From: an uncultured Algibacter sp.
GTDB taxonomy: Bacteria; Bacteroidota; Bacteroidia; Flavobacteriales; Flavobacteriaceae
Assembly: GCA_938003745.1 (NCBI GenBank)
Contig: CALKXS010000084.1
Span: forward strand, 6,746 to 70,745
Direction: 5' to 3'
DNA length: 64,000 bases
The position numbers were made by a program, and so were the translations under genes. The notes under the pieces were generated by a model. That model was not told the origin of the DNA. It worked only from the letters and a program-made list of their open reading frames with translations, and ran no database searches. Shown here one piece after another: positions 1-64,000 of this stretch. Positions within the stretch are counted from its first letter, which is position 1. Each line of letters starts with the position of its first letter.

Positions 1-1267
1 TTTTTTCTGGATCTTTAAAATAACCTAGCATAACATTAGGACCTTTAACTAGTATTTCCCCATCTTCAGCGATTTTGGCTTCTACATTATCTATAATTCT
101 ACCAACTGTACCTACTTTAAAACCCCCATTTCTAGTATCATTTACAGATATTACTGGAGATGTTTCGGTTAAACCATAACCTTCCATAATAGGTAAATTG
201 GCAGCAGCAAAAACTCTGGTAAGCCTTTGTTGTAAAGCAGCACTACCAGAAACCATTAATTCTAGATTACCACCTAAACCTTCTTGCCATTTACTGAAAA
301 TTAATTTTCTAGCTATTTTTAGTTGGAATTCATACCACCAACCGTTTTGACCGTATGGTTCATATTTTAAACCTAGATCTACAGCCCAAAAGAATAATAT
401 TTTTTTTATTCCACTTAAATCACTCCCTTTAGCAATAATTTTATCATATACCTTTTCATAAAGTCTAGGAACAGCAGTCATAACTGTTGGCTTAATTTCT
501 TTAAGGTTATCACTCATTTTTTCAATAGACTCTGCAAAGTAAATTTCTATGCCGCAGTATTGATATAAATATAAAATCATGCGTTCAAAGACATGGCATA
601 CAGGTAAAAAACTTAAAGCTTTAGAGTCTCCCTGTTTAAATGACACCCTTTTTTTACTAGCAGCAACATTTGATACTAGATTTTCATGAGATAGCATAAC
701 ACCTTTTGGTTTTCCTGTTGTACCAGATGTATAAATTAAAGTGGCTAGGTCATTAGGTTTTACAATATCCATTCTGGATTGTACCTCATTTTGATTAGAG
801 GTATCGTTTCCTAATTCTAGAATGTCTGTCCAACTATTTTCTCCAGAAATATCATCAAAAGAATACACGTTTTTTAACTTAGTATTCTTTTTTATTTTAT
901 TTAACTTATCAGCTATTTCGCTGTCAGAAACAAAGCAGTAAAGAGCTTCAGAATGATTTAAAATATATTCATAATCTTCTGAAGATATTGTAGGATAGAT
1001 AGGCACATTTTGTGCTCCTGTTTGTAAAATACCAATGTCAACAATATTCCATTCTGTTCTATTATTGCTAGAAATTACTGCGATTTTGTCATTAGCTTTT
1101 ACTCCAAGACGAATTAAACCTCTGCTAATTGCATTGGATTGGTCAACATATTCTTGCGAAGAAATAGATTGCCATTCACCATTATACTTAGTGGTGAAAG
1201 CTTTGGTTAGATTGAATGTTTTGAGTGTGTAATATGGGAAATCGAAAATCCTTGTAATTTCTGTCAT
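1..1267 (-). CDS. Long-chain fatty acid--CoA ligase (AMP-dependent synthetase), 3' end outside window
   Basis: Read manually from ATG at 1267 (MTEITRIFDFPYY...). Contains the AMP-binding motif LIYTSGTTGKPKG, SFLPVCHVFER, and MEGYGLTETSP. Absent from the ORF track because it runs off the window edge. Confidence 0.9.
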   Translation of the reverse strand, partial: MTEITRIFDFPYYTLKTFNLTKAFTTKYNGEWQSISSQEYVDQSNAISRGLIRLGVKANDKIAVISSNNRTEWNIVDIGILQTGAQNVPIYPTISSEDYEYILNHSEALYCFVSDSEIADKLNKIKKNTKLKNVYSFDDISGENSWTDILELGNDTSNQNEVQSRMDIVKPNDLATLIYTSGTTGKPKGVMLSHENLVSNVAASKKRVSFKQGDSKALSFLPVCHVFERMILYLYQYCGIEIYFAESIEKMSDNLKEIKPTVMTAVPRLYEKVYDKIIAKGSDLSGIKKILFFWAVDLGLKYEPYGQNGWWYEFQLKIARKLIFSKWQEGLGGNLELMVSGSAALQQRLTRVFAAANLPIMEGYGLTETSPVISVNDTRNGGFKVGTVGRIIDNVEAKIAEDGEILVKGPNVMLGYFKDPEK

Positions 1268-1387
1268 TTGCTATTAATCGTATTTGTCGTATTGCAAAGT
1301 ATGAAATTAAATGAGATTTTCAAATAAGAGAACAGAAAAGGAATTTATTTTTATAAAATACCTTTATTCTTTATTAATTTGATAAAA

Positions 1388-2827
1388 TTATTTTTTTACA
1401 ACCTTAAAATTATATTCATTTCCTTTATTGAATATATTTAAAATGTACAAACCTGTTGATAAATCTGCAAGATTGATTGAATTGGTTTGAGTAACATCTT
1501 GCTTCATTAATTTAGATTCAAAATTATAGATAGCGTATCCGTAATTAGAAAATGTTATGTTTTTTATTGAAATGACATCTGTTGCTGGATTAGGAAAAAC
1601 ATAAGGTTTGTTTAACGGATTAACAGTTTTTATAGCTTCTTTTTTAGAACTAGCTTTGGCTGTAATTTGATTATTAATATTACAAGAAAACTCTAAATAA
1701 TTTTTTAAATCATCCCCCCTATCATGAATTTTTTCATAACCTAAGGTTTGTGCTTTTTTTAAATATTCGCAAGCAAGAATGTGATTCCCTAAATCATGGT
1801 GAACAACACCTAAGTTTCTATAGGCGAAAGAGTTGTCTTTATGAAGATTTATAGCTTCCTCTAAATCGGCAATACCTTCGTTAGAATTTCCTAATTTATG
1901 AGATATAAAGCCTCTAAGGGTCCTTATGTCCCTTTCAACTTTTCCAAAACCAAACTTTAATAAATTCTTTTCTTTAGGGAAAGCAATATCAATGTATTGT
2001 TTTGCTTTTTCATAATCTTCAAAATCGGTATACATAGCAGCTAAAACACGATGTGTAAAGGCATGATTTGGCCATTTTTCAAGAGCTTTGTTTAAGTATA
2101 ATTGTGAAAGTCTATAAGACTTTATAGTGTATAAATAACTGCCTAAATTATAGGTTAAACGAGTATCATCTGGAGCTGCTTCTGTAGCTTTAAATTTATA
2201 ATGTGTTGCATAGTTTTCCATTTCATAACCATGATAAATACTACCAGAAATATCGTAGATATTACCTAATATTTTAGCTGGAGGCGCTACGTTTTTCTTT
2301 TTAGCAATTCGCTTTATATAATGAGACATATTATGAAAATCACGTAAGGCTAATACATGGTTTCCTAATTTGTACCTTATACTGGCTCTGCTATATTGTA
2401 ATTTAAAAGAATTTGGGGTTTCTTTAATTTTCTGATTTAAAATGGAGAGTTGTTCATGTAGGTTTTTTACTTTCTCTTCATCTTTTTTATTGAAATTTAG
2501 AATATGATCTGTACGTTTTACAAGTTTTCCATTATCAAATAACCAAGTCGTAGATTTTTCACCATTCCTATTGTATTTATAGGAATTACCATGATATTTT
2601 CCTTTTAAGTAGTAGAATTTCTCGTTTAAGACTCCTGTTTTATAATAGGTTTTAACACTGTCTACTTTTTTATCATCACCATACCATCTTTCTAAGGCTA
2701 CAATTTTATCTTTATATAGGTAACGTTTTACTTTGTTAGAATTTTTTATCGGTTCTTCCGTAGATTGAACAGCAAATAAGGAATAGGAAGCGAACAGCAG
2801 AAAACAAAATAATAGATTCTTGAGCAT
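1388..2827 (-). CDS. Secreted TPR/MORN-like repeat protein with T9SS type A C-terminal sorting domain
   Basis: Signal peptide; MORN-variant-like repeats (KTYYKTGVL, YKYNRNGEK); TPR helices (AYRNLGVVHHDLG); C-terminal VFPNPA...GLYILNI...KVVKK. Confidence 0.8.
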   Translation of the reverse strand: MLKNLLFCFLLFASYSLFAVQSTEEPIKNSNKVKRYLYKDKIVALERWYGDDKKVDSVKTYYKTGVLNEKFYYLKGKYHGNSYKYNRNGEKSTTWLFDNGKLVKRTDHILNFNKKDEEKVKNLHEQLSILNQKIKETPNSFKLQYSRASIRYKLGNHVLALRDFHNMSHYIKRIAKKKNVAPPAKILGNIYDISGSIYHGYEMENYATHYKFKATEAAPDDTRLTYNLGSYLYTIKSYRLSQLYLNKALEKWPNHAFTHRVLAAMYTDFEDYEKAKQYIDIAFPKEKNLLKFGFGKVERDIRTLRGFISHKLGNSNEGIADLEEAINLHKDNSFAYRNLGVVHHDLGNHILACEYLKKAQTLGYEKIHDRGDDLKNYLEFSCNINNQITAKASSKKEAIKTVNPLNKPYVFPNPATDVISIKNITFSNYGYAIYNFESKLMKQDVTQTNSINLADLSTGLYILNIFNKGNEYNFKVVKK

Positions 2828-2851
2828 GGTAATTGTTTAGGCGTTAGGCAT

Positions 2852-2886
2852 AAAAAAAGCTTCTACTAAAGTAAAAACTTTTTTTT
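2852..2886 (-). terminator. Probable intrinsic terminator downstream of purL
   Basis: Inverted repeat with A/T tails (minus strand AAAAGTTTTTACT-TT-AGTAGAAGCTTTTTTT, includes G-U pairs). Confidence 0.5.
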
Positions 2887-2908
2887 GAAGTTGTATGTAA
2901 TTTCTTGA

Positions 2909-5900
2909 TTATTTCTCCAGCCAAATTCTAGCATTAACAAATGCCTCTAACCAAGGTGTTGCTTCATCTTTACGATCATCAGGATAGTTTGCCCAGTTCC
3001 ATTGGAATGTAGAACGCTCAATATGTGGCATAGTTACTAAATGCCTTCCTGTTGTATCACATAACATAGCGGTGTTAAAGTCTGAACCATTAGGATTATG
3101 AGGATACCTTTCATAACCATATTTAGCAACAATTTGATATTTATCTTCAGTATAAGGTAAATTAAATTTTCCTTCACCATGAGAAATCCAAACTCCTAAT
3201 GTACTTCCTGCCAACGTAGAAAGCATAACAGAATTATTCTCTTGTATTTTTACAGACGTAAATGAACTTTCATGTTTTTGAGAATCATTATGAATCATTT
3301 TTCCGTGAACTTCATGGTCTGGGTTTATTAAATCTAATTCCATCCAAAGTTGACATCCATTACAAATACCAACAGAAAGTGTATCTTCTCTTGCAAAGAA
3401 TTTTTTAATCACTTTATTTGCTTTCTCGTTGTATTTAATAGCACCTGCCCAACCTTTAGCAGAACCTAAAACATCCGAGTTAGAAAAACCACCTACAGCG
3501 CCTAAAAACTGGATATCTTCAAGATTTTCGCGACCAGAAATAATATCGGTCATATGTACATCTTTTACATCAAACCCCGCTAAATACATAGCGTTTGCCA
3601 TTTCACGTTCAGAATTAGACCCTTTCTCACGAAGTATCGCAGCCTTTGGTCTTTTTCCTTTTAAAACAGGTAACTTTCCAGTAAACTGTTTTGGGAATGT
3701 ATATTCTAAAGGTTGATTCTTATAATTATCAAATCTATCTGTAGCTAAATCGTTGGCCGTTTGTTTCTGGTCTAATAAATAAGACGTCTTGTACCAAACA
3801 TCTCTTAATGCACTAATATCAAAAGAGAAGTTGTCTTCGTTGTTTTTAATGTTTAAAGTAGCTGAATCATTTACAGTTCCTATGTTAAAGAACTCAATAT
3901 TGTTTTCAAATAAAACAGTTTCAATCGAAGCATCACCTTGAAAAACAATCCCTGAATTTTCAGCAAATAAAACTTTTAAAGAATCTTCTTGATTTAAAGC
4001 AGAGATATCAAAATCTGCACCTAAATTAACATTAGCAAAACACAATTCTAACAATGTTGTAATTAAACCACCAGAAGCCACATCATGTCCAGCAGAAATT
4101 TTATCCACTTTAATTAAATCTTGAATCGTATTAAATGTATTTTTTACAAAAGTCGAATTTGTAACATCTGGCGCCTCATTACCAATCGTGTTTAACACTT
4201 GGTTAAAAGAACTTCCGCCCAATTTAAAGGTATCTTGAGATATATTAATATAGTAGATGCTTTCTCCGTTTTGTTTTAAAACAGGTTCCACAACTTTAGA
4301 AATTTCATTACAGTTACCAGCAGCCGAAATAATAACAGTACCCGGAGAAATAACGTCTCCATCTGCATATTTCTGTTTCATTGATAATGAATCTTTTCCA
4401 GTAGGTACATTAATTCCTAAATCAATCGAAAATTCCGAAATCGCTTTAACCGCTTTATACAAACGTGCATCCTCACCTTCGTTTTTGCAAGGCCACATCC
4501 AGTTAGCCGATAACGACACAGATGCCAAATTATCTTTTAAAGGCGCCCAAATAATGTTGGTTAAGGACTCCGTAATAGAATTTCTACTTCCAGCTTCCGG
4601 ATGAATTAATCCTGAAATAGGCGAGTGCCCAATAGACGTAGCAATACCCTCTTTACCATTAAAATCTAGTGCCATAACACCAACATTGTTTAACGGTATT
4701 TGTAAAGGTCCAACACATTGTTGTTTGGCAACTTTACCGCCAACACAACGGTCTACCTTGTTTGTTAACCAATCTTTACAAGCTACAGCCTCAAGTTGTA
4801 ACACTTGCTCTAAATAGATTTGTAAATTCTTAGTTTTATATCTTGAATTTTTATAATTCCTTTTAACAGTCTTATCTGTTAAAACTGTTTTTGGCGAACT
4901 TCCAAACATATCCTCAAGCGCCAAATCCATAGGCTTATCACCTTTCGTTGCAGACTCAAAAGTAAAACGATTATCTGTAGTCACATCACCAACGGTGTAC
5001 ATTGGCGAGCGTTCACGGTCCGTTATTTTATTAAGAGTTTCAATATGTTCTTCAGCAATCACAAGTCCCATACGTTCTTGAGATTCGTTTCCTATAATTT
5101 CTTTAGCAGATAAGGTAGGATCTCCAACTGGCAACGCATCCAAATCAATTTTACCACCAGTATCTTCTACCAATTCAGATAAACAATTTAAATGTCCACC
5201 AGCACCATGATCGTGAATAGAAACAATAAAGTTTTCTTCACTCTCTACCATACCACGCACTGCATTTGCAGCACGCTTTTGCATTTCTGGGTTAGAACGT
5301 TGTACCGCGTTTAACTCAATACCAGAATCTAAAGCACCAGTATCTGCAGATGATACCGCAGCACCACCCATACCAATTCTATAATTATCACCACCAAGAA
5401 TAACAATTTTGTCACCCTTTTTTGGTGTATCTTTTAAAGCTTGTTCTACTTTTCCATACCCAATACCACCGGCTTGCATAATCACTTTATCGAAACCTAG
5501 TTTTCTTGGAGCCGATTCACTTGAAGCCGAATTCTCTTTATGCTCGAACGTTAGTACCGAACCACAAATTAAAGGTTGTCCAAATTTATTACCAAAGTCC
5601 GACGCGCCGTTAGATGCTTTTATCAAAATATCCATTGGCGTTTGGTATAACCAATCTCTAGCTTCAAATTTTTGTTCCCAATGTCTGTTTTCTTCCAAAC
5701 GCGAGTAACTTGTCATGTAAACCGCTGTTCCCGCTAACGGTAACGATCCTTTTCCTCCAGCAAGTCTATCTCTAATTTCTCCACCAGCACCCGTCGCTGC
5801 ACCATTAAAAGGCTCAACCGTAGTTGGGAAGTTATGCGTTTCTGCTTTAAGTGAAATAACAGATTCGTATTCTTCAGTTGTATAATAATCAGGAATATCG

Positions 5901-6580
5901 GCACGTTTAGGCGCAAACTGTTGCACTTTAGGACCTTTTACAAAAGCCACGTTATCTTTATAAGCAGATACAATATCGTTAGGGTTTTCTTCAGACGTTT
6001 TTCTAATCATCTTAAAAAGCGATACCGGTTGTTCCTCACCATCAATAACAAATGTTCCGTTAAAAATTTTATGACGACAGTGCTCACTATTCACTTGTGA
6101 AAATCCAAAAACTTCAGAGTCGGTTAACGGTCTTCCTATTTTCTTTGCAACACCATCCAAATACGCAACCTCTTCATCACTTAATGATAAACCTTCCTGC
6201 GCATTAAAAGCCGCAATATCTTCAATATTAAGGATCGCTTCTGGTTGAATATCAATAGAAAAAGACTCTTGATTCAATCCATTAAACTTCTCCAAAATCA
6301 TCGGGTCAAAATCACTAAAATCTTCAGCCTTAGCCTCAAACTCTTCAATTCTTATAATGCCTTCAATTCCCATATTCTGAGTGATTTCTACAGCATTGGT
6401 ACTCCAAGGCGTAATCATAGCCACTCTTGGACCAACAAAAAAAGCATCTAAAGATGTTTGTTCAATTTTTGGTTGATTTCCCAAAAGCCAGTTTAATTTA
6501 GAGATATCCTCTGTTGATAATTCTTTTACTGTTTGTACCGTAAATATTTTGCTTGTTACGTTTCCAAAGAAATGAATCAT
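2909..6580 (-). CDS. purL: Phosphoribosylformylglycinamidine synthase (large, fused glutaminase)
   Basis: QVNSEHCRHKIF, KAETHNFPT, GEIRD, ESQERM, glutaminase GICNGCQ and MPHIER motifs; 1223 aa. Confidence 0.98.
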   Translation of the reverse strand: MIHFFGNVTSKIFTVQTVKELSTEDISKLNWLLGNQPKIEQTSLDAFFVGPRVAMITPWSTNAVEITQNMGIEGIIRIEEFEAKAEDFSDFDPMILEKFNGLNQESFSIDIQPEAILNIEDIAAFNAQEGLSLSDEEVAYLDGVAKKIGRPLTDSEVFGFSQVNSEHCRHKIFNGTFVIDGEEQPVSLFKMIRKTSEENPNDIVSAYKDNVAFVKGPKVQQFAPKRADIPDYYTTEEYESVISLKAETHNFPTTVEPFNGAATGAGGEIRDRLAGGKGSLPLAGTAVYMTSYSRLEENRHWEQKFEARDWLYQTPMDILIKASNGASDFGNKFGQPLICGSVLTFEHKENSASSESAPRKLGFDKVIMQAGGIGYGKVEQALKDTPKKGDKIVILGGDNYRIGMGGAAVSSADTGALDSGIELNAVQRSNPEMQKRAANAVRGMVESEENFIVSIHDHGAGGHLNCLSELVEDTGGKIDLDALPVGDPTLSAKEIIGNESQERMGLVIAEEHIETLNKITDRERSPMYTVGDVTTDNRFTFESATKGDKPMDLALEDMFGSSPKTVLTDKTVKRNYKNSRYKTKNLQIYLEQVLQLEAVACKDWLTNKVDRCVGGKVAKQQCVGPLQIPLNNVGVMALDFNGKEGIATSIGHSPISGLIHPEAGSRNSITESLTNIIWAPLKDNLASVSLSANWMWPCKNEGEDARLYKAVKAISEFSIDLGINVPTGKDSLSMKQKYADGDVISPGTVIISAAGNCNEISKVVEPVLKQNGESIYYINISQDTFKLGGSSFNQVLNTIGNEAPDVTNSTFVKNTFNTIQDLIKVDKISAGHDVASGGLITTLLELCFANVNLGADFDISALNQEDSLKVLFAENSGIVFQGDASIETVLFENNIEFFNIGTVNDSATLNIKNNEDNFSFDISALRDVWYKTSYLLDQKQTANDLATDRFDNYKNQPLEYTFPKQFTGKLPVLKGKRPKAAILREKGSNSEREMANAMYLAGFDVKDVHMTDIISGRENLEDIQFLGAVGGFSNSDVLGSAKGWAGAIKYNEKANKVIKKFFAREDTLSVGICNGCQLWMELDLINPDHEVHGKMIHNDSQKHESSFTSVKIQENNSVMLSTLAGSTLGVWISHGEGKFNLPYTEDKYQIVAKYGYERYPHNPNGSDFNTAMLCDTTGRHLVTMPHIERSTFQWNWANYPDDRKDEATPWLEAFVNARIWLEK

Positions 6581-6613
6581 TATATACTAATGTGTTTAGT
6601 TTAAAATAAAGTA

Positions 6614-6621
6614 CAAATTTA
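6614..6621 (-). promoter_or_regulatory. Bacteroidota -7 promoter element for purL
   Basis: TAAATTTG (TAnnTTTG consensus) about 33 nt upstream of the start codon. Confidence 0.55.
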
Positions 6622-6706
6622 CTTCTTTTTAATGGAATTTAAACTAAGTGTTAAGTAGAAAATATAGAGTTATTCACTAGGTTTTAAACAGGTTATTTTT
6701 ATATTA

Positions 6707-6808
6707 GGGTTACCCCGAAAGAGGTCTTGATTTCGGCAGTCGATTTTTTGTGCTGCATATGTGCAACAACCCCAAAAGAGCTTCAATAAATGTCTAAATC
6801 ACTAACGC
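6707..6808 (+). repeat. Degenerate Flavobacteriaceae intergenic element (Flavo-1-like variant)
   Basis: GGGTTACCCCGAAAGAGGTC...TTTCGGCAGTCG...AAAAGAGCT...AATCACTAACGC; GC-rich islet with an outline resembling the element at 10349-10437; family assignment from memory. Confidence 0.4.
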
Positions 6809-6881
6809 TGCACTATCTTAATAGAGTATAAAAAAATCGAGGTTTATGCCTTTCGGTTTTGATATTGACAATTTTTAAGAC

Positions 6882-7396
6882 TTAAAAGAAGTAACCAATA
6901 CTTAATTGTAACATACCATTTTTATTTGTTACGCTACCAATATCGTTATTATTAGATAAGCTTAAAATATAACTAACTCTATAATTAAGACTATTATCCT
7001 GTTTATAGTCAATACCCATATTGACACCAAAGTCTTTTGTTTAAAAGGTCTTTATAATCTTCTTGACCTCTCTTTAGTAGAAAGTGAAAAACCAATTTGA
7101 GATCCTGCTTCAAGATTAAATCTTTTTGAAACGTAGTACTTTGCCATGAATGGGATATTCAAATAATTTAGTGTTATAATACCACCAGTAATATTTGTAT
7201 CAAAACCTTGTCTGGAATACATTAATTTTGAACATAGTTCCAACATTAAAAATGGTTACGATTTGGTTTTTTGAGGTGTTGTTTCCAGTAATTGAAGCTA
7301 AGTTTAGACCGCCTTTAATTCCGAATTCAACGTCTTGTGCGTTAACATTTGCTAAGCTAAAAAGGTGGTATCAACAATTAGTAGTGTTTTTTTCAT
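6882..7396 (-). pseudogene. Outer-membrane beta-barrel (PorT/porin family) pseudogene
   Basis: Fragments in different frames: MKKTLLIV, NAQDVEFGIKGGLNLASI, LNYLNIPFMAKYY...FNLEAGSQIGF, DFGVNMGIDY...LQLSIGYFF* with terminal Phe; frameshifts between them. Confidence 0.8.
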
Positions 7397-7490
7397 TGTT
7401 TAAAATTTTAAAAATATAAGATTGGACTTATAATAACTTTAGCTTTTTAACTGCTTTTTGTAAAAGTATTTCTTAGTTTTCAAGATGATT

Positions 7491-8160
7491 TTATTTGTTA
7501 GTCAAGCTTTTAAATTAATTGTATTGTAAATATTCTGTTCCCACTGCTATAGTTAATATGTTGTTAGCTATTGCTTTATGAATTCTTTAATTTTAATGCT
7601 CCTATATTTTTTTGCTTTTTCTAGTAATATGAAATTTAGTAAAAGTCACACTTTTAAAACAATGGCTTCTGAGAGCCCGTATCTATTAGTTGGTATGAGA
7701 ATTATTTAGGGTTGAGAAATAAATAATTAAACTTTCAAAATCAAGAACTTACAAGTCTTCTATGAGTTCACCTTTTATTCTTAAATAAAAACTTTTTAAA
7801 GTTATATTTACGCCAACAGAGGATAATAATTAAAAGTTTTTTACGTCATTTTTTTACAAACCGTAGCGAAATCAAGCATTCCTATTTTGTTAATTTTTAT
7901 AAACTCCGCTTTACTTATCTTTGAAGGTTACCCATGACCAAGCGTACAAATAACTGTGTTAAAACTAGTAATGTATTTTTGGTAGCTTGTAGTATCTACT
8001 ATATCTATGATTTGCTTATCTAAATTTATAGACATTGGTAATGTCTAGTTTTCTTCTGCCTAAACTCAATACTTTATCTATACCCGAAAAGTCTAAAACC
8101 GTTTTGAATACTTCTGAACTAACTGCTACACTAGCTCCTAAAGATAATATTTATTTTGAT
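7491..8160 (-). pseudogene. NAD(P)H-binding oxidoreductase (YraR/TIP30-like) pseudogene, ends approximate
   Basis: Manual translation gives LGASVAVSSEV...VLSLGRRKL, ICTLG, EFIKINK, LLSSVG...FYLRIKGELIEDL, with many stops and frameshifts. Confidence 0.7.
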
Positions 8161-8344
8161 GTTTTGATTTAGAATTGTTTGTTTTAATGCTATTACTTTT
8201 TCTAATAATGGAGTTAGCTCATTTTTATTAATGTTATAATTGTTCTAAAAACTTAAAACACAACTTACATAATTACCTCTTACTTCGCTTGCAACGTAAT
8301 AAATTGTTAATGTTTTTCCTTCAGATAATCTTACTAAAATTGAT

Positions 8345-8975
8345 TTATGTTATCATACCATAGGTCTATATGAACTGTACCATGTCTCAGCTGACTTGAA
8401 TCTGCTTGCTCAAATTGAGAAGCAATAGCTCGATTTTCTATTTTAATAAACTATACGTCTTCTAAGGGCTCTAAAAAACGAGTTTTTACAAGTTTTAAAG
8501 ACCAACCTACAAGTGACTCTGTATTATAATTTTGTCTGTTTACTGTCTTGTCTTTTGTGACAAGATGCATTTTTGCAATGTCTTGCCTTAAATTATAACA
8601 AATTTTGTTTGAAGGATTTCTTATTGTTTTTCCTTTGGCATATGAGAATAATACAGAGAAACGCTCACCTTCAATAGCGTTTGTAGGTTGAATATATTTA
8701 GTATCTTTATCTAGAATTGGATAAGCTAGAGATCTATTATTTTTTTTAAGAAAAGTAATAAATCTAGTTCTGCTTTAATTTCATTTGGTGTGCGCCAATT
8801 TAAATTATAAACTCTTAGTATAAATTTATTTTGGTTTTCTTTAATTAGTTAGGTGTCATTTATACCTAATTTAAAGACATGAGGTGCACTTCCTAAATTA
8901 TATTTATCTGCAATAAACAGCGTAAGGTAGCCTGATGAAATTGCTGATCTTATAGCAGGAGAAGCTTCAGTATCA
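8345..8975 (-). pseudogene. APH/type II homoserine kinase-like phosphotransferase pseudogene, C-terminus missing, ends approximate
   Basis: GINDT*...KFILRVYNLNWRTPNEIKAELDLL, EGERFSVLFSYAKG, IAKMH, and catalytic loop GTVHIDLWYDN (HxDxxxxN); internal stops and a frameshift. Confidence 0.75.
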
Positions 8976-8996
8976 AGTTAAAGTAGATGTAATTAA

Positions 8997-10211
8997 TTAG
9001 TCTTTACGCTCTAGCAATGCCATATAGAATCCATCAAATCCAGATTTATGAGCAGATATTTTTTTATCTTTTACTAAAATGAAGTTCTTACCATTTTCAG
9101 ATTTCAAAAACTCTTTGACCTGGTTTTGATTTTCTGAAGGTAAAACAGAGCATGTTGCATAAACAAGTTTTCCGTCTGCTTTAACCATTCTAGAGTATTG
9201 TTGTAAAATTTCTTGTTGTGTTTTACGAATTTTATCTAAAAAATTTGGTTGCAATTTCCATTTAGAATCTGGGTTTCTACGTAAAACGCCTAAACCAGAA
9301 CAAGGAGAATCTATTAAAACACGGTCTGCCTTACCATAAAGTTTTTTAATAACTTTAGTAGACTCAATAGGTCGAGTTTCAATATTATGAACACCGTTAC
9401 GTTTTGCACGACGCTTTAATTCATGTAATTTATTACCATATATATCCATAGCAATAATTTGTCCTTTGTTTTCCATCAAAGAAGCAAGGTGTAATGTTTT
9501 ACCACCAGCACCTGCACAAGCATCTACAACGCGCATACCTGGTTGTACATCTAAAAACTCTGCTACTAATTGGGATGATGCATCTTGTACTTCAAAGAAT
9601 CCACTTTTAAAAGCTTCTGTAGAAAATACGTTTGTACGTTCTTTTAATTTTAAAGCGTCTTCATGATTTGCTACAAAGTCTGTTTCTATCTCTAGATCGA
9701 ACAAGATAGTTTGTAACTTTTCTTTTGTTGTTTTAAGTGTGTTTACACGTAAAATAACATCGGCTTGTTTGTTTAAAGCAGCAATTTCATTTGTCCATGT
9801 TTCTTCGCCAAGTTCTTTTTCACCAAGGTCATCAATCCAATCTGGAATAGATTCTTTGAATTTTCTAATTTTAGATAATTCATCGTAACGTCCTTTTATT
9901 TTTCTAGCTGGTGTATTTTCAAAGTATTTCCAGTCTGGTAATTTTATTCCTTTTAAGGTTGCCCAAACGGCAAACATGCGCCACAGGTTTTCACGGTCAT
10001 ATGGAGCTTTAACTTCTGCTATTTCTGCGTATAGGCGTTTCCAACGTACAATGTCGTATGTAGTTTCGGCAACAAAACCTCTGTCGCGAGCGCCCCAACG
10101 TTTGTCGCGTTTTAAAAGTTGTTGTATAACTTTATCGGCATATTTACCTTCGTTAAATATTAAGGTTAATCCGTCTATAACCGCAAAGCATAAGTTTCTG
10201 TGTAATCGCAT
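8997..10211 (-). CDS. RsmB/NOP family class I SAM-dependent RNA m5C methyltransferase
   Basis: FEVQDASSQ, DACAGAGGKT, LIDSPCSG, LVYATCS; start placed at ATG 10211 (MRLHRNL) because TAACTTTG lies at 10230-10237 on the minus strand. Confidence 0.92.
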   Translation of the reverse strand: MRLHRNLCFAVIDGLTLIFNEGKYADKVIQQLLKRDKRWGARDRGFVAETTYDIVRWKRLYAEIAEVKAPYDRENLWRMFAVWATLKGIKLPDWKYFENTPARKIKGRYDELSKIRKFKESIPDWIDDLGEKELGEETWTNEIAALNKQADVILRVNTLKTTKEKLQTILFDLEIETDFVANHEDALKLKERTNVFSTEAFKSGFFEVQDASSQLVAEFLDVQPGMRVVDACAGAGGKTLHLASLMENKGQIIAMDIYGNKLHELKRRAKRNGVHNIETRPIESTKVIKKLYGKADRVLIDSPCSGLGVLRRNPDSKWKLQPNFLDKIRKTQQEILQQYSRMVKADGKLVYATCSVLPSENQNQVKEFLKSENGKNFILVKDKKISAHKSGFDGFYMALLERKD

Positions 10212-10348
10212 GATCTTTAAATAAGGGTGCAAAGTTACGTTTTAAATGTGTATTTGTTTAGTGCTTTAAAAAGTTTATTTCTTTAAATTGTTGGTGCTTG
10301 CAAATTGTTTGAAATTATAGTTTGATAGCTGACCTTTATAGCTTTACC

Positions 10349-10437
10349 TGTCTTAAGGATTGAAATGAAAAGCCCACAGTGAGGTACGAACGAGGACTTG
10401 TAATGTAAAGCCTGACTCGATAGGGGAACGCCCAAAA
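10349..10437 (-). ncRNA. Flavo-1-like structured RNA/repeat element
   Basis: Minus strand reads GGGCGTTCCCC...GTCAGGCTTTACATTACAAGTCCTCG...GTGGGCTTTTCATTTCAATCC, matching my recollection of the Flavo-1 motif; needs a covariance-model check. Confidence 0.55.
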
Positions 10438-10484
10438 ACTAATTTTTTAGAAAAAATAAAAGTAAGCGTAAGTTCGATATTTTA

Positions 10485-10583
10485 TTGACTGAAGACGAAT
10501 TTATAGAGGGATTAAGGAAGTAGCATGCAAGTGTCTATGGTAAATTACTTGATGCTTTTAAGCAAAAGGTATTTCTTTTGTGT
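10485..10583 (+). pseudogene. 5' fragment of an ECF sigma factor gene
   Basis: TTG start gives MTEDEFIEGLRK*HASVYGKLLDAFKQKVF, resembling ECF N-termini; one internal stop; ends at the IS256 remnant. Confidence 0.5.
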
Positions 10584-10609
10584 CAAACAAAGAGGGTAAA
10601 TAAGATATT

Positions 10610-10882
10610 GAATGCAGCATTATTTACACTACTAATCTTATTGAAAACATAAATGGTAAGATTAGAAAATATACTAAAAACAGACTCTCTTTTCCTATAG
10701 ATTAAGCTGTAATGAAATCCACTTTTTTAGCCTTGAGAGAATCAACTAAAAGATGGACTATGTCAATTAGAAATTGGGGAATTATACTAAATCAATTTTT
10801 GACTATATTTGAAAAAAGGGTCAAGCTTTAAAAAAGTTAAACCCTCTATATTTTATACTTACACACTTTATAGGATAGTGTC
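10610..10882 (+). mobile_element. IS256-family remnant (transposase 3' end and right terminus)
   Basis: [26 protein letters not shown]...[25 protein letters not shown] with an internal stop, followed by terminal-repeat-like TTACACACTTTATAGGATAGTGTC. Confidence 0.85.
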
Positions 10883-11332
10883 TTATTTTTTGTGCATTCC
10901 ATTTTTATGCTTTCTAAATTGGTCTAGCATTTTTCGATTAAAATCTTCTTCGGCACTTTTTAATGCTATTATTTTTTTTGCCGAAATAATGCTTCGTAAT
11001 TTAGAAATTAAAGAGATTCGTTCTTTATGAATTTTATCTTCTAATTCAGCGAATTTTTTTAAATAATTTTCTGCTTCTTCTTCAGTTAGCGTCTCATAAT
11101 TCTCTTTAATATTTTGACGTAACTTGCGTATGCTATAGTATCTATATTTATGCATGTTTTGGTCATAGGTATTGTAAATAGGCCAAAATACTTGAGCTTC
11201 TTTCTCAGAGAGATCAAGTTTTTCTGTAATAAACGAAACTTTAAGAGCTTTTAATTGATCTCTTTTTCCTTTTTGGGCAAAAGTACTAGAGGATATTAAA
11301 AGGGTACATATTATAATTGTAAGTATTCTCAT
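10883..11332 (-). CDS. Periplasmic helical protein, sensor of ECF sigma factor / Spy-CpxP-like
   Basis: Signal peptide; KVSFITEKLDLSEKEAQVFWPIYN; third gene of the ECF operon. Confidence 0.75.
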   Translation of the reverse strand: MRILTIIICTLLISSSTFAQKGKRDQLKALKVSFITEKLDLSEKEAQVFWPIYNTYDQNMHKYRYYSIRKLRQNIKENYETLTEEEAENYLKKFAELEDKIHKERISLISKLRSIISAKKIIALKSAEEDFNRKMLDQFRKHKNGMHKK

Positions 11333-11343
11333 TTTATTTGTTT

Positions 11344-11757
11344 TTATTCTAACATAATATCTTCAATGTCTACATGGTCTAAAATGTAGTTTTCAACGTG
11401 TTCTTCAGATAGATTATAGTCTATAAAATTATCTTCAATAAGTTCTTGGCTAGTTAATAATGAAGCAATCTGTAAAGATGTAATATCTTCATTGATAATG
11501 TAATTTTCAACAGTAGCACTATCTAAAGAATCAAAATTTGGTTTGTTCCCAAAAAGTGATAGATTGAATAGTAACAATATTGCTGCTGCAATACTAGATA
11601 TGTACATTAAATTTCTTTTAGTAAATATAGAAATAACCTTAGTGGTCTCTTTTTCTGGTGATACTTTATTTAATATTGAATCCTCTATAGATTCAAAGTA
11701 ATTATTAGGCAGACTAAAACCTGTTTTCTTAATTATGTGTAATTTGTTCTGTTTCAT
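11344..11757 (-). CDS. Putative anti-sigma factor (single transmembrane helix)
   Basis: GFSLPNNYFE motif, central hydrophobic helix, directly downstream of the ECF sigma gene. Confidence 0.65.
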   Translation of the reverse strand: MKQNKLHIIKKTGFSLPNNYFESIEDSILNKVSPEKETTKVISIFTKRNLMYISSIAAAILLLFNLSLFGNKPNFDSLDSATVENYIINEDITSLQIASLLTSQELIEDNFIDYNLSEEHVENYILDHVDIEDIMLE

Positions 11758-11800
11758 CTTATTAATTATTACCTATAAGACTTTTGTTTTTATTAAAGGT

Positions 11801-12343
11801 TTAATTTTTAGTTAAATAAGCTTCTATTTTTTTTACGGCAATATGATATGATGCTTTTAATGCACCTTCACTGGTTTCTAATATTTCAGACATATCTTTG
11901 TACTTTATATCTTGAAAATATTTCATATTAAATACGAGTTGCTGCTTTTCAGGAAGCATTGCTATGGCTTCTTGCAATTTTAATTGAATAGTATCACCTT
12001 CAAAGTAAACATCAGATTTTAAATTATTAATAGCTAACTGTTGTACTTCTTTATTGGATATTTTTAAACGTTTCGCATTTTTGTTTATAAGTGTAATAGA
12101 CTCATTTGTAGCTATACGATACATCCAAGAATAAAGTTTACTGTTTCCCTTAAATTTATCTATGTTTTTAAAAATTTTTATAAACGTATTTTGAAGAACA
12201 TCATCAGTATCATCATGAGATTTTACAATGCCACGTATATGCCAATAAAGTCTTTCCTTGTATAGAGATATTAAATCTCTAAAGGCTTTCTCTTTATTAG
12301 CATCAGATTGTAATTGTATTATTAATTGTTCTTCGTCTGTCAC
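11801..12343 (-). CDS. ECF RNA polymerase sigma factor
   Basis: DDVLQNTFIK, SWMYRIATN (region 2); LPEKQQLVF...YKDMSEIL (region 4). Confidence 0.93.
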   Translation of the reverse strand: MTDEEQLIIQLQSDANKEKAFRDLISLYKERLYWHIRGIVKSHDDTDDVLQNTFIKIFKNIDKFKGNSKLYSWMYRIATNESITLINKNAKRLKISNKEVQQLAINNLKSDVYFEGDTIQLKLQEAIAMLPEKQQLVFNMKYFQDIKYKDMSEILETSEGALKASYHIAVKKIEAYLTKN

Positions 12344-12395
12344 AAAAACAGTTTAATTATTAGATTGATGAATATAATAAAAGTTTAAATGATAT

Positions 12396-13367
12396 ACCTA
12401 CTATACATTTATAAAAAGGATTGTTTAAGCGATATAAATACTATGTATTTAATTGAATAACAATCATTTAGATGCGATGAGTAATCTTGTTAAGAATTAC
12501 GAAATTATTTTGAATAACCTTAAGAACATGTGGAGATATTGAGAGTTTTGATCAAATTAGAAAGCAAAACTAGAAAATATATAACTAGTAAGCCTTAATC
12601 TTACTGCTGAATATATGTCTATAAATGCTTACTTACAGTTGTTTAGATGTTTTAAGAATACTGATTTAGAATTTAAGATTGAACGAAGCGTTTATAATAA
12701 AAGACACAAAAGGCTATTGAATTATACCGAATCTATAAGAAAACGTATTAGTGAAATGTTTGTTGAATTCACAGATGTTTTGCATTAGACTCTATGCGAA
12801 CTCTTATTTGCAAATATGTAAGAGGTGGACGTTCCAAAATTTATTACTCTTATGAAATTAAATCTACATTTGGCTATTGTGCCTCTCAGAAAAGTAAATA
12901 TTTTGGATTTAAATGACATGCAGTTTGTGACAAGAATGGTGTGTTTCATTCATTTGGTTTTGTAGCTGCACATATTCACGATATAAATTATCTAAAAGAT
13001 GTAAAACATAATTTAAAAAATTGCATATTGATTGATGATAGAGGCTACGTCGACACGCTTTATCAGTTAGATTTGTTCATAGATTCAAATATAAATTTGT
13101 CAATCCCAATGCGAAAAAACCAACATAATTATGTTCCTTTCTCAAAGGCAAAAAGTAAAATAATAAAACGATTGAAACTAATTTCTAGCAATTACATGGG
13201 CGGTTTTTTTTGAATACTAATGCCTACCTACTAAATCTTTTTTAGGATTAGCTACTAGAATGCTCTCTAAAATAACTGCTTTTACTATGATTCAATACCT
13301 AAACTATTTTGTTTTTAAAAGAGATATCAATATAATTAAAATTAATCTGGCCAAATGCACAACAGGT
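12396..13367 (+). mobile_element. IS982-family insertion sequence, full length, transposase inactivated
   Basis: Imperfect terminal IRs ACCTACTATACATTT / AAATGCACAACAGGT (11/15); flanking direct repeat ATGATAT at 12389-12395 and 13368-13374; frameshifted transposase fragments (GYCASQKSKYFGFK, HDINYL, DRGY, PMRKNQ). Confidence 0.9.
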
Positions 13368-13508
13368 ATGATATATATTATATAAACATTTTAAAATGTA
13401 TTATTTGTAATGCGATATTTGTTTAAATGTCGATGAAATGCATTTTATTGTGTTTGAATCAGAAAACCTACTTATGGTGTTAGTTGTCCCTAAGTCTAGC
13501 ATTAGACT

Positions 13509-13548
13509 AAAAAAAAGGATAGAAGCCCAAGTATCTCTATCCTTTTTT
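13509..13548 (-). terminator. Intrinsic terminator of the phosphomutase-ABC operon
   Basis: AAAAAAGGATAGA...TCTATCCTTTTTT inverted repeat. Confidence 0.7.
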
Positions 13549-13571
13549 ATATTTTATATAATAAGTGAATT

Positions 13572-15398
13572 TTATTCGAAACTCTGCATGTTTACAAGTT
13601 TCTTGTAAACACCATTCATAGCTATAAGTTGGTTATGTTTACCTTGCTCTACAATTTCGCCTTGTTTCATAACTATTATTTCATCTGCATTTTGAATTGT
13701 AGAAAGTCTATGCGCAATAATAATAGAGGTTCTGTTTTTCATCATGTTTTCTAACGCGTCTTGTACTAAGCGTTCACTTTCTGTGTCTAAAGCAGAGGTT
13801 GCTTCATCTAAGATCATAATAGGTGGATTTTTAAGAACAGCACGTGCAATACTTAAACGTTGTTTTTGCCCGCCAGAAAGTTTGCCTCCAGAATCACCTA
13901 TATTGGTATTAATACCATTAGGCAAGTTTTTTACAAATTCCCAAGCGTTAGCAATTTTAAGGGCTTCTATAATTTGATCGTCAGTAGCGTCTTCTTTTCC
14001 TAAAAGAATATTGTTTTTTACAGAATCATTAAATAGAATAGAATCTTGAGTAACCAAGCCCGTTAGGTTTCTTAAAGAATTTTTAGATAAATCTTTAATA
14101 TTTGCTCCGTCAATGGTAATACTACCCTCGTTAACATCATAAAAACGAGTAACTAAATTAGCAATGGTAGATTTTCCACTACCAGATTGTCCAACAAGCG
14201 CAATACTTTTTCCTTTTGATACCTGTATTGAAAAGTTTTTTAGAACTAAATCATCCTCGTATTTAAAGGAGATGTTATTCAGTTTTATTGAATCATTGAA
14301 ATCTGTTTTACTAAAAGCATTTGCTTTATCTTCAAGTGGAGATATGGTATTCAATACATCAAGAACTCTATCTGCTGCAGCATTACCTGCCTTAACTTTA
14401 TAACTTGCCTTACTTATGGCTTTTGCAGGAGTAAGTATTTGATAAGCTAAAGTCATAAAACCAATAAAAGCGCCACCAGATAATGTTTTATCTATTAAAA
14501 CTAAGCTACCACCATACCATAATAAAGCAGCAATAGTTACTATTCCTAAAAATTCACTTGTTGGAGAAGCCAGGTTTTGCCTATTCATAAGAATATTTGA
14601 AAAGCGATAAAACCGACTTGTAGAATCTTGAAATTTTGAGTTGAATTTATTTTCAGCATTAAAACCTTTTATAACCTTTAAGCCTCCTAAAGTTTCTTCT
14701 AGTGTAGATAAAAATACACCTTGTTCATTTTGTACCTTTTCAGATTGTTTTTTTAAAGTTTTACCTATCAAAGAAATTATAAATCCAGAAACAGGAATGA
14801 ATAAAAATACAAATAAAGTCAGTTGCAACGATATTGTAAGCATTGCTATAATAGCAAAAACAATAGTTAAAGGTTCTTTAACTATCAATTCAAGAACTGC
14901 TAATAAAGAGTTTTTAACTTCATTAACATCTCCAGAAATACGAGCTATAATATCTCCTTTTCTTTTTTCTGAATAGTATGATATAGGGAGTGATGTTACT
15001 TTGCTATAAATTTCGTTTCTTAAATCTTTTAAAACACCATTTCTTAAAAAGGTTATATAATATAACCCTAAATAATTAAATAGGTTTTTAAGAAGAAACA
15101 TACTGATTATTAAAATAATCATATATAGTAAGGCTTGTTGTGACCCTTCACTTTGAGTTATTGTTGTTACTATATAATTTAAAGAATCTCCAATGTATTC
15201 TTTTAGGTCTCCAAAACCTGCGTATACCGGTTTTTCAAAAACTTGTTCTCCTTCATCAAATAAAACATTTATCATTGGCATTAGCGATACCATGGCTAAA
15301 GTGCTAAATAAAGCGTAAAAGATATTACAAATAATATTTAAAATGCCATAGCGTTTGTATGGCATAATAAATCTAGAAAGTTTCTTTAAATAATCCAT
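13572..15398 (-). CDS. MsbA-like ABC exporter (fused permease and ATPase)
   Basis: N-terminal transmembrane domain; GQSGSGKS, LSGGQ, ILDEATSALD, IAHRLST. Confidence 0.93.
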   Translation of the reverse strand: MDYLKKLSRFIMPYKRYGILNIICNIFYALFSTLAMVSLMPMINVLFDEGEQVFEKPVYAGFGDLKEYIGDSLNYIVTTITQSEGSQQALLYMIILIISMFLLKNLFNYLGLYYITFLRNGVLKDLRNEIYSKVTSLPISYYSEKRKGDIIARISGDVNEVKNSLLAVLELIVKEPLTIVFAIIAMLTISLQLTLFVFLFIPVSGFIISLIGKTLKKQSEKVQNEQGVFLSTLEETLGGLKVIKGFNAENKFNSKFQDSTSRFYRFSNILMNRQNLASPTSEFLGIVTIAALLWYGGSLVLIDKTLSGGAFIGFMTLAYQILTPAKAISKASYKVKAGNAAADRVLDVLNTISPLEDKANAFSKTDFNDSIKLNNISFKYEDDLVLKNFSIQVSKGKSIALVGQSGSGKSTIANLVTRFYDVNEGSITIDGANIKDLSKNSLRNLTGLVTQDSILFNDSVKNNILLGKEDATDDQIIEALKIANAWEFVKNLPNGINTNIGDSGGKLSGGQKQRLSIARAVLKNPPIMILDEATSALDTESERLVQDALENMMKNRTSIIIAHRLSTIQNADEIIVMKQGEIVEQGKHNQLIAMNGVYKKLVNMQSFE

Positions 15399-17128
15399 TA
15401 AATAAGATTCATATCTTTTAAAAGATCATCTGCTTTAGTGTTTAATGCTTTTTCTGTGTCTTTAAAATCTTCAGTAGAATTTAATTTTGTATTAACACTA
15501 ACATAGAATTTTATTTTTGGTTCTGTACCGCTTGGTCTTAAGGCCACTTGACTGCCATCTTCAGTGTAATAAATTAATACATTAGATTTTGGAACGTCTA
15601 TAGATGTCTCTTCACCAGTAATCATGTTTTTTGCAATAGATAAATCGTAATCTTCAAATTTTACAACTTTTGATCCATTGATGATTTTCAATGGCGTTTC
15701 ACGAGCATCAATCATCATTTGTTTGATTTCTTGTGCGCCTTCAATACCTTTTTTTGTTAATGATACTAGTTTCTCTTTGAAAAAACCATGTTCTGCATAA
15801 AGGGTAACTAATTCTTTAAAGAAAGAACTTTTGTTAGATTTTGCGATAGCAGCAATTTCACAAGCTAAAAGAGTAGAAGTAACGGCATCTTTATCGCGAA
15901 CAAAATCACCAACCATGAAACCAAAACTTTCTTCTCCACCACCAATAAAATCTAACTCAGGGAAATCTTCAATAAGTTTAGCAATCCATTTAAAGCCAGT
16001 TAAAACAATTTTATTGTCTACATTATAAGCGTTAGCTAATTTTGTTAGCATTGGTGTAGAAACAATAGTAGTTGCAATAAATTCTTTTCCTTTAATTTTT
16101 CCTTCTTCTTTCCATTGTTTTAATAAGAAATCAACCATCATTAACATGGTTTGATTTCCATTAAGTAGTTGTAATTCGCCATCAGCATTACGAACGGCAA
16201 CACCTAATCTATCACAATCTGGATCTGTACCAATAACAATATCCGCATTTACTTTATCAGCTAATTCTAAAGCCATTTTTAAAGCAGCTGGTTCTTCTGG
16301 GTTTGGAGAAGCAACGGTTGGAAAATCACCATCTGGTACTTCTTGTTCTTTTACAATATGAACGTTTTTAAAACCAGCACGTTTTAAAGTTTCTGGAACA
16401 GCTGTGATTGATGTTCCGTGTAAAGATGTGAAAACAATTGTTAAGTCGTCTTTTGCTGCATCAGTAGCTCCAACACATCCGTTTTCAACAGAGGCGTTTA
16501 TAAAAACATCATCAATATCTTTTCCTATATATTTTATTAAGTTATTGTTTGCTTCAAATTTAATATCTGAATATTTTAAAGCGTTAATGGTGTTAATTAC
16601 CGCACTATCATGTGGAGGAACTAATTGTCCGCCGTCTTGCCAATATACTTTGTAGCCATTATATTCTGGCGGATTATGAGAAGCGGTTAAAACAATTCCA
16701 CAGTGACAATTTAGGTGCTTTACTGCAAAAGATAACTCTGGAGTTGCACGTAAATCTTCAAATAAATAAACTTCAATACCGTTTGCTGAAAATACATCGG
16801 CAACAACTTTAGCTAAAGTTTTACTGTTATGTCTGCAATCATAGGCTATAACAGCTTTTAGTGTTTCATTAGGAAATGATTTATATAAATAATCACTTAA
16901 ACCTTGAGTACTTTTTCCTAGTGTATATTTGTTTATACGATTAGTTCCAACTCCCATAACGCCACGCATACCGCCAGTTCCAAATTCTAAGTTTTTATAA
17001 AAACTTTCTTGGATATCTTTTGGAATGTTAGCAATACTATCTTTAATTAAAGCTTGAGTTTCTTGATCAAAAGCAGGGGTTAACCATGTGTTAATTCTTT
17101 CTAGTATAGTTGGATCTATGTCTATCAT
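15398..17128 (-). CDS. Phospho-sugar mutase (phosphoglucomutase/phosphomannomutase)
   Basis: [32 protein letters not shown]. Confidence 0.95.
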
Positions 17129-17265
17129 ATTTTTTTAGTTTTTAAATTGCTAAAATAAGGAATTCATTATTGATTTAATTGAATTTTAGAAGCTCTACTA
17201 TTAAAATGTTACGCAAACGTTTTAGGTTTTATTTAAGAAAAATATTCTTAATTGAAATATTTTTC

Positions 17266-18216
17266 TTAAATAAAATTTAATTTGTTTTTAATAGCGTAGC
17301 GTTTTTTATCTTCTTTAGTACGAAGAATAATTTCACCTAAAAAGCCAGCAATAAAAAATTGAGAGCCTATAATCATGGTCGATAATGCAATGTAGAATTG
17401 CGGTCTTTCAGTAATAAGTCTACCATCTGTGTTTAAGAATAATTTATCTATTCCTAAATAAAATGAAAAACAAAAACCAATGGCAAACATTACAAAACCT
17501 AAAGCGCCAAATAAATGCATAGGACGTTTGCCAAAACGTGATAAAAACCAAATAGTTATAAGGTCTAAGAACCCGTGAATAAAACGATCTATTCCAAACT
17601 TAGTTTTACCATATTTTCTTGCTTGGTGCTGTACTACTTTTTCTCCGATTTTTGCGAATCCTGCGTTTTTAGATAAAACAGGAATGTAACGATGCATCTC
17701 TCCATTTACATCAATATTTTTTACAACCTCTTTTTTGTATGCTTTTAAACCACAATTAAAGTCGTTTAATTTTACTCCAGATGTTTTTCTGGCTGCCCAG
17801 TTAAACAATTTTGAAGGTAAATTTTTAGAGATAACAGAGTCGTATCTTTTCTTTTTCCAGCCTGATACTAAATCAAATCCATCCTTAACAATCATATTGT
17901 AAAGTTCTGGGATTTCATCAGGATTGTCTTGTAAATCGGCATCCATGGTGATAACAACTTCACCATTTGCTTTTTCAAACCCAGCATGCAATGCTTGAGA
18001 TTTCCCGAAGTTTTTAAGGAAACGAATACCTTTTACACTTTTGTTTTTTATTGATAGTTTTGAAATAATACCCCAAGAACTATCGGTGCTTCCGTCGTCT
18101 ATAAAAATAATTTCATATAAAAAATGATTGGACTGCATAATTTTTGCAATCCAATCATGTAATTCTGTTAAAGATTCCTCTTCGTTAAGTAGTGGTATGA
18201 CTACAGATATATTCAT
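17266..18216 (-). CDS. Glycosyltransferase family 2 (ArnC/GtrB-like, two C-terminal TM helices)
   Basis: IDDGSTD, NFGKSQAL, MDADLQD, DFNCGLKAY. Confidence 0.9.
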   Translation of the reverse strand: MNISVVIPLLNEEESLTELHDWIAKIMQSNHFLYEIIFIDDGSTDSSWGIISKLSIKNKSVKGIRFLKNFGKSQALHAGFEKANGEVVITMDADLQDNPDEIPELYNMIVKDGFDLVSGWKKKRYDSVISKNLPSKLFNWAARKTSGVKLNDFNCGLKAYKKEVVKNIDVNGEMHRYIPVLSKNAGFAKIGEKVVQHQARKYGKTKFGIDRFIHGFLDLITIWFLSRFGKRPMHLFGALGFVMFAIGFCFSFYLGIDKLFLNTDGRLITERPQFYIALSTMIIGSQFFIAGFLGEIILRTKEDKKRYAIKNKLNFI

Positions 18217-18254
18217 TTAATATTTTCAAGAAATAATATTCAAAAATAATGAAT

Positions 18255-18785
18255 TTATTCTGCGTTTGGATCACTTTTTTTCATTGCAGCAGAAACTATT
18301 AATCCAATAATACTAAATACAACAAGATAGCCAGCTAATCCTTTAACTATATTGGCTAGTGAATACTGGTTTTGAGATTCAATTTGTTCAACGGCTTTTT
18401 CAATAGCTTCACTTGGAGAATTAAAACCCTCTAGCATTTCTACTGTTTTTTCAATGGTAGCTTGTTTTAAAATTTCAGCAGCATCTGTGTCAATAAAGTT
18501 AAATAGTAAATAAGACACAAAAGTGCTAATTACGAGACCTATTAGAATCGTAATGAAATAAGAAGTAAAAGCTTCTTTAAATGTTGCAAAACCATTTTGA
18601 GCTTGTTTTAGTTTAGCAACAGAAATAATACCAAAAACGATTATTGCTATTAAAATAAAGAGACCAATCCAAGTGTTGGTTAGTAAACTTAAATCTATAG
18701 CGTAAGAGATGACTGTAACTAAAGTTAATAGTATACCTAAGTAAATACCAAAATTAACTGCAATTGATTTTAAAGATTTTTCCAT
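18255..18785 (-). CDS. DUF4199-like membrane protein
   Basis: Four hydrophobic helices; conserved position beside the GT2 gene in Flavobacteria as recalled. Confidence 0.7.
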   Translation of the reverse strand: MEKSLKSIAVNFGIYLGILLTLVTVISYAIDLSLLTNTWIGLFILIAIIVFGIISVAKLKQAQNGFATFKEAFTSYFITILIGLVISTFVSYLLFNFIDTDAAEILKQATIEKTVEMLEGFNSPSEAIEKAVEQIESQNQYSLANIVKGLAGYLVVFSIIGLIVSAAMKKSDPNAE

Positions 18786-18877
18786 AATATTGTTGATTAT
18801 TTTATTAGTTGCTTAGTTAGTATTCAAAGATAAGAAAACGTTACAGTAAAGATTTAAATAAAATTTAATAAAAAACA

Positions 18878-18907
18878 TTGTAGATTTATAAAAAATACTT
18901 AAATTTG
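18878..18907 (+). promoter_or_regulatory. Bacteroidota sigma-A promoter for the L31 gene
   Basis: TTG (-33), 19 nt spacer, TAAATTTG (-7). Confidence 0.6.
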
Positions 18908-18943
18908 CACTTCCAAAATTGAAAGTAATAAAAGCATTTAGCG

Positions 18944-19195
18944 ATGAGAAAAGGTATACACCCAGAAAATTATAGAATAGTAGCATTTAAAGATATGTCA
19001 AATGATGATGTGTTTTTAACTAAATCTACAGCAAATACAAATGAAACTCTAGAGGTTGATGGTGTTGAGTATCCATTAGTGAAAATGGAGATTTCAAGAA
19101 CTTCTCATCCTTTTTACACTGGTAAATCTAAGTTAGTAGATACTGCTGGTCGTATTGATAAATTCAAAACTAAATACGCTAAGTTTAAAAAATAA
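18944..19195 (+). CDS. rpmE2: 50S ribosomal protein L31 type B
   Basis: [10 protein letters not shown]...SHPFYTGK; no zinc-binding cysteines. Confidence 0.96.
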
Positions 19196-19214
19196 GCTTA
19201 GTTTATCACTATAT

Positions 19215-19253
19215 AAAAAGTCTTCAATATTTAATATTGAAGACTTTTTTTTT
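19215..19253 (+). terminator. Intrinsic terminator
   Basis: AAAAAGTCTTCAATAT...ATATTGAAGACTTTTTTTTT. Confidence 0.85.
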
Positions 19254-19347
19254 ACTTAATTAGCATATTTTTGAAATAAATTAACATAAATATTTAAAGA
19301 GAAAGAGTTAAAACTTTCACTTTTTACTTTTAATTCTTAATTGAAAA

Positions 19348-20523
19348 ATGAATTACATTCTTTTTGACGGCCCATATAGAAACAATTTATTACCATTTAC
19401 ATATACGCGACCTGTAGCAGATATTAGAGTTGGTATTTTAACAATTCGTGAAAAATGGGAAGCTTTTTTAGAATCTACAACTACAACTGTAACAGAAGAT
19501 TATTTAGCTGATAAATATCCAATGGTAGAAATGGAACATAATGTTATGATTAATGCATCATGTACTCCTAATGCTTTATTAATAGAATTGATAAAAGGTT
19601 TAAAAACGAATCAAGCTATTTTTAAAGATGATGAACTTATTGCATTTTATGCTAACGATACACAAGAAGATATAAACTTCGAAGATTACGAGGCTATAGA
19701 ATTTAGTAGTGATATTTTAAAAATTGAGAATACTTGGGATATTTTTTCTAAAAATGGAGAAGCTATTCAAGCAGATTTTGATTTACTAACTCAAGATAGA
19801 GTTTCTCAACCTATTCCAGAAAGCAATAATATAATTGCTCCAGAAAATATATTTTTAGAAGAAGGAGCTAAATTAGAGTTTACAACTTTAAATGCTAGTT
19901 CAGGACCTATTTATATAGGTGAAAATGCCGAAATAATGGAGGGTTCTATAGTTCGTGGGCCTTTGTCTTTGTGCGAAAGTTCTACTATTAAACTTGGAGC
20001 AAAAATTTATGGGCCAACAACTATTGGACCGCATAGTAAAGTAGGAGGAGAGGTTAATAATTCCGTTATTTTCGGATTTTCAAATAAAGGTCATGATGGC
20101 TTTTTAGGTAATTCTGTAATAGGAGAATGGTGTAATTTAGGAGCTGATACTAATAATTCTAACCTTAAAAATAATTATGCAGAAGTGCGTTTATGGGATT
20201 ATGAAACTGAAGGTTTTGCAAAAACAGGATTACAGTTTTGTGGTTTAATGATGGGAGATCATAGTAAATGTGGTATTAATACCATGTTTAATACAGGAAC
20301 TGTTATTGGGGTGAGTTCAAACATTTTTGGAAGTGGTTTTCCTCGTAATTTTGTACCAAGTTTTAGTTGGGGAGGCAGTTCTGGATTTACAACCTATTTA
20401 ACTAAAAAAGTATTTGAGGTGGCTGGTGTTGTTATGAAACGACGCAATTTGGAGTTTTCAGAGCAGGATAAAGCGATTTTAGAGCATGTCTTCGAAGAAA
20501 CTAAAAAATATAGAAAAAAATAA
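19348..20523 (+). CDS. GlmU-family putative sugar nucleotidyl/acyltransferase
   Basis: LLPFTYTRPVADIRVG; hexapeptide-repeat C-terminal half; NKGHDGFLG. Confidence 0.85.
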   Translation: MNYILFDGPYRNNLLPFTYTRPVADIRVGILTIREKWEAFLESTTTTVTEDYLADKYPMVEMEHNVMINASCTPNALLIELIKGLKTNQAIFKDDELIAFYANDTQEDINFEDYEAIEFSSDILKIENTWDIFSKNGEAIQADFDLLTQDRVSQPIPESNNIIAPENIFLEEGAKLEFTTLNASSGPIYIGENAEIMEGSIVRGPLSLCESSTIKLGAKIYGPTTIGPHSKVGGEVNNSVIFGFSNKGHDGFLGNSVIGEWCNLGADTNNSNLKNNYAEVRLWDYETEGFAKTGLQFCGLMMGDHSKCGINTMFNTGTVIGVSSNIFGSGFPRNFVPSFSWGGSSGFTTYLTKKVFEVAGVVMKRRNLEFSEQDKAILEHVFEETKKYRKK

Positions 20524-20563
20524 TTTTTTTTTATTAACTTTAGAGATAATCTAAAGCTTAATA

Positions 20564-21478
20564 ATGAGACAGTTAATTTGTTTTTTTTCTTTTTTAGTAT
20601 ATCTGGTTGGATTTTCTCAATCCGAAAAAGTTATTATTTCTAATTTGAAATTAAATGATAAAAGACCTCATTATAGTTTAAAATATGCACAAAGAAATAA
20701 GGTTATTTTTACGTCTTATTTATTAGCCAAAAATGGTAAAATAAAAAAGGCAGGAGGTAGTCCTGTAGTTACTATTTTTGAAGGTTCAATTTCTAGTGGA
20801 GGTGAGATTATCAATAGTAAGCCAATTCAAATAGATTCTAAGGAACTTATTTCTCACGTTACCAGTGCAACGTTTTCTATAGATGGGAAGCATCTTTTTC
20901 TTGCAGCACATTATAATTCGAAAGATAAGCTAAAAGGGGATTTTAAAGCCACTAATTTCACAATTAAGGTTGGAGAATATATAGCTGGTAAAGGATGGAC
21001 AAATTTTAAAGTATTACCGTTTTGTAAAGCAAAATATTCTTATGGACACCCCGTTTTTAGTCCAGATGGAAAAACATTGTATTTTATAGCTAATATTAGA
21101 GGTGGAAAAGAAACAACCAAGGGTGGTTCAGATATTTTTAAAGTAAATGTTTTGGATGATGGAGCTTATAGTGAACCTAAAAATTTGGGAACTAAAGTAA
21201 ACTCTTATAGCCGAGAAATGTTTCCTTTTATAAGTGCAGATAACACCTTATATTTTTCATCAGACAGAGCAAATGGTTATGGTGGTTTTGATTTGTATAA
21301 ATGTAGAATAAACTCTAATGGCACTTTTGAAGAGGCAATAAAACTACCTAAGCCTATAAATAGCGTTAAAGATGATTTTAATTATATTATTAATGAATCA
21401 AATTCTTCGGGATATTTCTCATCTAAACGATTAAAAGGAAAAGGTGATGACGATATATATTATTTTACAATTAATTAA
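20564..21478 (+). CDS. Exported PD40 beta-propeller protein
   Basis: HPVFSPDGKTLYF, GGSDIF, EMFPFIS...LYFSSDR..GYGGFDLY. Confidence 0.8.
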   Translation: MRQLICFFSFLVYLVGFSQSEKVIISNLKLNDKRPHYSLKYAQRNKVIFTSYLLAKNGKIKKAGGSPVVTIFEGSISSGGEIINSKPIQIDSKELISHVTSATFSIDGKHLFLAAHYNSKDKLKGDFKATNFTIKVGEYIAGKGWTNFKVLPFCKAKYSYGHPVFSPDGKTLYFIANIRGGKETTKGGSDIFKVNVLDDGAYSEPKNLGTKVNSYSREMFPFISADNTLYFSSDRANGYGGFDLYKCRINSNGTFEEAIKLPKPINSVKDDFNYIINESNSSGYFSSKRLKGKGDDDIYYFTIN

Positions 21479-21622
21479 AGCAAAACTACGATAGAGATTT
21501 TAATCACGTTATACATAGGTGTTTTACGATTTTGGTAAAGAGTATTATGAAAGTAAATGGAAGAAAAAAGTAATTGTTGTTAAAGATGAAATCCAAGATA
21601 TAGGAAAGCAAATAGAAGGTAA

Positions 21623-23257
21623 TTAATTTTTCTTTACCCTTTTCAAGTCTAATAAGTTAGTTGGATTAATACCTAAACCGGAAACGTTTTTTCGTGTGAA
21701 ACGCACAACTTCATCATAAAATAAAGGAATTACTGGGGCGCTTTGCATAACTAGAGAATCCATTTTTGTGTATAGTGATTCTCGTTTCAAAGTGTTTGTT
21801 TCTGTAAATGCTTGCTCATACCAAGTGTCAAATTGATTATTTTTATAATGACTGTAGTTTGGTCCATTAGGCGCAAAGTTTTTACTATAATATAAAGAAA
21901 GATAGTTTTCTGCATCTGGATAATCAGCAACCCAACTTGCTCTAAATAAATCTAACTGTCCGTTAGCTTTAGCGTCTCTTATGGTTGATCCTGGTATAAC
22001 ATCTATATTTATAATTAGACCGATTTTTTGAAGTTCACGTTGAATATATTCACTAAAACTTAAATAGTTACCAATTGTTGTAATAGTTATTTCGGGTTTA
22101 GAATCACCAGTTTCTTCTTTGTATTGTTCTATTAATTGTTTTGATTTTTCTGGTTGATGATTATATCCTATTGAGTTGTCGTAACCTGGTAACCCTTTAG
22201 GAATAAAACCTCCATTAGCAGGGATGCCAACTCCGTTACGTAAATAAATCATCATTTTTTTTCTATCAAAACCATAATTTACAGCTTTCCTTAATGATTC
22301 AGATTGTATTTCGGTGATTTTGCTATCCATATAAAAGGCAAGATACTCTGTGTTTAAATATGGGCCTCTAATCATGTTTATAGAAGCCGTATAAATCGGT
22401 CTTAATTCTCCTGTAGTTGTTAATATTTCATCCTTATATGAGGCGTCAAGCCCAGAAACAAAATCGATATTACCTTGAGCAAATTGAAGAAATTCACTTT
22501 GTTTATCGGGTAAAAATGTAATAGCTATTGCTTCAAGATATGGAAGTCTTTGTTTTTGAACATCCTTTTCAAAATACAAGGTGTTTTTTCTAAAAACTAG
22601 TTTAATATTTTCTTCCCAACGTTTAAATTTAAAAGGGCCTGTTCCAATTGGGTTTGATCTAAAATCACTTTTATAATATTCTACAATTTCTTTAGGAACT
22701 ACCGAGCAATATTTCATGCTTAATAGTCCAAGAAAAGCAGGGAAAGGTTGTGTTAGCTTAATTTGAAATAACGTATCATTCACAGCTTTAAAATTATCAA
22801 CTTTGTTTAAAACCCAACTACCTGGTGAGGCAATTTGTTTGTCTAACAAGCGATTAAAACTGTATTCAAAATCTTTGGCCGTAACTATTCGTGTTGAATC
22901 CTTTCCAAAGAGCTTATGTTTATGAAAATACACGTCATTTCTAAGAGAAAAAGAATAGGTTAGCGAGTTATCATTTATAGACCATTTTTTTGCAATACAA
23001 GGCTGTACATTTAGTTTTTCATTCATTTGAACCAAACCATTAAATAATTGGTTAGTTGCCCAAATATCAGCATTGTCTTTTGCGAAAACGGGATCTAATG
23101 AGCCTATGTTTTTATGCTCATTATATCTAAATACAAGGTTGTCATTGTTCGTTTTATTACTCTTTTTACAAGAAAAAAATAGTGTAAATAATACTAATCC
23201 CAAAAAACAAAAAGTGGAATATTTTCTATAGATCTTATTTTTTATAATCACCGCCAT
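21623..23257 (-). CDS. ABC transporter family 5 (OppA/DppA-like) substrate-binding lipoprotein
   Basis: Lipobox FFSC; SLDP...LFNGLV; PIGTGPF; WVADYPD. Confidence 0.9.
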   Translation of the reverse strand: MAVIIKNKIYRKYSTFCFLGLVLFTLFFSCKKSNKTNNDNLVFRYNEHKNIGSLDPVFAKDNADIWATNQLFNGLVQMNEKLNVQPCIAKKWSINDNSLTYSFSLRNDVYFHKHKLFGKDSTRIVTAKDFEYSFNRLLDKQIASPGSWVLNKVDNFKAVNDTLFQIKLTQPFPAFLGLLSMKYCSVVPKEIVEYYKSDFRSNPIGTGPFKFKRWEENIKLVFRKNTLYFEKDVQKQRLPYLEAIAITFLPDKQSEFLQFAQGNIDFVSGLDASYKDEILTTTGELRPIYTASINMIRGPYLNTEYLAFYMDSKITEIQSESLRKAVNYGFDRKKMMIYLRNGVGIPANGGFIPKGLPGYDNSIGYNHQPEKSKQLIEQYKEETGDSKPEITITTIGNYLSFSEYIQRELQKIGLIINIDVIPGSTIRDAKANGQLDLFRASWVADYPDAENYLSLYYSKNFAPNGPNYSHYKNNQFDTWYEQAFTETNTLKRESLYTKMDSLVMQSAPVIPLFYDEVVRFTRKNVSGLGINPTNLLDLKRVKKN

Positions 23258-23461
23258 TATTTAATTATTCAAAAATATAGCTTTTTTATAATCTTCCTAT
23301 TCTAAATTATTTATTAATTTAGACCGTGACTTTTTAAAATGTACTATGTCATAATTAATAAGAAAAACACAAATTGCTGTTTTGTATATAAGTCTCTCAA
23401 AGGACTAATTAATAGCTTTTTGGTTTAAGTTAAGTAGCATTTCAGTAATGAAACGCCGTTT

Positions 23462-25216
23462 TTATGCTTCAGGTAAAGATGTCCAGTTTTTTATAACTTT
23501 TGAATACAGGTAAATAAATATTAAATTCAAGAAGAATAAAACATAACTCCAATATATTCCTAAACTATTAATTAAAGTAAAACAATCTTCATTAAAAAGG
23601 TTTAAAGAATAACTGTTTTTACAACTATCTGATTGATGCATTGATATTGTGGTAATTATCAATAATATGTAAAGTATAAACCCCATTATTGAAATATTTA
23701 GACAAATAGCAACAATTAGTTTTTTTATTTTCTTGCTAAAAAAGATAGGAACAGAAAAAATTATACTAGCTAGTATTAATGTTAAATATGAAATAAAATA
23801 AGTTTCACTATTATTACTAAGCCCGCTTATATAAGAATACGATACTGTTAATAAGCTTATAAGAATAATAAGAATACCCGAACTTATAATAGAGAATAAA
23901 AGTGGTTTTAATCCTGAGATTTTAAACATGAATATGAGTGCGGCTATAAAGAACGAAAACCATAGAAAGAAATGGATGCTTTCTAAATGAGTTGTACTTG
24001 CTTTTATTGCTTCAATGTTTTCAAAAACATTATGCAAAGCACTTTTTTTTATATAATAATCTGTAATGTGTTCCTCATAGAAATTTGTAAGTGCACTTTC
24101 TGGTGTTTCAGGCGCATACATTAAGGTGGATTTAGGTTCTGATCGTATTAATGATTTTAATTCAAAATTATCAGGATGATAAATTAATTGAAACCATTTG
24201 TCAGGATTAATGTTATATGCTACTTCATATCGGTCACAAACTTCTAAAAATTCTGATAATATTTTCTGAATTTCTTTTTCGTTGTTTCGGGTTAAAATGT
24301 CATGAGCATGTTTATTCCAAATGGTGTTATTGTTATTGAATTTTTCATTGTAATTATCATAATTTATATTATCAATTATTTTATTTTCTTCAGATAAATA
24401 ATAAATCTGAGAATAATTATAATAACTAGGTTTTGAGTTTTTTACATATTTTGATACATCGATAATGGAATCTTTGTAATAATAAACTCTGGTAGAATCT
24501 AATGTTTTGTGAAAAACAGCACCAATATGTTCATCATTATATATGTCATCTTTGAGAGAGGTTTCCTTTTGCTTAAGTGTATAAAAACGGTATTTGTAAT
24601 CTAAGAATTTTAAGTATGGACTAACAGTGTCTTTTTGAAATTTAGAGAATGATACAGAGTCTCGTTCAGAACCTAAATATGTTTCACAATATAGACTGCT
24701 AAAAGGTTTTGGGTATCTTTTTTTGTTAATAGTATATGTTTCTATAGCATTAGAAAAAAATATAGCTGCAGTGTTAGAAGCATTAATTTCTTTATCTATA
24801 CTTTCTTTAGGATAAGTTTTACATATGTAGCTTTTTAAACCTATACTATGCGAGATAAAAAATGTTGTAGAACTAAATACAATAGTAAGTATGCATAAGT
24901 ATTGCTTAAATATTTTTGCTCTATTTGTTGGGTAAAAACTTTTAAATGCATTGTTTTTAAAAAAATAGATAAGCCAAATAACAAGTAATAGTGCAGAGAT
25001 AATAATGCTAATAAAAATAGTTCCATTTTCAAAAAAAATGGATTCGGCATTATACTCTTGAAGTATTTTGGGGTTTGTAAGAGAGGTAAAACCTAAAATA
25101 AAAAAAAGAATGTGTAGAATAAGTGAAACAGATAACATCCAAAGTAGCTTTGTGTTCCATATAATAGGATATTTTTCTAGTAAGTATTGATTGATTTTAT
25201 ATGCTAATTTTTTCAT
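23462..25216 (-). CDS. Multi-pass membrane protein, probable permease partner of the upstream ATPase
   Basis: TM clusters at both ends around a large soluble loop; 12 nt from the ATPase gene. Confidence 0.65.
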   Translation of the reverse strand: MKKLAYKINQYLLEKYPIIWNTKLLWMLSVSLILHILFFILGFTSLTNPKILQEYNAESIFFENGTIFISIIISALLLVIWLIYFFKNNAFKSFYPTNRAKIFKQYLCILTIVFSSTTFFISHSIGLKSYICKTYPKESIDKEINASNTAAIFFSNAIETYTINKKRYPKPFSSLYCETYLGSERDSVSFSKFQKDTVSPYLKFLDYKYRFYTLKQKETSLKDDIYNDEHIGAVFHKTLDSTRVYYYKDSIIDVSKYVKNSKPSYYNYSQIYYLSEENKIIDNINYDNYNEKFNNNNTIWNKHAHDILTRNNEKEIQKILSEFLEVCDRYEVAYNINPDKWFQLIYHPDNFELKSLIRSEPKSTLMYAPETPESALTNFYEEHITDYYIKKSALHNVFENIEAIKASTTHLESIHFFLWFSFFIAALIFMFKISGLKPLLFSIISSGILIILISLLTVSYSYISGLSNNSETYFISYLTLILASIIFSVPIFFSKKIKKLIVAICLNISIMGFILYILLIITTISMHQSDSCKNSYSLNLFNEDCFTLINSLGIYWSYVLFFLNLIFIYLYSKVIKNWTSLPEA

Positions 25217-25228
25217 TGAGTGGGATGG

Positions 25229-26374
25229 TTAAGAAACAAAGAAACGACGTGTTGAGTTTGTTATGTTTCGAGTATAGGTTACATCAATTTTTTGTTTTCC
25301 TAAGTTTTCTAAAACTGAAGAAAAAGATGTTTCTTTAGAAAAATACGCAATGTAAATACCGCCATTGAAAATTAATTTTTTCAAACTTAATTTAGAAAAG
25401 GATTCTTTTAAAATATCTCTATCGCAATTACAGTCTATTTCAATAATTAAATAATCGTCAATTTGTGATGTTATGTTTTCTTTATATTGACCATCTTTAA
25501 GGTATATTACATTATCTGAAACTTTTTCAACTTCATAAAGTTGTTGAGAGCTTAATATTAATGCAATCGGATTATTTATAGAATTACAAATAGATTTTAA
25601 GTCTTCTAAAATAACTTGTTGCGCTAACACATCTAAGTTAGCAAGGGGTTCGTCTAAAAGTAGTAGTTCTGGTTGTCTTAGAAGGGTTCGTGCAAGTTCA
25701 AAACGCATTTTGTAACCAGAAGAAAGTTCATTCCATTTAAGATGTTTGTAATTCCAAAGCCCAAATCTAGCGATCATCATTAAAACTCTAGTTTCATTCT
25801 CTTTTGGAGGTATTCCATAGCTAGATAAAACAAATTTAAGGTTGTCTTTCAAACTACCATACCATTTTTGAGTACGTTGAGGGATGTAAACTAATTTGAA
25901 ACGTAAATCATAATCATCATTAAATTTATTAGCTAAATTAAAATCTAGATTTCCGCTACTCAAATTCAATTCTTTGGCTAATATTCTTAAAAGAGTAGTT
26001 TTTCCATTTCCATTTTCGCCAACTAAACCATAAACTTGACCTTTATGAATTTTAATAGAAATAGGGCCTAGTTTAAAACGATTTGAGCCATAACTTTTAG
26101 TTAGTTCAATCCCTTCTAAAACAGGGGTTTTAGAGTTGTGTTCTTTAATTTGTATTTTAGAAATTATATTTAATATTTCTAAAGATTTTTCTTTGAATAA
26201 TTCTTCTTTTAAAGGATTTTTTTCTTTCCAATCTGTAAGGTCTATTATTTTATTATAGATATCAAGGTTTTGCGTGTCTATGGCGCAATCCATGAGTTTT
26301 CTATAGCCTAAAAAAATATCATTATTTTCAAAAAAAGAAGCAACTTCTCTAATTCTAGCTTCAGCTTTAGACAT
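25229..26374 (-). CDS. ABC transporter ATP-binding protein with N-terminal extension
   Basis: GENGNGKT, LSSGY, LLLDEP. Confidence 0.88.
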   Translation of the reverse strand: MSKAEARIREVASFFENNDIFLGYRKLMDCAIDTQNLDIYNKIIDLTDWKEKNPLKEELFKEKSLEILNIISKIQIKEHNSKTPVLEGIELTKSYGSNRFKLGPISIKIHKGQVYGLVGENGNGKTTLLRILAKELNLSSGNLDFNLANKFNDDYDLRFKLVYIPQRTQKWYGSLKDNLKFVLSSYGIPPKENETRVLMMIARFGLWNYKHLKWNELSSGYKMRFELARTLLRQPELLLLDEPLANLDVLAQQVILEDLKSICNSINNPIALILSSQQLYEVEKVSDNVIYLKDGQYKENITSQIDDYLIIEIDCNCDRDILKESFSKLSLKKLIFNGGIYIAYFSKETSFSSVLENLGKQKIDVTYTRNITNSTRRFFVS

Positions 26375-26411
26375 AAGTATGGTAAATTAAGTTCTGTCTT
26401 TATAACTAAGA

Positions 26412-26442
26412 TTGTAATACTTGAAGCAATTGCTTAAATTTG
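26412..26442 (+). promoter_or_regulatory. Bacteroidota promoter for mtaB
   Basis: TTG, 20 nt spacer, TAAATTTG. Confidence 0.5.
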
Positions 26443-26512
26443 CAAGCTTTTAAGTTAGAAGACAGGTAAATATAAATACAATTTTGACATAATAGAAATT
26501 GAAACATAATAA

Positions 26513-27838
26513 ATGAATAAAAAAGTAGCATTCTACACTTTAGGTTGTAAGTTAAATTTTTCTGAAACATCTACTATTGCAAGAAGTTTTGTAAGTGAGG
26601 GGTTTGACCGTGTTGATTTTTCTGAAAATGCAGATATATATGTGATTAATACATGTTCTGTAACTGAGAATGCAGACAAACGTTTTAAAACTATAGTAAA
26701 GCAAGCTCAAAAGAGTAATCCAGAGGCATTTGTTGCTGCTGTTGGATGTTATGCACAATTAAAACCACAAGAGTTAGCAGATGTTGATGGTGTAGACTTG
26801 GTTTTAGGAGCTACTGAAAAATTTAAGATCACAGATTATTTAAATGATTTAACTAAAAATGATTTTGGAGAAGTGCACTCTTGTGAAATTGAGGATGCTG
26901 ATTTTTATGTTGGTTCCTATTCTATAGGAGATCGAACTCGAGCGTTTCTAAAAGTGCAAGATGGTTGTGATTATAAATGTACATATTGTACAATTCCTTT
27001 GGCGCGTGGTATCTCTAGAAGTGACACTATGGTTAATGTTTTGAAGAATGCTAAAGAAATTTCAAAACAAAACATAAAAGAAATTGTTTTAACAGGTGTT
27101 AATATTGGCGATTACGGTAAAGGTGAATTTGGTAATAAAAAACATGAACATACCTTTTTAGATTTGGTAACCGAACTAGATAAGGTTGAAGGTATTGAAC
27201 GTTTACGTATTTCTTCAATAGAACCAAATTTATTAAAAAATGAAACGATTGATTTAGTTTCAAAAAGTAGAGCATTTGTACCTCATTTTCATATGCCGCT
27301 TCAGTCTGGAAGTAATGATGTTTTAAAAAAAATGAAACGTCGCTACATGAAAGAATTGTACGTTGATCGCGTTTCTAAGATAAAAGAAGTTATGTCGCAC
27401 GCTTGTATAGGTGTAGATGTTATTGTTGGTTTTCCAGGAGAAACCGATGAGCATTTTCTTGAGACTTATAATTTTCTAAACGAATTAGATATCTCTTATT
27501 TACATGTTTTTGCATATTCAGAACGAGATAATACTGAAGCTGCAAAAATGGAAGATGTGATACCTGGCAATATTAGAAGTAAAAGAAGTAAAATGTTAAG
27601 AGGTTTATCTGTTAAAAAACGTCGTGCTTTTTATGAAAGTCAAATAAAAAGTAAAAGAGCTGTTTTGTTTGAAAGCGAAAACAAAGAAGGTTACATTCAT
27701 GGGTTTACAGAAAATTACGTTAAGGTAAAAGCGCCATGGAATCCAGAGCTGGTAAATACATTACATGAAGTAGAACTTACTGAAATTGATGAAGATGGTG
27801 TAGTTAGATTTGATTTTGTATCTGCTCTTTCTAAATAA
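26513..27838 (+). CDS. mtaB: tRNA t6A37 C2-methylthiotransferase
   Basis: TLGCKLNFSE, INTCSVT, CDYKCTYC radical SAM motif, RLRISSIEP, GFTENY. Confidence 0.95.
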   Translation: MNKKVAFYTLGCKLNFSETSTIARSFVSEGFDRVDFSENADIYVINTCSVTENADKRFKTIVKQAQKSNPEAFVAAVGCYAQLKPQELADVDGVDLVLGATEKFKITDYLNDLTKNDFGEVHSCEIEDADFYVGSYSIGDRTRAFLKVQDGCDYKCTYCTIPLARGISRSDTMVNVLKNAKEISKQNIKEIVLTGVNIGDYGKGEFGNKKHEHTFLDLVTELDKVEGIERLRISSIEPNLLKNETIDLVSKSRAFVPHFHMPLQSGSNDVLKKMKRRYMKELYVDRVSKIKEVMSHACIGVDVIVGFPGETDEHFLETYNFLNELDISYLHVFAYSERDNTEAAKMEDVIPGNIRSKRSKMLRGLSVKKRRAFYESQIKSKRAVLFESENKEGYIHGFTENYVKVKAPWNPELVNTLHEVELTEIDEDGVVRFDFVSALSK

Positions 27839-27840
27839 TA

Positions 27841-27891
27841 CAAGTCTATTCTTCTAAAAACCTGTAGTTTGTCTGGTTTTTAATAGACTTG
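27841..27891. terminator. Hairpin downstream of mtaB
   Basis: CAAGTCTATT...AATAGACTTG enclosing AAAAACC...GGTTTTT. Confidence 0.45.
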
Positions 27892-27955
27892 ACTAATATT
27901 TTATAATAATAAATAGCATCGTATTACTTTGTATGTAACAAAACCTCCCAAAGCT

Positions 27956-28333
27956 ATGAAAAAACTACTTTTTACTTTAAGTTGTGTAATTACCTTGCCT
28001 TTTTTGATAAGCTGTTCTAAAGATGATATTAATCAAGATGTTGATTTACTAGGAGTATGGGAAACTAATCAAAATTCTACAGGTATTTATACTTTAGTTT
28101 TTGGAAACGATAATACAGGTTTACGCATTACAAAAAGTGAATTTGATTCTGGTGAAATAGTTTCTAATGCAATTCCTTTTAATTGGAAAGTGAATGATAA
28201 AGAGGTTATGCTTTTAGATGATGAGATAGCTCAAAATATATATATAATAAATGATAAAGGAGAGCTTGTTTTAAGCAGTTCTAAAGATTTACGATTAGAA
28301 AAGATATCTAATCATTATTCAAAATATTATTAA
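27956..28333 (+). CDS. Hypothetical lipoprotein (lipocalin-like)
   Basis: MKKLL...LISC lipobox, followed by SKDD and LLGVW. Confidence 0.7.
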   Translation: MKKLLFTLSCVITLPFLISCSKDDINQDVDLLGVWETNQNSTGIYTLVFGNDNTGLRITKSEFDSGEIVSNAIPFNWKVNDKEVMLLDDEIAQNIYIINDKGELVLSSSKDLRLEKISNHYSKYY

Positions 28334-28352
28334 CTAGAAGTTGAAACTATAT

Positions 28353-28399
28353 AATATAAGAAAACAGAAACTACTTTAAAGGTTTCTGTTTCTTATATT
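28353..28399. terminator. Bidirectional terminator between convergent genes
   Basis: AATATAAGAAAACAGAAAC...GTTTCTGTTTCTTATATT. Confidence 0.65.
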
Positions 28400-28414
28400 T
28401 ACAACTGTTGTTTG

Positions 28415-28711
28415 CTATATTCTAACACCTACAGGAAGCATACGTTTATATTTTCTATTGCTACGAACAAATTTTGCTATTTCTGGACTTGTAGGAACAA
28501 CACTTAAGTTACGTTCTTGAATTTGTTCAAAAACAGCCGCTAAAAATTCTTTGCTAAAGCCTTGATCTATAACTTCTTCAGGTATAATGATTTTAGTTAG
28601 AAAAATCTTTCGCTCTTGTAAAGAATACTCAATTTTGGCTAATTTGTCATCAATTTTCATTTCAAACTGACGTAAAAAATCATTATCTATTAATTCAGCA
28701 GCATCAACCAT
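28415..28711 (-). CDS. Small GNAT-like protein (YjdJ-like)
   Basis: DNDFLRQFE...KIFLTK...VVPTSP. Confidence 0.75.
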   Translation of the reverse strand: MVDAAELIDNDFLRQFEMKIDDKLAKIEYSLQERKIFLTKIIIPEEVIDQGFSKEFLAAVFEQIQERNLSVVPTSPEIAKFVRSNRKYKRMLPVGVRI

Positions 28712-28943
28712 AGTGTATTTATTTTAGTTTAAGAATTTTAAATAGTGAGTACTATTTATCTAACTTTGCGGTGCAAATTTACAAAAAAAATGCCAGTTTT
28801 AAGATTAAAGAGAGTTAAAACCTTAAAAAATAAACTATTAGGTTTTTTAAAAAATATGCCTTTGAAAAACTCATATTAAAACAGAATAAAAATATTTTAT
28901 AACAACATTAATATATGTCGTAAAAATCTTATAAATTTATTGC

Positions 28944-29609
28944 ATGAATAGAGAATTAATCCATGTTTATTTAATGCCAGGAATGGCAGCAAGTCCATTA
29001 ATCTTTGAATATATAAAATTGCCAAAGGATCAATTTCAAATTCACTTATTAGAATGGTTTATTCCAGAAGAAGATGAATCTCTTAGTGATTATGCATTAC
29101 GTATGTGTAAATGTATAGAAGAAGATAATATTGTTTTATTAGGTGTTTCCTTTGGAGGTGTTTTAGTGCAAGAAATGAGCAAACATATTAATTTGCGTAA
29201 GTTAATTATTGTGTCTAGCGTCAAATCTGTTTATGAATTACCCAGACACATGCTTCTAGCAAAAGTAACTAAGGCTTATAAGTTAGTGCCAACACAATTG
29301 GCAAGTAATGTAGATGTATTAGAAAAATACGCTTATGGAGAGGTTGTAACTAAACGTATAGAGTTATATAAGAAATATTTATCTGTTAATAATAGTAAAT
29401 ATTTAAAATGGGCTATTAAAAACATGGTGTGTTGGAGTCAAGAAAAGCCAAATCCTAAGATTATTCATATTCATGGAGATAGAGATATGGTCTTTCCTAT
29501 AAAAAATATTAAAGATTGTATTATTTTAAAGAATGGCACTCATATTGCTGTTATTAATAAATATAAGTGGTTTAATGAAAATTTATCACGAATAATCTTA
29601 GGAAGCTAA
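28944..29609 (+). CDS. Alpha/beta hydrolase
   Basis: GVSFG nucleophile elbow; HIHGDRD; GTH. Confidence 0.85.
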   Translation: MNRELIHVYLMPGMAASPLIFEYIKLPKDQFQIHLLEWFIPEEDESLSDYALRMCKCIEEDNIVLLGVSFGGVLVQEMSKHINLRKLIIVSSVKSVYELPRHMLLAKVTKAYKLVPTQLASNVDVLEKYAYGEVVTKRIELYKKYLSVNNSKYLKWAIKNMVCWSQEKPNPKIIHIHGDRDMVFPIKNIKDCIILKNGTHIAVINKYKWFNENLSRIILGS

Positions 29610-29645
29610 GCTATTTTTTTTAATTTTAAAGAAAACTTATTATAG

Positions 29646-30566
29646 ATGAAGACAGTACAGAAAGCCTTGGCATTTGTGGGATTACTAAGTTTATGTTACT
29701 TATTTACTAATGCCTTCCAAGATGCTCCAACCGATGAAAATTTTGAAAAGAAACTCATTAATGATTATAATGTTTATGCCCTTCAAGTTCCAGGAAATTT
29801 AAATTTTGCAGGTGAAGCTATGCCACTAAAAAATCCTGATATTTTAGAGCGCATGGATAGAGAACTATTAGTTAATACCTATTGGCAATCAAACGGGTTA
29901 TTAATGTTTAAACGGGCTAAAAAGTATTTCCCTATTATAGAACCTATTTTGGCTAAATATGGTATTCCCGAAGATTTTAAATACTTAGCAGTTATAGAAA
30001 GTGGATTAACAAATGCTGTATCCCCAGCAGGTGCTCGTGGTGTATGGCAAATTATGCCAGTTACAGGTAAAGAAAATGGTTTAGAAGTTAATAAAAATGT
30101 TGACGAACGCTATAATCTTGAAAAAGCTACTGAAGTGGCTTGTAAATACTTATTAAAATCTAAAAAGAGTTTAGGATCTTGGACTTTAGCTGCGGCAGCA
30201 TATAATGCTGGTACTGCTGGCGTGTCTAGACGATTAAGAGAGCAAAAGGTTAATGGTTATTATGATTTGCTTTTAGGAGAAGAGACAGGTCGCTATTTAT
30301 TTAGAATAGTGGCTTTAAAAGAAATTTTATCTAATGCGAGTAAGTATGGTTTTAATTTTAGAGATAAAGATTTATATAGTAATGTTCCAACTTACAAAGT
30401 AGAAGTAGATACAGCAGTAACAGATCTCTCTAAATTCGCGCAACAATTTGAAATAAATTATAAAGTGTTGAAAATTCATAACCCATGGCTAAGAGAGCCG
30501 CATCTTAATAATAAATCAAGAAAGTTATATCATATTGAAATACCTAAAGAAGGCTATTACAATTAA
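29646..30566 (+). CDS. Lytic transglycosylase (MltD-like SLT domain)
   Basis: LAVIES, GARGVWQIMP, AAAYNAG. Confidence 0.92.
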   Translation: MKTVQKALAFVGLLSLCYLFTNAFQDAPTDENFEKKLINDYNVYALQVPGNLNFAGEAMPLKNPDILERMDRELLVNTYWQSNGLLMFKRAKKYFPIIEPILAKYGIPEDFKYLAVIESGLTNAVSPAGARGVWQIMPVTGKENGLEVNKNVDERYNLEKATEVACKYLLKSKKSLGSWTLAAAAYNAGTAGVSRRLREQKVNGYYDLLLGEETGRYLFRIVALKEILSNASKYGFNFRDKDLYSNVPTYKVEVDTAVTDLSKFAQQFEINYKVLKIHNPWLREPHLNNKSRKLYHIEIPKEGYYN

Positions 30567-30598
30567 AAGCTTTTCTTTTTTTTATTGATTTTAAAATT

Positions 30599-31174
30599 TT
30601 ATCCTCTACGTTTTTGGGATCTTAAAGATCCCCCTGCACCATAATGTTGATTTGGTCCTTGAGCACGTTTCATATTGTCTTTCATCATTTTGATTTGATC
30701 AGTTAACATGCCTTGTTTATCTAGCTTAGTAGCTTCAGTAAGTAGTTTTTGAGCTTCCTGTTTTCTTCTTTTAGAAAAAGCAATACCAGCAAGATTTAAT
30801 TTAGCCATAGCTAAATCATGATCCATAGATAAACCTAAAGCAATAGCTTTTTTAAAATATTTTTCAGATTCATTTACGTTACTTTGAGAATTCATAATAC
30901 CATGCAGATAGTTATAATAACCTTGTTGTTTCTTTACTAAAGCGCCTTCAGGTTTTTTAATTTTATTTAAGAAACTTTTAGCACCATCAAAATCTTGTTT
31001 ACGTAACTTTAAAAATGCAAGTAAGATGAATTCATTTTTAAAATATAAAAACACAAATATTAAAGATAGTAGAATAAGCATAATGCCATTACCAATATAA
31101 CCTTCTGTAAATTGATAAACAGCAAAAGCTATGATACCTGCTGCAATGATTAATTTTATATTTTTATTGAACAT
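30599..31174 (-). CDS. Conserved membrane protein with TPR-like C-terminus
   Basis: Two N-terminal TM helices followed by TPR-like helices. Confidence 0.7.
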   Translation of the reverse strand: MFNKNIKLIIAAGIIAFAVYQFTEGYIGNGIMLILLSLIFVFLYFKNEFILLAFLKLRKQDFDGAKSFLNKIKKPEGALVKKQQGYYNYLHGIMNSQSNVNESEKYFKKAIALGLSMDHDLAMAKLNLAGIAFSKRRKQEAQKLLTEATKLDKQGMLTDQIKMMKDNMKRAQGPNQHYGAGGSLRSQKRRG

Positions 31175-31367
31175 TTTTGATTATTTATAAGTTGAATAGA
31201 TGTTAATTAAACACCTTTAATTAATTAGACTGCAAAGAAACTAATTTTTTATTAAAATGGCCTAATAGATTTTTAACAAAAAAACAACGTAAAGTCCCTA
31301 ATTATGAGGTCTGTTGTAATACTCTTAAGTTAAGAGATAATATTTATTAAATATTTTTAATATAACA

Positions 31368-31398
31368 TTTGTCAAACTGAAAACTCTTTGTATATTTG
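31368..31398 (+). promoter_or_regulatory. Bacteroidota sigma-A promoter for rpmH
   Basis: TTTG, 19 nt spacer, TATATTTG; full consensus match. Confidence 0.7.
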
Positions 31399-31459
31399 CC
31401 CCCAGTTTTGGGTAAGCACCAAATAGAAAGATACAATTCAGATTTAAAAAAATAAGACA

Positions 31460-31621
31460 ATGCCAAAAAGAACGTTTCAACCGTCAAAGAGAAAAAGAAG
31501 AAACAAACACGGTTTCAGAGAAAGAATGGCTTCTGCCAATGGTAGAAAAGTACTTGCTCGTAGAAGAGCTAAAGGTAGAAAGAAAATATCTGTGTCTTCT
31601 GAAGCAAGACATAAGAAATAA
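31460..31621 (+). CDS. rpmH: 50S ribosomal protein L34 (not in ORF track)
   Basis: [42 protein letters not shown]...; 53 aa. Confidence 0.98.
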
Positions 31622-31643
31622 TGATTAACAATTGTTGATAAAT

Positions 31644-31677
31644 AAAAAGGTGTTGCTTAATAGTAACGCCTTTTTTT
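31644..31677 (+). terminator. Intrinsic terminator after rpmH
   Basis: AAAAAGGTGTTGCT...AGTAACGCCTTTTTTT. Confidence 0.8.
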
Positions 31678-31734
31678 ATATCTGCTAATGTCTATTTTTG
31701 CAAATAGTTATAATAAAACAAAATACAGTAAAAA

Positions 31735-34587
31735 ATGCCAAAAAATTCTAAACTTAAATCTATATTAATTATTGGGTCGGGACCAATTGTTATTGGACAA
31801 GCATGTGAGTTTGATTATTCGGGAACACAAGCATTAAGATCTCTAAGAGAAGAAGGGATAGAAACTATTCTTATTAATTCTAATCCTGCAACTATTATGA
31901 CAGATCCTTCTATGGCTGATCATGTATATTTGCTTCCTTTGACAACAAAATCTATTCTTAAAATATTAAATGATCATCCGCAAATTGATGCAGTTTTACC
32001 TACAATGGGAGGACAGACAGCATTGAATTTATGTATTCAAGCTGATGAAAAAGGTATTTGGAAAGATTTTGGAGTAGATATTATAGGTGTTAATATTGAT
32101 GCCATCAATATTACTGAAGATAGAGAGAAGTTTAGAGAGTTGATGCTTGATATTGATATTCCAATGGCACCACAAGCTACAGCTACATCTTTTCTAAAAG
32201 GTAAAGAGATCGCTCAAGAATTTGGCTTTCCTTTAATAATTAGAGCGTCGTTTACTTTGGGTGGAGCAGGAGCTTCATTTGTTTATAAAGAAGAAGATTT
32301 TGATGAATTATTAACACGTGGATTAGAGATTTCTCCAATTCATGAAGTGATGATTGATAAAGCATTAATTGGTTGGAAAGAATACGAATTAGAATTACTA
32401 AGAGATTCAAATGATAATGTTGTTATTATTTGTTCTATAGAGAATATGGATCCTATTGGAATTCATACTGGAGATTCTATTACTGTTGCTCCAGCAATGA
32501 CTTTAAGCGATAAGACGTATCAAAAAATGCGTGATATGGCTATCCATATGATGCGTAATATTGGTGATTTTGCAGGAGGATGTAATGTGCAGTTTGCCAT
32601 AAGTCCAGATGAAAATGAAGATATTATTGCAATTGAAATTAATCCACGTGTATCTCGTTCTTCGGCATTAGCCAGTAAAGCAACAGGGTATCCTATTGCA
32701 AAAATTGCAGCTAAGTTAGCTTTAGGTTACCATTTAGATGAATTAAATAATCAAATTACAAAATCTACATCAGCTTTATTTGAGCCAACATTAGATTATG
32801 TAATTGTAAAAATTCCACGTTGGAATTTTGATAAATTTGAAGGGTCTGATAGACGTTTAGGTCTTCAAATGAAATCTGTAGGCGAGGTTATGGGTATTGG
32901 GCGTTCGTTTCAAGAAGCACTTCATAAAGCAACGCAATCTCTAGAAATTAAACGTAATGGCTTAGGGGCAGATGGTAAAGAAAATAAAAATTACGATCAA
33001 ATTATAGAGAAATTAACAAACGCATCTTGGGATCGTGTGTTTATTATCTATGATGCCATAGAAATGGGAATACCATTAAGTCGTATTCATGAAATCACTA
33101 AAATTGATATGTGGTTTTTAAAGCAATATGAAGAATTACATATGCTTAAGAATGAGATTTCAACCTTTACTATTGATACTGTAGAAAAAGGTTTACTACT
33201 TGAAGCTAAGCAAAAAGGGTATGGTGATAGACAAATAGCGCACATGCTAAAATGTTTAGAAAGTCAAGTCTATAATAAGCGTGAAGAATTAGGTGTTAAT
33301 CGTGTATATAAATTGGTTGATACTTGTGCAGCTGAGTTTGAAGCAAAAACACCTTATTACTATTCTACGTTTGAAAGCGATATGGAAACAGCAGATGGTA
33401 AACGTTATGCAGATAATGACAGCATTGTTACAGATAAGAAAAAGGTTATAGTATTGGGGTCTGGTCCAAATAGAATTGGTCAAGGAATTGAGTTTGATTA
33501 CTGTTGTGTGCATGGAGTTTTAGCTGCCGCTGAGTGTGGTTACGAAACAATTATGATTAACTGTAATCCAGAAACTGTTTCTACAGATTTTGATACCGCA
33601 GATAAATTATATTTCGAACCCGTTTTCTGGGAACATATTTACGATATTATCAAACATGAAAAACCAGAAGGTGTTATTGTTCAGTTAGGAGGTCAAACGG
33701 CTTTAAAACTTGCAGAAAAATTAACTAAGTATGGTGTTAAAATATTAGGAACTAGCTTTGAAGCTTTAGATTTAGCTGAAGATAGAGGGCTGTTTTCTAA
33801 TATGTTAAAAGAAAATAATATTCCTTATCCTGAGTTTGATATTGCTACTACAGCTGATGAAGCCGCTGTAATTGCGGATAAGTTAGATTTTCCAATATTA
33901 GTACGTCCATCTTATGTTCTAGGAGGACAAGGGATGAAAATTGTAATTAATAAGGAGGAACTTGAAAAGCATGTTGTTGATTTATTAAGCAGAATGCCCG
34001 GGAACCAATTACTATTAGATCATTATTTAGATGGAGCTATAGAAGCCGAAGCTGATGCTATATGCGATGGAGAGAATATTTATATTATTGGTATAATGGA
34101 ACATATTGAGCCATGTGGCGTACATTCTGGAGATAGTAACTCATTATTACCTCCATTTAATTTAGGTGATTTAGTAATGCAACAAATTATAGATCACACT
34201 AAAAAGATTGCTTTAGAGCTTAATACAGTTGGTTTAATAAATATTCAGTTTGCTGTAAAAGACGATACAGTTTATATTATTGAAGCAAACCCAAGAGCGT
34301 CTAGAACAGTACCATTTATAGCAAAAGCTTATGGAGAACCTTACGTTAATTATGCTACTAAGATTATGTTAGGAGAAAAGAAAGTAACTGACTTTGATTT
34401 CAACCCTAAGTTAGATGGATATGCAATTAAGCAACCTGTATTCTCTTTTGATAAGTTTCATAACGTAAATAAGAAATTAGGTCCAGAAATGAAAAGTACA
34501 GGAGAGAGCATTTTATTTATAGATAGTTTAAAAGATGATGCTTTTTATGACTTATATTCGAGACGTAAAATGTACTTAAGTAAATAA
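31735..34587 (+). CDS. carB: Carbamoyl-phosphate synthase large subunit
   Basis: GSGPIVIGQACEFDYSG, IEINPRVSRSS, second half GSGPNRIGQGIEFDYC, EANPRASRT. Confidence 0.98.
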   Translation: MPKNSKLKSILIIGSGPIVIGQACEFDYSGTQALRSLREEGIETILINSNPATIMTDPSMADHVYLLPLTTKSILKILNDHPQIDAVLPTMGGQTALNLCIQADEKGIWKDFGVDIIGVNIDAINITEDREKFRELMLDIDIPMAPQATATSFLKGKEIAQEFGFPLIIRASFTLGGAGASFVYKEEDFDELLTRGLEISPIHEVMIDKALIGWKEYELELLRDSNDNVVIICSIENMDPIGIHTGDSITVAPAMTLSDKTYQKMRDMAIHMMRNIGDFAGGCNVQFAISPDENEDIIAIEINPRVSRSSALASKATGYPIAKIAAKLALGYHLDELNNQITKSTSALFEPTLDYVIVKIPRWNFDKFEGSDRRLGLQMKSVGEVMGIGRSFQEALHKATQSLEIKRNGLGADGKENKNYDQIIEKLTNASWDRVFIIYDAIEMGIPLSRIHEITKIDMWFLKQYEELHMLKNEISTFTIDTVEKGLLLEAKQKGYGDRQIAHMLKCLESQVYNKREELGVNRVYKLVDTCAAEFEAKTPYYYSTFESDMETADGKRYADNDSIVTDKKKVIVLGSGPNRIGQGIEFDYCCVHGVLAAAECGYETIMINCNPETVSTDFDTADKLYFEPVFWEHIYDIIKHEKPEGVIVQLGGQTALKLAEKLTKYGVKILGTSFEALDLAEDRGLFSNMLKENNIPYPEFDIATTADEAAVIADKLDFPILVRPSYVLGGQGMKIVINKEELEKHVVDLLSRMPGNQLLLDHYLDGAIEAEADAICDGENIYIIGIMEHIEPCGVHSGDSNSLLPPFNLGDLVMQQIIDHTKKIALELNTVGLINIQFAVKDDTVYIIEANPRASRTVPFIAKAYGEPYVNYATKIMLGEKKVTDFDFNPKLDGYAIKQPVFSFDKFHNVNKKLGPEMKSTGESILFIDSLKDDAFYDLYSRRKMYLSK

Positions 34588-34610
34588 TTCAAGCTTATTA
34601 TTTTCAATAA

Positions 34611-34637
34611 AAAAAGGCAGCTATTAGCAGCCTTTTT
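34611..34637 (+). terminator. Imperfect intrinsic terminator after carB
   Basis: AAAAAGGCAGCT-ATT-AGCAGCCTTTTT with one central A.A mismatch. Confidence 0.6.
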
Positions 34638-34649
34638 ATTTTTATTTAA

Positions 34650-35639
34650 ATGAAAAGAATTCTAAGAATACCAATTCAGACGTCATTAATAGTAATAATA
34701 ACGGTCTTAATCTTTGAAGTAATTTATAGGTTTTCCGTAATTGATTTTTATAAATTAGAATTAGATACACTAAATACAGGTATTAGAGAATTAGATTTAT
34801 CTAAAGGAGTTGATTATTTAATTTTTGGAGATTCTTTTTCTGCGACTAGAAATAATTATGTAGATTTTTTAAGGAAATCAAGTGATAAAATATTTATTAA
34901 CTCTAGTATACCAGGAACCGGAATTAAACAAGTAAACCTTTTTTTTAGCCGCAGGTTTAAAGAGTTTGCACCAAAAAATATTATATATCAAGTATATGTG
35001 GGTAATGATCTCACTGATGTATCTCATTTAACTAATTATAATGAATTATCTTTAATAAGAAATGTATACTGGGACATATCTGATGTGATATTAAGTAGCT
35101 CTTATATTAATTCAAGACTAGGGAATTTTAAACAAGGAGAAGAAAATGTTGATCCTAAAATTTTGAACGAATTTTTTGTAAGTGACAATTATAATAATAG
35201 AAGTAAAATGTATTTAAGGTCAGATAGAAGTTATCTATATAAATCTGTTACGATTACCGACGATTTTGAAAAAAGATATTCTATGTGGATTAAAGAGGTA
35301 GAAGAGTTTATAAAAAGTATACCCAAAAATATAAGTGTTACTATTCTCTTTATCCCTCATTGTACACAGTTAAGTTCGTATTACATGGATAACATAGTGA
35401 AAATTGGAGCAACTTTTAAAGATAAAACTAAATTTAATAAGATTAATTATAGTTTTTTTAAAAAAGCTTTATTAGATTTAGGGAAATATAAAAATGTATC
35501 ACTCGTTAATCCATTAGAAAGATTGAGAAGTATCGATTCATTTCAAAATAGATTATATTATTTAAATGACCCTCATCTTAATGATAAAGGGCAAGAAATT
35601 ATTGGTGTATACCTAAAAGAAAAATTAAAATTAAATTAG
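34650..35639 (+). CDS. Membrane-anchored SGNH/GDSL-fold protein (AlgX/AlgJ-like)
   Basis: N-terminal TM helix; FGDS, GND, NDPHLN. Confidence 0.8.
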   Translation: MKRILRIPIQTSLIVIITVLIFEVIYRFSVIDFYKLELDTLNTGIRELDLSKGVDYLIFGDSFSATRNNYVDFLRKSSDKIFINSSIPGTGIKQVNLFFSRRFKEFAPKNIIYQVYVGNDLTDVSHLTNYNELSLIRNVYWDISDVILSSSYINSRLGNFKQGEENVDPKILNEFFVSDNYNNRSKMYLRSDRSYLYKSVTITDDFEKRYSMWIKEVEEFIKSIPKNISVTILFIPHCTQLSSYYMDNIVKIGATFKDKTKFNKINYSFFKKALLDLGKYKNVSLVNPLERLRSIDSFQNRLYYLNDPHLNDKGQEIIGVYLKEKLKLN

Positions 35640-35644
35640 AAATA

Positions 35645-37402
35645 GTGAGTTTTGTTTTAGGACTTTCGGCATTTTACCACGACGCTTCTGCTTGTTTATT
35701 GATGAATGGTAAAATTATTGTTGCAGCGCAAGAAGAGCGGTTTACTAGAAAGAAACATGATTCATCTTTCCCTAAAAAGGCCATTCAGTTTTGTTTGAAT
35801 GAGGCAGGAATTAATATTTCATCAGTTTCATTGATTGTTTTTTATGAAAAACCATTCTTGAAATTTGATCGTATTGTAGATTCTATTCAAAAAACAACTC
35901 CATTTGCCTTTAATTTTTTTAGAAAAGTCCTAAGATCATGGACTAAAACTAAATTATGGATTCCTGTAGTTATTAAGAAACAACTTGGCTACGAAGGAGA
36001 AATTATTTTTTCGGAACATCATGAATCGCATGCAGCTGGAAGCTTTTTTAGCTCTCCTTATACTGATAGCGCAATTGTTACCATTGACGGAGTTGGAGAA
36101 AAAGCGTGCACAACTATTGGAATAGGAAAAGACAATAAAGTTACAATTTTGAAAGAACAATACTATCCGCATTCTTTCGGTTTATTGTATAGTGGATTTA
36201 CACAATATTGTGGTTTCAAAGTGAATTCTGGTGAATACAAACTAATGGGATTGGCTCCGTATGGAAACCCTATTTACAAACAATTAATTCTTGATAATTT
36301 TGTTTCTATTACTGAAAAAGGAGAGATTACTTTAAACTTAAATCATTTTTCCTTTGAAAAAGGAGAATCTACCATTAATACTACATTTTGTAATGTATTA
36401 GGGAAGCCTGCAAGGAAACCAGACGAAGAAATGAATCCTTTTTACAAAGATGTAGCAAGTTCTATTCAAGCTGTAACTGAAGATTTTTTGATAACATTGG
36501 CAAAGTACGCAAAAGAGATAACGTGCTTAGATAATTTGTGTATGTCTGGAGGAGTTGCACTCAATTGTAAAGCGAACGGAGAACTAATCAAACAAAAAGA
36601 AGTTTTTAAAAATATTTGGGTACAACCTGCCTCAGGCGACAGCGGAACAGCTACAGGTGCTGCATATATTGGTTGGTACCATTATTTAAAAAACGAAAGA
36701 ATTATAGCTAAAGATTCTTTACAAGAACAGGTGTATCTAGGACCTTCTTATAGCTCTGAAGAAATACAGTCACTTTTAGGTAAATATGCTATTACATTCC
36801 GTAAAAAAAGCGATGATATTCTTTGTCATGAAATTTCTAGTTATTTAGAAAATAAAAAAATTGTTGGATGGTTTCAAGGAAAAATGGAATTTGGACCAAG
36901 AGCCTTAGGGAATAGGAGTATTTTGGCAAGTCCGCTGTTTGAAGATATGAAACAGCATGTAAATATGCAAATTAAAAAACGTGAAGGTTTTCGTCCTTTT
37001 GCACCAATTGTTTTAAAAGAAAAGGCGAAAGATTGGTTTTCAAATTGTGAAGATTCTAAATACATGCTATTCACATTTGAAAGTGATAAAGAAGAAAGAA
37101 TTCCTTCTTGCATTCACGAAGACAAAACTGCCAGAGTACAAACATTACACCAAGAAGACAATCCTTTACTACACCAACTTATTTCTAGTTTTGAAGAAAA
37201 AACAAGTTGTCCAGTTTTAATAAATACTTCTTTTAATGTACGAGGCGAACCTATTGTAGCTTCACCTTTAGATGCTTTGAAATGTTTTTTCCAAACAGAT
37301 ATGGATGTATTGGTTTTAGGAAATTATATTGTTCTAAAAACCGAGAATTTTGAAAATATACCTGCTGAACTTACGAATATTCAAGAATATGAACTGGATT
37401 AA
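35645..37402 (+). CDS. O-carbamoyltransferase (NodU/CmcH/SxtI family)
   Basis: YHDASA, EHHESH, DGVGE, GEYKLMGLAPYG, GGVALNC, EFGPRALGNRS, FRPFAP, NTSFNVRGEPIV. Confidence 0.96.
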   Translation: MSFVLGLSAFYHDASACLLMNGKIIVAAQEERFTRKKHDSSFPKKAIQFCLNEAGINISSVSLIVFYEKPFLKFDRIVDSIQKTTPFAFNFFRKVLRSWTKTKLWIPVVIKKQLGYEGEIIFSEHHESHAAGSFFSSPYTDSAIVTIDGVGEKACTTIGIGKDNKVTILKEQYYPHSFGLLYSGFTQYCGFKVNSGEYKLMGLAPYGNPIYKQLILDNFVSITEKGEITLNLNHFSFEKGESTINTTFCNVLGKPARKPDEEMNPFYKDVASSIQAVTEDFLITLAKYAKEITCLDNLCMSGGVALNCKANGELIKQKEVFKNIWVQPASGDSGTATGAAYIGWYHYLKNERIIAKDSLQEQVYLGPSYSSEEIQSLLGKYAITFRKKSDDILCHEISSYLENKKIVGWFQGKMEFGPRALGNRSILASPLFEDMKQHVNMQIKKREGFRPFAPIVLKEKAKDWFSNCEDSKYMLFTFESDKEERIPSCIHEDKTARVQTLHQEDNPLLHQLISSFEEKTSCPVLINTSFNVRGEPIVASPLDALKCFFQTDMDVLVLGNYIVLKTENFENIPAELTNIQEYELD

Positions 37403-37796
37403 AAATAACTATGCTATCGTTGAAAAAAACAGTAACCAAAGAAAAAAACAAAAGCAATTCGGATTGTTATTTGCTGTTATTGTTGCTGTAATTTTAGTTA
37501 TTTCATTTTATAAAAATGGTTTTGTAATGGATGTCAAACAAAATATATTAATTGGTGTTTTGACATTTTTAAGTCTAACAACTTTGGTTTTTCCGAAACT
37601 ATTTTATCCTTTTTTATGTATTTGGCTTTCGATAGGATTTGTTTTTGGAGAGATATCTTCCTTTATAATTCTAGTTTTTTTGTATTATTGCCTGATTAGT
37701 CCAATTACTTATTTTCTTCGTCTAAAAAATAAAGAAAAGCAAATACCTACTTGGATTGACAAAAGCGACAAAATTAATTATCAAAAGCTATCATAA
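37389..37796 (+). CDS. SxtJ-family membrane protein
   Basis: KQFG-TM-TM-W...LYYCLISPI pattern; start overlaps the carbamoyltransferase end. Confidence 0.8.
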   Translation: MNWIKNNYAIVEKNSNQRKKQKQFGLLFAVIVAVILVISFYKNGFVMDVKQNILIGVLTFLSLTTLVFPKLFYPFLCIWLSIGFVFGEISSFIILVFLYYCLISPITYFLRLKNKEKQIPTWIDKSDKINYQKLS

Positions 37797-37955
37797 ATGA
37801 ATAAATCGAGAATTTTTATAGAGTTTTTTAAATTCTTACTGCATCAAAAAAAATATTGGCTACTTCCAATTATTACTGTTTTGATATTATTAGCTGCATT
37901 GATGCTATTTGCTGAAAACTCAGTTTTGTCTCCTTTTGTATACACTCTGTTTTAA
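37797..37955 (+). CDS. 52-aa membrane microprotein (SxtK/DUF5989-like), not in ORF track
   Basis: MNKSRIFIEFFKFLLHQKKYWLLPIITVLILLAALMLFAENSVLSPFVYTLF*; ATG directly follows the stop of the SxtJ-like gene. Confidence 0.88.
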   Translation: MNKSRIFIEFFKFLLHQKKYWLLPIITVLILLAALMLFAENSVLSPFVYTLF

Positions 37956-37961
37956 ATAGCG

Positions 37962-39089
37962 TTATTTCTTAATAGCTGGTTGAATATATGTAAACATTTC
38001 TTCTGCAACTATCTTGTTCGCTTTTTCACCTGTATGACAAAAATCTGTATAGACCGTTGTATCAGTTGTGTCAAAAACTGTACTTATGTCTACGAGTAAA
38101 GTATCTTTTGTGTCTAGAAATTTTGTTCTAATTTTAGCATATGTTAAATGATATAAGTCTTCATAAAACACTGTTTTTTTAGCAAATTCTTTTTCTACGA
38201 TTGTCAATTGTTTTTTAGAGTAAATAACGGGTTGTAAAAAATTAAAAACTTTGAAATCGTATTGATTCCCTAGACCTTCAGAAATATTTACATATTCTTT
38301 ATAATATAGAGAAATCTCATTCGCTAATTTAGTTGATTCTCCCGCTACACTTTGATGATATTTATTTGGAGTCATTTTTGATGAAACTTTCATAACCATT
38401 CTATAAATATTGCTCGAAATTAACATCAAATGAAATCTTTTGCTAAAACTATGATTTGTTTTAAATTCTTTTATACGAATAGCAGAATTAGAAGGCAAAC
38501 CTCCTCTATTATTTTGGTATGCAGAATTGACATCATTAACACCATCATAAAAAATAACAATGTCTGGAATATTTCCGTGAATCAATTCACATTGCAATTG
38601 AATATTTTCAATAGCCCTTACATAACCATGACAACCAAAATTAGAAACTTCAATAACCTTATCTGGGAACTTTTTAGAAATTAACTTAGAAAGCTCTGAA
38701 GGTATGGTGTACTCATCTCTAGCTCCAAATCCAAATATTGTAGAACCTCCAAAACAGAATATTTTGAAAGGCTTGTCCGTCTTTTCAGAACTAATATTAT
38801 AAGTCTTCCTTCTACCTCTCTCATCTATATTAAAATAATCTCCTTTTGATGCTTCTATTTGGTATCCTGTATACGCTTTCCAGCGCATTTGTTGTCCTCT
38901 CATTTCTCTATACGCTGCCTCAACAGTAGCAATATCTACATCTTTATACAACCCGGAAGATTTCATTGTTTTTACGTCGTCTTTAGGTTGCCCATCCCTA
39001 TAATTAAAAATAGCACCAAAAATAATTTCTAAAAAAATCAAAAGAACAAATACATTCCTTATGTAGATAAGTCTCAATTGTTTTTTCAT
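37962..39089 (-). CDS. Membrane-anchored SGNH/GDSL-fold protein
   Basis: N-terminal TM helix; FGGST, NFG..GY, DGVND, DFCH. Confidence 0.82.
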   Translation of the reverse strand: MKKQLRLIYIRNVFVLLIFLEIIFGAIFNYRDGQPKDDVKTMKSSGLYKDVDIATVEAAYREMRGQQMRWKAYTGYQIEASKGDYFNIDERGRRKTYNISSEKTDKPFKIFCFGGSTIFGFGARDEYTIPSELSKLISKKFPDKVIEVSNFGCHGYVRAIENIQLQCELIHGNIPDIVIFYDGVNDVNSAYQNNRGGLPSNSAIRIKEFKTNHSFSKRFHLMLISSNIYRMVMKVSSKMTPNKYHQSVAGESTKLANEISLYYKEYVNISEGLGNQYDFKVFNFLQPVIYSKKQLTIVEKEFAKKTVFYEDLYHLTYAKIRTKFLDTKDTLLVDISTVFDTTDTTVYTDFCHTGEKANKIVAEEMFTYIQPAIKK

Positions 39090-39287
39090 ATAGTCCTTTA
39101 AATTAAAAATATAAAGATTTACATATTCTGTAAATTGTTCGAGGGTGTTAATTAAAAAATCAAAAATAATATACTAAGACTTCCGTCGCAAATTAAAACT
39201 GATACAAAAAAATAGCCTTCCAATATTCAAAATTCTTTTTCTCTTATATATCTAAGAGCATTTAAAATTTATTTTTCTTTTAACTTA

Positions 39288-39947
39288 TTAGATTTTTACT
39301 ATTTCGAAAATATAATTTTTTTCCAATGCTACAGTTTTCTCTAAAATTATATTCATTTTAAAGCTATTATTTACACCTATTTTTTTTATTTCTTCCAAAT
39401 TACAATCTTGTGAAAGTATCATAATAACATTTTTTAAATCTGTTCTTTTAACCAATTGCTTGAAAAACTCCTGGAAGTATTCAAAATTTTCACCGCAAAA
39501 CCAAGCCTGGTCTTTTGTGCTTTCGGGGTGCTTGGGGTAGTAAGGAGGGTTTACTACTATATAATCAAATGTATGACTTGTTAAATTCTCAAATAAATCT
39601 GAATGTAAAACCTCTAACTTTAATTGGTTTTTGTTTTTTGCTTTATTTAATGAGTTTAGTGCGATTTGATTGATATCTGTTGCGGTTACCAATGCTCCTT
39701 TTGAGCTTGCATATAAAGAAATAATTCCTGAGCCACATCCTAATTCTAAGAATGTTTTGTCTTGTAAATTGAGTTTTTTAATGAAATTCAATATTATTTT
39801 GGTACTAATAGTAAAATGTGGAGGAAATACTTCTGGATGTACTAATATTTCTAAGTTTTCATACCTAAACTTTCTTGGCTTTTTATAATATTTTTTAAAC
39901 CAAAATTGTAAAAATGGATTTATAATCTTTTTTGTATAAGCTCTCAT
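39288..39947 (-). CDS. HemK-like class I SAM methyltransferase (N-methyltransferase motif)
   Basis: ELGCGSG, SDLF, NPPY. Confidence 0.88.
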   Translation of the reverse strand: MRAYTKKIINPFLQFWFKKYYKKPRKFRYENLEILVHPEVFPPHFTISTKIILNFIKKLNLQDKTFLELGCGSGIISLYASSKGALVTATDINQIALNSLNKAKNKNQLKLEVLHSDLFENLTSHTFDYIVVNPPYYPKHPESTKDQAWFCGENFEYFQEFFKQLVKRTDLKNVIMILSQDCNLEEIKKIGVNNSFKMNIILEKTVALEKNYIFEIVKI

Positions 39948-39955
39948 ATCTAAAC

Positions 39956-41494
39956 TTATTCTGAATAAAACCCTTCAATTTCTGGTTGTCTATATTTCCA
40001 AATTTTATGGAATGCTTTTATTTCGTATGGGTATTTATAAAAACCTGTTTTATATCTCCAATTAGAAACTAAGCTTAGTACTTTTTTCTTATAACCATGA
40101 ATTCTAAAATCTGAAACTGTAGGGAAATTACCGTTCAATACCGTTTCAAAGTTTTTAATGGTGTCAATCATATAAGGTTTTAACCAAGGTGTTAAGGGGT
40201 TTTTTCGTAAATCAAATTTTTCCCAACTTGGTGAAACCCACTCTTCCAGAGTTTCTGGAAAAGAGAATCCTGCATCTAGAATTTGTTGATATAATTCAGA
40301 TCCTTTTGTAGGTGTTGGACTGTACAAATAAATAATAATCTCTGCCTCTGGATTGATTTTTTTAATTTCTTTGATGAAATTGATATCCCAAAGTATTTGA
40401 TCATATACCTGTTTTTCTGTGTCTGCCGGCATCCCTAAAACAAATGACATTTCAGGAATGATTCCTATATTTTTCATCCGCAAAGCAAAATCTTTTATCA
40501 TTTTACCAGACTGTGTGCCGCCTTTGTTCATTTGCTTCAATACTTCATCATTTCCTGTTTCGGCACCCAAAAAAATCATTTTACAACCTGCTTGCTTCAT
40601 TAAGCTTAGTTCTTCATCAGAATATTTATTGAGAGTATCAATTCTTCCTTCTCCCCAATATTTTATATTGTCATGTAAAATCAATTTAGAAAATTCTAAA
40701 ACGCGTTTTTTTGAAGTAAAGAAATTATTATCATGAAACTCAATTGCATCAATATCATATTTTTCTTTAAAATATTTAACATCTTCATACATTCCTTGGG
40801 CTGATTTCCCTTTCCATCTACCGTTAAAAACAGGCACAATCCCACAGAATGAACAGGTAAATGGACATCCCATACTTGAATGATAAGACAAGGTGGTCTT
40901 TCCCATAAAAGTTTTTGACAAGTAATTTTCAAGAGGATAGAAAACGTTCAAATGGGTATATGGTAAATTAGGTAAGGCATCTTGATCCAAGAGTGGTTCT
41001 TTCTTCGTTCTGATAATGTTTCCTTTACTATTTCTAAAAATTAAATTGTCGATTTTACTTAGCTTTTCCTCAAAGACTACTTCGTCTTGTTTATCTTCTT
41101 CTAAAACTTTTAGTAAAGAAGGAAAAGTTACATCTCCAGGTCCATTTACAATATAATCTACCAAATGAGAATCCATACAAACTCCATATTGATTGGAAGG
41201 AAAATAACCTCCCCAAATTATTGTAATATCAGAAAATTGTTCTTTTACTCTTTTTGTAAAAGAGATTGCCTGCTTTAATTGAGGACCTGGCATAACCGTT
41301 GAACAAAAATATTTGTATTCACCAGTCTCTAGATATTCAAATATCTTTTGGAATGGTTTCTCTTCTAAATTCCCATCTACTAAAATATAATCATATATGC
41401 CATGAATAGATGCGCCTACTTGCAAAATAGAATTTGGAATTCTGTGTTTGTTATTACCACTTTTTGGATTAAAAAGAATGACTTTATTACTCAT
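39956..41494 (-). CDS. Cobalamin-binding radical SAM protein
   Basis: N-terminal B12-binding-like domain (IIWGGYFPS, GPGD); GCPFTCSFC; HDNNF; FLGAETG. Confidence 0.9.
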   Translation of the reverse strand: MSNKVILFNPKSGNNKHRIPNSILQVGASIHGIYDYILVDGNLEEKPFQKIFEYLETGEYKYFCSTVMPGPQLKQAISFTKRVKEQFSDITIIWGGYFPSNQYGVCMDSHLVDYIVNGPGDVTFPSLLKVLEEDKQDEVVFEEKLSKIDNLIFRNSKGNIIRTKKEPLLDQDALPNLPYTHLNVFYPLENYLSKTFMGKTTLSYHSSMGCPFTCSFCGIVPVFNGRWKGKSAQGMYEDVKYFKEKYDIDAIEFHDNNFFTSKKRVLEFSKLILHDNIKYWGEGRIDTLNKYSDEELSLMKQAGCKMIFLGAETGNDEVLKQMNKGGTQSGKMIKDFALRMKNIGIIPEMSFVLGMPADTEKQVYDQILWDINFIKEIKKINPEAEIIIYLYSPTPTKGSELYQQILDAGFSFPETLEEWVSPSWEKFDLRKNPLTPWLKPYMIDTIKNFETVLNGNFPTVSDFRIHGYKKKVLSLVSNWRYKTGFYKYPYEIKAFHKIWKYRQPEIEGFYSE

Positions 41495-41613
41495 AAACTT
41501 GGTCGTTTTATTTTTTCAAATTAAATTAGAGTTCTTGTTTTTAGTAATTCTTTTACTTATTTAGCAATTAAAAAAACGAATACATTTCCTCTGTAGATAA
41601 ATTTCACTACTTT

Positions 41614-42351
41614 TTATACTATTTTTTGAAAAAGATAGTTTGGATTTTTAGAAACAAATTTATAGTTTTTATTCTTCTTCATTTCTTTCATAAACAAGGC
41701 ACTTCCAAAGTGCGAACCATCTATAGAATCATCAAATAAAACAAATCCTGATTTTACCAAATGTTTGTTTACATTCTCAAAGTCTCTTTTAGCATACTCA
41801 TAACTATGGTCACCATCTATATATGCAAATGATATCGGATCACCTAATTGAATATCCCTTTCAAAAAGATCCTTTATTTTTATTTTTTGCTCATACTTTT
41901 CAAAAAAAGCATCAGAAGTTAAATGAAATGAATGGGGTAAATTTTCAGCATTCAAAAACTTCATACTTCTCATAAAATTATTTTTCATGTACTCAGCAAA
42001 ACTAGAACATGTAATGGTATCACTTCCATCAATCATACAGGATTCAGTATATGTATCCTTAACTCCACCATATATCCATGGATCGCAATTGAATAATTTT
42101 TCAGTACGATTGTTTTTTTTCAACAAATGCAAAATAAGACTTGTAGACAGTCCACCATAAGAACCAATCTCAACAACACAACCATTATTTGGCATATTTT
42201 TCAAGGCATAATCAATTAGATAAGGATTGCCAACATGTAACATCCCTTCTCCAGTAACAAGACTTCTTAGCAAATTAATAAACATATCATCAGGAAGTTT
42301 CTTAGCCCTTATATGAGAAAACCCTCTTCTTATTTTCTTAAAATCTATCAT
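41614..42351 (-). CDS. Class I SAM methyltransferase (Methyltransf_24-like)
   Basis: VEIGSYGGLS, YIDGDHSYE, GFVLFDD. Confidence 0.85.
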   Translation of the reverse strand: MIDFKKIRRGFSHIRAKKLPDDMFINLLRSLVTGEGMLHVGNPYLIDYALKNMPNNGCVVEIGSYGGLSTSLILHLLKKNNRTEKLFNCDPWIYGGVKDTYTESCMIDGSDTITCSSFAEYMKNNFMRSMKFLNAENLPHSFHLTSDAFFEKYEQKIKIKDLFERDIQLGDPISFAYIDGDHSYEYAKRDFENVNKHLVKSGFVLFDDSIDGSHFGSALFMKEMKKNKNYKFVSKNPNYLFQKIV

Positions 42352-42579
42352 TATTTATTTGCTGTTAATCGTTTTTATTCTAAAAATTATCACGGAATTT
42401 TTAGCGTTTTTTAGAGCTTTAAATTTACATAAATTTTCTATAAAGAATGCAAGCGGAATAACTTTTATATACTGTACTAATGATCATTTTAATTAGAAAT
42501 GAATTCTTTATCATTAATTATATATTGTATTTTTATTAGCGAATATTTTGTTTTTTTACTTTATAATAAACTGATTTAT

Positions 42580-43737
42580 ATGATTTTAAAAAATATTACT
42601 ATTTTAAATAACCAAAATGTATCATCTAAACAAAACCTCTATATTGGTAGAGATAAAATAGTAAATTCCAATTCTATAGAAAAAAACGATTCTGATGTAG
42701 TTATTGAATTCCCTTTTGAAGTTATTGCTTTTCCTGGCTTAACCAACTCTCATGAGCATTTGACTTTGAACACACATCCTATACACAAAAATAAAACGTA
42801 CGTTGACTATGTTGAATGGACATATGACAATTTTGAAAAAACTATCGAAGAAATCAATTCGGTTCCTTTTCAATTAAAATATGAATGGGGTATTTTAAAA
42901 AATGTATTGCACGGTTTCACAACAATTCTTCAACACGATGCTTATTTAAAAAATTACACCTCAAAGATTGCGGATATCTATACAGATACATTGACAATTC
43001 ATTCTTTAACTTTCGATAAAAAATGGAAATTAAAAGCATTGCTTCCTTTTTCCAAAAAGAAAATTATCCATATTGCTGAAGGAACCAGTAGTACAGCAAA
43101 AAATGAATTCAAAAAATTTTCAAAATGGTGTTTAAATTCTAAAAACATACTCGCTGTACATGGAATTAGCTTAGAAGAAAATGAAACGAAAAAAATTGGT
43201 GGATTGATTTGGTGCCCAAATTCTAACATGCACCTTTATGAAAAAACTGCTGACATAAAAAGGCTTAAAAAAAGTACACCTATATTATTTGGAACAGATT
43301 CTACCGTAAGCTCTGATTGGAATTTATGGAAACACTTAAAACAAGCACGAAATTTTAACTATTTATCAGACCAAGAATTATTTGATAGCATTACAAAAAC
43401 ACCTGCTAAAATTTTCAATTGGAAAAACAAAGGTTCTTTAAAAGCGGGAGCGATGGCTGATATTGTCATTGCAAAAAAAAGCAATTCTAATTTTTACGAT
43501 TCTTTTTATTCTTTAGAGTCTAAAGATATTCTATTGATTGTAAAATCTGGTAATATTATTTTTTATGACGATTGCATTTCTGAAAAAATAACTATAGCAA
43601 TAGATACAGAAACGTTTGAAAAAATTGAAATTCAAAGAAGCATTAAGTTTGTCCGCTTCGGCATCAATTCTTTAGTAAAAAAAATCCAAAAATATCATCC
43701 TGATTTTTCTTTTGAGTCTTATTTCAAGATTCTATAA
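42580..43737 (+). CDS. Amidohydrolase family protein (deaminase-like)
   Basis: PGLTNSHEHL, HIAEG, AVHG, WCPNSN, FGTDS, GSLKAGAMAD; start moved to MILKN. Confidence 0.87.
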   Translation: MILKNITILNNQNVSSKQNLYIGRDKIVNSNSIEKNDSDVVIEFPFEVIAFPGLTNSHEHLTLNTHPIHKNKTYVDYVEWTYDNFEKTIEEINSVPFQLKYEWGILKNVLHGFTTILQHDAYLKNYTSKIADIYTDTLTIHSLTFDKKWKLKALLPFSKKKIIHIAEGTSSTAKNEFKKFSKWCLNSKNILAVHGISLEENETKKIGGLIWCPNSNMHLYEKTADIKRLKKSTPILFGTDSTVSSDWNLWKHLKQARNFNYLSDQELFDSITKTPAKIFNWKNKGSLKAGAMADIVIAKKSNSNFYDSFYSLESKDILLIVKSGNIIFYDDCISEKITIAIDTETFEKIEIQRSIKFVRFGINSLVKKIQKYHPDFSFESYFKIL

Positions 43738-43741
43738 CAAT

Positions 43742-44716
43742 TTATTTTTTAAAAAAATAATGCTCATTTTGTTGAATGCATTCTTTTAGTTTTTTAGCAA
43801 AAATTAAATTGGATTTATTGTTTGGATGTGGATCTAATTCATTTAAAATATATCCTGTCAAATTTTTATCCTTAAAAAAAATAGATACATCTAAAAATAA
43901 AAGGCTATTCTTTTCAGCTAACTCTTTAATTTGATGTACTCTTTTAGAATTGTAAGCAAGATCGATATAAAAAACAAGTCCTTTTACATCTTTTTTTGTA
44001 AGTATATTATTTATTACGTTGAATTTTTGATCTACAAATTCTAGTTGATAGTTTTTATAGACTACGGTTTCATTTTTATACGGATTCAATTTTATTTTAA
44101 GTAATTTTTTCAAGTACGAATCCCAGAAAACATTTTTCTTAGGCTTGATAATAAATGCATCCAAATTAAAATCTCTTCCTTTTTCCTTCTGATCGTTAGG
44201 TGCACAAAAACCAAATATTACTAGATCAGGATTGTATTTCAATACTTTTTTTTCTAAAATCATTGTGTATTCGTCCAAACCATATCCAGATACACCAAAA
44301 TTTAAAAACTCATATGCATTTTTATTTTCATCTATCGAAAGAAGTGTTTCCGTTTTTTTAGCATAAAGCTCTTCTTCCGAAACGCCAGTTCCCATTGTAT
44401 AAGAATCTCCTATAACAGCGACTCTTCTTTTATTTTTTTTAAGCTTATAATTTTCACCTCTAAACCCTTCACTATTGGTATGAAAATCTACCAATTTGTA
44501 CTTTGTATCTAAATTGGGCAATAATTCATACTTTAATCCATTTATTTCAGAATATTGAACGAGACCTGAATTGTCAAAAATTCCAAAAGAGTTGGTTTTA
44601 GAATATGAAAAAGCAGCACTTTTAAAAAAATAAATCCTCGAAATAACTTCTCCTAAAAATAAACCTATAAAAAGTCCAATTGAAAGTAAAATAAGTTTGA
44701 ATTTTAACTGTTTCAC
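43742..44716 (-). CDS. Membrane-anchored SGNH/GDSL-fold protein
   Basis: N-terminal TM helix; TNSEGFRG, IGDSY, NFGVSGY, LDPHPN. Confidence 0.85.
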   Translation of the reverse strand: MKQLKFKLILLSIGLFIGLFLGEVISRIYFFKSAAFSYSKTNSFGIFDNSGLVQYSEINGLKYELLPNLDTKYKLVDFHTNSEGFRGENYKLKKNKRRVAVIGDSYTMGTGVSEEELYAKKTETLLSIDENKNAYEFLNFGVSGYGLDEYTMILEKKVLKYNPDLVIFGFCAPNDQKEKGRDFNLDAFIIKPKKNVFWDSYLKKLLKIKLNPYKNETVVYKNYQLEFVDQKFNVINNILTKKDVKGLVFYIDLAYNSKRVHQIKELAEKNSLLFLDVSIFFKDKNLTGYILNELDPHPNNKSNLIFAKKLKECIQQNEHYFFKK

Positions 44717-44737
44717 AAGATTTAAAATATTCTTAAA

Positions 44738-45883
44738 TTATTTTTTAGATCTCATTTTGTTCAACTTGTACAGAATTAAAACAATCCACTGCATGATACA
44801 TACACTCACTAAAACCCCAAACACCTCATGTTTTTTAATAAAAACCAATACTGCAATAAAGTTACATACAAAACCAATACAATTCATATAAATTATTTTA
44901 CGTTCTTGATTGTTTTTCATAAGTTCAAGAACATCTAACGTATAATAAAAAGAAGGTATCGAGATCAAAACCCCCATACTATAATAACTGTAATGAAGGT
45001 TTAATTGTACAAATTGCTCCATAAAAAGCCAAATCATAAAACCGCCTAACGAAGTTAAAGGAATCGCAATAAAATTTAATTTTATTTGAATTTTATTTAG
45101 CAAACTAACTGATGAACGATACATGTGTTTTCGAAATGGAATTGTTATAAAACTAGCAACTGCTTGCAACATTAAAAATGCTGCAATTAACAATTGATAC
45201 TCTGATAGCCTAGCTTTTGGCAAGTACAAATTGACAATATAAAGATCTATTTTAGAAGTTGCCCAACCACTAAAACCCAATGCAAAAAACCAAAAGCCTG
45301 CTTTAAATTCTTGTATTGAAAATTCATAAGAAAATTTCTTATCCCATAATTTAAAAGAAACAGACAATAACAATAATTTTGCTAAAAAAGCCCAACAATA
45401 TAGTTCTAAGAAAATATCTAAGCTATACGATTCTATATAAAGAACACTTATAAAAACAATTCCAAAAGCAACTATCTCTGCAATAAATTGAGCACTGAAT
45501 TTTTGATAAAAAATAACCAAACTATCCAGTGCATTATAACTATGCATCAATACTACAAGTGCAACGCACTTTATTGCAATGGAAAATGGGAAAAAGAAAA
45601 AAAACACCAACGCCAAAGGAAGCAATGCACTTCGACTTAAAAAATTAGAATAAAAGGCATGTTCTATTTTTGTAGGATTTTTGCTGTATTTCCGAATCAA
45701 GTATTCTTTATTTCCCCAGCCCAAACTAAAAACAACGAAGAAAACCCACAACAAAATGTTTATTAATGTTCCCCAATCTTCTTTTCCGAAAAATTTGATT
45801 CCAAAAACTGCAATCAAAAAATTAAACATTGGTACTGAAAACCCACGCAACGTATTTATTAAAATTAGCATGAATTTATTCAT
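44738..45883 (-). CDS. Wzx/MATE-like multi-pass membrane protein, putative flippase
   Basis: About 10-12 hydrophobic segments; SKIDLYIV...YQ pattern; adjacent to a glycosyltransferase. Confidence 0.65.
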   Translation of the reverse strand: MNKFMLILINTLRGFSVPMFNFLIAVFGIKFFGKEDWGTLINILLWVFFVVFSLGWGNKEYLIRKYSKNPTKIEHAFYSNFLSRSALLPLALVFFFFFPFSIAIKCVALVVLMHSYNALDSLVIFYQKFSAQFIAEIVAFGIVFISVLYIESYSLDIFLELYCWAFLAKLLLLSVSFKLWDKKFSYEFSIQEFKAGFWFFALGFSGWATSKIDLYIVNLYLPKARLSEYQLLIAAFLMLQAVASFITIPFRKHMYRSSVSLLNKIQIKLNFIAIPLTSLGGFMIWLFMEQFVQLNLHYSYYSMGVLISIPSFYYTLDVLELMKNNQERKIIYMNCIGFVCNFIAVLVFIKKHEVFGVLVSVCIMQWIVLILYKLNKMRSKK

Positions 45884-46925
45884 GATACAATTTTAAATAC
45901 GCTTCTAAAGATTCTTTTTCAGAAGAAATTAAAATACGCTCTTTTTTTTGAAGCTCTTTGTTTAAAATTTGCTGACAAGCTTCAACCATTTCTTTTTCTG
46001 TAATTGTAACAAACCACTTTGGAATAGCAGTTGCAAAACCTACATTCTTAGAAACAATGGACATTCCAGAATTTAAGGCTTCCAAAAATACATATCCAAA
46101 AGATTCATAACTACTTGTATGTAATAGTATTTTTGCTCGTGCCATTTTTCGAAAAACTTCTTCCCTAGAAAGTATGCCTTTCAATTGAATTGCTTCTAAA
46201 AGATTTGCTTCTCTTATTAAATTTTTAAGTTTTTTTTGATCTTTACCTCCTCCTATAATTTCAACTTTAAGTGCTGGCCGCTTTTTCACCAACTCCCCAA
46301 CAATTCTTATAAAAAGAGGATAATTTTTTATAGGAATTAAGGAACCAACTCCTAGAATATCAATAGACGGTTTTTCTAATTCCGGAAAAACACGACTCTC
46401 TAAAAACCAAGGAATCAATGTCGATTTCAGTCCATAATTTTCAAGTAAGATTCTTTTGTGATTTTCAGACAACGTCACTAATCTTGTTTTAGAATTCACT
46501 AAGAATTTTACATACCGATTTCCTAGGCGTGCATCTTGCCCCATAACCGTTGTAACATGCTGAATATTGTGCTTTTTTGAAAAGCGAACTCCAACTTTAG
46601 AACATTCTCCTATCCAAAAACTATGAATACATGTAATCGATTGTTTTTTATGTAAACGCCTCAATATTTGAAATGCCTTTTCCCAAATAAAAATTTTCTT
46701 CAGACGCATTAATTTCCCATTCAATGGAATCACTTCTATTCCGTTCCAATCGTATTTTTCTGTTGTATAAGGAAATTGAAATGTTAATAATGTCATTTTA
46801 CAATCGGGCAATGCTTTGCGCAAACTTTTTATATAAATTTGCAATGCAGGTATTGAAATAGAATCTTGTTCAGATTCTGCAAAACCAGGTGTTAAAAAAA
46901 CGATATTTGAATTTTTATTTTTCAA
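45876..46925 (-). CDS. Glycosyltransferase family 4
   Basis: VGSLIPIKN, TSSYESFGYVFLEAL (Ex7E). Confidence 0.9.
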   Translation of the reverse strand: MKNKNSNIVFLTPGFAESEQDSISIPALQIYIKSLRKALPDCKMTLLTFQFPYTTEKYDWNGIEVIPLNGKLMRLKKIFIWEKAFQILRRLHKKQSITCIHSFWIGECSKVGVRFSKKHNIQHVTTVMGQDARLGNRYVKFLVNSKTRLVTLSENHKRILLENYGLKSTLIPWFLESRVFPELEKPSIDILGVGSLIPIKNYPLFIRIVGELVKKRPALKVEIIGGGKDQKKLKNLIREANLLEAIQLKGILSREEVFRKMARAKILLHTSSYESFGYVFLEALNSGMSIVSKNVGFATAIPKWFVTITEKEMVEACQQILNKELQKKERILISSEKESLEAYLKLYHE

Positions 46926-46926
46926 T

Positions 46927-47859
46927 TTAAAAAGTATCTAAATCTCCTAAAGTTAACTTGAGTTGTTCTAATGGGAATTCAGAAGTGAAATTTTTAAAAC
47001 CAACTGCCCAAGAATCAACAGATTTTTTCGCATATTCTTGCATTAGTTTTGCTATTTGAGTATCTGGAGAAGCTTGAATATTTATTTCTCCAATTCCATT
47101 AGAAGCCGCTATTTGTTTCAATTTTTGAAAAGCTTTATGAAACAATTCTTCCGAAAAAACTTCAACATCACCTATAAGCAAACCGTTTTTAATTTTTATC
47201 CAAAAAAGCACACCTTTAATAGAAATTGTAAAATTATTTGTAAAAGATTTATAGGTGTAAAACTCATCGTTTCTAGAGGTAGAAACTACATCTTTATTCA
47301 AAAAAACACTTCCAATAATTTTTTTATCAGTTTTGTATTTCTCAAAAACTTTTGAAATTTTCTTATCGTAGAAACGATTTGTTGAATCAAGTTTTCGTGC
47401 AATTTTTTCTATTGGAATAAATGATGTTCTTATATTAAACCGTTGTAATCGTTCTTTGTATTGCCAATCTAATTTGTTCATATATCCGTATTCAGAATTT
47501 TGATTTGGAAATCCCCAAACAAATTTAATATTTGCTTCTTTTAACAAAGTATCTGTCAATTTTCCTAGCTTCGTAAACAAACCATTTCCAGTATAATCTG
47601 GAAGTGTCATTGCGTCTCCATATTGTGCAGCCAATTCATATTTCTCTTTGTATTTCATTAATACAGGAACAGCACCATGAAAAGCAATAGGATTTTCCCT
47701 ATCATATGCCAGATGTCCAAAATAACCTGTACCTAAATAAGAGGTGTCAAATTTTGTTAAAACATCTTCTAACGTTACTGTATTTCCAAAAACTTCTTTA
47801 TAGAGATATGCTAAATCTTTTATATTTTCTGAAGTAAGTGGTACTAATGTGTATGACAT
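46927..47859 (-). CDS. GNAT-family acyltransferase
   Basis: DAMTLPDYTGNGLF acyl-CoA binding loop; WGFPN. Confidence 0.8.
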   Translation of the reverse strand: MSYTLVPLTSENIKDLAYLYKEVFGNTVTLEDVLTKFDTSYLGTGYFGHLAYDRENPIAFHGAVPVLMKYKEKYELAAQYGDAMTLPDYTGNGLFTKLGKLTDTLLKEANIKFVWGFPNQNSEYGYMNKLDWQYKERLQRFNIRTSFIPIEKIARKLDSTNRFYDKKISKVFEKYKTDKKIIGSVFLNKDVVSTSRNDEFYTYKSFTNNFTISIKGVLFWIKIKNGLLIGDVEVFSEELFHKAFQKLKQIAASNGIGEINIQASPDTQIAKLMQEYAKKSVDSWAVGFKNFTSEFPLEQLKLTLGDLDTF

Positions 47860-47863
47860 AATT

Positions 47864-48850
47864 TTAAAAATAAGAACCTTTTAACAAACTAACTAATTGA
47901 AGCTCAAATGAAATGTAAGGATTCATTACAAAACGTTTTTTAAATGCTTCATTTTTTTCTATTTCGTTTTTATTATAATCAACCAATAAAACTTTTTCAT
48001 ATCCTATTTCAAGACAATAATTCGCTAGTTCCTCTGTATAATACCCAAATGGAAATGCAAATTCTTTAATCGGAAAACCAAGTGTTTTTTCTAGTATTTG
48101 TTTGCTTTCAGAAATTTCATTTTTTGCGGCTTCTAATGGAATGGCTACTAAATTTGCATGTGTTTTTGCATGAGACCCAACAGTAAATAGCGCGTCTTTC
48201 GCTATTGCTATTAATTGCTCAAAACTCATTAACTTCCAATATTCTTCTAAAGGTTTTGATGTTATATTTTTCCAATCGTCTTCAAAAACACCATACATTT
48301 CTTCAATTTTTTCGTAAGGTATTGTTTTTAATGTATTTTTTAAAGAAACCCCTTTGTAGGTGAATTCTTTTTTTTCATTTCTCGTATATACATTTCCATC
48401 AAAAACAACTTGTTTTTTTGTTGAATATTTCGAAACTAAATCTAAAAAGTCTGGCCATAAAAAAGAACTTTTTTTATGAATTGTTGTTATGTAAAAACTC
48501 GCTGGAACTTTATATTTCTTAAGAATAGGAATTGCATATTCATAATTATTTAAATACCCGTCATCAAAGGTTAAAGCAATATTCAATGTGTTTTTTTTGA
48601 ACTTCTTTCTATAATAATCATCTAGGGAAATGACATTATAATTTGAAGTTATATAATGTATAAAACGTTCAAAATATTCTTTAGAAATAAATCTGCTATT
48701 TATATCTGTATCTCCAACAGTATCAACACCATGAAATACTAAAATCTGTTCTCCATATCTATTCTTTAGCAAGCTTTTTTTGAATCCTATTTTTAATAAA
48801 AAGACTCTATATAATAGTAATAATCGCGCTTTTATTCTAATCCACAACAT
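47864..48850 (-). CDS. Polysaccharide deacetylase (CE4/NodB)
   Basis: LTFDDGY, GSHAKTH, FAFPFG; start at MLWIRIK overlapping the upstream stop. Confidence 0.9.
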   Translation of the reverse strand: MLWIRIKARLLLLYRVFLLKIGFKKSLLKNRYGEQILVFHGVDTVGDTDINSRFISKEYFERFIHYITSNYNVISLDDYYRKKFKKNTLNIALTFDDGYLNNYEYAIPILKKYKVPASFYITTIHKKSSFLWPDFLDLVSKYSTKKQVVFDGNVYTRNEKKEFTYKGVSLKNTLKTIPYEKIEEMYGVFEDDWKNITSKPLEEYWKLMSFEQLIAIAKDALFTVGSHAKTHANLVAIPLEAAKNEISESKQILEKTLGFPIKEFAFPFGYYTEELANYCLEIGYEKVLLVDYNKNEIEKNEAFKKRFVMNPYISFELQLVSLLKGSYF

Positions 48851-50285
48851 TGTCTTTTTTATTTTGAAGTTGATATAAATGCCATCCACCTCCAAACGTT
48901 TCTATAACATTCAATTTGTAAGACGTGTTAATTGATTTCCAATTGATCATTGGGTTTTTTCCTTTCCATTGTTTTTTCAATTGTGTTGGATTGAACAAAA
49001 CCAAATCACCTTCCAAAAAATTGTTATGAAGTTTGTCATACAAGCTTTCATATTCAAAATTCAATCCTCTTCCTGCAAGTGCAATATCTAAATCAAAAGC
49101 ATATAACTTAGTTCCTTGATAAGAAATGATTTTTGAAACTACAATATTTTCAAATTGAGATCTATAAAAAATGCTTTTATAAGTATGCATAAAAAAAAGA
49201 AGTTGTATCAATACCACTACAGGAATCACGAACTTAGCAAAATGCTTTTCAAGTAATTTTAATTGCATCAACTCTTTGTATGCAGGATATAAAAACAATA
49301 AAACCAATGGATAAATAAGTCCTAAAACTCTTGAGTTCTGAAAAGGAATGCCTGCCAAAAAAAACAGATACAATGCTATTGAAAAAAGAAGTGTTTTTTG
49401 AAAGAAAGTAAAAGAATATAGTCTCTTTTTAAAAAAGTAATATCCTAAAAAGACACCTATAAAAATAAATCCAGGATGGAAAAATACATAAAAAACATAT
49501 AGTAGATTAAAGCAGGAATATTCTTGTACTCCATCTGCTGTAATATAAGAGGATTTAAAAAAATTAAATAGGCTCCAAGAATTCAAAAAATAATTAGACG
49601 TTGCGTTCAAAAGAGCTCCCCATTGAAAAATAAGAAATGGAATTGTTACCAGCATGCTACAAAAAACAGATAGCAATAAACTACCATAATATCTTTTTTT
49701 GTAAACTATATAAAGTGCATATATAAGTATTGGAAACAAAACAATCAAGGATGCATAGCGTGTCATAAAAGCGCAGATCATAAAAAAGAACATTGGTAAT
49801 GCTTTTGATTGTTTCAAATAAAACTTAAAAAAGAAGTAAAAACTCAGAATTACAAACATAGAAGCCATAGCATCAGACATGACAATCATTCCAGATTTTA
49901 AAAAATAAGGTGAAAGCATACCGAAACACAATACATACCAAAATTTATATTTCTTATCTTCGAAAAATAAATGCAAAATTTTGTAAAGAAAAAAGACTGT
50001 TGTTGAAAAGCTTAGTACAGTCACAAATTGTAGCCCAAGAGCTGTATTTCCTAATAAAAACCCGAAAACACTTCCAAGAAAAGGATACAAAACTGGCCAA
50101 TAAAAGGCTCCAGGATGAATTCCTTCTGTAAAATACACCTGAATACCTTTGGTATATCTTAAGTATTCATATGGATCTTGACCATAAAGTCCATCACATC
50201 CAAAAAAGTTTAAACCAAATAAAAGTAAAAATGGAAAGACAAAGAAAACACCAAATTTGTAGGTTATGAGATGTGAGTTCTTCAA
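48837..50285 (-). CDS. GT-C fold (ArnT/PMT-like) integral membrane glycosyltransferase
   Basis: GQDPYEY in the first loop, YWPVLYP, MSD, TRY; about 12 TM helices. Confidence 0.7.
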   Translation of the reverse strand: MKNSHLITYKFGVFFVFPFLLLFGLNFFGCDGLYGQDPYEYLRYTKGIQVYFTEGIHPGAFYWPVLYPFLGSVFGFLLGNTALGLQFVTVLSFSTTVFFLYKILHLFFEDKKYKFWYVLCFGMLSPYFLKSGMIVMSDAMASMFVILSFYFFFKFYLKQSKALPMFFFMICAFMTRYASLIVLFPILIYALYIVYKKRYYGSLLLSVFCSMLVTIPFLIFQWGALLNATSNYFLNSWSLFNFFKSSYITADGVQEYSCFNLLYVFYVFFHPGFIFIGVFLGYYFFKKRLYSFTFFQKTLLFSIALYLFFLAGIPFQNSRVLGLIYPLVLLFLYPAYKELMQLKLLEKHFAKFVIPVVVLIQLLFFMHTYKSIFYRSQFENIVVSKIISYQGTKLYAFDLDIALAGRGLNFEYESLYDKLHNNFLEGDLVLFNPTQLKKQWKGKNPMINWKSINTSYKLNVIETFGGGWHLYQLQNKKDNVVD

Positions 50286-50330
50286 TACTTTTTTTATTTT
50301 GCAGGTTTAAATACAGAGTTTTTCGAAACT

Positions 50331-50362
50331 CAAATTTAAAGAAATGAAGTGAATTATATTTG
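50331..50362. promoter_or_regulatory. Back-to-back -7 elements for divergent cluster operons
   Basis: Minus-strand TAAATTTG at 50331-50338 and plus-strand TATATTTG at 50355-50362; no clear -33 elements. Confidence 0.4.
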
Positions 50363-50475
50363 AAAAAACAAAAAAATATAGTTCTTTAAGATTTGTAACC
50401 TTTATCAAAGAAAATCAAATTGAATTATATGCAAAATATATTCCTATTTATGAAAGCAGTTCTAAATTTAAAAAT

Positions 50476-51438
50476 GTGAAAAATTGTATTTTTTGTAATC
50501 AAAAAGAACAACAACTCGTTTTTAAAATTAAAACGTATTCATTTCCATGGAAGATACAAAAATGTCCTTTCTGCAAAGCTTATGAACTTTACCCTACTCC
50601 AACTGAAAAACAATTTAATGAAGTTTACAATACGGGTTACTATGGAAAAGGGAAAACAAAATTCAATCCGCTAATAGAGTTTTTTGTAGATATTTTTAGA
50701 GGCATGAGAGCTTCGAGAGCCGTAAAAGGAATTCAAAAAAATGCTAAAATATTAGATGTTGGTTGTGGCAGTGGTTCTTTTTTAAATTTTCTAAAAAAGA
50801 AATATAGCTTCGAATTGACTGGCCTAGAAATTGAAGGTGATGCAGCCTTAAGAGCAAAAGACAATAATAAAGGATTTACGCTATTAACTGGTTTTCTAAA
50901 AACTACAGATTTTAAAGCCCCTTTTGATCTAATTACGATGTATCATGTTTTTGAACATTTGTTGACACCTCATGAAGATTTAGAGCACATAAAAAAAATT
51001 ATAAACCCAAATGGGAAACTGGTAATTTCTATACCTAATATAGACAGTTGGCAAGCCTCTATTTTTAAAGACAAATGGTTTCATTTAGATGTTCCTCGAC
51101 ATCTTATTTTTTTCAAACCAAAAGATTTTAAAAAAATGATGCAATCTAAAAATTTTGAAATCAACAATGAACGATATATTTCTTGGGAGCAAAATCCTTA
51201 TGGTTATATACAGTCATGTTTGAATTGTCTCTCAAAAAAACATAATTTCCTATATGATTTTTTAAAAACAAACGTAAAAAACAGTTATAAAAAAAGAGAC
51301 CTATTCAGACTTGGGTTGCACATTCTTTTTACAGGAATTACATTACCTTTATTTCTGGTTTTAGATATTTTAGAAAGTATTTTCAAAAAATCTGCAACTG
51401 TTGAGTACACCTTTATTTATAGACCAAAAAATGATTAA
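50476..51438 (+). CDS. Class I SAM methyltransferase with N-terminal zinc ribbon
   Basis: CIFC...CPFC; LDVGCGSG; MYHVFEHL; PRHL. Confidence 0.88.
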   Translation: MKNCIFCNQKEQQLVFKIKTYSFPWKIQKCPFCKAYELYPTPTEKQFNEVYNTGYYGKGKTKFNPLIEFFVDIFRGMRASRAVKGIQKNAKILDVGCGSGSFLNFLKKKYSFELTGLEIEGDAALRAKDNNKGFTLLTGFLKTTDFKAPFDLITMYHVFEHLLTPHEDLEHIKKIINPNGKLVISIPNIDSWQASIFKDKWFHLDVPRHLIFFKPKDFKKMMQSKNFEINNERYISWEQNPYGYIQSCLNCLSKKHNFLYDFLKTNVKNSYKKRDLFRLGLHILFTGITLPLFLVLDILESIFKKSATVEYTFIYRPKND

Positions 51439-52171
51439 ATCTAAAAAAGTTATTGTTGTTTTACCTGCTTACAATGCTTCAAAAACATTGGAGCAAACCT
51501 ATCAAGAAATTCCGTTTGACATTGTAGATGATGTACTACTCGTTGATGACAATAGTACAGATAAAACATTATCTGTAGCTAAAAATCTTGGAATTGATCA
51601 AATTGTCAAACACGATAAAAATAAAGGGTATGGAGCCAATCAAAAAAGCTGTTATAAAAAGGCTTTGGAATTAGGAGCTGATATTGTAATTATGTTACAT
51701 CCGGACTACCAATACACTCCAAAATTAATTCATTCTATGTCTTTTTTAATTGCTAATGAAGTATATCCCGTAGTTCTTGGTTCTAGAATTTTAGGAAAAG
51801 GAGCTTTAAGAGGAGGGATGCCATTGTATAAATATATTTCAAATCGATTTTTGACTTTGTTTCAAAATATTTTAATTGGACAAAAATTATCTGAATACCA
51901 CACAGGGTTTCGAGCTTTTTCTAAAGGAGTATTGATTGCTCTTTGTTTAGAAAACAATTCTGATGATTTTATTTTTGACAATCAGATGTTGTGTCAAATA
52001 TTTCACAAAGGATTTGAAATTGGAGAAATAACCTGTCCAACTACTTACACCAATGAAAGCTCTTCTATCAATTTTAAAAGAAGTGTTACCTATGGTTTGG
52101 GAGTTTTAAAAACATCTATTCAGTATTTTTTAGCTAAAAAGAAAATAAAATCTTCCAATTTATTTAAATAG
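51431..52171 (+). CDS. Glycosyltransferase family 2 (DPM1-like polyprenyl-phosphate glycosyltransferase)
   Basis: VLPAYNA, VDDNSTD, GYGANQK, HPDYQY, SEYHTGFRA. Confidence 0.9.
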   Translation: MIKSKKVIVVLPAYNASKTLEQTYQEIPFDIVDDVLLVDDNSTDKTLSVAKNLGIDQIVKHDKNKGYGANQKSCYKKALELGADIVIMLHPDYQYTPKLIHSMSFLIANEVYPVVLGSRILGKGALRGGMPLYKYISNRFLTLFQNILIGQKLSEYHTGFRAFSKGVLIALCLENNSDDFIFDNQMLCQIFHKGFEIGEITCPTTYTNESSSINFKRSVTYGLGVLKTSIQYFLAKKKIKSSNLFK

Positions 52172-52188
52172 AAAACAAGCGTACTTTT

Positions 52189-53310
52189 TTATTTCCGTAA
52201 AACGGATTGTATTGGCATTGTTAATTGCTCACTTACATTTTTAGCTCCATTTTCATTAAAGTGCATTCCATCATAAAAGTTGGTTGTATCTTTTTCTATT
52301 CTTGGTTCTAGATCAAAAAAAGTAAACGAATTTTCTTCTGCAACTTTTTTAAGTCTACTATTAAAGCGATCCATGCATTTTTTCAAAACACTCGTATGAA
52401 AATACCATGTGCTTTCTTTTTCAATATTTTTATTTTCCCCTAGCCAAAGTAATTGCTCTTCTTTATTTGGCATTTCATATTTCCATAAATAAGGTTGCGT
52501 CAAAAGGAGAAGTTCAACTCCTTGTTGTTTACAAAGGTTCGTTATTTCTAGAATATTTTCCTCATAAAGATCCAAAGCCTTTTCAATATTTGGCATTTTA
52601 ACAATTTTATTTTTACTATAAAAACGTTTCTTTCTAGCTATATTTAACTTTTTTCCATCTATGTCCATATTTATAGTTTTTTGTGGAAAATAAAAGAAAT
52701 TTCTGTTTTTTAGAATTTCAACTAATTTAAAATTGTTTGGAAAAGTACTATTTGCAGTATTTGTATGATAGGTATACATTGTATTCTGTACTTCTGAAGA
52801 ACTTAATTTTTCAAAATCAGGAACATATTTTAAATACCTGAGCATATCATTTATACCCATTAAAAAAATTACTAAATCAATTTTAGGAAAACTTGCTTCT
52901 AAAACCTTTAATTGTTCTATATGGTGCTGACTATTCAATCCACTTTTTCCTAAATTTCCTAGCCAGATCTCTTCTTCTATATTATTAGAAATTTTTTCCT
53001 TTAATAACTTTGTCCATGTTTTATCTTCATTCAATAAAAAACATTCTGTTGTACTACCACCAATAGCTAAAATATGATACTTCGCTTTTGAATTGTATAA
53101 TTCGCCTCTATACCCGTCTTTATTAATCTTTACTGAAGTAGACCTAGAAAAACCAGGAAAACTAACAGTATCTATTTTAAATTCATATGTTGAATTGGGC
53201 CTAAATAGTAAATGTGAATTGGCAGGTTCTAAAAATCGAATTCCTATCTCTAAACAAGAAAAAATAAAAATTAAACTAAAAAAAATAATGCTAATTTTTT
53301 TGATTGACAT
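52189..53310 (-). CDS. Membrane-anchored SGNH/GDSL-fold protein
   Basis: N-terminal TM helix; GGSTT, GIND, YDGMHFN. Confidence 0.85.
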   Translation of the reverse strand: MSIKKISIIFFSLIFIFSCLEIGIRFLEPANSHLLFRPNSTYEFKIDTVSFPGFSRSTSVKINKDGYRGELYNSKAKYHILAIGGSTTECFLLNEDKTWTKLLKEKISNNIEEEIWLGNLGKSGLNSQHHIEQLKVLEASFPKIDLVIFLMGINDMLRYLKYVPDFEKLSSSEVQNTMYTYHTNTANSTFPNNFKLVEILKNRNFFYFPQKTINMDIDGKKLNIARKKRFYSKNKIVKMPNIEKALDLYEENILEITNLCKQQGVELLLLTQPYLWKYEMPNKEEQLLWLGENKNIEKESTWYFHTSVLKKCMDRFNSRLKKVAEENSFTFFDLEPRIEKDTTNFYDGMHFNENGAKNVSEQLTMPIQSVLRK

Positions 53311-53325
53311 TTGAGTTCTTTATAT

Positions 53326-54426
53326 TTATTTATATCTAAGAAACTCATGGATTTGATTTGAAACCAATTTAGCTCCAGACTCATTAAAATGCAAATCATC
53401 ATAAAAAGCCTCTGTAGTTTTTGGAATTTCCAAGTCTATGCAATCAACGCTATTTTCAAGGCATACTTTTTTTAAGCGCTCATTAAAAAAAATCATTCCT
53501 GTAGACAATGCAGAAGGAGTGTAAAAAGACGTATTGTTTTTAAATCCGCTAGTAATCAACAAATCATCATACGCTTTTTCTAAATTTGGCTTCCATAAGG
53601 TTGCTTGCGTAATAAAAACGACATGTAAGTTTCTTTCTTTTGCCTTGTCAATAATCTTTTGAATATTTTCCTCATAGTGTTTCAAGCTTATTTCTAAAGA
53701 AGGTAGCTTTTCTACCATTTTAGCCTCTTTTCTTAACAATTTTATTTCATTGGCTTTTTGTGTCAAAGTACCATTGAACCTATAAAAAGAAATATTTCTT
53801 TTCGCATTTTTAAGCAATTTGTAAAATGCCAGTTTTTCTTTAAACTGAGTATGTGCATCATTAGGTAGGTGTTTAAAAGCTGCTCTCCACATTGCTCCGC
53901 TAGTATTGTCTAGATATTTTTTAGGAGAAATTAAGTAACCTACGAAATCATTTCCTCCTTGCATTATCAAAACCGTTTTCACATCTTTCAATTCTTTCTT
54001 TTTAAGAATATATTCAAATTGTAAAACATGATGATTGCTACTGTTTCCAGGTCTACCAAAATTACCGACCCAATAAGTTTCCCCTAACTTCTCTTCCAAC
54101 AAAGCTGTCCAGGTTTTCTTTTGGGACAAAGCGAAGCAAGCTGTAGTACTTCCGCCAAGAGCTACAATTTTATGTTCTTTATTTTTGAAATTAGAAATGG
54201 ACCTAGATCCTAACTCATCGAAAGAAACCTGAGCATCACCTTCAATCCCAGCAATCTGCTCAGAATTTATTTTCCATACAAAACTAGAATTTGGAGTTGC
54301 AGTATAAAAATCATTTGGAAAAATTTGGAAATATGAAAGAATAATTTCAGATACTATTATTAAAATAATTGTTAGAATTCCTGAAAAAAAAAGTTTTTTT
54401 AATATACCTACTTTTAAATTTATCAT
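53326..54426 (-). CDS. Membrane-anchored SGNH/GDSL-fold protein
   Basis: N-terminal TM helix; GGSTT, GGND, YDDLHFN; start uncertain (54426 or 54465). Confidence 0.85.
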   Translation of the reverse strand: MINLKVGILKKLFFSGILTIILIIVSEIILSYFQIFPNDFYTATPNSSFVWKINSEQIAGIEGDAQVSFDELGSRSISNFKNKEHKIVALGGSTTACFALSQKKTWTALLEEKLGETYWVGNFGRPGNSSNHHVLQFEYILKKKELKDVKTVLIMQGGNDFVGYLISPKKYLDNTSGAMWRAAFKHLPNDAHTQFKEKLAFYKLLKNAKRNISFYRFNGTLTQKANEIKLLRKEAKMVEKLPSLEISLKHYEENIQKIIDKAKERNLHVVFITQATLWKPNLEKAYDDLLITSGFKNNTSFYTPSALSTGMIFFNERLKKVCLENSVDCIDLEIPKTTEAFYDDLHFNESGAKLVSNQIHEFLRYK

Positions 54427-54440
54427 TTTAATAATACTAT

Positions 54441-55208
54441 TTATTTTTTTGTATAGCAAAGCCAAGGGAAAGGGGAATCTTTTTTACTAAAAAAAATATT
54501 AAAAATATTTTTTTTCGGTGTATATAGCTTTTTGAAATTTTCAATACATGTAATTTCATGATGAAAATAACTAGATGCCATTTTAGGATAACCGAGTTTT
54601 GTATAATATTGTTTGGTTCTTTGTTTTGCTTCTTTAACTTTTTTACTGCTATAAAAAGGGCTATCTATTATATGAATTTCTCCGTCAGATTTTAAAAACT
54701 GTTTCAATTGATTAATTAAATCTTTGAAATCTGCAAAGTATTGAATAGCAGCATTAATAACTATTATATCAAATTGTTCTTTTAAAGACTTATTTATTTT
54801 ATAAATATTACCATAGGCAAAATTTAAATTTGTATTACTAAAAATCCTGGAAGCTTGTTCCAATTCATTTATATTTATATCTAAACCAATTACTTTATTT
54901 TTATAAGACACATTTGCTATTTTATGAGAAAACCATCCATTTCCACATCCTATATCCAAAATACTTTGTTTTTTTTGTTTCTGTTTTAGATAATTTATAA
55001 ATCTTTTGGTTGATTTTTGACGTACTTGCCATTCTTTGTAATGTGGGTTTTCTTTGGAGCAAAAGGGTAGTTTGAGAACTTCTTTGTCATTTAAATAACG
55101 TTGTTCTTTATCTCTCACAGAGATGTATAAATTTGAAAAGGAGGTGTCCTTAGGGCTTAAGTAGAACACATTGTTTTTAGAATCAAATTTTTTAATTTGT
55201 ATCATCAC
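54441..55208 (-). CDS. Class I SAM methyltransferase
   Basis: LDIGCGNG, FDIIVINAAIQY; start overlaps the radical SAM stop. Confidence 0.88.
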   Translation of the reverse strand: MMIQIKKFDSKNNVFYLSPKDTSFSNLYISVRDKEQRYLNDKEVLKLPFCSKENPHYKEWQVRQKSTKRFINYLKQKQKKQSILDIGCGNGWFSHKIANVSYKNKVIGLDININELEQASRIFSNTNLNFAYGNIYKINKSLKEQFDIIVINAAIQYFADFKDLINQLKQFLKSDGEIHIIDSPFYSSKKVKEAKQRTKQYYTKLGYPKMASSYFHHEITCIENFKKLYTPKKNIFNIFFSKKDSPFPWLCYTKK

Positions 55209-56581
55209 TTCAAATTTTTCATTTTTGTTTGAGCAAGAATTGATTTAATTTTCATCTTAAAAGCTTCAACGTAATTTCCTTTTGACTTTTCTTTGTAGTG
55301 ATTTACCTCATTTACAACCCATTTTACAGCATAATCATAATATTCCCTTGAGTATGTTCTTTTAAAATCAATTTGTCTGTCAGTAGATGTTTCCCAATTT
55401 GGTTTAACCGTTATTTTTTCTTCTATTTCATTATATAATAAAGTCCCTTTTATAGGGTATGCTATTGTAATAGTAAAGTGCGTGGGATTTGCAGCCTTTA
55501 AATAATTAATAGTTTCTAGAATGTCTTGTTCGTCTTCGCCAGGGTAACCAACCATTATAAAAGTTCCAGTTTCAATACCCAATGCATTAGTTTTTTGAAT
55601 AGCATTTTTTACGACATCAACATCTACACGCCTATCCATAGCATCAATGATTTTTTGTGATCCACTTTCTGCTCCAATCCAAATACGAAAACATCCGGAC
55701 TCTTTAAGCAGTCGTAGTATTTCATCATTTAAACGTTCTGCACGTGTAATACATTCAAAAGGAATATTGGCTTTTTGTTTACTTACTTCTTTATGAAATT
55801 CTTTAATCCATTTATGGCTTACACTAAAAACATCGTCTACAAACCAAACACTATCCGGGTTATAAGTATCTTTTAACATACGCATTTCAGCTGCAACCAT
55901 ATTTGGAGGGCGCCTTCTATAACTTTGTCCATAAACGGCTGTACTACACCATTTACAAGTATAAGGACAACCGCGTTGAGTACTTATAGTCATAGAGCTT
56001 TTTCCATGATGTGTTTTCCAAATCTCTAAATATTTTTCTACAGGAATAGCAGACCTATTAGGTAAAGGCAGCTCTTTTAAATTTTTTAATCGTATGCGTG
56101 GAGCTGTTTTTTTTAGAGTCCCATTTTTTAGATAAGCAATACCTTCAATTTGACTATAATCTTCATTATTGGCTATCGCATTATATAATTCGAGTGTAGT
56201 TTGTTCTCCTTCTCCAATAATGAGAAAATCAACGCCAATATTAAGATAGTTTTTTAGATTGTATGTAATATCTGGACCTCCTAAAATAATTTTAGGGAAA
56301 CCATATTTAGGGTTGTTATTTAATACTTTAGCCAATTTAATAACATTAATCTTAGTCATTAAATTGGTGTAAATGGCAACGACTTTAGGTTGCTTTTCTT
56401 CTATAAAATTAAGTTGGTCATTTTTAGAGTAAAATGTAGAATCATATACATGGTTTTCTATAGCTTTTTCATTTAAATATGCAGATATGTATAAAAGGCC
56501 AAGTGGAGCATATGGTTTCATAATAGATTGCTCTTTAGGGTCTTCAAATAAATAATAGGTATGTGTAAGTATAATACTCAT
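55205..56581 (-). CDS. Cobalamin-binding radical SAM protein
   Basis: PLGLLYISAYL, ILGGP, GEGE, RGCPYTCKWC, VDDVF, IGAESGS. Confidence 0.92.
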   Translation of the reverse strand: MSIILTHTYYLFEDPKEQSIMKPYAPLGLLYISAYLNEKAIENHVYDSTFYSKNDQLNFIEEKQPKVVAIYTNLMTKINVIKLAKVLNNNPKYGFPKIILGGPDITYNLKNYLNIGVDFLIIGEGEQTTLELYNAIANNEDYSQIEGIAYLKNGTLKKTAPRIRLKNLKELPLPNRSAIPVEKYLEIWKTHHGKSSMTISTQRGCPYTCKWCSTAVYGQSYRRRPPNMVAAEMRMLKDTYNPDSVWFVDDVFSVSHKWIKEFHKEVSKQKANIPFECITRAERLNDEILRLLKESGCFRIWIGAESGSQKIIDAMDRRVDVDVVKNAIQKTNALGIETGTFIMVGYPGEDEQDILETINYLKAANPTHFTITIAYPIKGTLLYNEIEEKITVKPNWETSTDRQIDFKRTYSREYYDYAVKWVVNEVNHYKEKSKGNYVEAFKMKIKSILAQTKMKNLK

Positions 56582-57381
56582 TATGTAGTCTCTGTATGCT
56601 GTTTTTTTGTTAATTCAATTAAGAAATGATCTGCGTACTTTGCAAAAAACGAACCCGTTACTATGGAATCAATTCCCTTAAAAATTGATATTAATGGTTG
56701 TTTTGTTAAAATTGATTTTTCTAAATAAGAAGGTGGAATGGTTAGACCTATTGGTTTAATTTTATTTAATGTAAATAATTCGTTTGATAAAGATACAATA
56801 TCTTTAGGAGTGTAATACCATGTTTCTACACGAACTCCATTTACATTTGCTATAATACTTTTAGAGGTATTTCTTCTTTTTGCTTTTTTTAGATTTCTTT
56901 TTAAAAAAAAATACACTCGTTCCCAAATGCAGTGCTTGGGCATAATGACAAGTATGAGTTTTCCTTTAGGGTTTAATAAATTAGAAGCTTCATTAAAAAA
57001 TGTTTTTAGCTCTTTATTCGACAAACAATTTAAGCCTCCAAAATTTGAAAAAATTAAATCAAATTTTTTTTCAAATGAATTACTAGAAAGGGTATTAATA
57101 TCTTGAACTTGAAAAGCTACATTTTTTGGATGTTTTTTTGCTTTTGATATATTTATCATTTTTTCCGAAATATCTGTAGCAATAACATTATGACCTAAGT
57201 TCCCAATAAGAACAGCATCTACTCCTGTTCCGCAATTTAATTCTAAAATTGAAAGCTTTTCGGCTTGATTTAATAATGGGTACGTATACGTAAAAACACG
57301 ATTACGTTGAGCTTTTCCTATTTTAGAGAATGTAAAAATAGAATCATATTTACTAGATGCAATATCGAAATCAGCTTTCAT
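56581..57381 (-). CDS. Class I SAM methyltransferase
   Basis: LELNCGTG, DISEKM, FSNFGGLNC. Confidence 0.88.
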   Translation of the reverse strand: MKADFDIASSKYDSIFTFSKIGKAQRNRVFTYTYPLLNQAEKLSILELNCGTGVDAVLIGNLGHNVIATDISEKMINISKAKKHPKNVAFQVQDINTLSSNSFEKKFDLIFSNFGGLNCLSNKELKTFFNEASNLLNPKGKLILVIMPKHCIWERVYFFLKRNLKKAKRRNTSKSIIANVNGVRVETWYYTPKDIVSLSNELFTLNKIKPIGLTIPPSYLEKSILTKQPLISIFKGIDSIVTGSFFAKYADHFLIELTKKQHTETT

Positions 57382-57407
57382 TTATATGAAGTTATCAAAG
57401 TTACTTT

Positions 57408-58841
57408 TTATTTAGCTAGTTTTTTTAAAAGCAATTTATCGTAAAATGCACTTGGGATATAATATACCAATTTATATATAGATTTTAGCTTAGTAATATT
57501 AAGTTGTTTTAAATTATAAAGCCCTTGACTTTTTCGATACTCTTTATGAACGTATCGTTGTAGTTTTCTATAAAATTGCGTGCTGTAATTTCCCTTAAAT
57601 AACATTGCTAAATCGTCTGAATTTGTCCAATTAGCTTTTAGTTTTAAATCATCTTTGACCTTCTCATAAAATTTTGTTCCAGGTAACGGATATGAAATTG
57701 AAACTCCAATATTGTCAGGTATCAATTCTTTAATCATTTGAATAGTCTTTTCTATATCTTTTTGAGTTTCTTTTATATATCCAAATTGAATAAAGAATGC
57801 GACTCGAACATCTTTTCCTTTTAATAATTGTGTTGCTTCATAAATTTGTTCAACTGTAGTTTCTTTGTCCATAGCGTCTAAAATAGGTTGTGAGCCACTT
57901 TCGGCGCCAACCCAAACTTCTTCTAATCCACTTTCGGCTAGAGCATCAATAGTGTCTTCTTTTAATAATAAATCTACACGACTTTGAATATAATATGAAA
58001 TAGTAAGCTTTTCTTTTTTTAGCTCATTTTTAAAATTTTGAACCCAATTTGGTTTTAAACCAAAAATATCATCACACATCCAAAAGCGGTTAACAGCGTA
58101 AGTTTTAGAAAGGTGTTTTATATGTTCTGTAATATATTTTGGAGAGTGTGAATTATATCGATTGCCATAAATAGGCTTTGCACACCAGTTACATTTATAT
58201 GGGCAGCCACGAGTGGTTGCTATATTTAATGTAAATTCATTTCCTCCATCTATCCAAATTTCCCTATATGCTTCTATATCAATTAAGTCCCAAGCAGGCA
58301 TTGGAAGTTCATCTAAATCACGTAAAACTGAATGCTTTGGGTTTTTGACAATTTCTCCATTTTTTTTAAAAACCAGACCTTTTATGGTGGTTGTATCTTG
58401 GTTTTTAATTAAAGCTTTTGCTAATTCTTTTAAACTAATCTCACCTTCACCTTGAATCACAAAATCTGCACCGTTATCCAAATATTTTTTATAATGATCT
58501 GTAGAATCAGAACTACAAACAATAATTTTACAATTGAGGTTTTTTGCAATTCTAATCATCTCAAAAGCTGCTTCTCGCATTGTAGTTAAGCACATTTTAG
58601 TTAGATAATTGAAGCCATCATCATATAATACAAATATTTTAGGCTTTTTTATTTCTAAATATGGTCTAATGCTTTTTGGATCATCTAATAGATTTGCATC
58701 ATATAGACCAACACTAAAGTTGTTTTTTCTTAGATAAGAAGCTGCGTATAAAGTGCCTAAAGGAGGATATGGTGTTCGATTTTCCCATTGTTTAGGATCG
58801 AACTTATAATAATACGAATGCGAAAATACGACATCAAGCAT
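57408..58841 (-). CDS. Cobalamin-binding radical SAM protein
   Basis: PPLGTLYAASYL, GEGE, RGCPYKCNWC, CDDIF, VGAESGS. Confidence 0.92.
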   Translation of the reverse strand: MLDVVFSHSYYYKFDPKQWENRTPYPPLGTLYAASYLRKNNFSVGLYDANLLDDPKSIRPYLEIKKPKIFVLYDDGFNYLTKMCLTTMREAAFEMIRIAKNLNCKIIVCSSDSTDHYKKYLDNGADFVIQGEGEISLKELAKALIKNQDTTTIKGLVFKKNGEIVKNPKHSVLRDLDELPMPAWDLIDIEAYREIWIDGGNEFTLNIATTRGCPYKCNWCAKPIYGNRYNSHSPKYITEHIKHLSKTYAVNRFWMCDDIFGLKPNWVQNFKNELKKEKLTISYYIQSRVDLLLKEDTIDALAESGLEEVWVGAESGSQPILDAMDKETTVEQIYEATQLLKGKDVRVAFFIQFGYIKETQKDIEKTIQMIKELIPDNIGVSISYPLPGTKFYEKVKDDLKLKANWTNSDDLAMLFKGNYSTQFYRKLQRYVHKEYRKSQGLYNLKQLNITKLKSIYKLVYYIPSAFYDKLLLKKLAK

Positions 58842-58907
58842 ATTCCTGAGGTAATTCTAGGTTATATTGTTTTTCTATCTTTTCATAATCTTGATTTAAC
58901 TTATCGA

Positions 58908-59741
58908 TTACCTTTTTTTGAAGTTTTGAGGGTGATGTTTAGAAACATTCTTAGTGGATTTCATTGCTATATTAAAATCATTTCCCTTAATAGTATTACT
59001 AAATTTTGATTTCCATTTGCTTAATGTCATTTTTCTTAAAAAAGTATCAGTGAAATTTCCAATTTTCGTATTGAAAACAGCTTCAATAGCTATAGTTATC
59101 CATACTTTATTAGTCTCTTTTATTAATGAAAGATTATGGTCTTTTGCGTTAGGGAAATATAAATTATGCCATTTATTTTCTTTAATAAAAGAATTAAACA
59201 CATTTTTGCCATATAAAGGAATTAATGTAAGGAGTTCTGTTGCAGTAAATCTGTTTTTTTCAGAAATTTCTAATTGATTACTTGAAATAAAATAATTAAC
59301 ACAAAAATATTTTCTTGAGTTTAATAATAATATTTTTTTATAAAGTATTAAGAATGTTCTGGAAACCCACAATCGATTAGGTTTAGTGATAATAAAAAAA
59401 TCAATATCTCCATCTTTGTCATAAAACCCTTTAGATAAAGAACCTGATATGTTTACGCTTTCTACATAGGGGAATTTAGAAATTAATTTAGCAACTTTTT
59501 TAGCTTTTGGCATTATTTGCTCTGCCATTAAATTTCCTTCTAGCCTTCTTTTTATAAGTGACATATCATTTGAATCTGTATAGAATCTTTCAAATTTAAA
59601 AATAATACCTTTTTCTAATAAAAAGTTAAGTTGAGTATTCATTTCTTTTTTAGAAGCAATGTCTGAAAAAATAAAAAGTTCCTCTATGGTTAATGGGTAT
59701 TTAAAAATAGAAAAATATAGTAGTGTTTTTAAAACTGTCAA
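58908..59741 (-). CDS. Pol-beta-superfamily nucleotidyltransferase with N-terminal winged-helix-like region; C-terminus probably frameshifted
   Basis: ISGSLSKG...DGDIDFFII motif; the -1 frame continues to a stop at 58834. Confidence 0.82.
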   Translation of the reverse strand: MTVLKTLLYFSIFKYPLTIEELFIFSDIASKKEMNTQLNFLLEKGIIFKFERFYTDSNDMSLIKRRLEGNLMAEQIMPKAKKVAKLISKFPYVESVNISGSLSKGFYDKDGDIDFFIITKPNRLWVSRTFLILYKKILLLNSRKYFCVNYFISSNQLEISEKNRFTATELLTLIPLYGKNVFNSFIKENKWHNLYFPNAKDHNLSLIKETNKVWITIAIEAVFNTKIGNFTDTFLRKMTLSKWKSKFSNTIKGNDFNIAMKSTKNVSKHHPQNFKKR

Positions 59742-59775
59742 TGAAAATTTGTATTATAAGTTTAACAAAATTGTA

Positions 59776-60321
59776 TTATTTTTTTAGCATACTGAAATTA
59801 AATATTACTTTAATATTTTCTGAAATTTTGCTTTTAACTATTTTAGGAATATCTATATCAAAGTCAGAAGCTTTAACTAAAAAGTTTCCTGAAATTGTTA
59901 AAATTTCATTCTTGATATTAATAGAGACTTTGTTTGCTTTAATCTCTATTGTTTTTCCATGAAATGTTAAATTACCATCAATATTAAAGGAAGTGTCTTT
60001 GTTTGTTATTTTTTTTAGTGTAAAATCATTGATTTGTCCTTTAAAAATAGCTTTTGGATATTTGTCCGATTCGGCGTAATTTTCATTAAAATGCTCCTCC
60101 ATTAATGCATTTTTAAAACGAAAGCCTTTAATTAAAGCAAGTGAGGCAAACTCGCCGTTTTCGGTATTAATAATAGCGGTAACTGATTTATTATTTGCTT
60201 TTACTTCTTCAAAAGAAGGTACAGATGCTTCAAAATTTACCACCCCTGTTTTCGTTAAATATTTAGTTTGAGCAAAAGTATTTAAGGTTATAAAGGCGAT
60301 AATTATAGCAGAATATTTCAT
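59776..60321 (-). CDS. YceI-family (polyisoprenoid-binding) protein
   Basis: Signal peptide; LMEEHFNENY, YPKAIFKG, GNLTFHG. Confidence 0.9.
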   Translation of the reverse strand: MKYSAIIIAFITLNTFAQTKYLTKTGVVNFEASVPSFEEVKANNKSVTAIINTENGEFASLALIKGFRFKNALMEEHFNENYAESDKYPKAIFKGQINDFTLKKITNKDTSFNIDGNLTFHGKTIEIKANKVSINIKNEILTISGNFLVKASDFDIDIPKIVKSKISENIKVIFNFSMLKK

Positions 60322-60362
60322 GGCGGTTTTGTGAAAAAATGAATATTATATTAAAAGATTTT

Positions 60363-60728
60363 TTAATTTTCTAAAAGTCCATCATCTTTCCATTGTTGAA
60401 CAGAGGCTCTTAAAGTTATGTTTATTTGGCCAGAAGGAGGCATAGGGTTACTAGAGCTATTAAGGCGATTTAAAATATTATTGATACTACTTCTAACTTG
60501 ATTATAGCTCACAAATGAATTAGGGGCGCCCCTTAAAGTTGGGTTACCATGACATTGTAAACAATTATCATCAATGATAGTTTTGATATGATTATCATAA
60601 GTGATTTTTTCTATTGGCACAGGAATCATCACTTGTGGATTTAAATCATCATTACTACTACTAGAACAGCTAAATAATAATAGTGAAGAGGTAAATAGAT
60701 AAGTTAAACTTTTAAATGTCGTTTTCAT
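60363..60728 (-). CDS. Monoheme cytochrome c-like lipoprotein
   Basis: Lipobox LFSC; CLQCH heme-binding motif; distal MPP. Confidence 0.8.
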   Translation of the reverse strand: MKTTFKSLTYLFTSSLLLFSCSSSSNDDLNPQVMIPVPIEKITYDNHIKTIIDDNCLQCHGNPTLRGAPNSFVSYNQVRSSINNILNRLNSSSNPMPPSGQINITLRASVQQWKDDGLLEN

Positions 60729-60751
60729 AGTTCTTTTTTATTTATAATATT

Positions 60752-61600
60752 TTAAAATCGTCGGCTAAGATTGAATCCAAAAAAGATATCTCCATTACTC
60801 CAATCTCCTGAACCTTGACCAAGAAACCCATTTGTGTTCATAGCTAAAGAATTAGAAAAATGCATTTGAAATACATGACCTCCAGTTTCTAAATCGATGC
60901 CTATAGATAGTGGATTTCTAAAAGGAGAATTGTTAGCTCTATTTAAATGTAAACCATAATCAGTATTTAAGGACCATCGTTTTCCTAGTTTATAACGACC
61001 GCCAAAGCCAATAGCAAATTGAGAATTGTCTTGGTTGTTAACGAGAACATAATTATCATGGAAGAAAGTTGGAGCTATTTCTAAAGATAAATTTGAATTG
61101 ATTTTTTTAGAAATTAATATTTGTGCCGTGTAGCCTAACCTATGCTTAAATTCAAGTAGAGGAAGATTTTTTTTATCTAAAGCAGTATTAATTAGAAATG
61201 AATTATAGCCTACTAAGGTAAAAGGAAATCCGTTTTCTACTTGTTCTATAAGTTTATATTTTCCTGAGAGTTCATAAATTTTTAAGAAAGAACTTCTTGA
61301 TAATCCTATATTTATTCTATCCGATATACCATAAACAAAATTTAAACGGGTTACAGCTTCATCTAATCCAAAAAAAGTGTCAATACCGTTTTTTAAGCTT
61401 CCAAACCTGTGAGATACAATAAAAGTAAGCTCTTGTTTAGAAACCAGTTTGGTAGATTCAAAATTTACTATTTTTAAACCTTTAAAAGTTGCAATAACCT
61501 TTTTATTTTTAGTTGGCTCTGTGTCGATTTCACTTAATAAATCATTTTGTGAAGAAATAATAAATGGAAAACATAAGAAAAAGTATATTATATGCCTCAT
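60752..61600 (-). CDS. DUF5777-like outer-membrane beta-barrel protein
   Basis: Signal peptide; SHRFG, ETGGHVFQ; ends FGFNLSRRF. Confidence 0.8.
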   Translation of the reverse strand: MRHIIYFFLCFPFIISSQNDLLSEIDTEPTKNKKVIATFKGLKIVNFESTKLVSKQELTFIVSHRFGSLKNGIDTFFGLDEAVTRLNFVYGISDRINIGLSRSSFLKIYELSGKYKLIEQVENGFPFTLVGYNSFLINTALDKKNLPLLEFKHRLGYTAQILISKKINSNLSLEIAPTFFHDNYVLVNNQDNSQFAIGFGGRYKLGKRWSLNTDYGLHLNRANNSPFRNPLSIGIDLETGGHVFQMHFSNSLAMNTNGFLGQGSGDWSNGDIFFGFNLSRRF

Positions 61601-61607
61601 AGTTTTT

Positions 61608-61991
61608 TTATTTTTTTAAATTACATTGATCTAATTTTACAATTTCCAATAAATCGTCGTATCCAATACAACGTCCTTTAATTATAATTTTAGTATTTAT
61701 TTTAATTTTTTTTGTTTCTAAATTTGTACTTAGGTTACAAAACACGGCGTTGTTAATTGTAATGTCTGTTTCTGTTATTTCAGTAACTGTTCCTGTAATT
61801 TCAATAGTTTTGTTTAAATATTTTCCTTCTGCTATACTAGAGTTGGTTTTGAATTCTTTTAATATATCGTTTGGTAATACAGAGAATTGAGCATACTCAT
61901 TGTAAATATCTCTGTGTTCTTGGTACAAGTAGTTATAACCCAAAAAAGCAAAAATTAGGACAATAACAATAAATGTGATTTTTTTTTTCAT
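61608..61991 (-). CDS. Membrane-anchored OB-fold protein (tRNA_anti-like)
   Basis: N-terminal TM helix; KYLNKTIEITGTV; IKGRCIG...LDQC. Confidence 0.75.
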   Translation of the reverse strand: MKKKITFIVIVLIFAFLGYNYLYQEHRDIYNEYAQFSVLPNDILKEFKTNSSIAEGKYLNKTIEITGTVTEITETDITINNAVFCNLSTNLETKKIKINTKIIIKGRCIGYDDLLEIVKLDQCNLKK

Positions 61992-62065
61992 TTCATTAGG
62001 TGTATGGACTTCGAATTTACAAAAAATAAAGGATAGTAAATGTGTATTTATATTTTTTGTGGATT

Positions 62066-62602
62066 CTAAATTTCAAGCTTAGCATTTTGAGACTTTACTA
62101 AATCTAAATGCTCTTCTATTTTAAATTCTGAGGAGTTAAAACGAGAAGAACGTTTTTTAACCTGCTCTTGTCTCGCAATACTTCTAGCAAAACGTCTAAC
62201 GCTTTGTTCTGTATCTAATATTAAACCTGGTACAGGAACATTTTTTCCGTTTTCGTCTTTGGCAACCATTGTAAAATAAGACGAATTACAATGTTTTATT
62301 TCACCTGTTTGAATCACTTCAGATTCTACACGTAAACCAATAACCATAGAGGTTCTACCAGTATAATTTACAGATGCTTTAAGTGTAACAAGTTCACCAA
62401 CTTCAATGGGATTCAAAAAATCCACCTTGTTTACAGATGCCGTTACACAATAGTTTCTTGAATGTTTTGAGGCGCATGCAAACGCTATTTGATCCATTAG
62501 ATTTAATATATGTCCACCATGAATTTTGCCACTAAAGTTAGAGTGAGAAGGTAACATTAATTCTGTAATTGAAATTTGCGATTCTTTTGCGTGCTTAAAC
62601 AT
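62066..62602 (-). CDS. Acyl-CoA thioesterase (hotdog fold, YciA-like)
   Basis: NFSGKIHGG...MD, VTASV, GRTSM, FTMVA. Confidence 0.92.
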   Translation of the reverse strand: MFKHAKESQISITELMLPSHSNFSGKIHGGHILNLMDQIAFACASKHSRNYCVTASVNKVDFLNPIEVGELVTLKASVNYTGRTSMVIGLRVESEVIQTGEIKHCNSSYFTMVAKDENGKNVPVPGLILDTEQSVRRFARSIARQEQVKKRSSRFNSSEFKIEEHLDLVKSQNAKLEI

Positions 62603-62802
62603 GTATTTCTATGCCTTTAATAGTGAATATTAGCGTTTAAATATCATTAAAAATAAAGATATATATCTTTAAAATTGAAATGATTTTAAATTTTTAGTAA
62701 GTTCTAAAATATTTTGCTAAAAAAAACGATTTTAATAATTATTGATTTTTCAATTGGTAATCCAATAATTTAAAATGACATAATAGTGAACTTTGTAAGA
62801 GT

Positions 62803-64000
62803 TTAATCTTCTTCCTGAGCACGTTTTATTATAGCTTCCGGAAGTGCTTTTTTAGCTTTAGCCCCCATTTTTTTTATTTTTTCAACGCTTGTAATTAAAT
62901 TACCTCTACCTTCAACTAGTTTATTCATAGCTGCAGAGTAATCTGTTTTAGCAGCATCAATTTTTTTACCAACTCCTGTTAAATCTACTACCAAACCATG
63001 AAATTTATCATAAAGTGCTCCAGCTTGTCTTGCAATTTCTATAGCATTTTGTTGTTGCTTTTCATTATTCCACATGCTATCTATAGTTCGTAGAGTAGCA
63101 AGTAGAGTAGAAGGTGTAACAATAACGATATTCTTTTCGAATGCTTTGTTATAAATAGAATTGTCTTCATTTACAACCACAGCGAATGCAGGTTCAATAG
63201 GGATAAAAAGCAATACAAAATCTGGAGATTCAATATCATACAAATCTTGATAATTTTTATCTGAAAGCTGATCTACATGTCTGCGTATAGAATTAACATG
63301 GGCTTTTAAATGTAATGCTTTATCATCTTCATCTGCATTTACTAAACGTTCATAATCGGTTAAAGACACTTTACTATCAATAATCATTTTTTTACCATCA
63401 GGCAAATTCAAAACAACATCTGGTAAAACACGAGATCCATCTTCAAGCGTGAAATTCTGTTGTACAAAATACTCTCTATCTTTCTCTAAACCAGATTTTT
63501 CTAAAACACGTTCTAAAACCAATTCCCCCCAATTACCTTGCATTTTACTGTCTCCTTTTAAAGCTCTAGTAAGATTTGTAGCCTCAGTCGTCATTTTCTG
63601 GTTTAAGTCTTTTAAGCCTAAAAGCTGCTCTTTTAAAGCTGAATGCATACTGATGCTTTCCTTTTGTGAATCTTCTACTTTTTTCTCAAAACCTTGAATT
63701 TTTTCTTGTAATGGACTTAATATGTTTTTTATGTTTTCCTTATTCTGTAACGTGAATTTTTCAGATTTTTCATCTAAAATTTTTGTTGCTAAAAGCTCAA
63801 AATCTTTACGAAGTTGTTCTTGGCGTTCTTCTAGTTCAGCATCACGTTTTGTACTTAGTTGTTGTAGGTTTTCGTATTCGGTATTTTTGCGAGCCAATTC
63901 AGAATTTAAGAACTCTTTTTCACGACGTATTTCTTCACGTTCATTTTCAATTTTAGAAATTGTTTCTCGTAATTGAGTTGTTTGAAGATTGAAATTGGTG
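62803..64000 (-). CDS. rmuC: DNA recombination protein RmuC, 5' end outside window
   Basis: QGNWGE, PDVVLNLP, IIDSK, PDFVLLFIPIE, TPSTLLATL; frame open to the window edge. Confidence 0.95.
   Translation of the reverse strand, partial: TNFNLQTTQLRETISKIENEREEIRREKEFLNSELARKNTEYENLQQLSTKRDAELEERQEQLRKDFELLATKILDEKSEKFTLQNKENIKNILSPLQEKIQGFEKKVEDSQKESISMHSALKEQLLGLKDLNQKMTTEATNLTRALKGDSKMQGNWGELVLERVLEKSGLEKDREYFVQQNFTLEDGSRVLPDVVLNLPDGKKMIIDSKVSLTDYERLVNADEDDKALHLKAHVNSIRRHVDQLSDKNYQDLYDIESPDFVLLFIPIEPAFAVVVNEDNSIYNKAFEKNIVIVTPSTLLATLRTIDSMWNNEKQQQNAIEIARQAGALYDKFHGLVVDLTGVGKKIDAAKTDYSAAMNKLVEGRGNLITSVEKIKKMGAKAKKALPEAIIKRAQEED

Follow-up and report, generated by a model that had tools for sequence, protein, structure and literature searches.

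A candidate carbamoyl relay of a carbamoyltransferase, an SxtJ-family protein, a DUF5989 microprotein and anchored SGNH enzymes in an uncultured Algibacter

Organisation of the Gene Cluster

The window (the whole 64,000-nucleotide stretch of uncultured Algibacter DNA analysed) raises the question of whether a cytoplasmic carbamoyltransferase (CT) can supply anchored, outward-facing SGNH enzymes by way of a 52-aa membrane microprotein with a C-terminal tyrosine. The first-pass annotation described an operon of SGNH, CT, SxtJ and 52-aa genes meeting a second SGNH gene tail to tail, and the open reading frames and Pfam matches agree with this layout:

34650..35639, forward strand: SGNH1, membrane-anchored SGNH-fold enzyme, 329 aa; N-terminal transmembrane (TM) segment 13-31, motifs G60-D-S62 and D307-P-H309
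35645..37402, forward strand: NodU/CmcH-type carbamoyltransferase (PF02543, E 1e-75; PF16861, E 1e-69)
37389..37796, forward strand: SxtJ-family small membrane protein, 135 aa (PF19588); three hydrophobic segments
37797..37955, forward strand: DUF5989 microprotein, 52 aa (PF19451, E 5.5e-19); basic N-terminal part, TM 21-39
37941..37943, forward strand: codon for Tyr49, the invariant residue proposed as carrier (Tyr in 86/86)
37962..39089, reverse strand: SGNH2, membrane-anchored SGNH enzyme, 375 aa, convergent on the microprotein gene; TM 10-28
43742..44716, reverse strand: SGNH3, anchored, same broad clade (ORF and profile match)
52189..53310, reverse strand: SGNH4, anchored, same broad clade (ORF and profile match)
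53326..54465, reverse strand: SGNH5, anchored, same broad clade (ORF and profile match)
39288..58841, no strand assigned: surrounding tailoring cluster, enzymes assigned by Pfam, link to the module partial

SGNH1 and CT are separated by 5 nt, CT and SxtJ overlap by 14 nt, SxtJ and DUF5989 adjoin with 0 nt between, and the stops of DUF5989 and SGNH2 converge with 6 nt between them. Scans for promoters and terminators scored at or below chance. The CT has no TM segment, its family motifs are intact, and it shows the features by which NodU/CmcH enzymes are recognised (PF02543 and PF16861, metal-site and GPRALG motifs). The SxtJ assignment is marginal (24.8 bits against a PF19588 cut-off of 24.4), with W, P and W conserved in the C-terminal half. 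In the microprotein, K18-K19 precede the TM segment, and the C-terminal end is SPFVYTLF. SGNH1, with Ser62, Asp307 and His309 as predicted catalytic residues, has Pfam matches below cut-off only (SGNH, E 0.013; GDSL, E 0.09); it matches a custom SGNH profile, itself seeded with SGNH1, at E 2e-54, and close homologues occur at 30 other loci. SGNH2 contains G-G-S116, GVND and D349-F-C-H352 (predicted catalytic Ser116, Asp349 and His352), matches GDSL_2 below cut-off (E 2e-4) and has homologues at 20 other loci.

The cluster extends further than the first-pass annotation had it, to about 59.7 kb, and includes three further anchored SGNH genes (SGNH3-5); all five SGNHs combine a membrane anchor with Ser, Asp and His. 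The tailoring cluster encodes three B12 radical-SAM enzymes, five methyltransferases, GT4 and GT2 glycosyltransferases, a polysaccharide deacetylase, a GNAT protein and an amidohydrolase, together with two multi-TM proteins that match no Pfam family. It likely makes or modifies the acceptor. None of the 30 proteins encoded between 34.6 and 63.9 kb is an MBOAT. The one PF03062 (MBOAT) match in the genome, which is 88.8% complete, lies on contig C168; it ends in a FIYFQF tail and is accompanied by a separate SGNH. Saxitoxin core genes (polyketide-like synthase, amidinotransferase) gave no Pfam matches among the same 30 proteins, and a saxitoxin cluster at this locus was rejected. A neighbouring carB is seen again at only 10 loci, most of them relatives, and was not counted as evidence.

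The Tyrosine Tail and Topology of DUF5989

A profile built without the tail retrieved 156 distinct peptides, all 156 with Tyr among the last five residues. Tyr stands at position -4 in 154 of them, as had been anticipated for an invariant fourth-last residue, and 141 end exactly in F-x-Y-x-x-F. At loci picked by CT alone, Tyr is at -4 in 58/60 and within the last five residues in 60/60. Across the 156 peptides the Tyr is never Phe, whereas both flanking Phe positions vary. Only four of the 6042 ATG-started ORFs of at least 40 aa in the genome end in F-x-Y-x-x-F, namely the DUF5989 peptide, the sole MBOAT and two short ORFs without an evident TM segment near the end. FXYXXF is known as the acyl shuttle motif of DltX and PatA (PMC12148441), and the DUF5989 tail motif is, at the sequence level, the same. 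As this terminal Tyr motif is shared with a known cross-membrane acyl handover, the peptide likely carries carbamoyl groups outward.

All 86 members of the peptide-selected set match PF19451. Lys and Arg are more numerous before the TM segment than after it in 86/86 (means of 4.0 and 0.08), so that the positive-inside rule predicts the outward C-terminus proposed in the first-pass annotation. No solved structure related to the peptide was found.

Genomic Neighbourhoods and Co-occurrence

In 69 of the 86 peptide-selected loci, a CT gene is found no more than 3 kb from the peptide gene. An MBOAT is near it in 4/86, and beside the module in 4/140 loci; the earlier expectation that MBOATs would be missing is thus borne out in the cluster and nearly so elsewhere. 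The expected association with SGNH genes was recovered locally and genome-wide, but adjacency is often absent, with no SGNH within 5 kb in 32 of the 69 loci with CT. At a cut of E<=1e-19 picked post hoc, and in genomes unmatched for kinship, a strong match to the SGNH clade was obtained in 33/34 DUF5989 genomes without an adjacent copy versus 1/34 genomes without DUF5989; leaving out two genomes for which the test was circular gives 31/32. Peptide-less genomes having CT yielded a strong match in 0/12, and genomes with an orphan peptide gene carry CT elsewhere in 16/16. An N-terminal TM segment is present in 132/135 SGNHs of peptide loci, and Ser and His are invariant in 82/82 rows of alignment A8, the rows of which were picked for the Ser motif.

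The DUF5989 module was found in 115/301 genomes sampled in the phylum of the window and in 61/251 and 42/81 genomes of two other phyla, with 6565 clusters at 50% identity. It occurs mainly in diderm phyla (3/201 genomes of the actinomycete phylum). In many genomes the CT-SxtJ-DUF5989 trio stands among housekeeping genes. In a midpoint-rooted FastTree phylogeny of CTs, built without a clade test, members nested in the same clade adjoin anchorless SGNHs in genomes lacking the peptide (L044, L050, L053) or carrying it elsewhere (L054, L074). Because these SGNHs are found at peptide-less loci, CT and SGNH can pair without a shuttle. The module genes of Sinorhizobium meliloti 1021, SM_b20469-20472, are non-essential in LB, and nodule TnSeq gave no clear depletion (26, 4, 5 and 59 hits versus the expected 26.5, 6.9, 6.4 and 44.6).

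Natural Fusions and Structural Models

Four Planctomycetota loci encode SGNH-3TM-DUF5989 fusions directly after CT. A search for SGNH-DUF5989 fusions returned 596 matches, of the best 120 of which 119 contain both Pfam types and 119 have Tyr at -4; one fusion has Ser in place of Tyr. The AlphaFold2 model of such a fusion (pLDDT 92, pTM 0.88) places four helices between the SGNH domain and the tail. Since this number is even, tail and SGNH domain are predicted to lie on the same side of the membrane; by hydropathy, one of the four linker helices goes undetected in 2/4 fusions. Relatedness of the 3-TM linker to SxtJ was rejected (probability 1%).

CT-SxtJ fusions were found in 4 loci and 9 clusters. 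Only three SxtJ-DUF5989 fusions (L180, P0167, P0188) appear real: most of the 38 apparent cases among the 120 matches listed look like gene-caller read-throughs and were excluded. Many of the long open frames that end in the peptide are shadow frames of GC-rich sequence. Modelled as one chain, a natural SxtJ-DUF5989 fusion (pLDDT 81.5, pTM 0.52) shows no defined packing, and fold searches gave no match (best Z 5.1; nothing from Foldseek at E<=0.001). Tail pLDDT is low in both models (54-68 with SGNH, 47-53 with SxtJ). Among solved structures, CgnD (PDB 8a2n; Z 22.7, rmsd 5.0, 260 aligned residues; next 16.0) is nearest to the fused SGNH domain, in a comparison made on the L131 fusion model. 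PatB gave Z 14.5 against the fusion model. The anchorless SGNH of L053 resembles CgnD by sequence (E 8e-53).

Relation to MBOAT-Based Acylation Systems

In teichoic-acid D-alanylation, DltX works with the MBOAT DltB and the SGNH protein DltD (PMC12148441). Like it, the present system has a microprotein of about 50 aa that spans the membrane once and presents a C-terminal FXYXXF on the outside (by prediction for DUF5989), an SGNH partner with a membrane anchor, and a donor in the cytoplasm. It differs in that MBOAT, ACP and ligase are all missing from the locus, the donor being a soluble CT with SxtJ. At locus L134, a peptide homologous to DUF5989 (hhalign 95%, 41 columns) lies beside a tail-less MBOAT, an ACP, an AMP ligase and an SGNH. 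Such a peptide accompanies a tail-less MBOAT in 12/16 close MBOAT loci, the other 4 ending at a contig edge, and 13/13 of the MBOAT-operon peptides match PF19451 at E<=1 (best 8.5e-7); MBOATs with a tail of their own have a neighbouring peptide in 0/8. Gene order and homology thereby tie a DUF5989-related subfamily to what appears to be the place of DltX in ligase-ACP-MBOAT-SGNH operons. The combination of tail-less MBOAT, carrier protein and ligase was seen only with this subfamily (L134 and L193-L207). SGNHs that partner MBOATs match the custom profile (E 1e-23 in one comparison, 1e-7 to 1e-13 in another).

The DltX profile PF12459 matches 1/86 DUF5989 members (E 0.021), 0/13 MBOAT-operon peptides and nothing in the genome, whereas 86/86 members match PF19451; membership of the DltX family was rejected. 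The description of the microprotein as DltX-like consequently survives as a working analogy, backed by the fusions and the MBOAT-operon homologues. PatA-PatB and AlgI-type pairs share the terminal motif and an anchored SGNH with the DUF5989 system and differ in having the motif fused to the MBOAT. The similarity between DUF5989 and MBOAT tails covers only 17 columns (probability 34%).

Relation to Other Carbamoyltransferase Systems

NodU/CmcH/TobZ-type O-carbamoyltransferases, including WapO, share the two-domain architecture and family motifs of the CT; its clade differs in travelling with SxtJ, the peptide and anchored SGNHs. Characterised enzymes of this type are understood to transfer carbamoyl directly to the acceptor. 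The groups sxtI-sxtJ-sxtK-sxtL (cyanobacterial saxitoxin clusters) and bslR-sxtJ-bslS-bslT1/T2 (suomilide cluster) contain the same four gene types, of similar sizes, as the module described here (CT, a marginally matching SxtJ, a protein of the 54-aa type and SGNH). By size and position, SxtK would correspond to DUF5989; sxtJ and sxtK of the saxitoxin cluster are reported as 405 and 165 bp. Both proteins have been described as working "in conjunction" with SxtI, their function being given as unknown in the literature covered for 2009 to 2026. The view of SxtL as a decarbamoylase is no more than a proposal, and the scanned region showed none of the toxin core genes. Lyngbya wollei lost sxtL together with functional sxtI, which is compatible with a relay and with a scaffold alike.

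The suomilide cluster encodes an MBOAT, a CT, sxtJ, an sxtK-like gene and two SGNH genes, and the suomilide hexose bears carbamate, butyrate and hexanoate (PMC10157211). Suomilides remain cell-associated (PMC10157211), which fits cytoplasm or periplasm alike. CgnD-CgnI (crocagin) and Pnp1B-Pnp1D (PNP-1) also pair an SGNH with a NodU/CmcH-type CT; the CgnD-like relatives in the sampled loci have neither membrane anchor nor peptide, unlike the DUF5989-linked SGNHs. CgnD has been shown to be a slow hydrolase of a leader peptide (PMC10070186).

Proposed Relay and Alternative Explanations

From the gene module, the conserved tail, the CT-SxtJ, SxtJ-DUF5989 and SGNH-DUF5989 fusions, the co-occurrence and the peptides of tail-less-MBOAT operons, together with the predicted topology, we judge it slightly more probable than an even chance that CT, SxtJ, DUF5989 and SGNH form a carbamoyl relay running through the Tyr of the peptide to an extracytoplasmic acceptor. 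SxtJ likely holds the cytoplasmic CT at the membrane, and the CT would load carbamoyl onto the invariant Tyr. The tail would then hand the group to the catalytic Ser of the anchored, outward-facing SGNH, SGNH1 being the likely recipient here, and the SGNH would carbamoylate an extracytoplasmic hydroxyl, probably on a sugar. As a guess, the hydrophobic tail may dip into a groove or thinned patch with the conserved C-terminal hairpin of SxtJ. The suomilide cluster, with its carbamoylated and acylated hexose, also speaks for the relay. The MBOAT-free relay of the first-pass annotation is partly supported: its comparative predictions (Tyr, topology, SGNH, rarity of MBOATs) held, whereas each chemical step and the acceptor are inferred. 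In the literature searched, the carbamoyl-relay idea was not found and DUF5989 was not named.

Several observations speak against the relay. By prediction, the membrane separates the cytoplasmic CT from the outward Tyr; no channel was found and SxtJ is far smaller than an MBOAT, so there is no evident route across. CT-SGNH pairs exist without the peptide, CgnD, the closest solved SGNH, acting as a hydrolase. The decarbamoylase role proposed for SxtL, the 32/69 loci with no SGNH nearby, the fusion with Ser at the Tyr position, the linker helix missed by hydropathy, the assignment of LPS core carbamoylation to WapO alone and the lack of DltX family membership count against it as well.

We consider it rather unlikely, although the best of the alternatives, that SxtJ and the microprotein only tether the CT to the membrane and the SGNH, with the Tyr tail as a binding element. 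The CT would act at the cytoplasmic face, on an acceptor that is either lipid-linked or a small molecule, and the SGNH would later edit or remove groups. No membrane crossing is then needed, and the solved relatives of the CT include TobZ, GdmN and NovN-type entries, enzymes that act directly on small molecules. The proposed role of SxtL and the hydrolase activity of CgnD fit as well. So does Pseudomonas core LPS carbamoylation, which is assigned to WapO alone, the table rows covered naming no SxtJ- or DUF5989-like gene. However, a binding role leaves unexplained why the Tyr is never Phe when the flanking Phe positions vary, and why homologues occupy the place of DltX beside tail-less MBOATs.

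Improbable in our estimation is a relay of peptide and SGNH that is loaded indirectly. The CT would charge either a membrane-crossing lipid or small carrier, or the peptide itself, ahead of its insertion or while its topology inverts; SxtJ would help with insertion or flipping. This solves the sidedness problem, and the low tail pLDDT is consistent with mobility, but the trio, which sits amid housekeeping genes in many genomes, is not accompanied by any conserved gene for a carrier or flippase, and a single-use protein carrier would be costly.

Marginally less probable still is an ordinary acyl shuttle served in trans by another membrane acyltransferase, with the CT as a co-clustered tailoring enzyme or a source of a different activated group, e.g., an N-carbamoyl amino acid: homologous peptides beside MBOATs, the MBOAT elsewhere in the genome, the five SGNHs of the cluster and the TsaD-related N-domain of the CT favour it, but that MBOAT has its own tail and SGNH, the peptide neighbours CT (69/86) far more than MBOAT (4/86), and CT-SxtJ and SxtJ-peptide fusions chain the peptide to the CT.

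Implications

More tentatively, and somewhat short of an even chance, the carbamoyl relay may represent a third extracytoplasmic acylation route beside MBOAT and AT3, in which the membrane acyltransferase would give way to a soluble ATP-dependent enzyme acting with a membrane protein of 135 residues, and a Tyr would be carbamoylated across the bilayer. One micropeptide family would have been exchanged between tail-less MBOATs and this donor module, SxtJ and SxtK would gain a mechanism, and SxtL types would be carbamoyl transferases, not decarbamoylases. If the relay is correct, SxtJ and SxtK would have a job, a large SGNH clade would be reassigned from hydrolases to transferases, and widespread carbamoylation of envelope or periplasmic sugars would be predicted. 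A new problem would then be how acyl groups are transferred across a membrane in the absence of a large acyltransferase.

Organization of the module

All five open reading frames of the first-pass annotation were recovered at their positions:
34650–35639, + strand: SGNH1, with weak Pfam matches only, yet with an N-terminal transmembrane (TM) segment and GDS and DPH motifs
35645–37402, + strand: carbamoyltransferase (CT), two-domain by Pfam
37389–37796, + strand: SxtJ, with a marginal Pfam match
37797–37955, + strand: 52-aa peptide ending in PFVYTLF, DUF5989 (PF19451) by Pfam
37962–39089, − strand: SGNH2, with a GDSL match below the Pfam cut-off

The spacing within the operon is 5 nt, then a 14-nt overlap, then 0 nt, and 6 nt lie between the convergent stops of the DUF5989 and SGNH2 genes. 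The cluster reaches about 59.7 kb and encodes three further anchored SGNHs, as well as radical-SAM enzymes, methyltransferases and glycosyltransferases. A Pfam scan of 30 proteins (34.6–63.9 kb) found no MBOAT (membrane acyltransferase). The sole MBOAT of the genome (88.8% complete) lies on contig C168 (L191:142–2559), ends in SFIYFQF and has its own anchored SGNH; the two are a canonical pair within the same cell. The nearest relatives of the window CT come mainly from Flavobacteriaceae. Among the five SGNHs, SGNH1 is the strongest candidate for partner of the CT, given its place in the operon and its conservation (30 loci).

The region 39288–58841 contains genes for three B12 radical-SAM enzymes, five methyltransferases, GT2, GT4, a deacetylase and an 8-TM protein of GT-C-like size; its first methyltransferase gene adjoins the module in 24 loci and its first radical-SAM gene in 30. 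Directly upstream of the module is carB (carbamoyl-phosphate synthase large chain, 31735–34587), which recurs near the module in 10 loci, three of them beyond close relatives (L106, L107, L118).

Conserved tail and predicted topology

PMC12148441 defines FXYXXF as the motif by which DltX and PatA shuttle acyl groups. Among 80 loci selected by CT alone, the peptide is present in 65, the remaining 15 being contig ends or having none nearby. All ORFs of 191 loci were searched with a profile of the peptide alignment A2 from which the last 12 columns had been cut to lessen circularity, giving 169 matches and 156 distinct peptides. The tyrosine, expected in the first-pass annotation at the fourth-last position, is among the final five residues in 156/156 peptides and at −4 in 154, and the exact F-x-Y-x-x-F is found in 141. 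Since loci L081–L190 had been found via the full Pfam model, only the count for the CT-selected loci (n = 60) is free of that selection: Tyr in the last five residues in 60, at −4 in 58 and the exact motif in 55. Pro24 and Tyr49 are the sole invariant columns of A2 (86/86 each). Across the window's genome, 4 of 6042 ORFs end in the motif.

The outward C-terminus proposed earlier for the peptide is also predicted here: Lys and Arg average 4.0 before the TM segment versus 0.08 after it and are more numerous before it in 86/86 peptides. The CT has no TM segment, and an N-terminal one was scored in 132 of 135 scorable SGNHs of peptide loci, the three exceptions including two probable motif mis-picks. 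The peptide tail and the SGNH are thus predicted to face outside and the CT inside.

Distribution and co-occurrence

The DUF5989 family comprises 6565 clusters at 50% identity. PF19451 carriers account for 115/301 genomes in the window's phylum, 61/251 (over the cut-off) in the phylum of L049, 42/81 in that of L043, 3/201 in that of L053 and 0/14 control genomes.

For the neighborhood analysis, 100 regions were hand-picked from PF19451 matches, favoring diverse families and long contigs, and only loci with at least 5 kb on either side were counted. Around the peptide (n = 86), a CT lies within 3 kb in 69 loci and SxtJ in 61. The expected company of SGNH genes was found within 5 kb in 40/86 peptide-selected loci and in 46/54 CT-selected loci, the latter being rich in relatives, although adjacency is not constant; SGNH profile matches occur in 96 of 5000 10-kb segments drawn at random from the window's genome. 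The expected absence of MBOATs beside the module largely held (4/86 peptide-selected and 0/54 CT-selected loci), as judged by a two-seed phmmer search that distant MBOATs may escape.

Forty CT–peptide loci have no nearby SGNH and often lie amid housekeeping genes (86 of 150 neighbors scanned). Whole genomes were searched with the SGNH alignment A8 for 34 of them; one locus left out had an SGNH at 5.3 kb. A strong match (best E ≤ 1e-19, a threshold set post hoc) was found in 33/34 of these peptide genomes versus 1/34 peptide-less genomes, the two sets not being matched for kinship; without G559 and G626, which supplied A8 rows, the count is 31/32. With the looser search cut-off (1e-8), the figures are 34/34 versus 16/34, the 15 extra matches being short and partial. 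A CT is present in 12 of the 34 peptide-less genomes, and a strong SGNH match in none of these 12; G219 shows a weak one adjoining its CT. Where the peptide gene is an orphan, a CT occurs elsewhere in the genome in 16/16 cases, leaving out G577 and G610, in which a CT had been seen beforehand.

Locus L151 carries a tandem pair of DUF5989 genes (8426–8867). On a Methylosinus plasmid (L222:2917–8979), genes for an AMP-binding protein, a small ORF, SGNH, SxtJ, DUF5989 and CT stand in a row.

Gene fusions

Four Planctomycetota loci encode SGNH-3TM-DUF5989 fusions:
L131:8088–9716
L132:7834–9381
L133:10111–11685
L134:8178–9743

All four lie directly 3′ of a CT gene; they begin with a TM segment and end in DUF5989, with an SGNH domain followed by three helices in between. 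The SGNH–DUF5989 family, to which P0093 also belongs, yielded 596 matches; among the best 120, both Pfam types are found in 119 and Tyr at −4 is kept in 119. In an AF2 model of a fusion (pLDDT 92, pTM 0.88, tail pLDDT 54–68), four helices separate the SGNH domain from the tail, which therefore would lie on the same side; hydropathy gives four linker helices in two of the four fusions and three in the other two. CT and SxtJ are fused in 4 loci and in 9 clusters. The SxtJ–peptide fusions that appear real are few (L180, P0167, P0188), and a predicted model of one gave no informative arrangement.

A second peptide gene, not fused, lies immediately 3′ of the fusion in L131. In L132–L134 a short SxtJ-like ORF precedes the CT, represented by its C-terminal half alone in L132 and L133. 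An aromatic-x-L-D tail is conserved at the end of 95 of 157 CTs of the clade (37391–37402 in the window) and is a possible docking element for SxtJ.

Related micropeptides beside tail-less MBOATs

A conserved Dlt-like operon was found in one of the fusion loci and in further loci:
L134:246–5342, also L193–L207: AMP ligase, ACP, tail-less MBOAT, SGNH-TPR, micropeptide

In L134 the MBOAT gene converges on the SGNH-TPR gene, after which comes a micropeptide with FLYAVF as its end; the ends across L134 and L193–L207 are FLYAVF, FLYAIF or FLYGVF. A metagenome scan seeded with the L134 MBOAT gave 26 loci. Among the 16 close to the seed, 12 have the micropeptide (two identical) and the other four are cut off by the contig end. 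The 10 distant loci comprise eight in which the MBOAT itself carries a tail and the peptide is missing, and two, on short contigs, with neither tail nor peptide. The micropeptides align with DUF5989 over 41 columns, Pro included (probability 95%); 13/13 match PF19451 weakly and 0/13 match the DltX profile. From gene context we infer that one peptide family stands where an MBOAT system needs a shuttle, and the operon appears to be a split MBOAT system, hitherto undescribed, with a DltX counterpart of its own. The DUF5989 peptide itself would resemble DltX in function; membership of the DltX family was rejected, there being neither a significant PF12459 match nor an MBOAT partner at the locus.

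Comparison with published systems

Saxitoxin clusters list sxtI, J, K and L together; the function of J and K is given as "unknown", the two reportedly working with SxtI, and for SxtL a role as decarbamoylase is proposed (PMC2679770, PMC2684587, bioRxiv 10.64898/2026.06.11.731795). In L. wollei, sxtI is reported as truncated and sxtL as absent (PMC3037375). The suomilide cluster of Nostoc KVJ20 has an MBOAT gene, a CT gene, sxtJ, an sxtK-like gene of 165 bp and a pair of SGNH genes, and the suomilide hexose bears carbamate, butyrate and hexanoate (PMC10157211); the presence of two donor systems alongside two SGNHs is a correlation only.

Several systems count against a relay from CT through the peptide. 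CgnD, the closest solved SGNH structure, is a hydrolase that slowly cleaves a leader peptide, and its cluster has a CT (PMC10070186); PNP-1 requires an SGNH and a CT (PMC4010436); LPS carbamoylation is assigned to WapO alone (PMC8005017). Peptide-less CTs nest inside the peptide-bearing clade (FastTree, 81 of 160 rows kept after redundancy filtering), and the SGNHs beside them have no membrane anchor. This shows that a CT may be paired with an SGNH where the peptide is missing; such anchorless pairs also fit a shuttle needed only across a membrane. Same-clade CTs adjoin anchorless CgnD-like SGNHs and a ~700-aa ORF in L044:8001–11102, L050:4586–9806 and L053:4667–9809, an arrangement resembling the PNP-1 cluster. 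In L044, CT and SGNH are separated by a hydrophobic 45-aa ORF, which may be an SxtJ remnant.

Sinorhizobium meliloti 1021 carries an SGNH-SxtJ-DUF5989-CT module, in which SM_b20469 encodes the SGNH, SM_b20470 SxtJ and SM_b20471 the DUF5989 peptide:
L221:10170–12002: CT SM_b20472, E 5e-282 to the NodU/CmcH-type CT profile

This gene is named arcB2, ornithine carbamoyltransferase, in PMC7268258, which is likely a misannotation, given the profile match. In the same source, TnSeq gives no clear phenotype for the module genes.

Proposed mechanism

CTs of the NodU/CmcH type use ATP and carbamoyl phosphate to form carbamoyl-AMP. The window CT keeps the family motifs. Serine hydrolases are readily carbamoylated by aryl carbamates. 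In the reading we somewhat favor, a direct relay, the CT, seated on SxtJ, would load carbamoyl onto Tyr49 of the peptide; the group would move to the SGNH Ser, which would finally hand it to an outer hydroxyl. That SxtJ and the peptide serve only as a scaffold and tether, with no Tyr relay, is rather unlikely. Indirect loading of the peptide seems improbable. A different donor or group on the peptide, for which the MBOAT operons offer a parallel, is the least probable in view of the frequent proximity of the CT and peptide genes.

The direct relay was not found in the literature searched, in which coverage of subscription papers was limited, and an earlier mention is possible. Its chemistry would be the known Tyr-to-Ser relay and its new part the donor module. 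Under the proposed relay, the part played by SxtJ and SxtK could be probed with point mutants in S. meliloti 1021.
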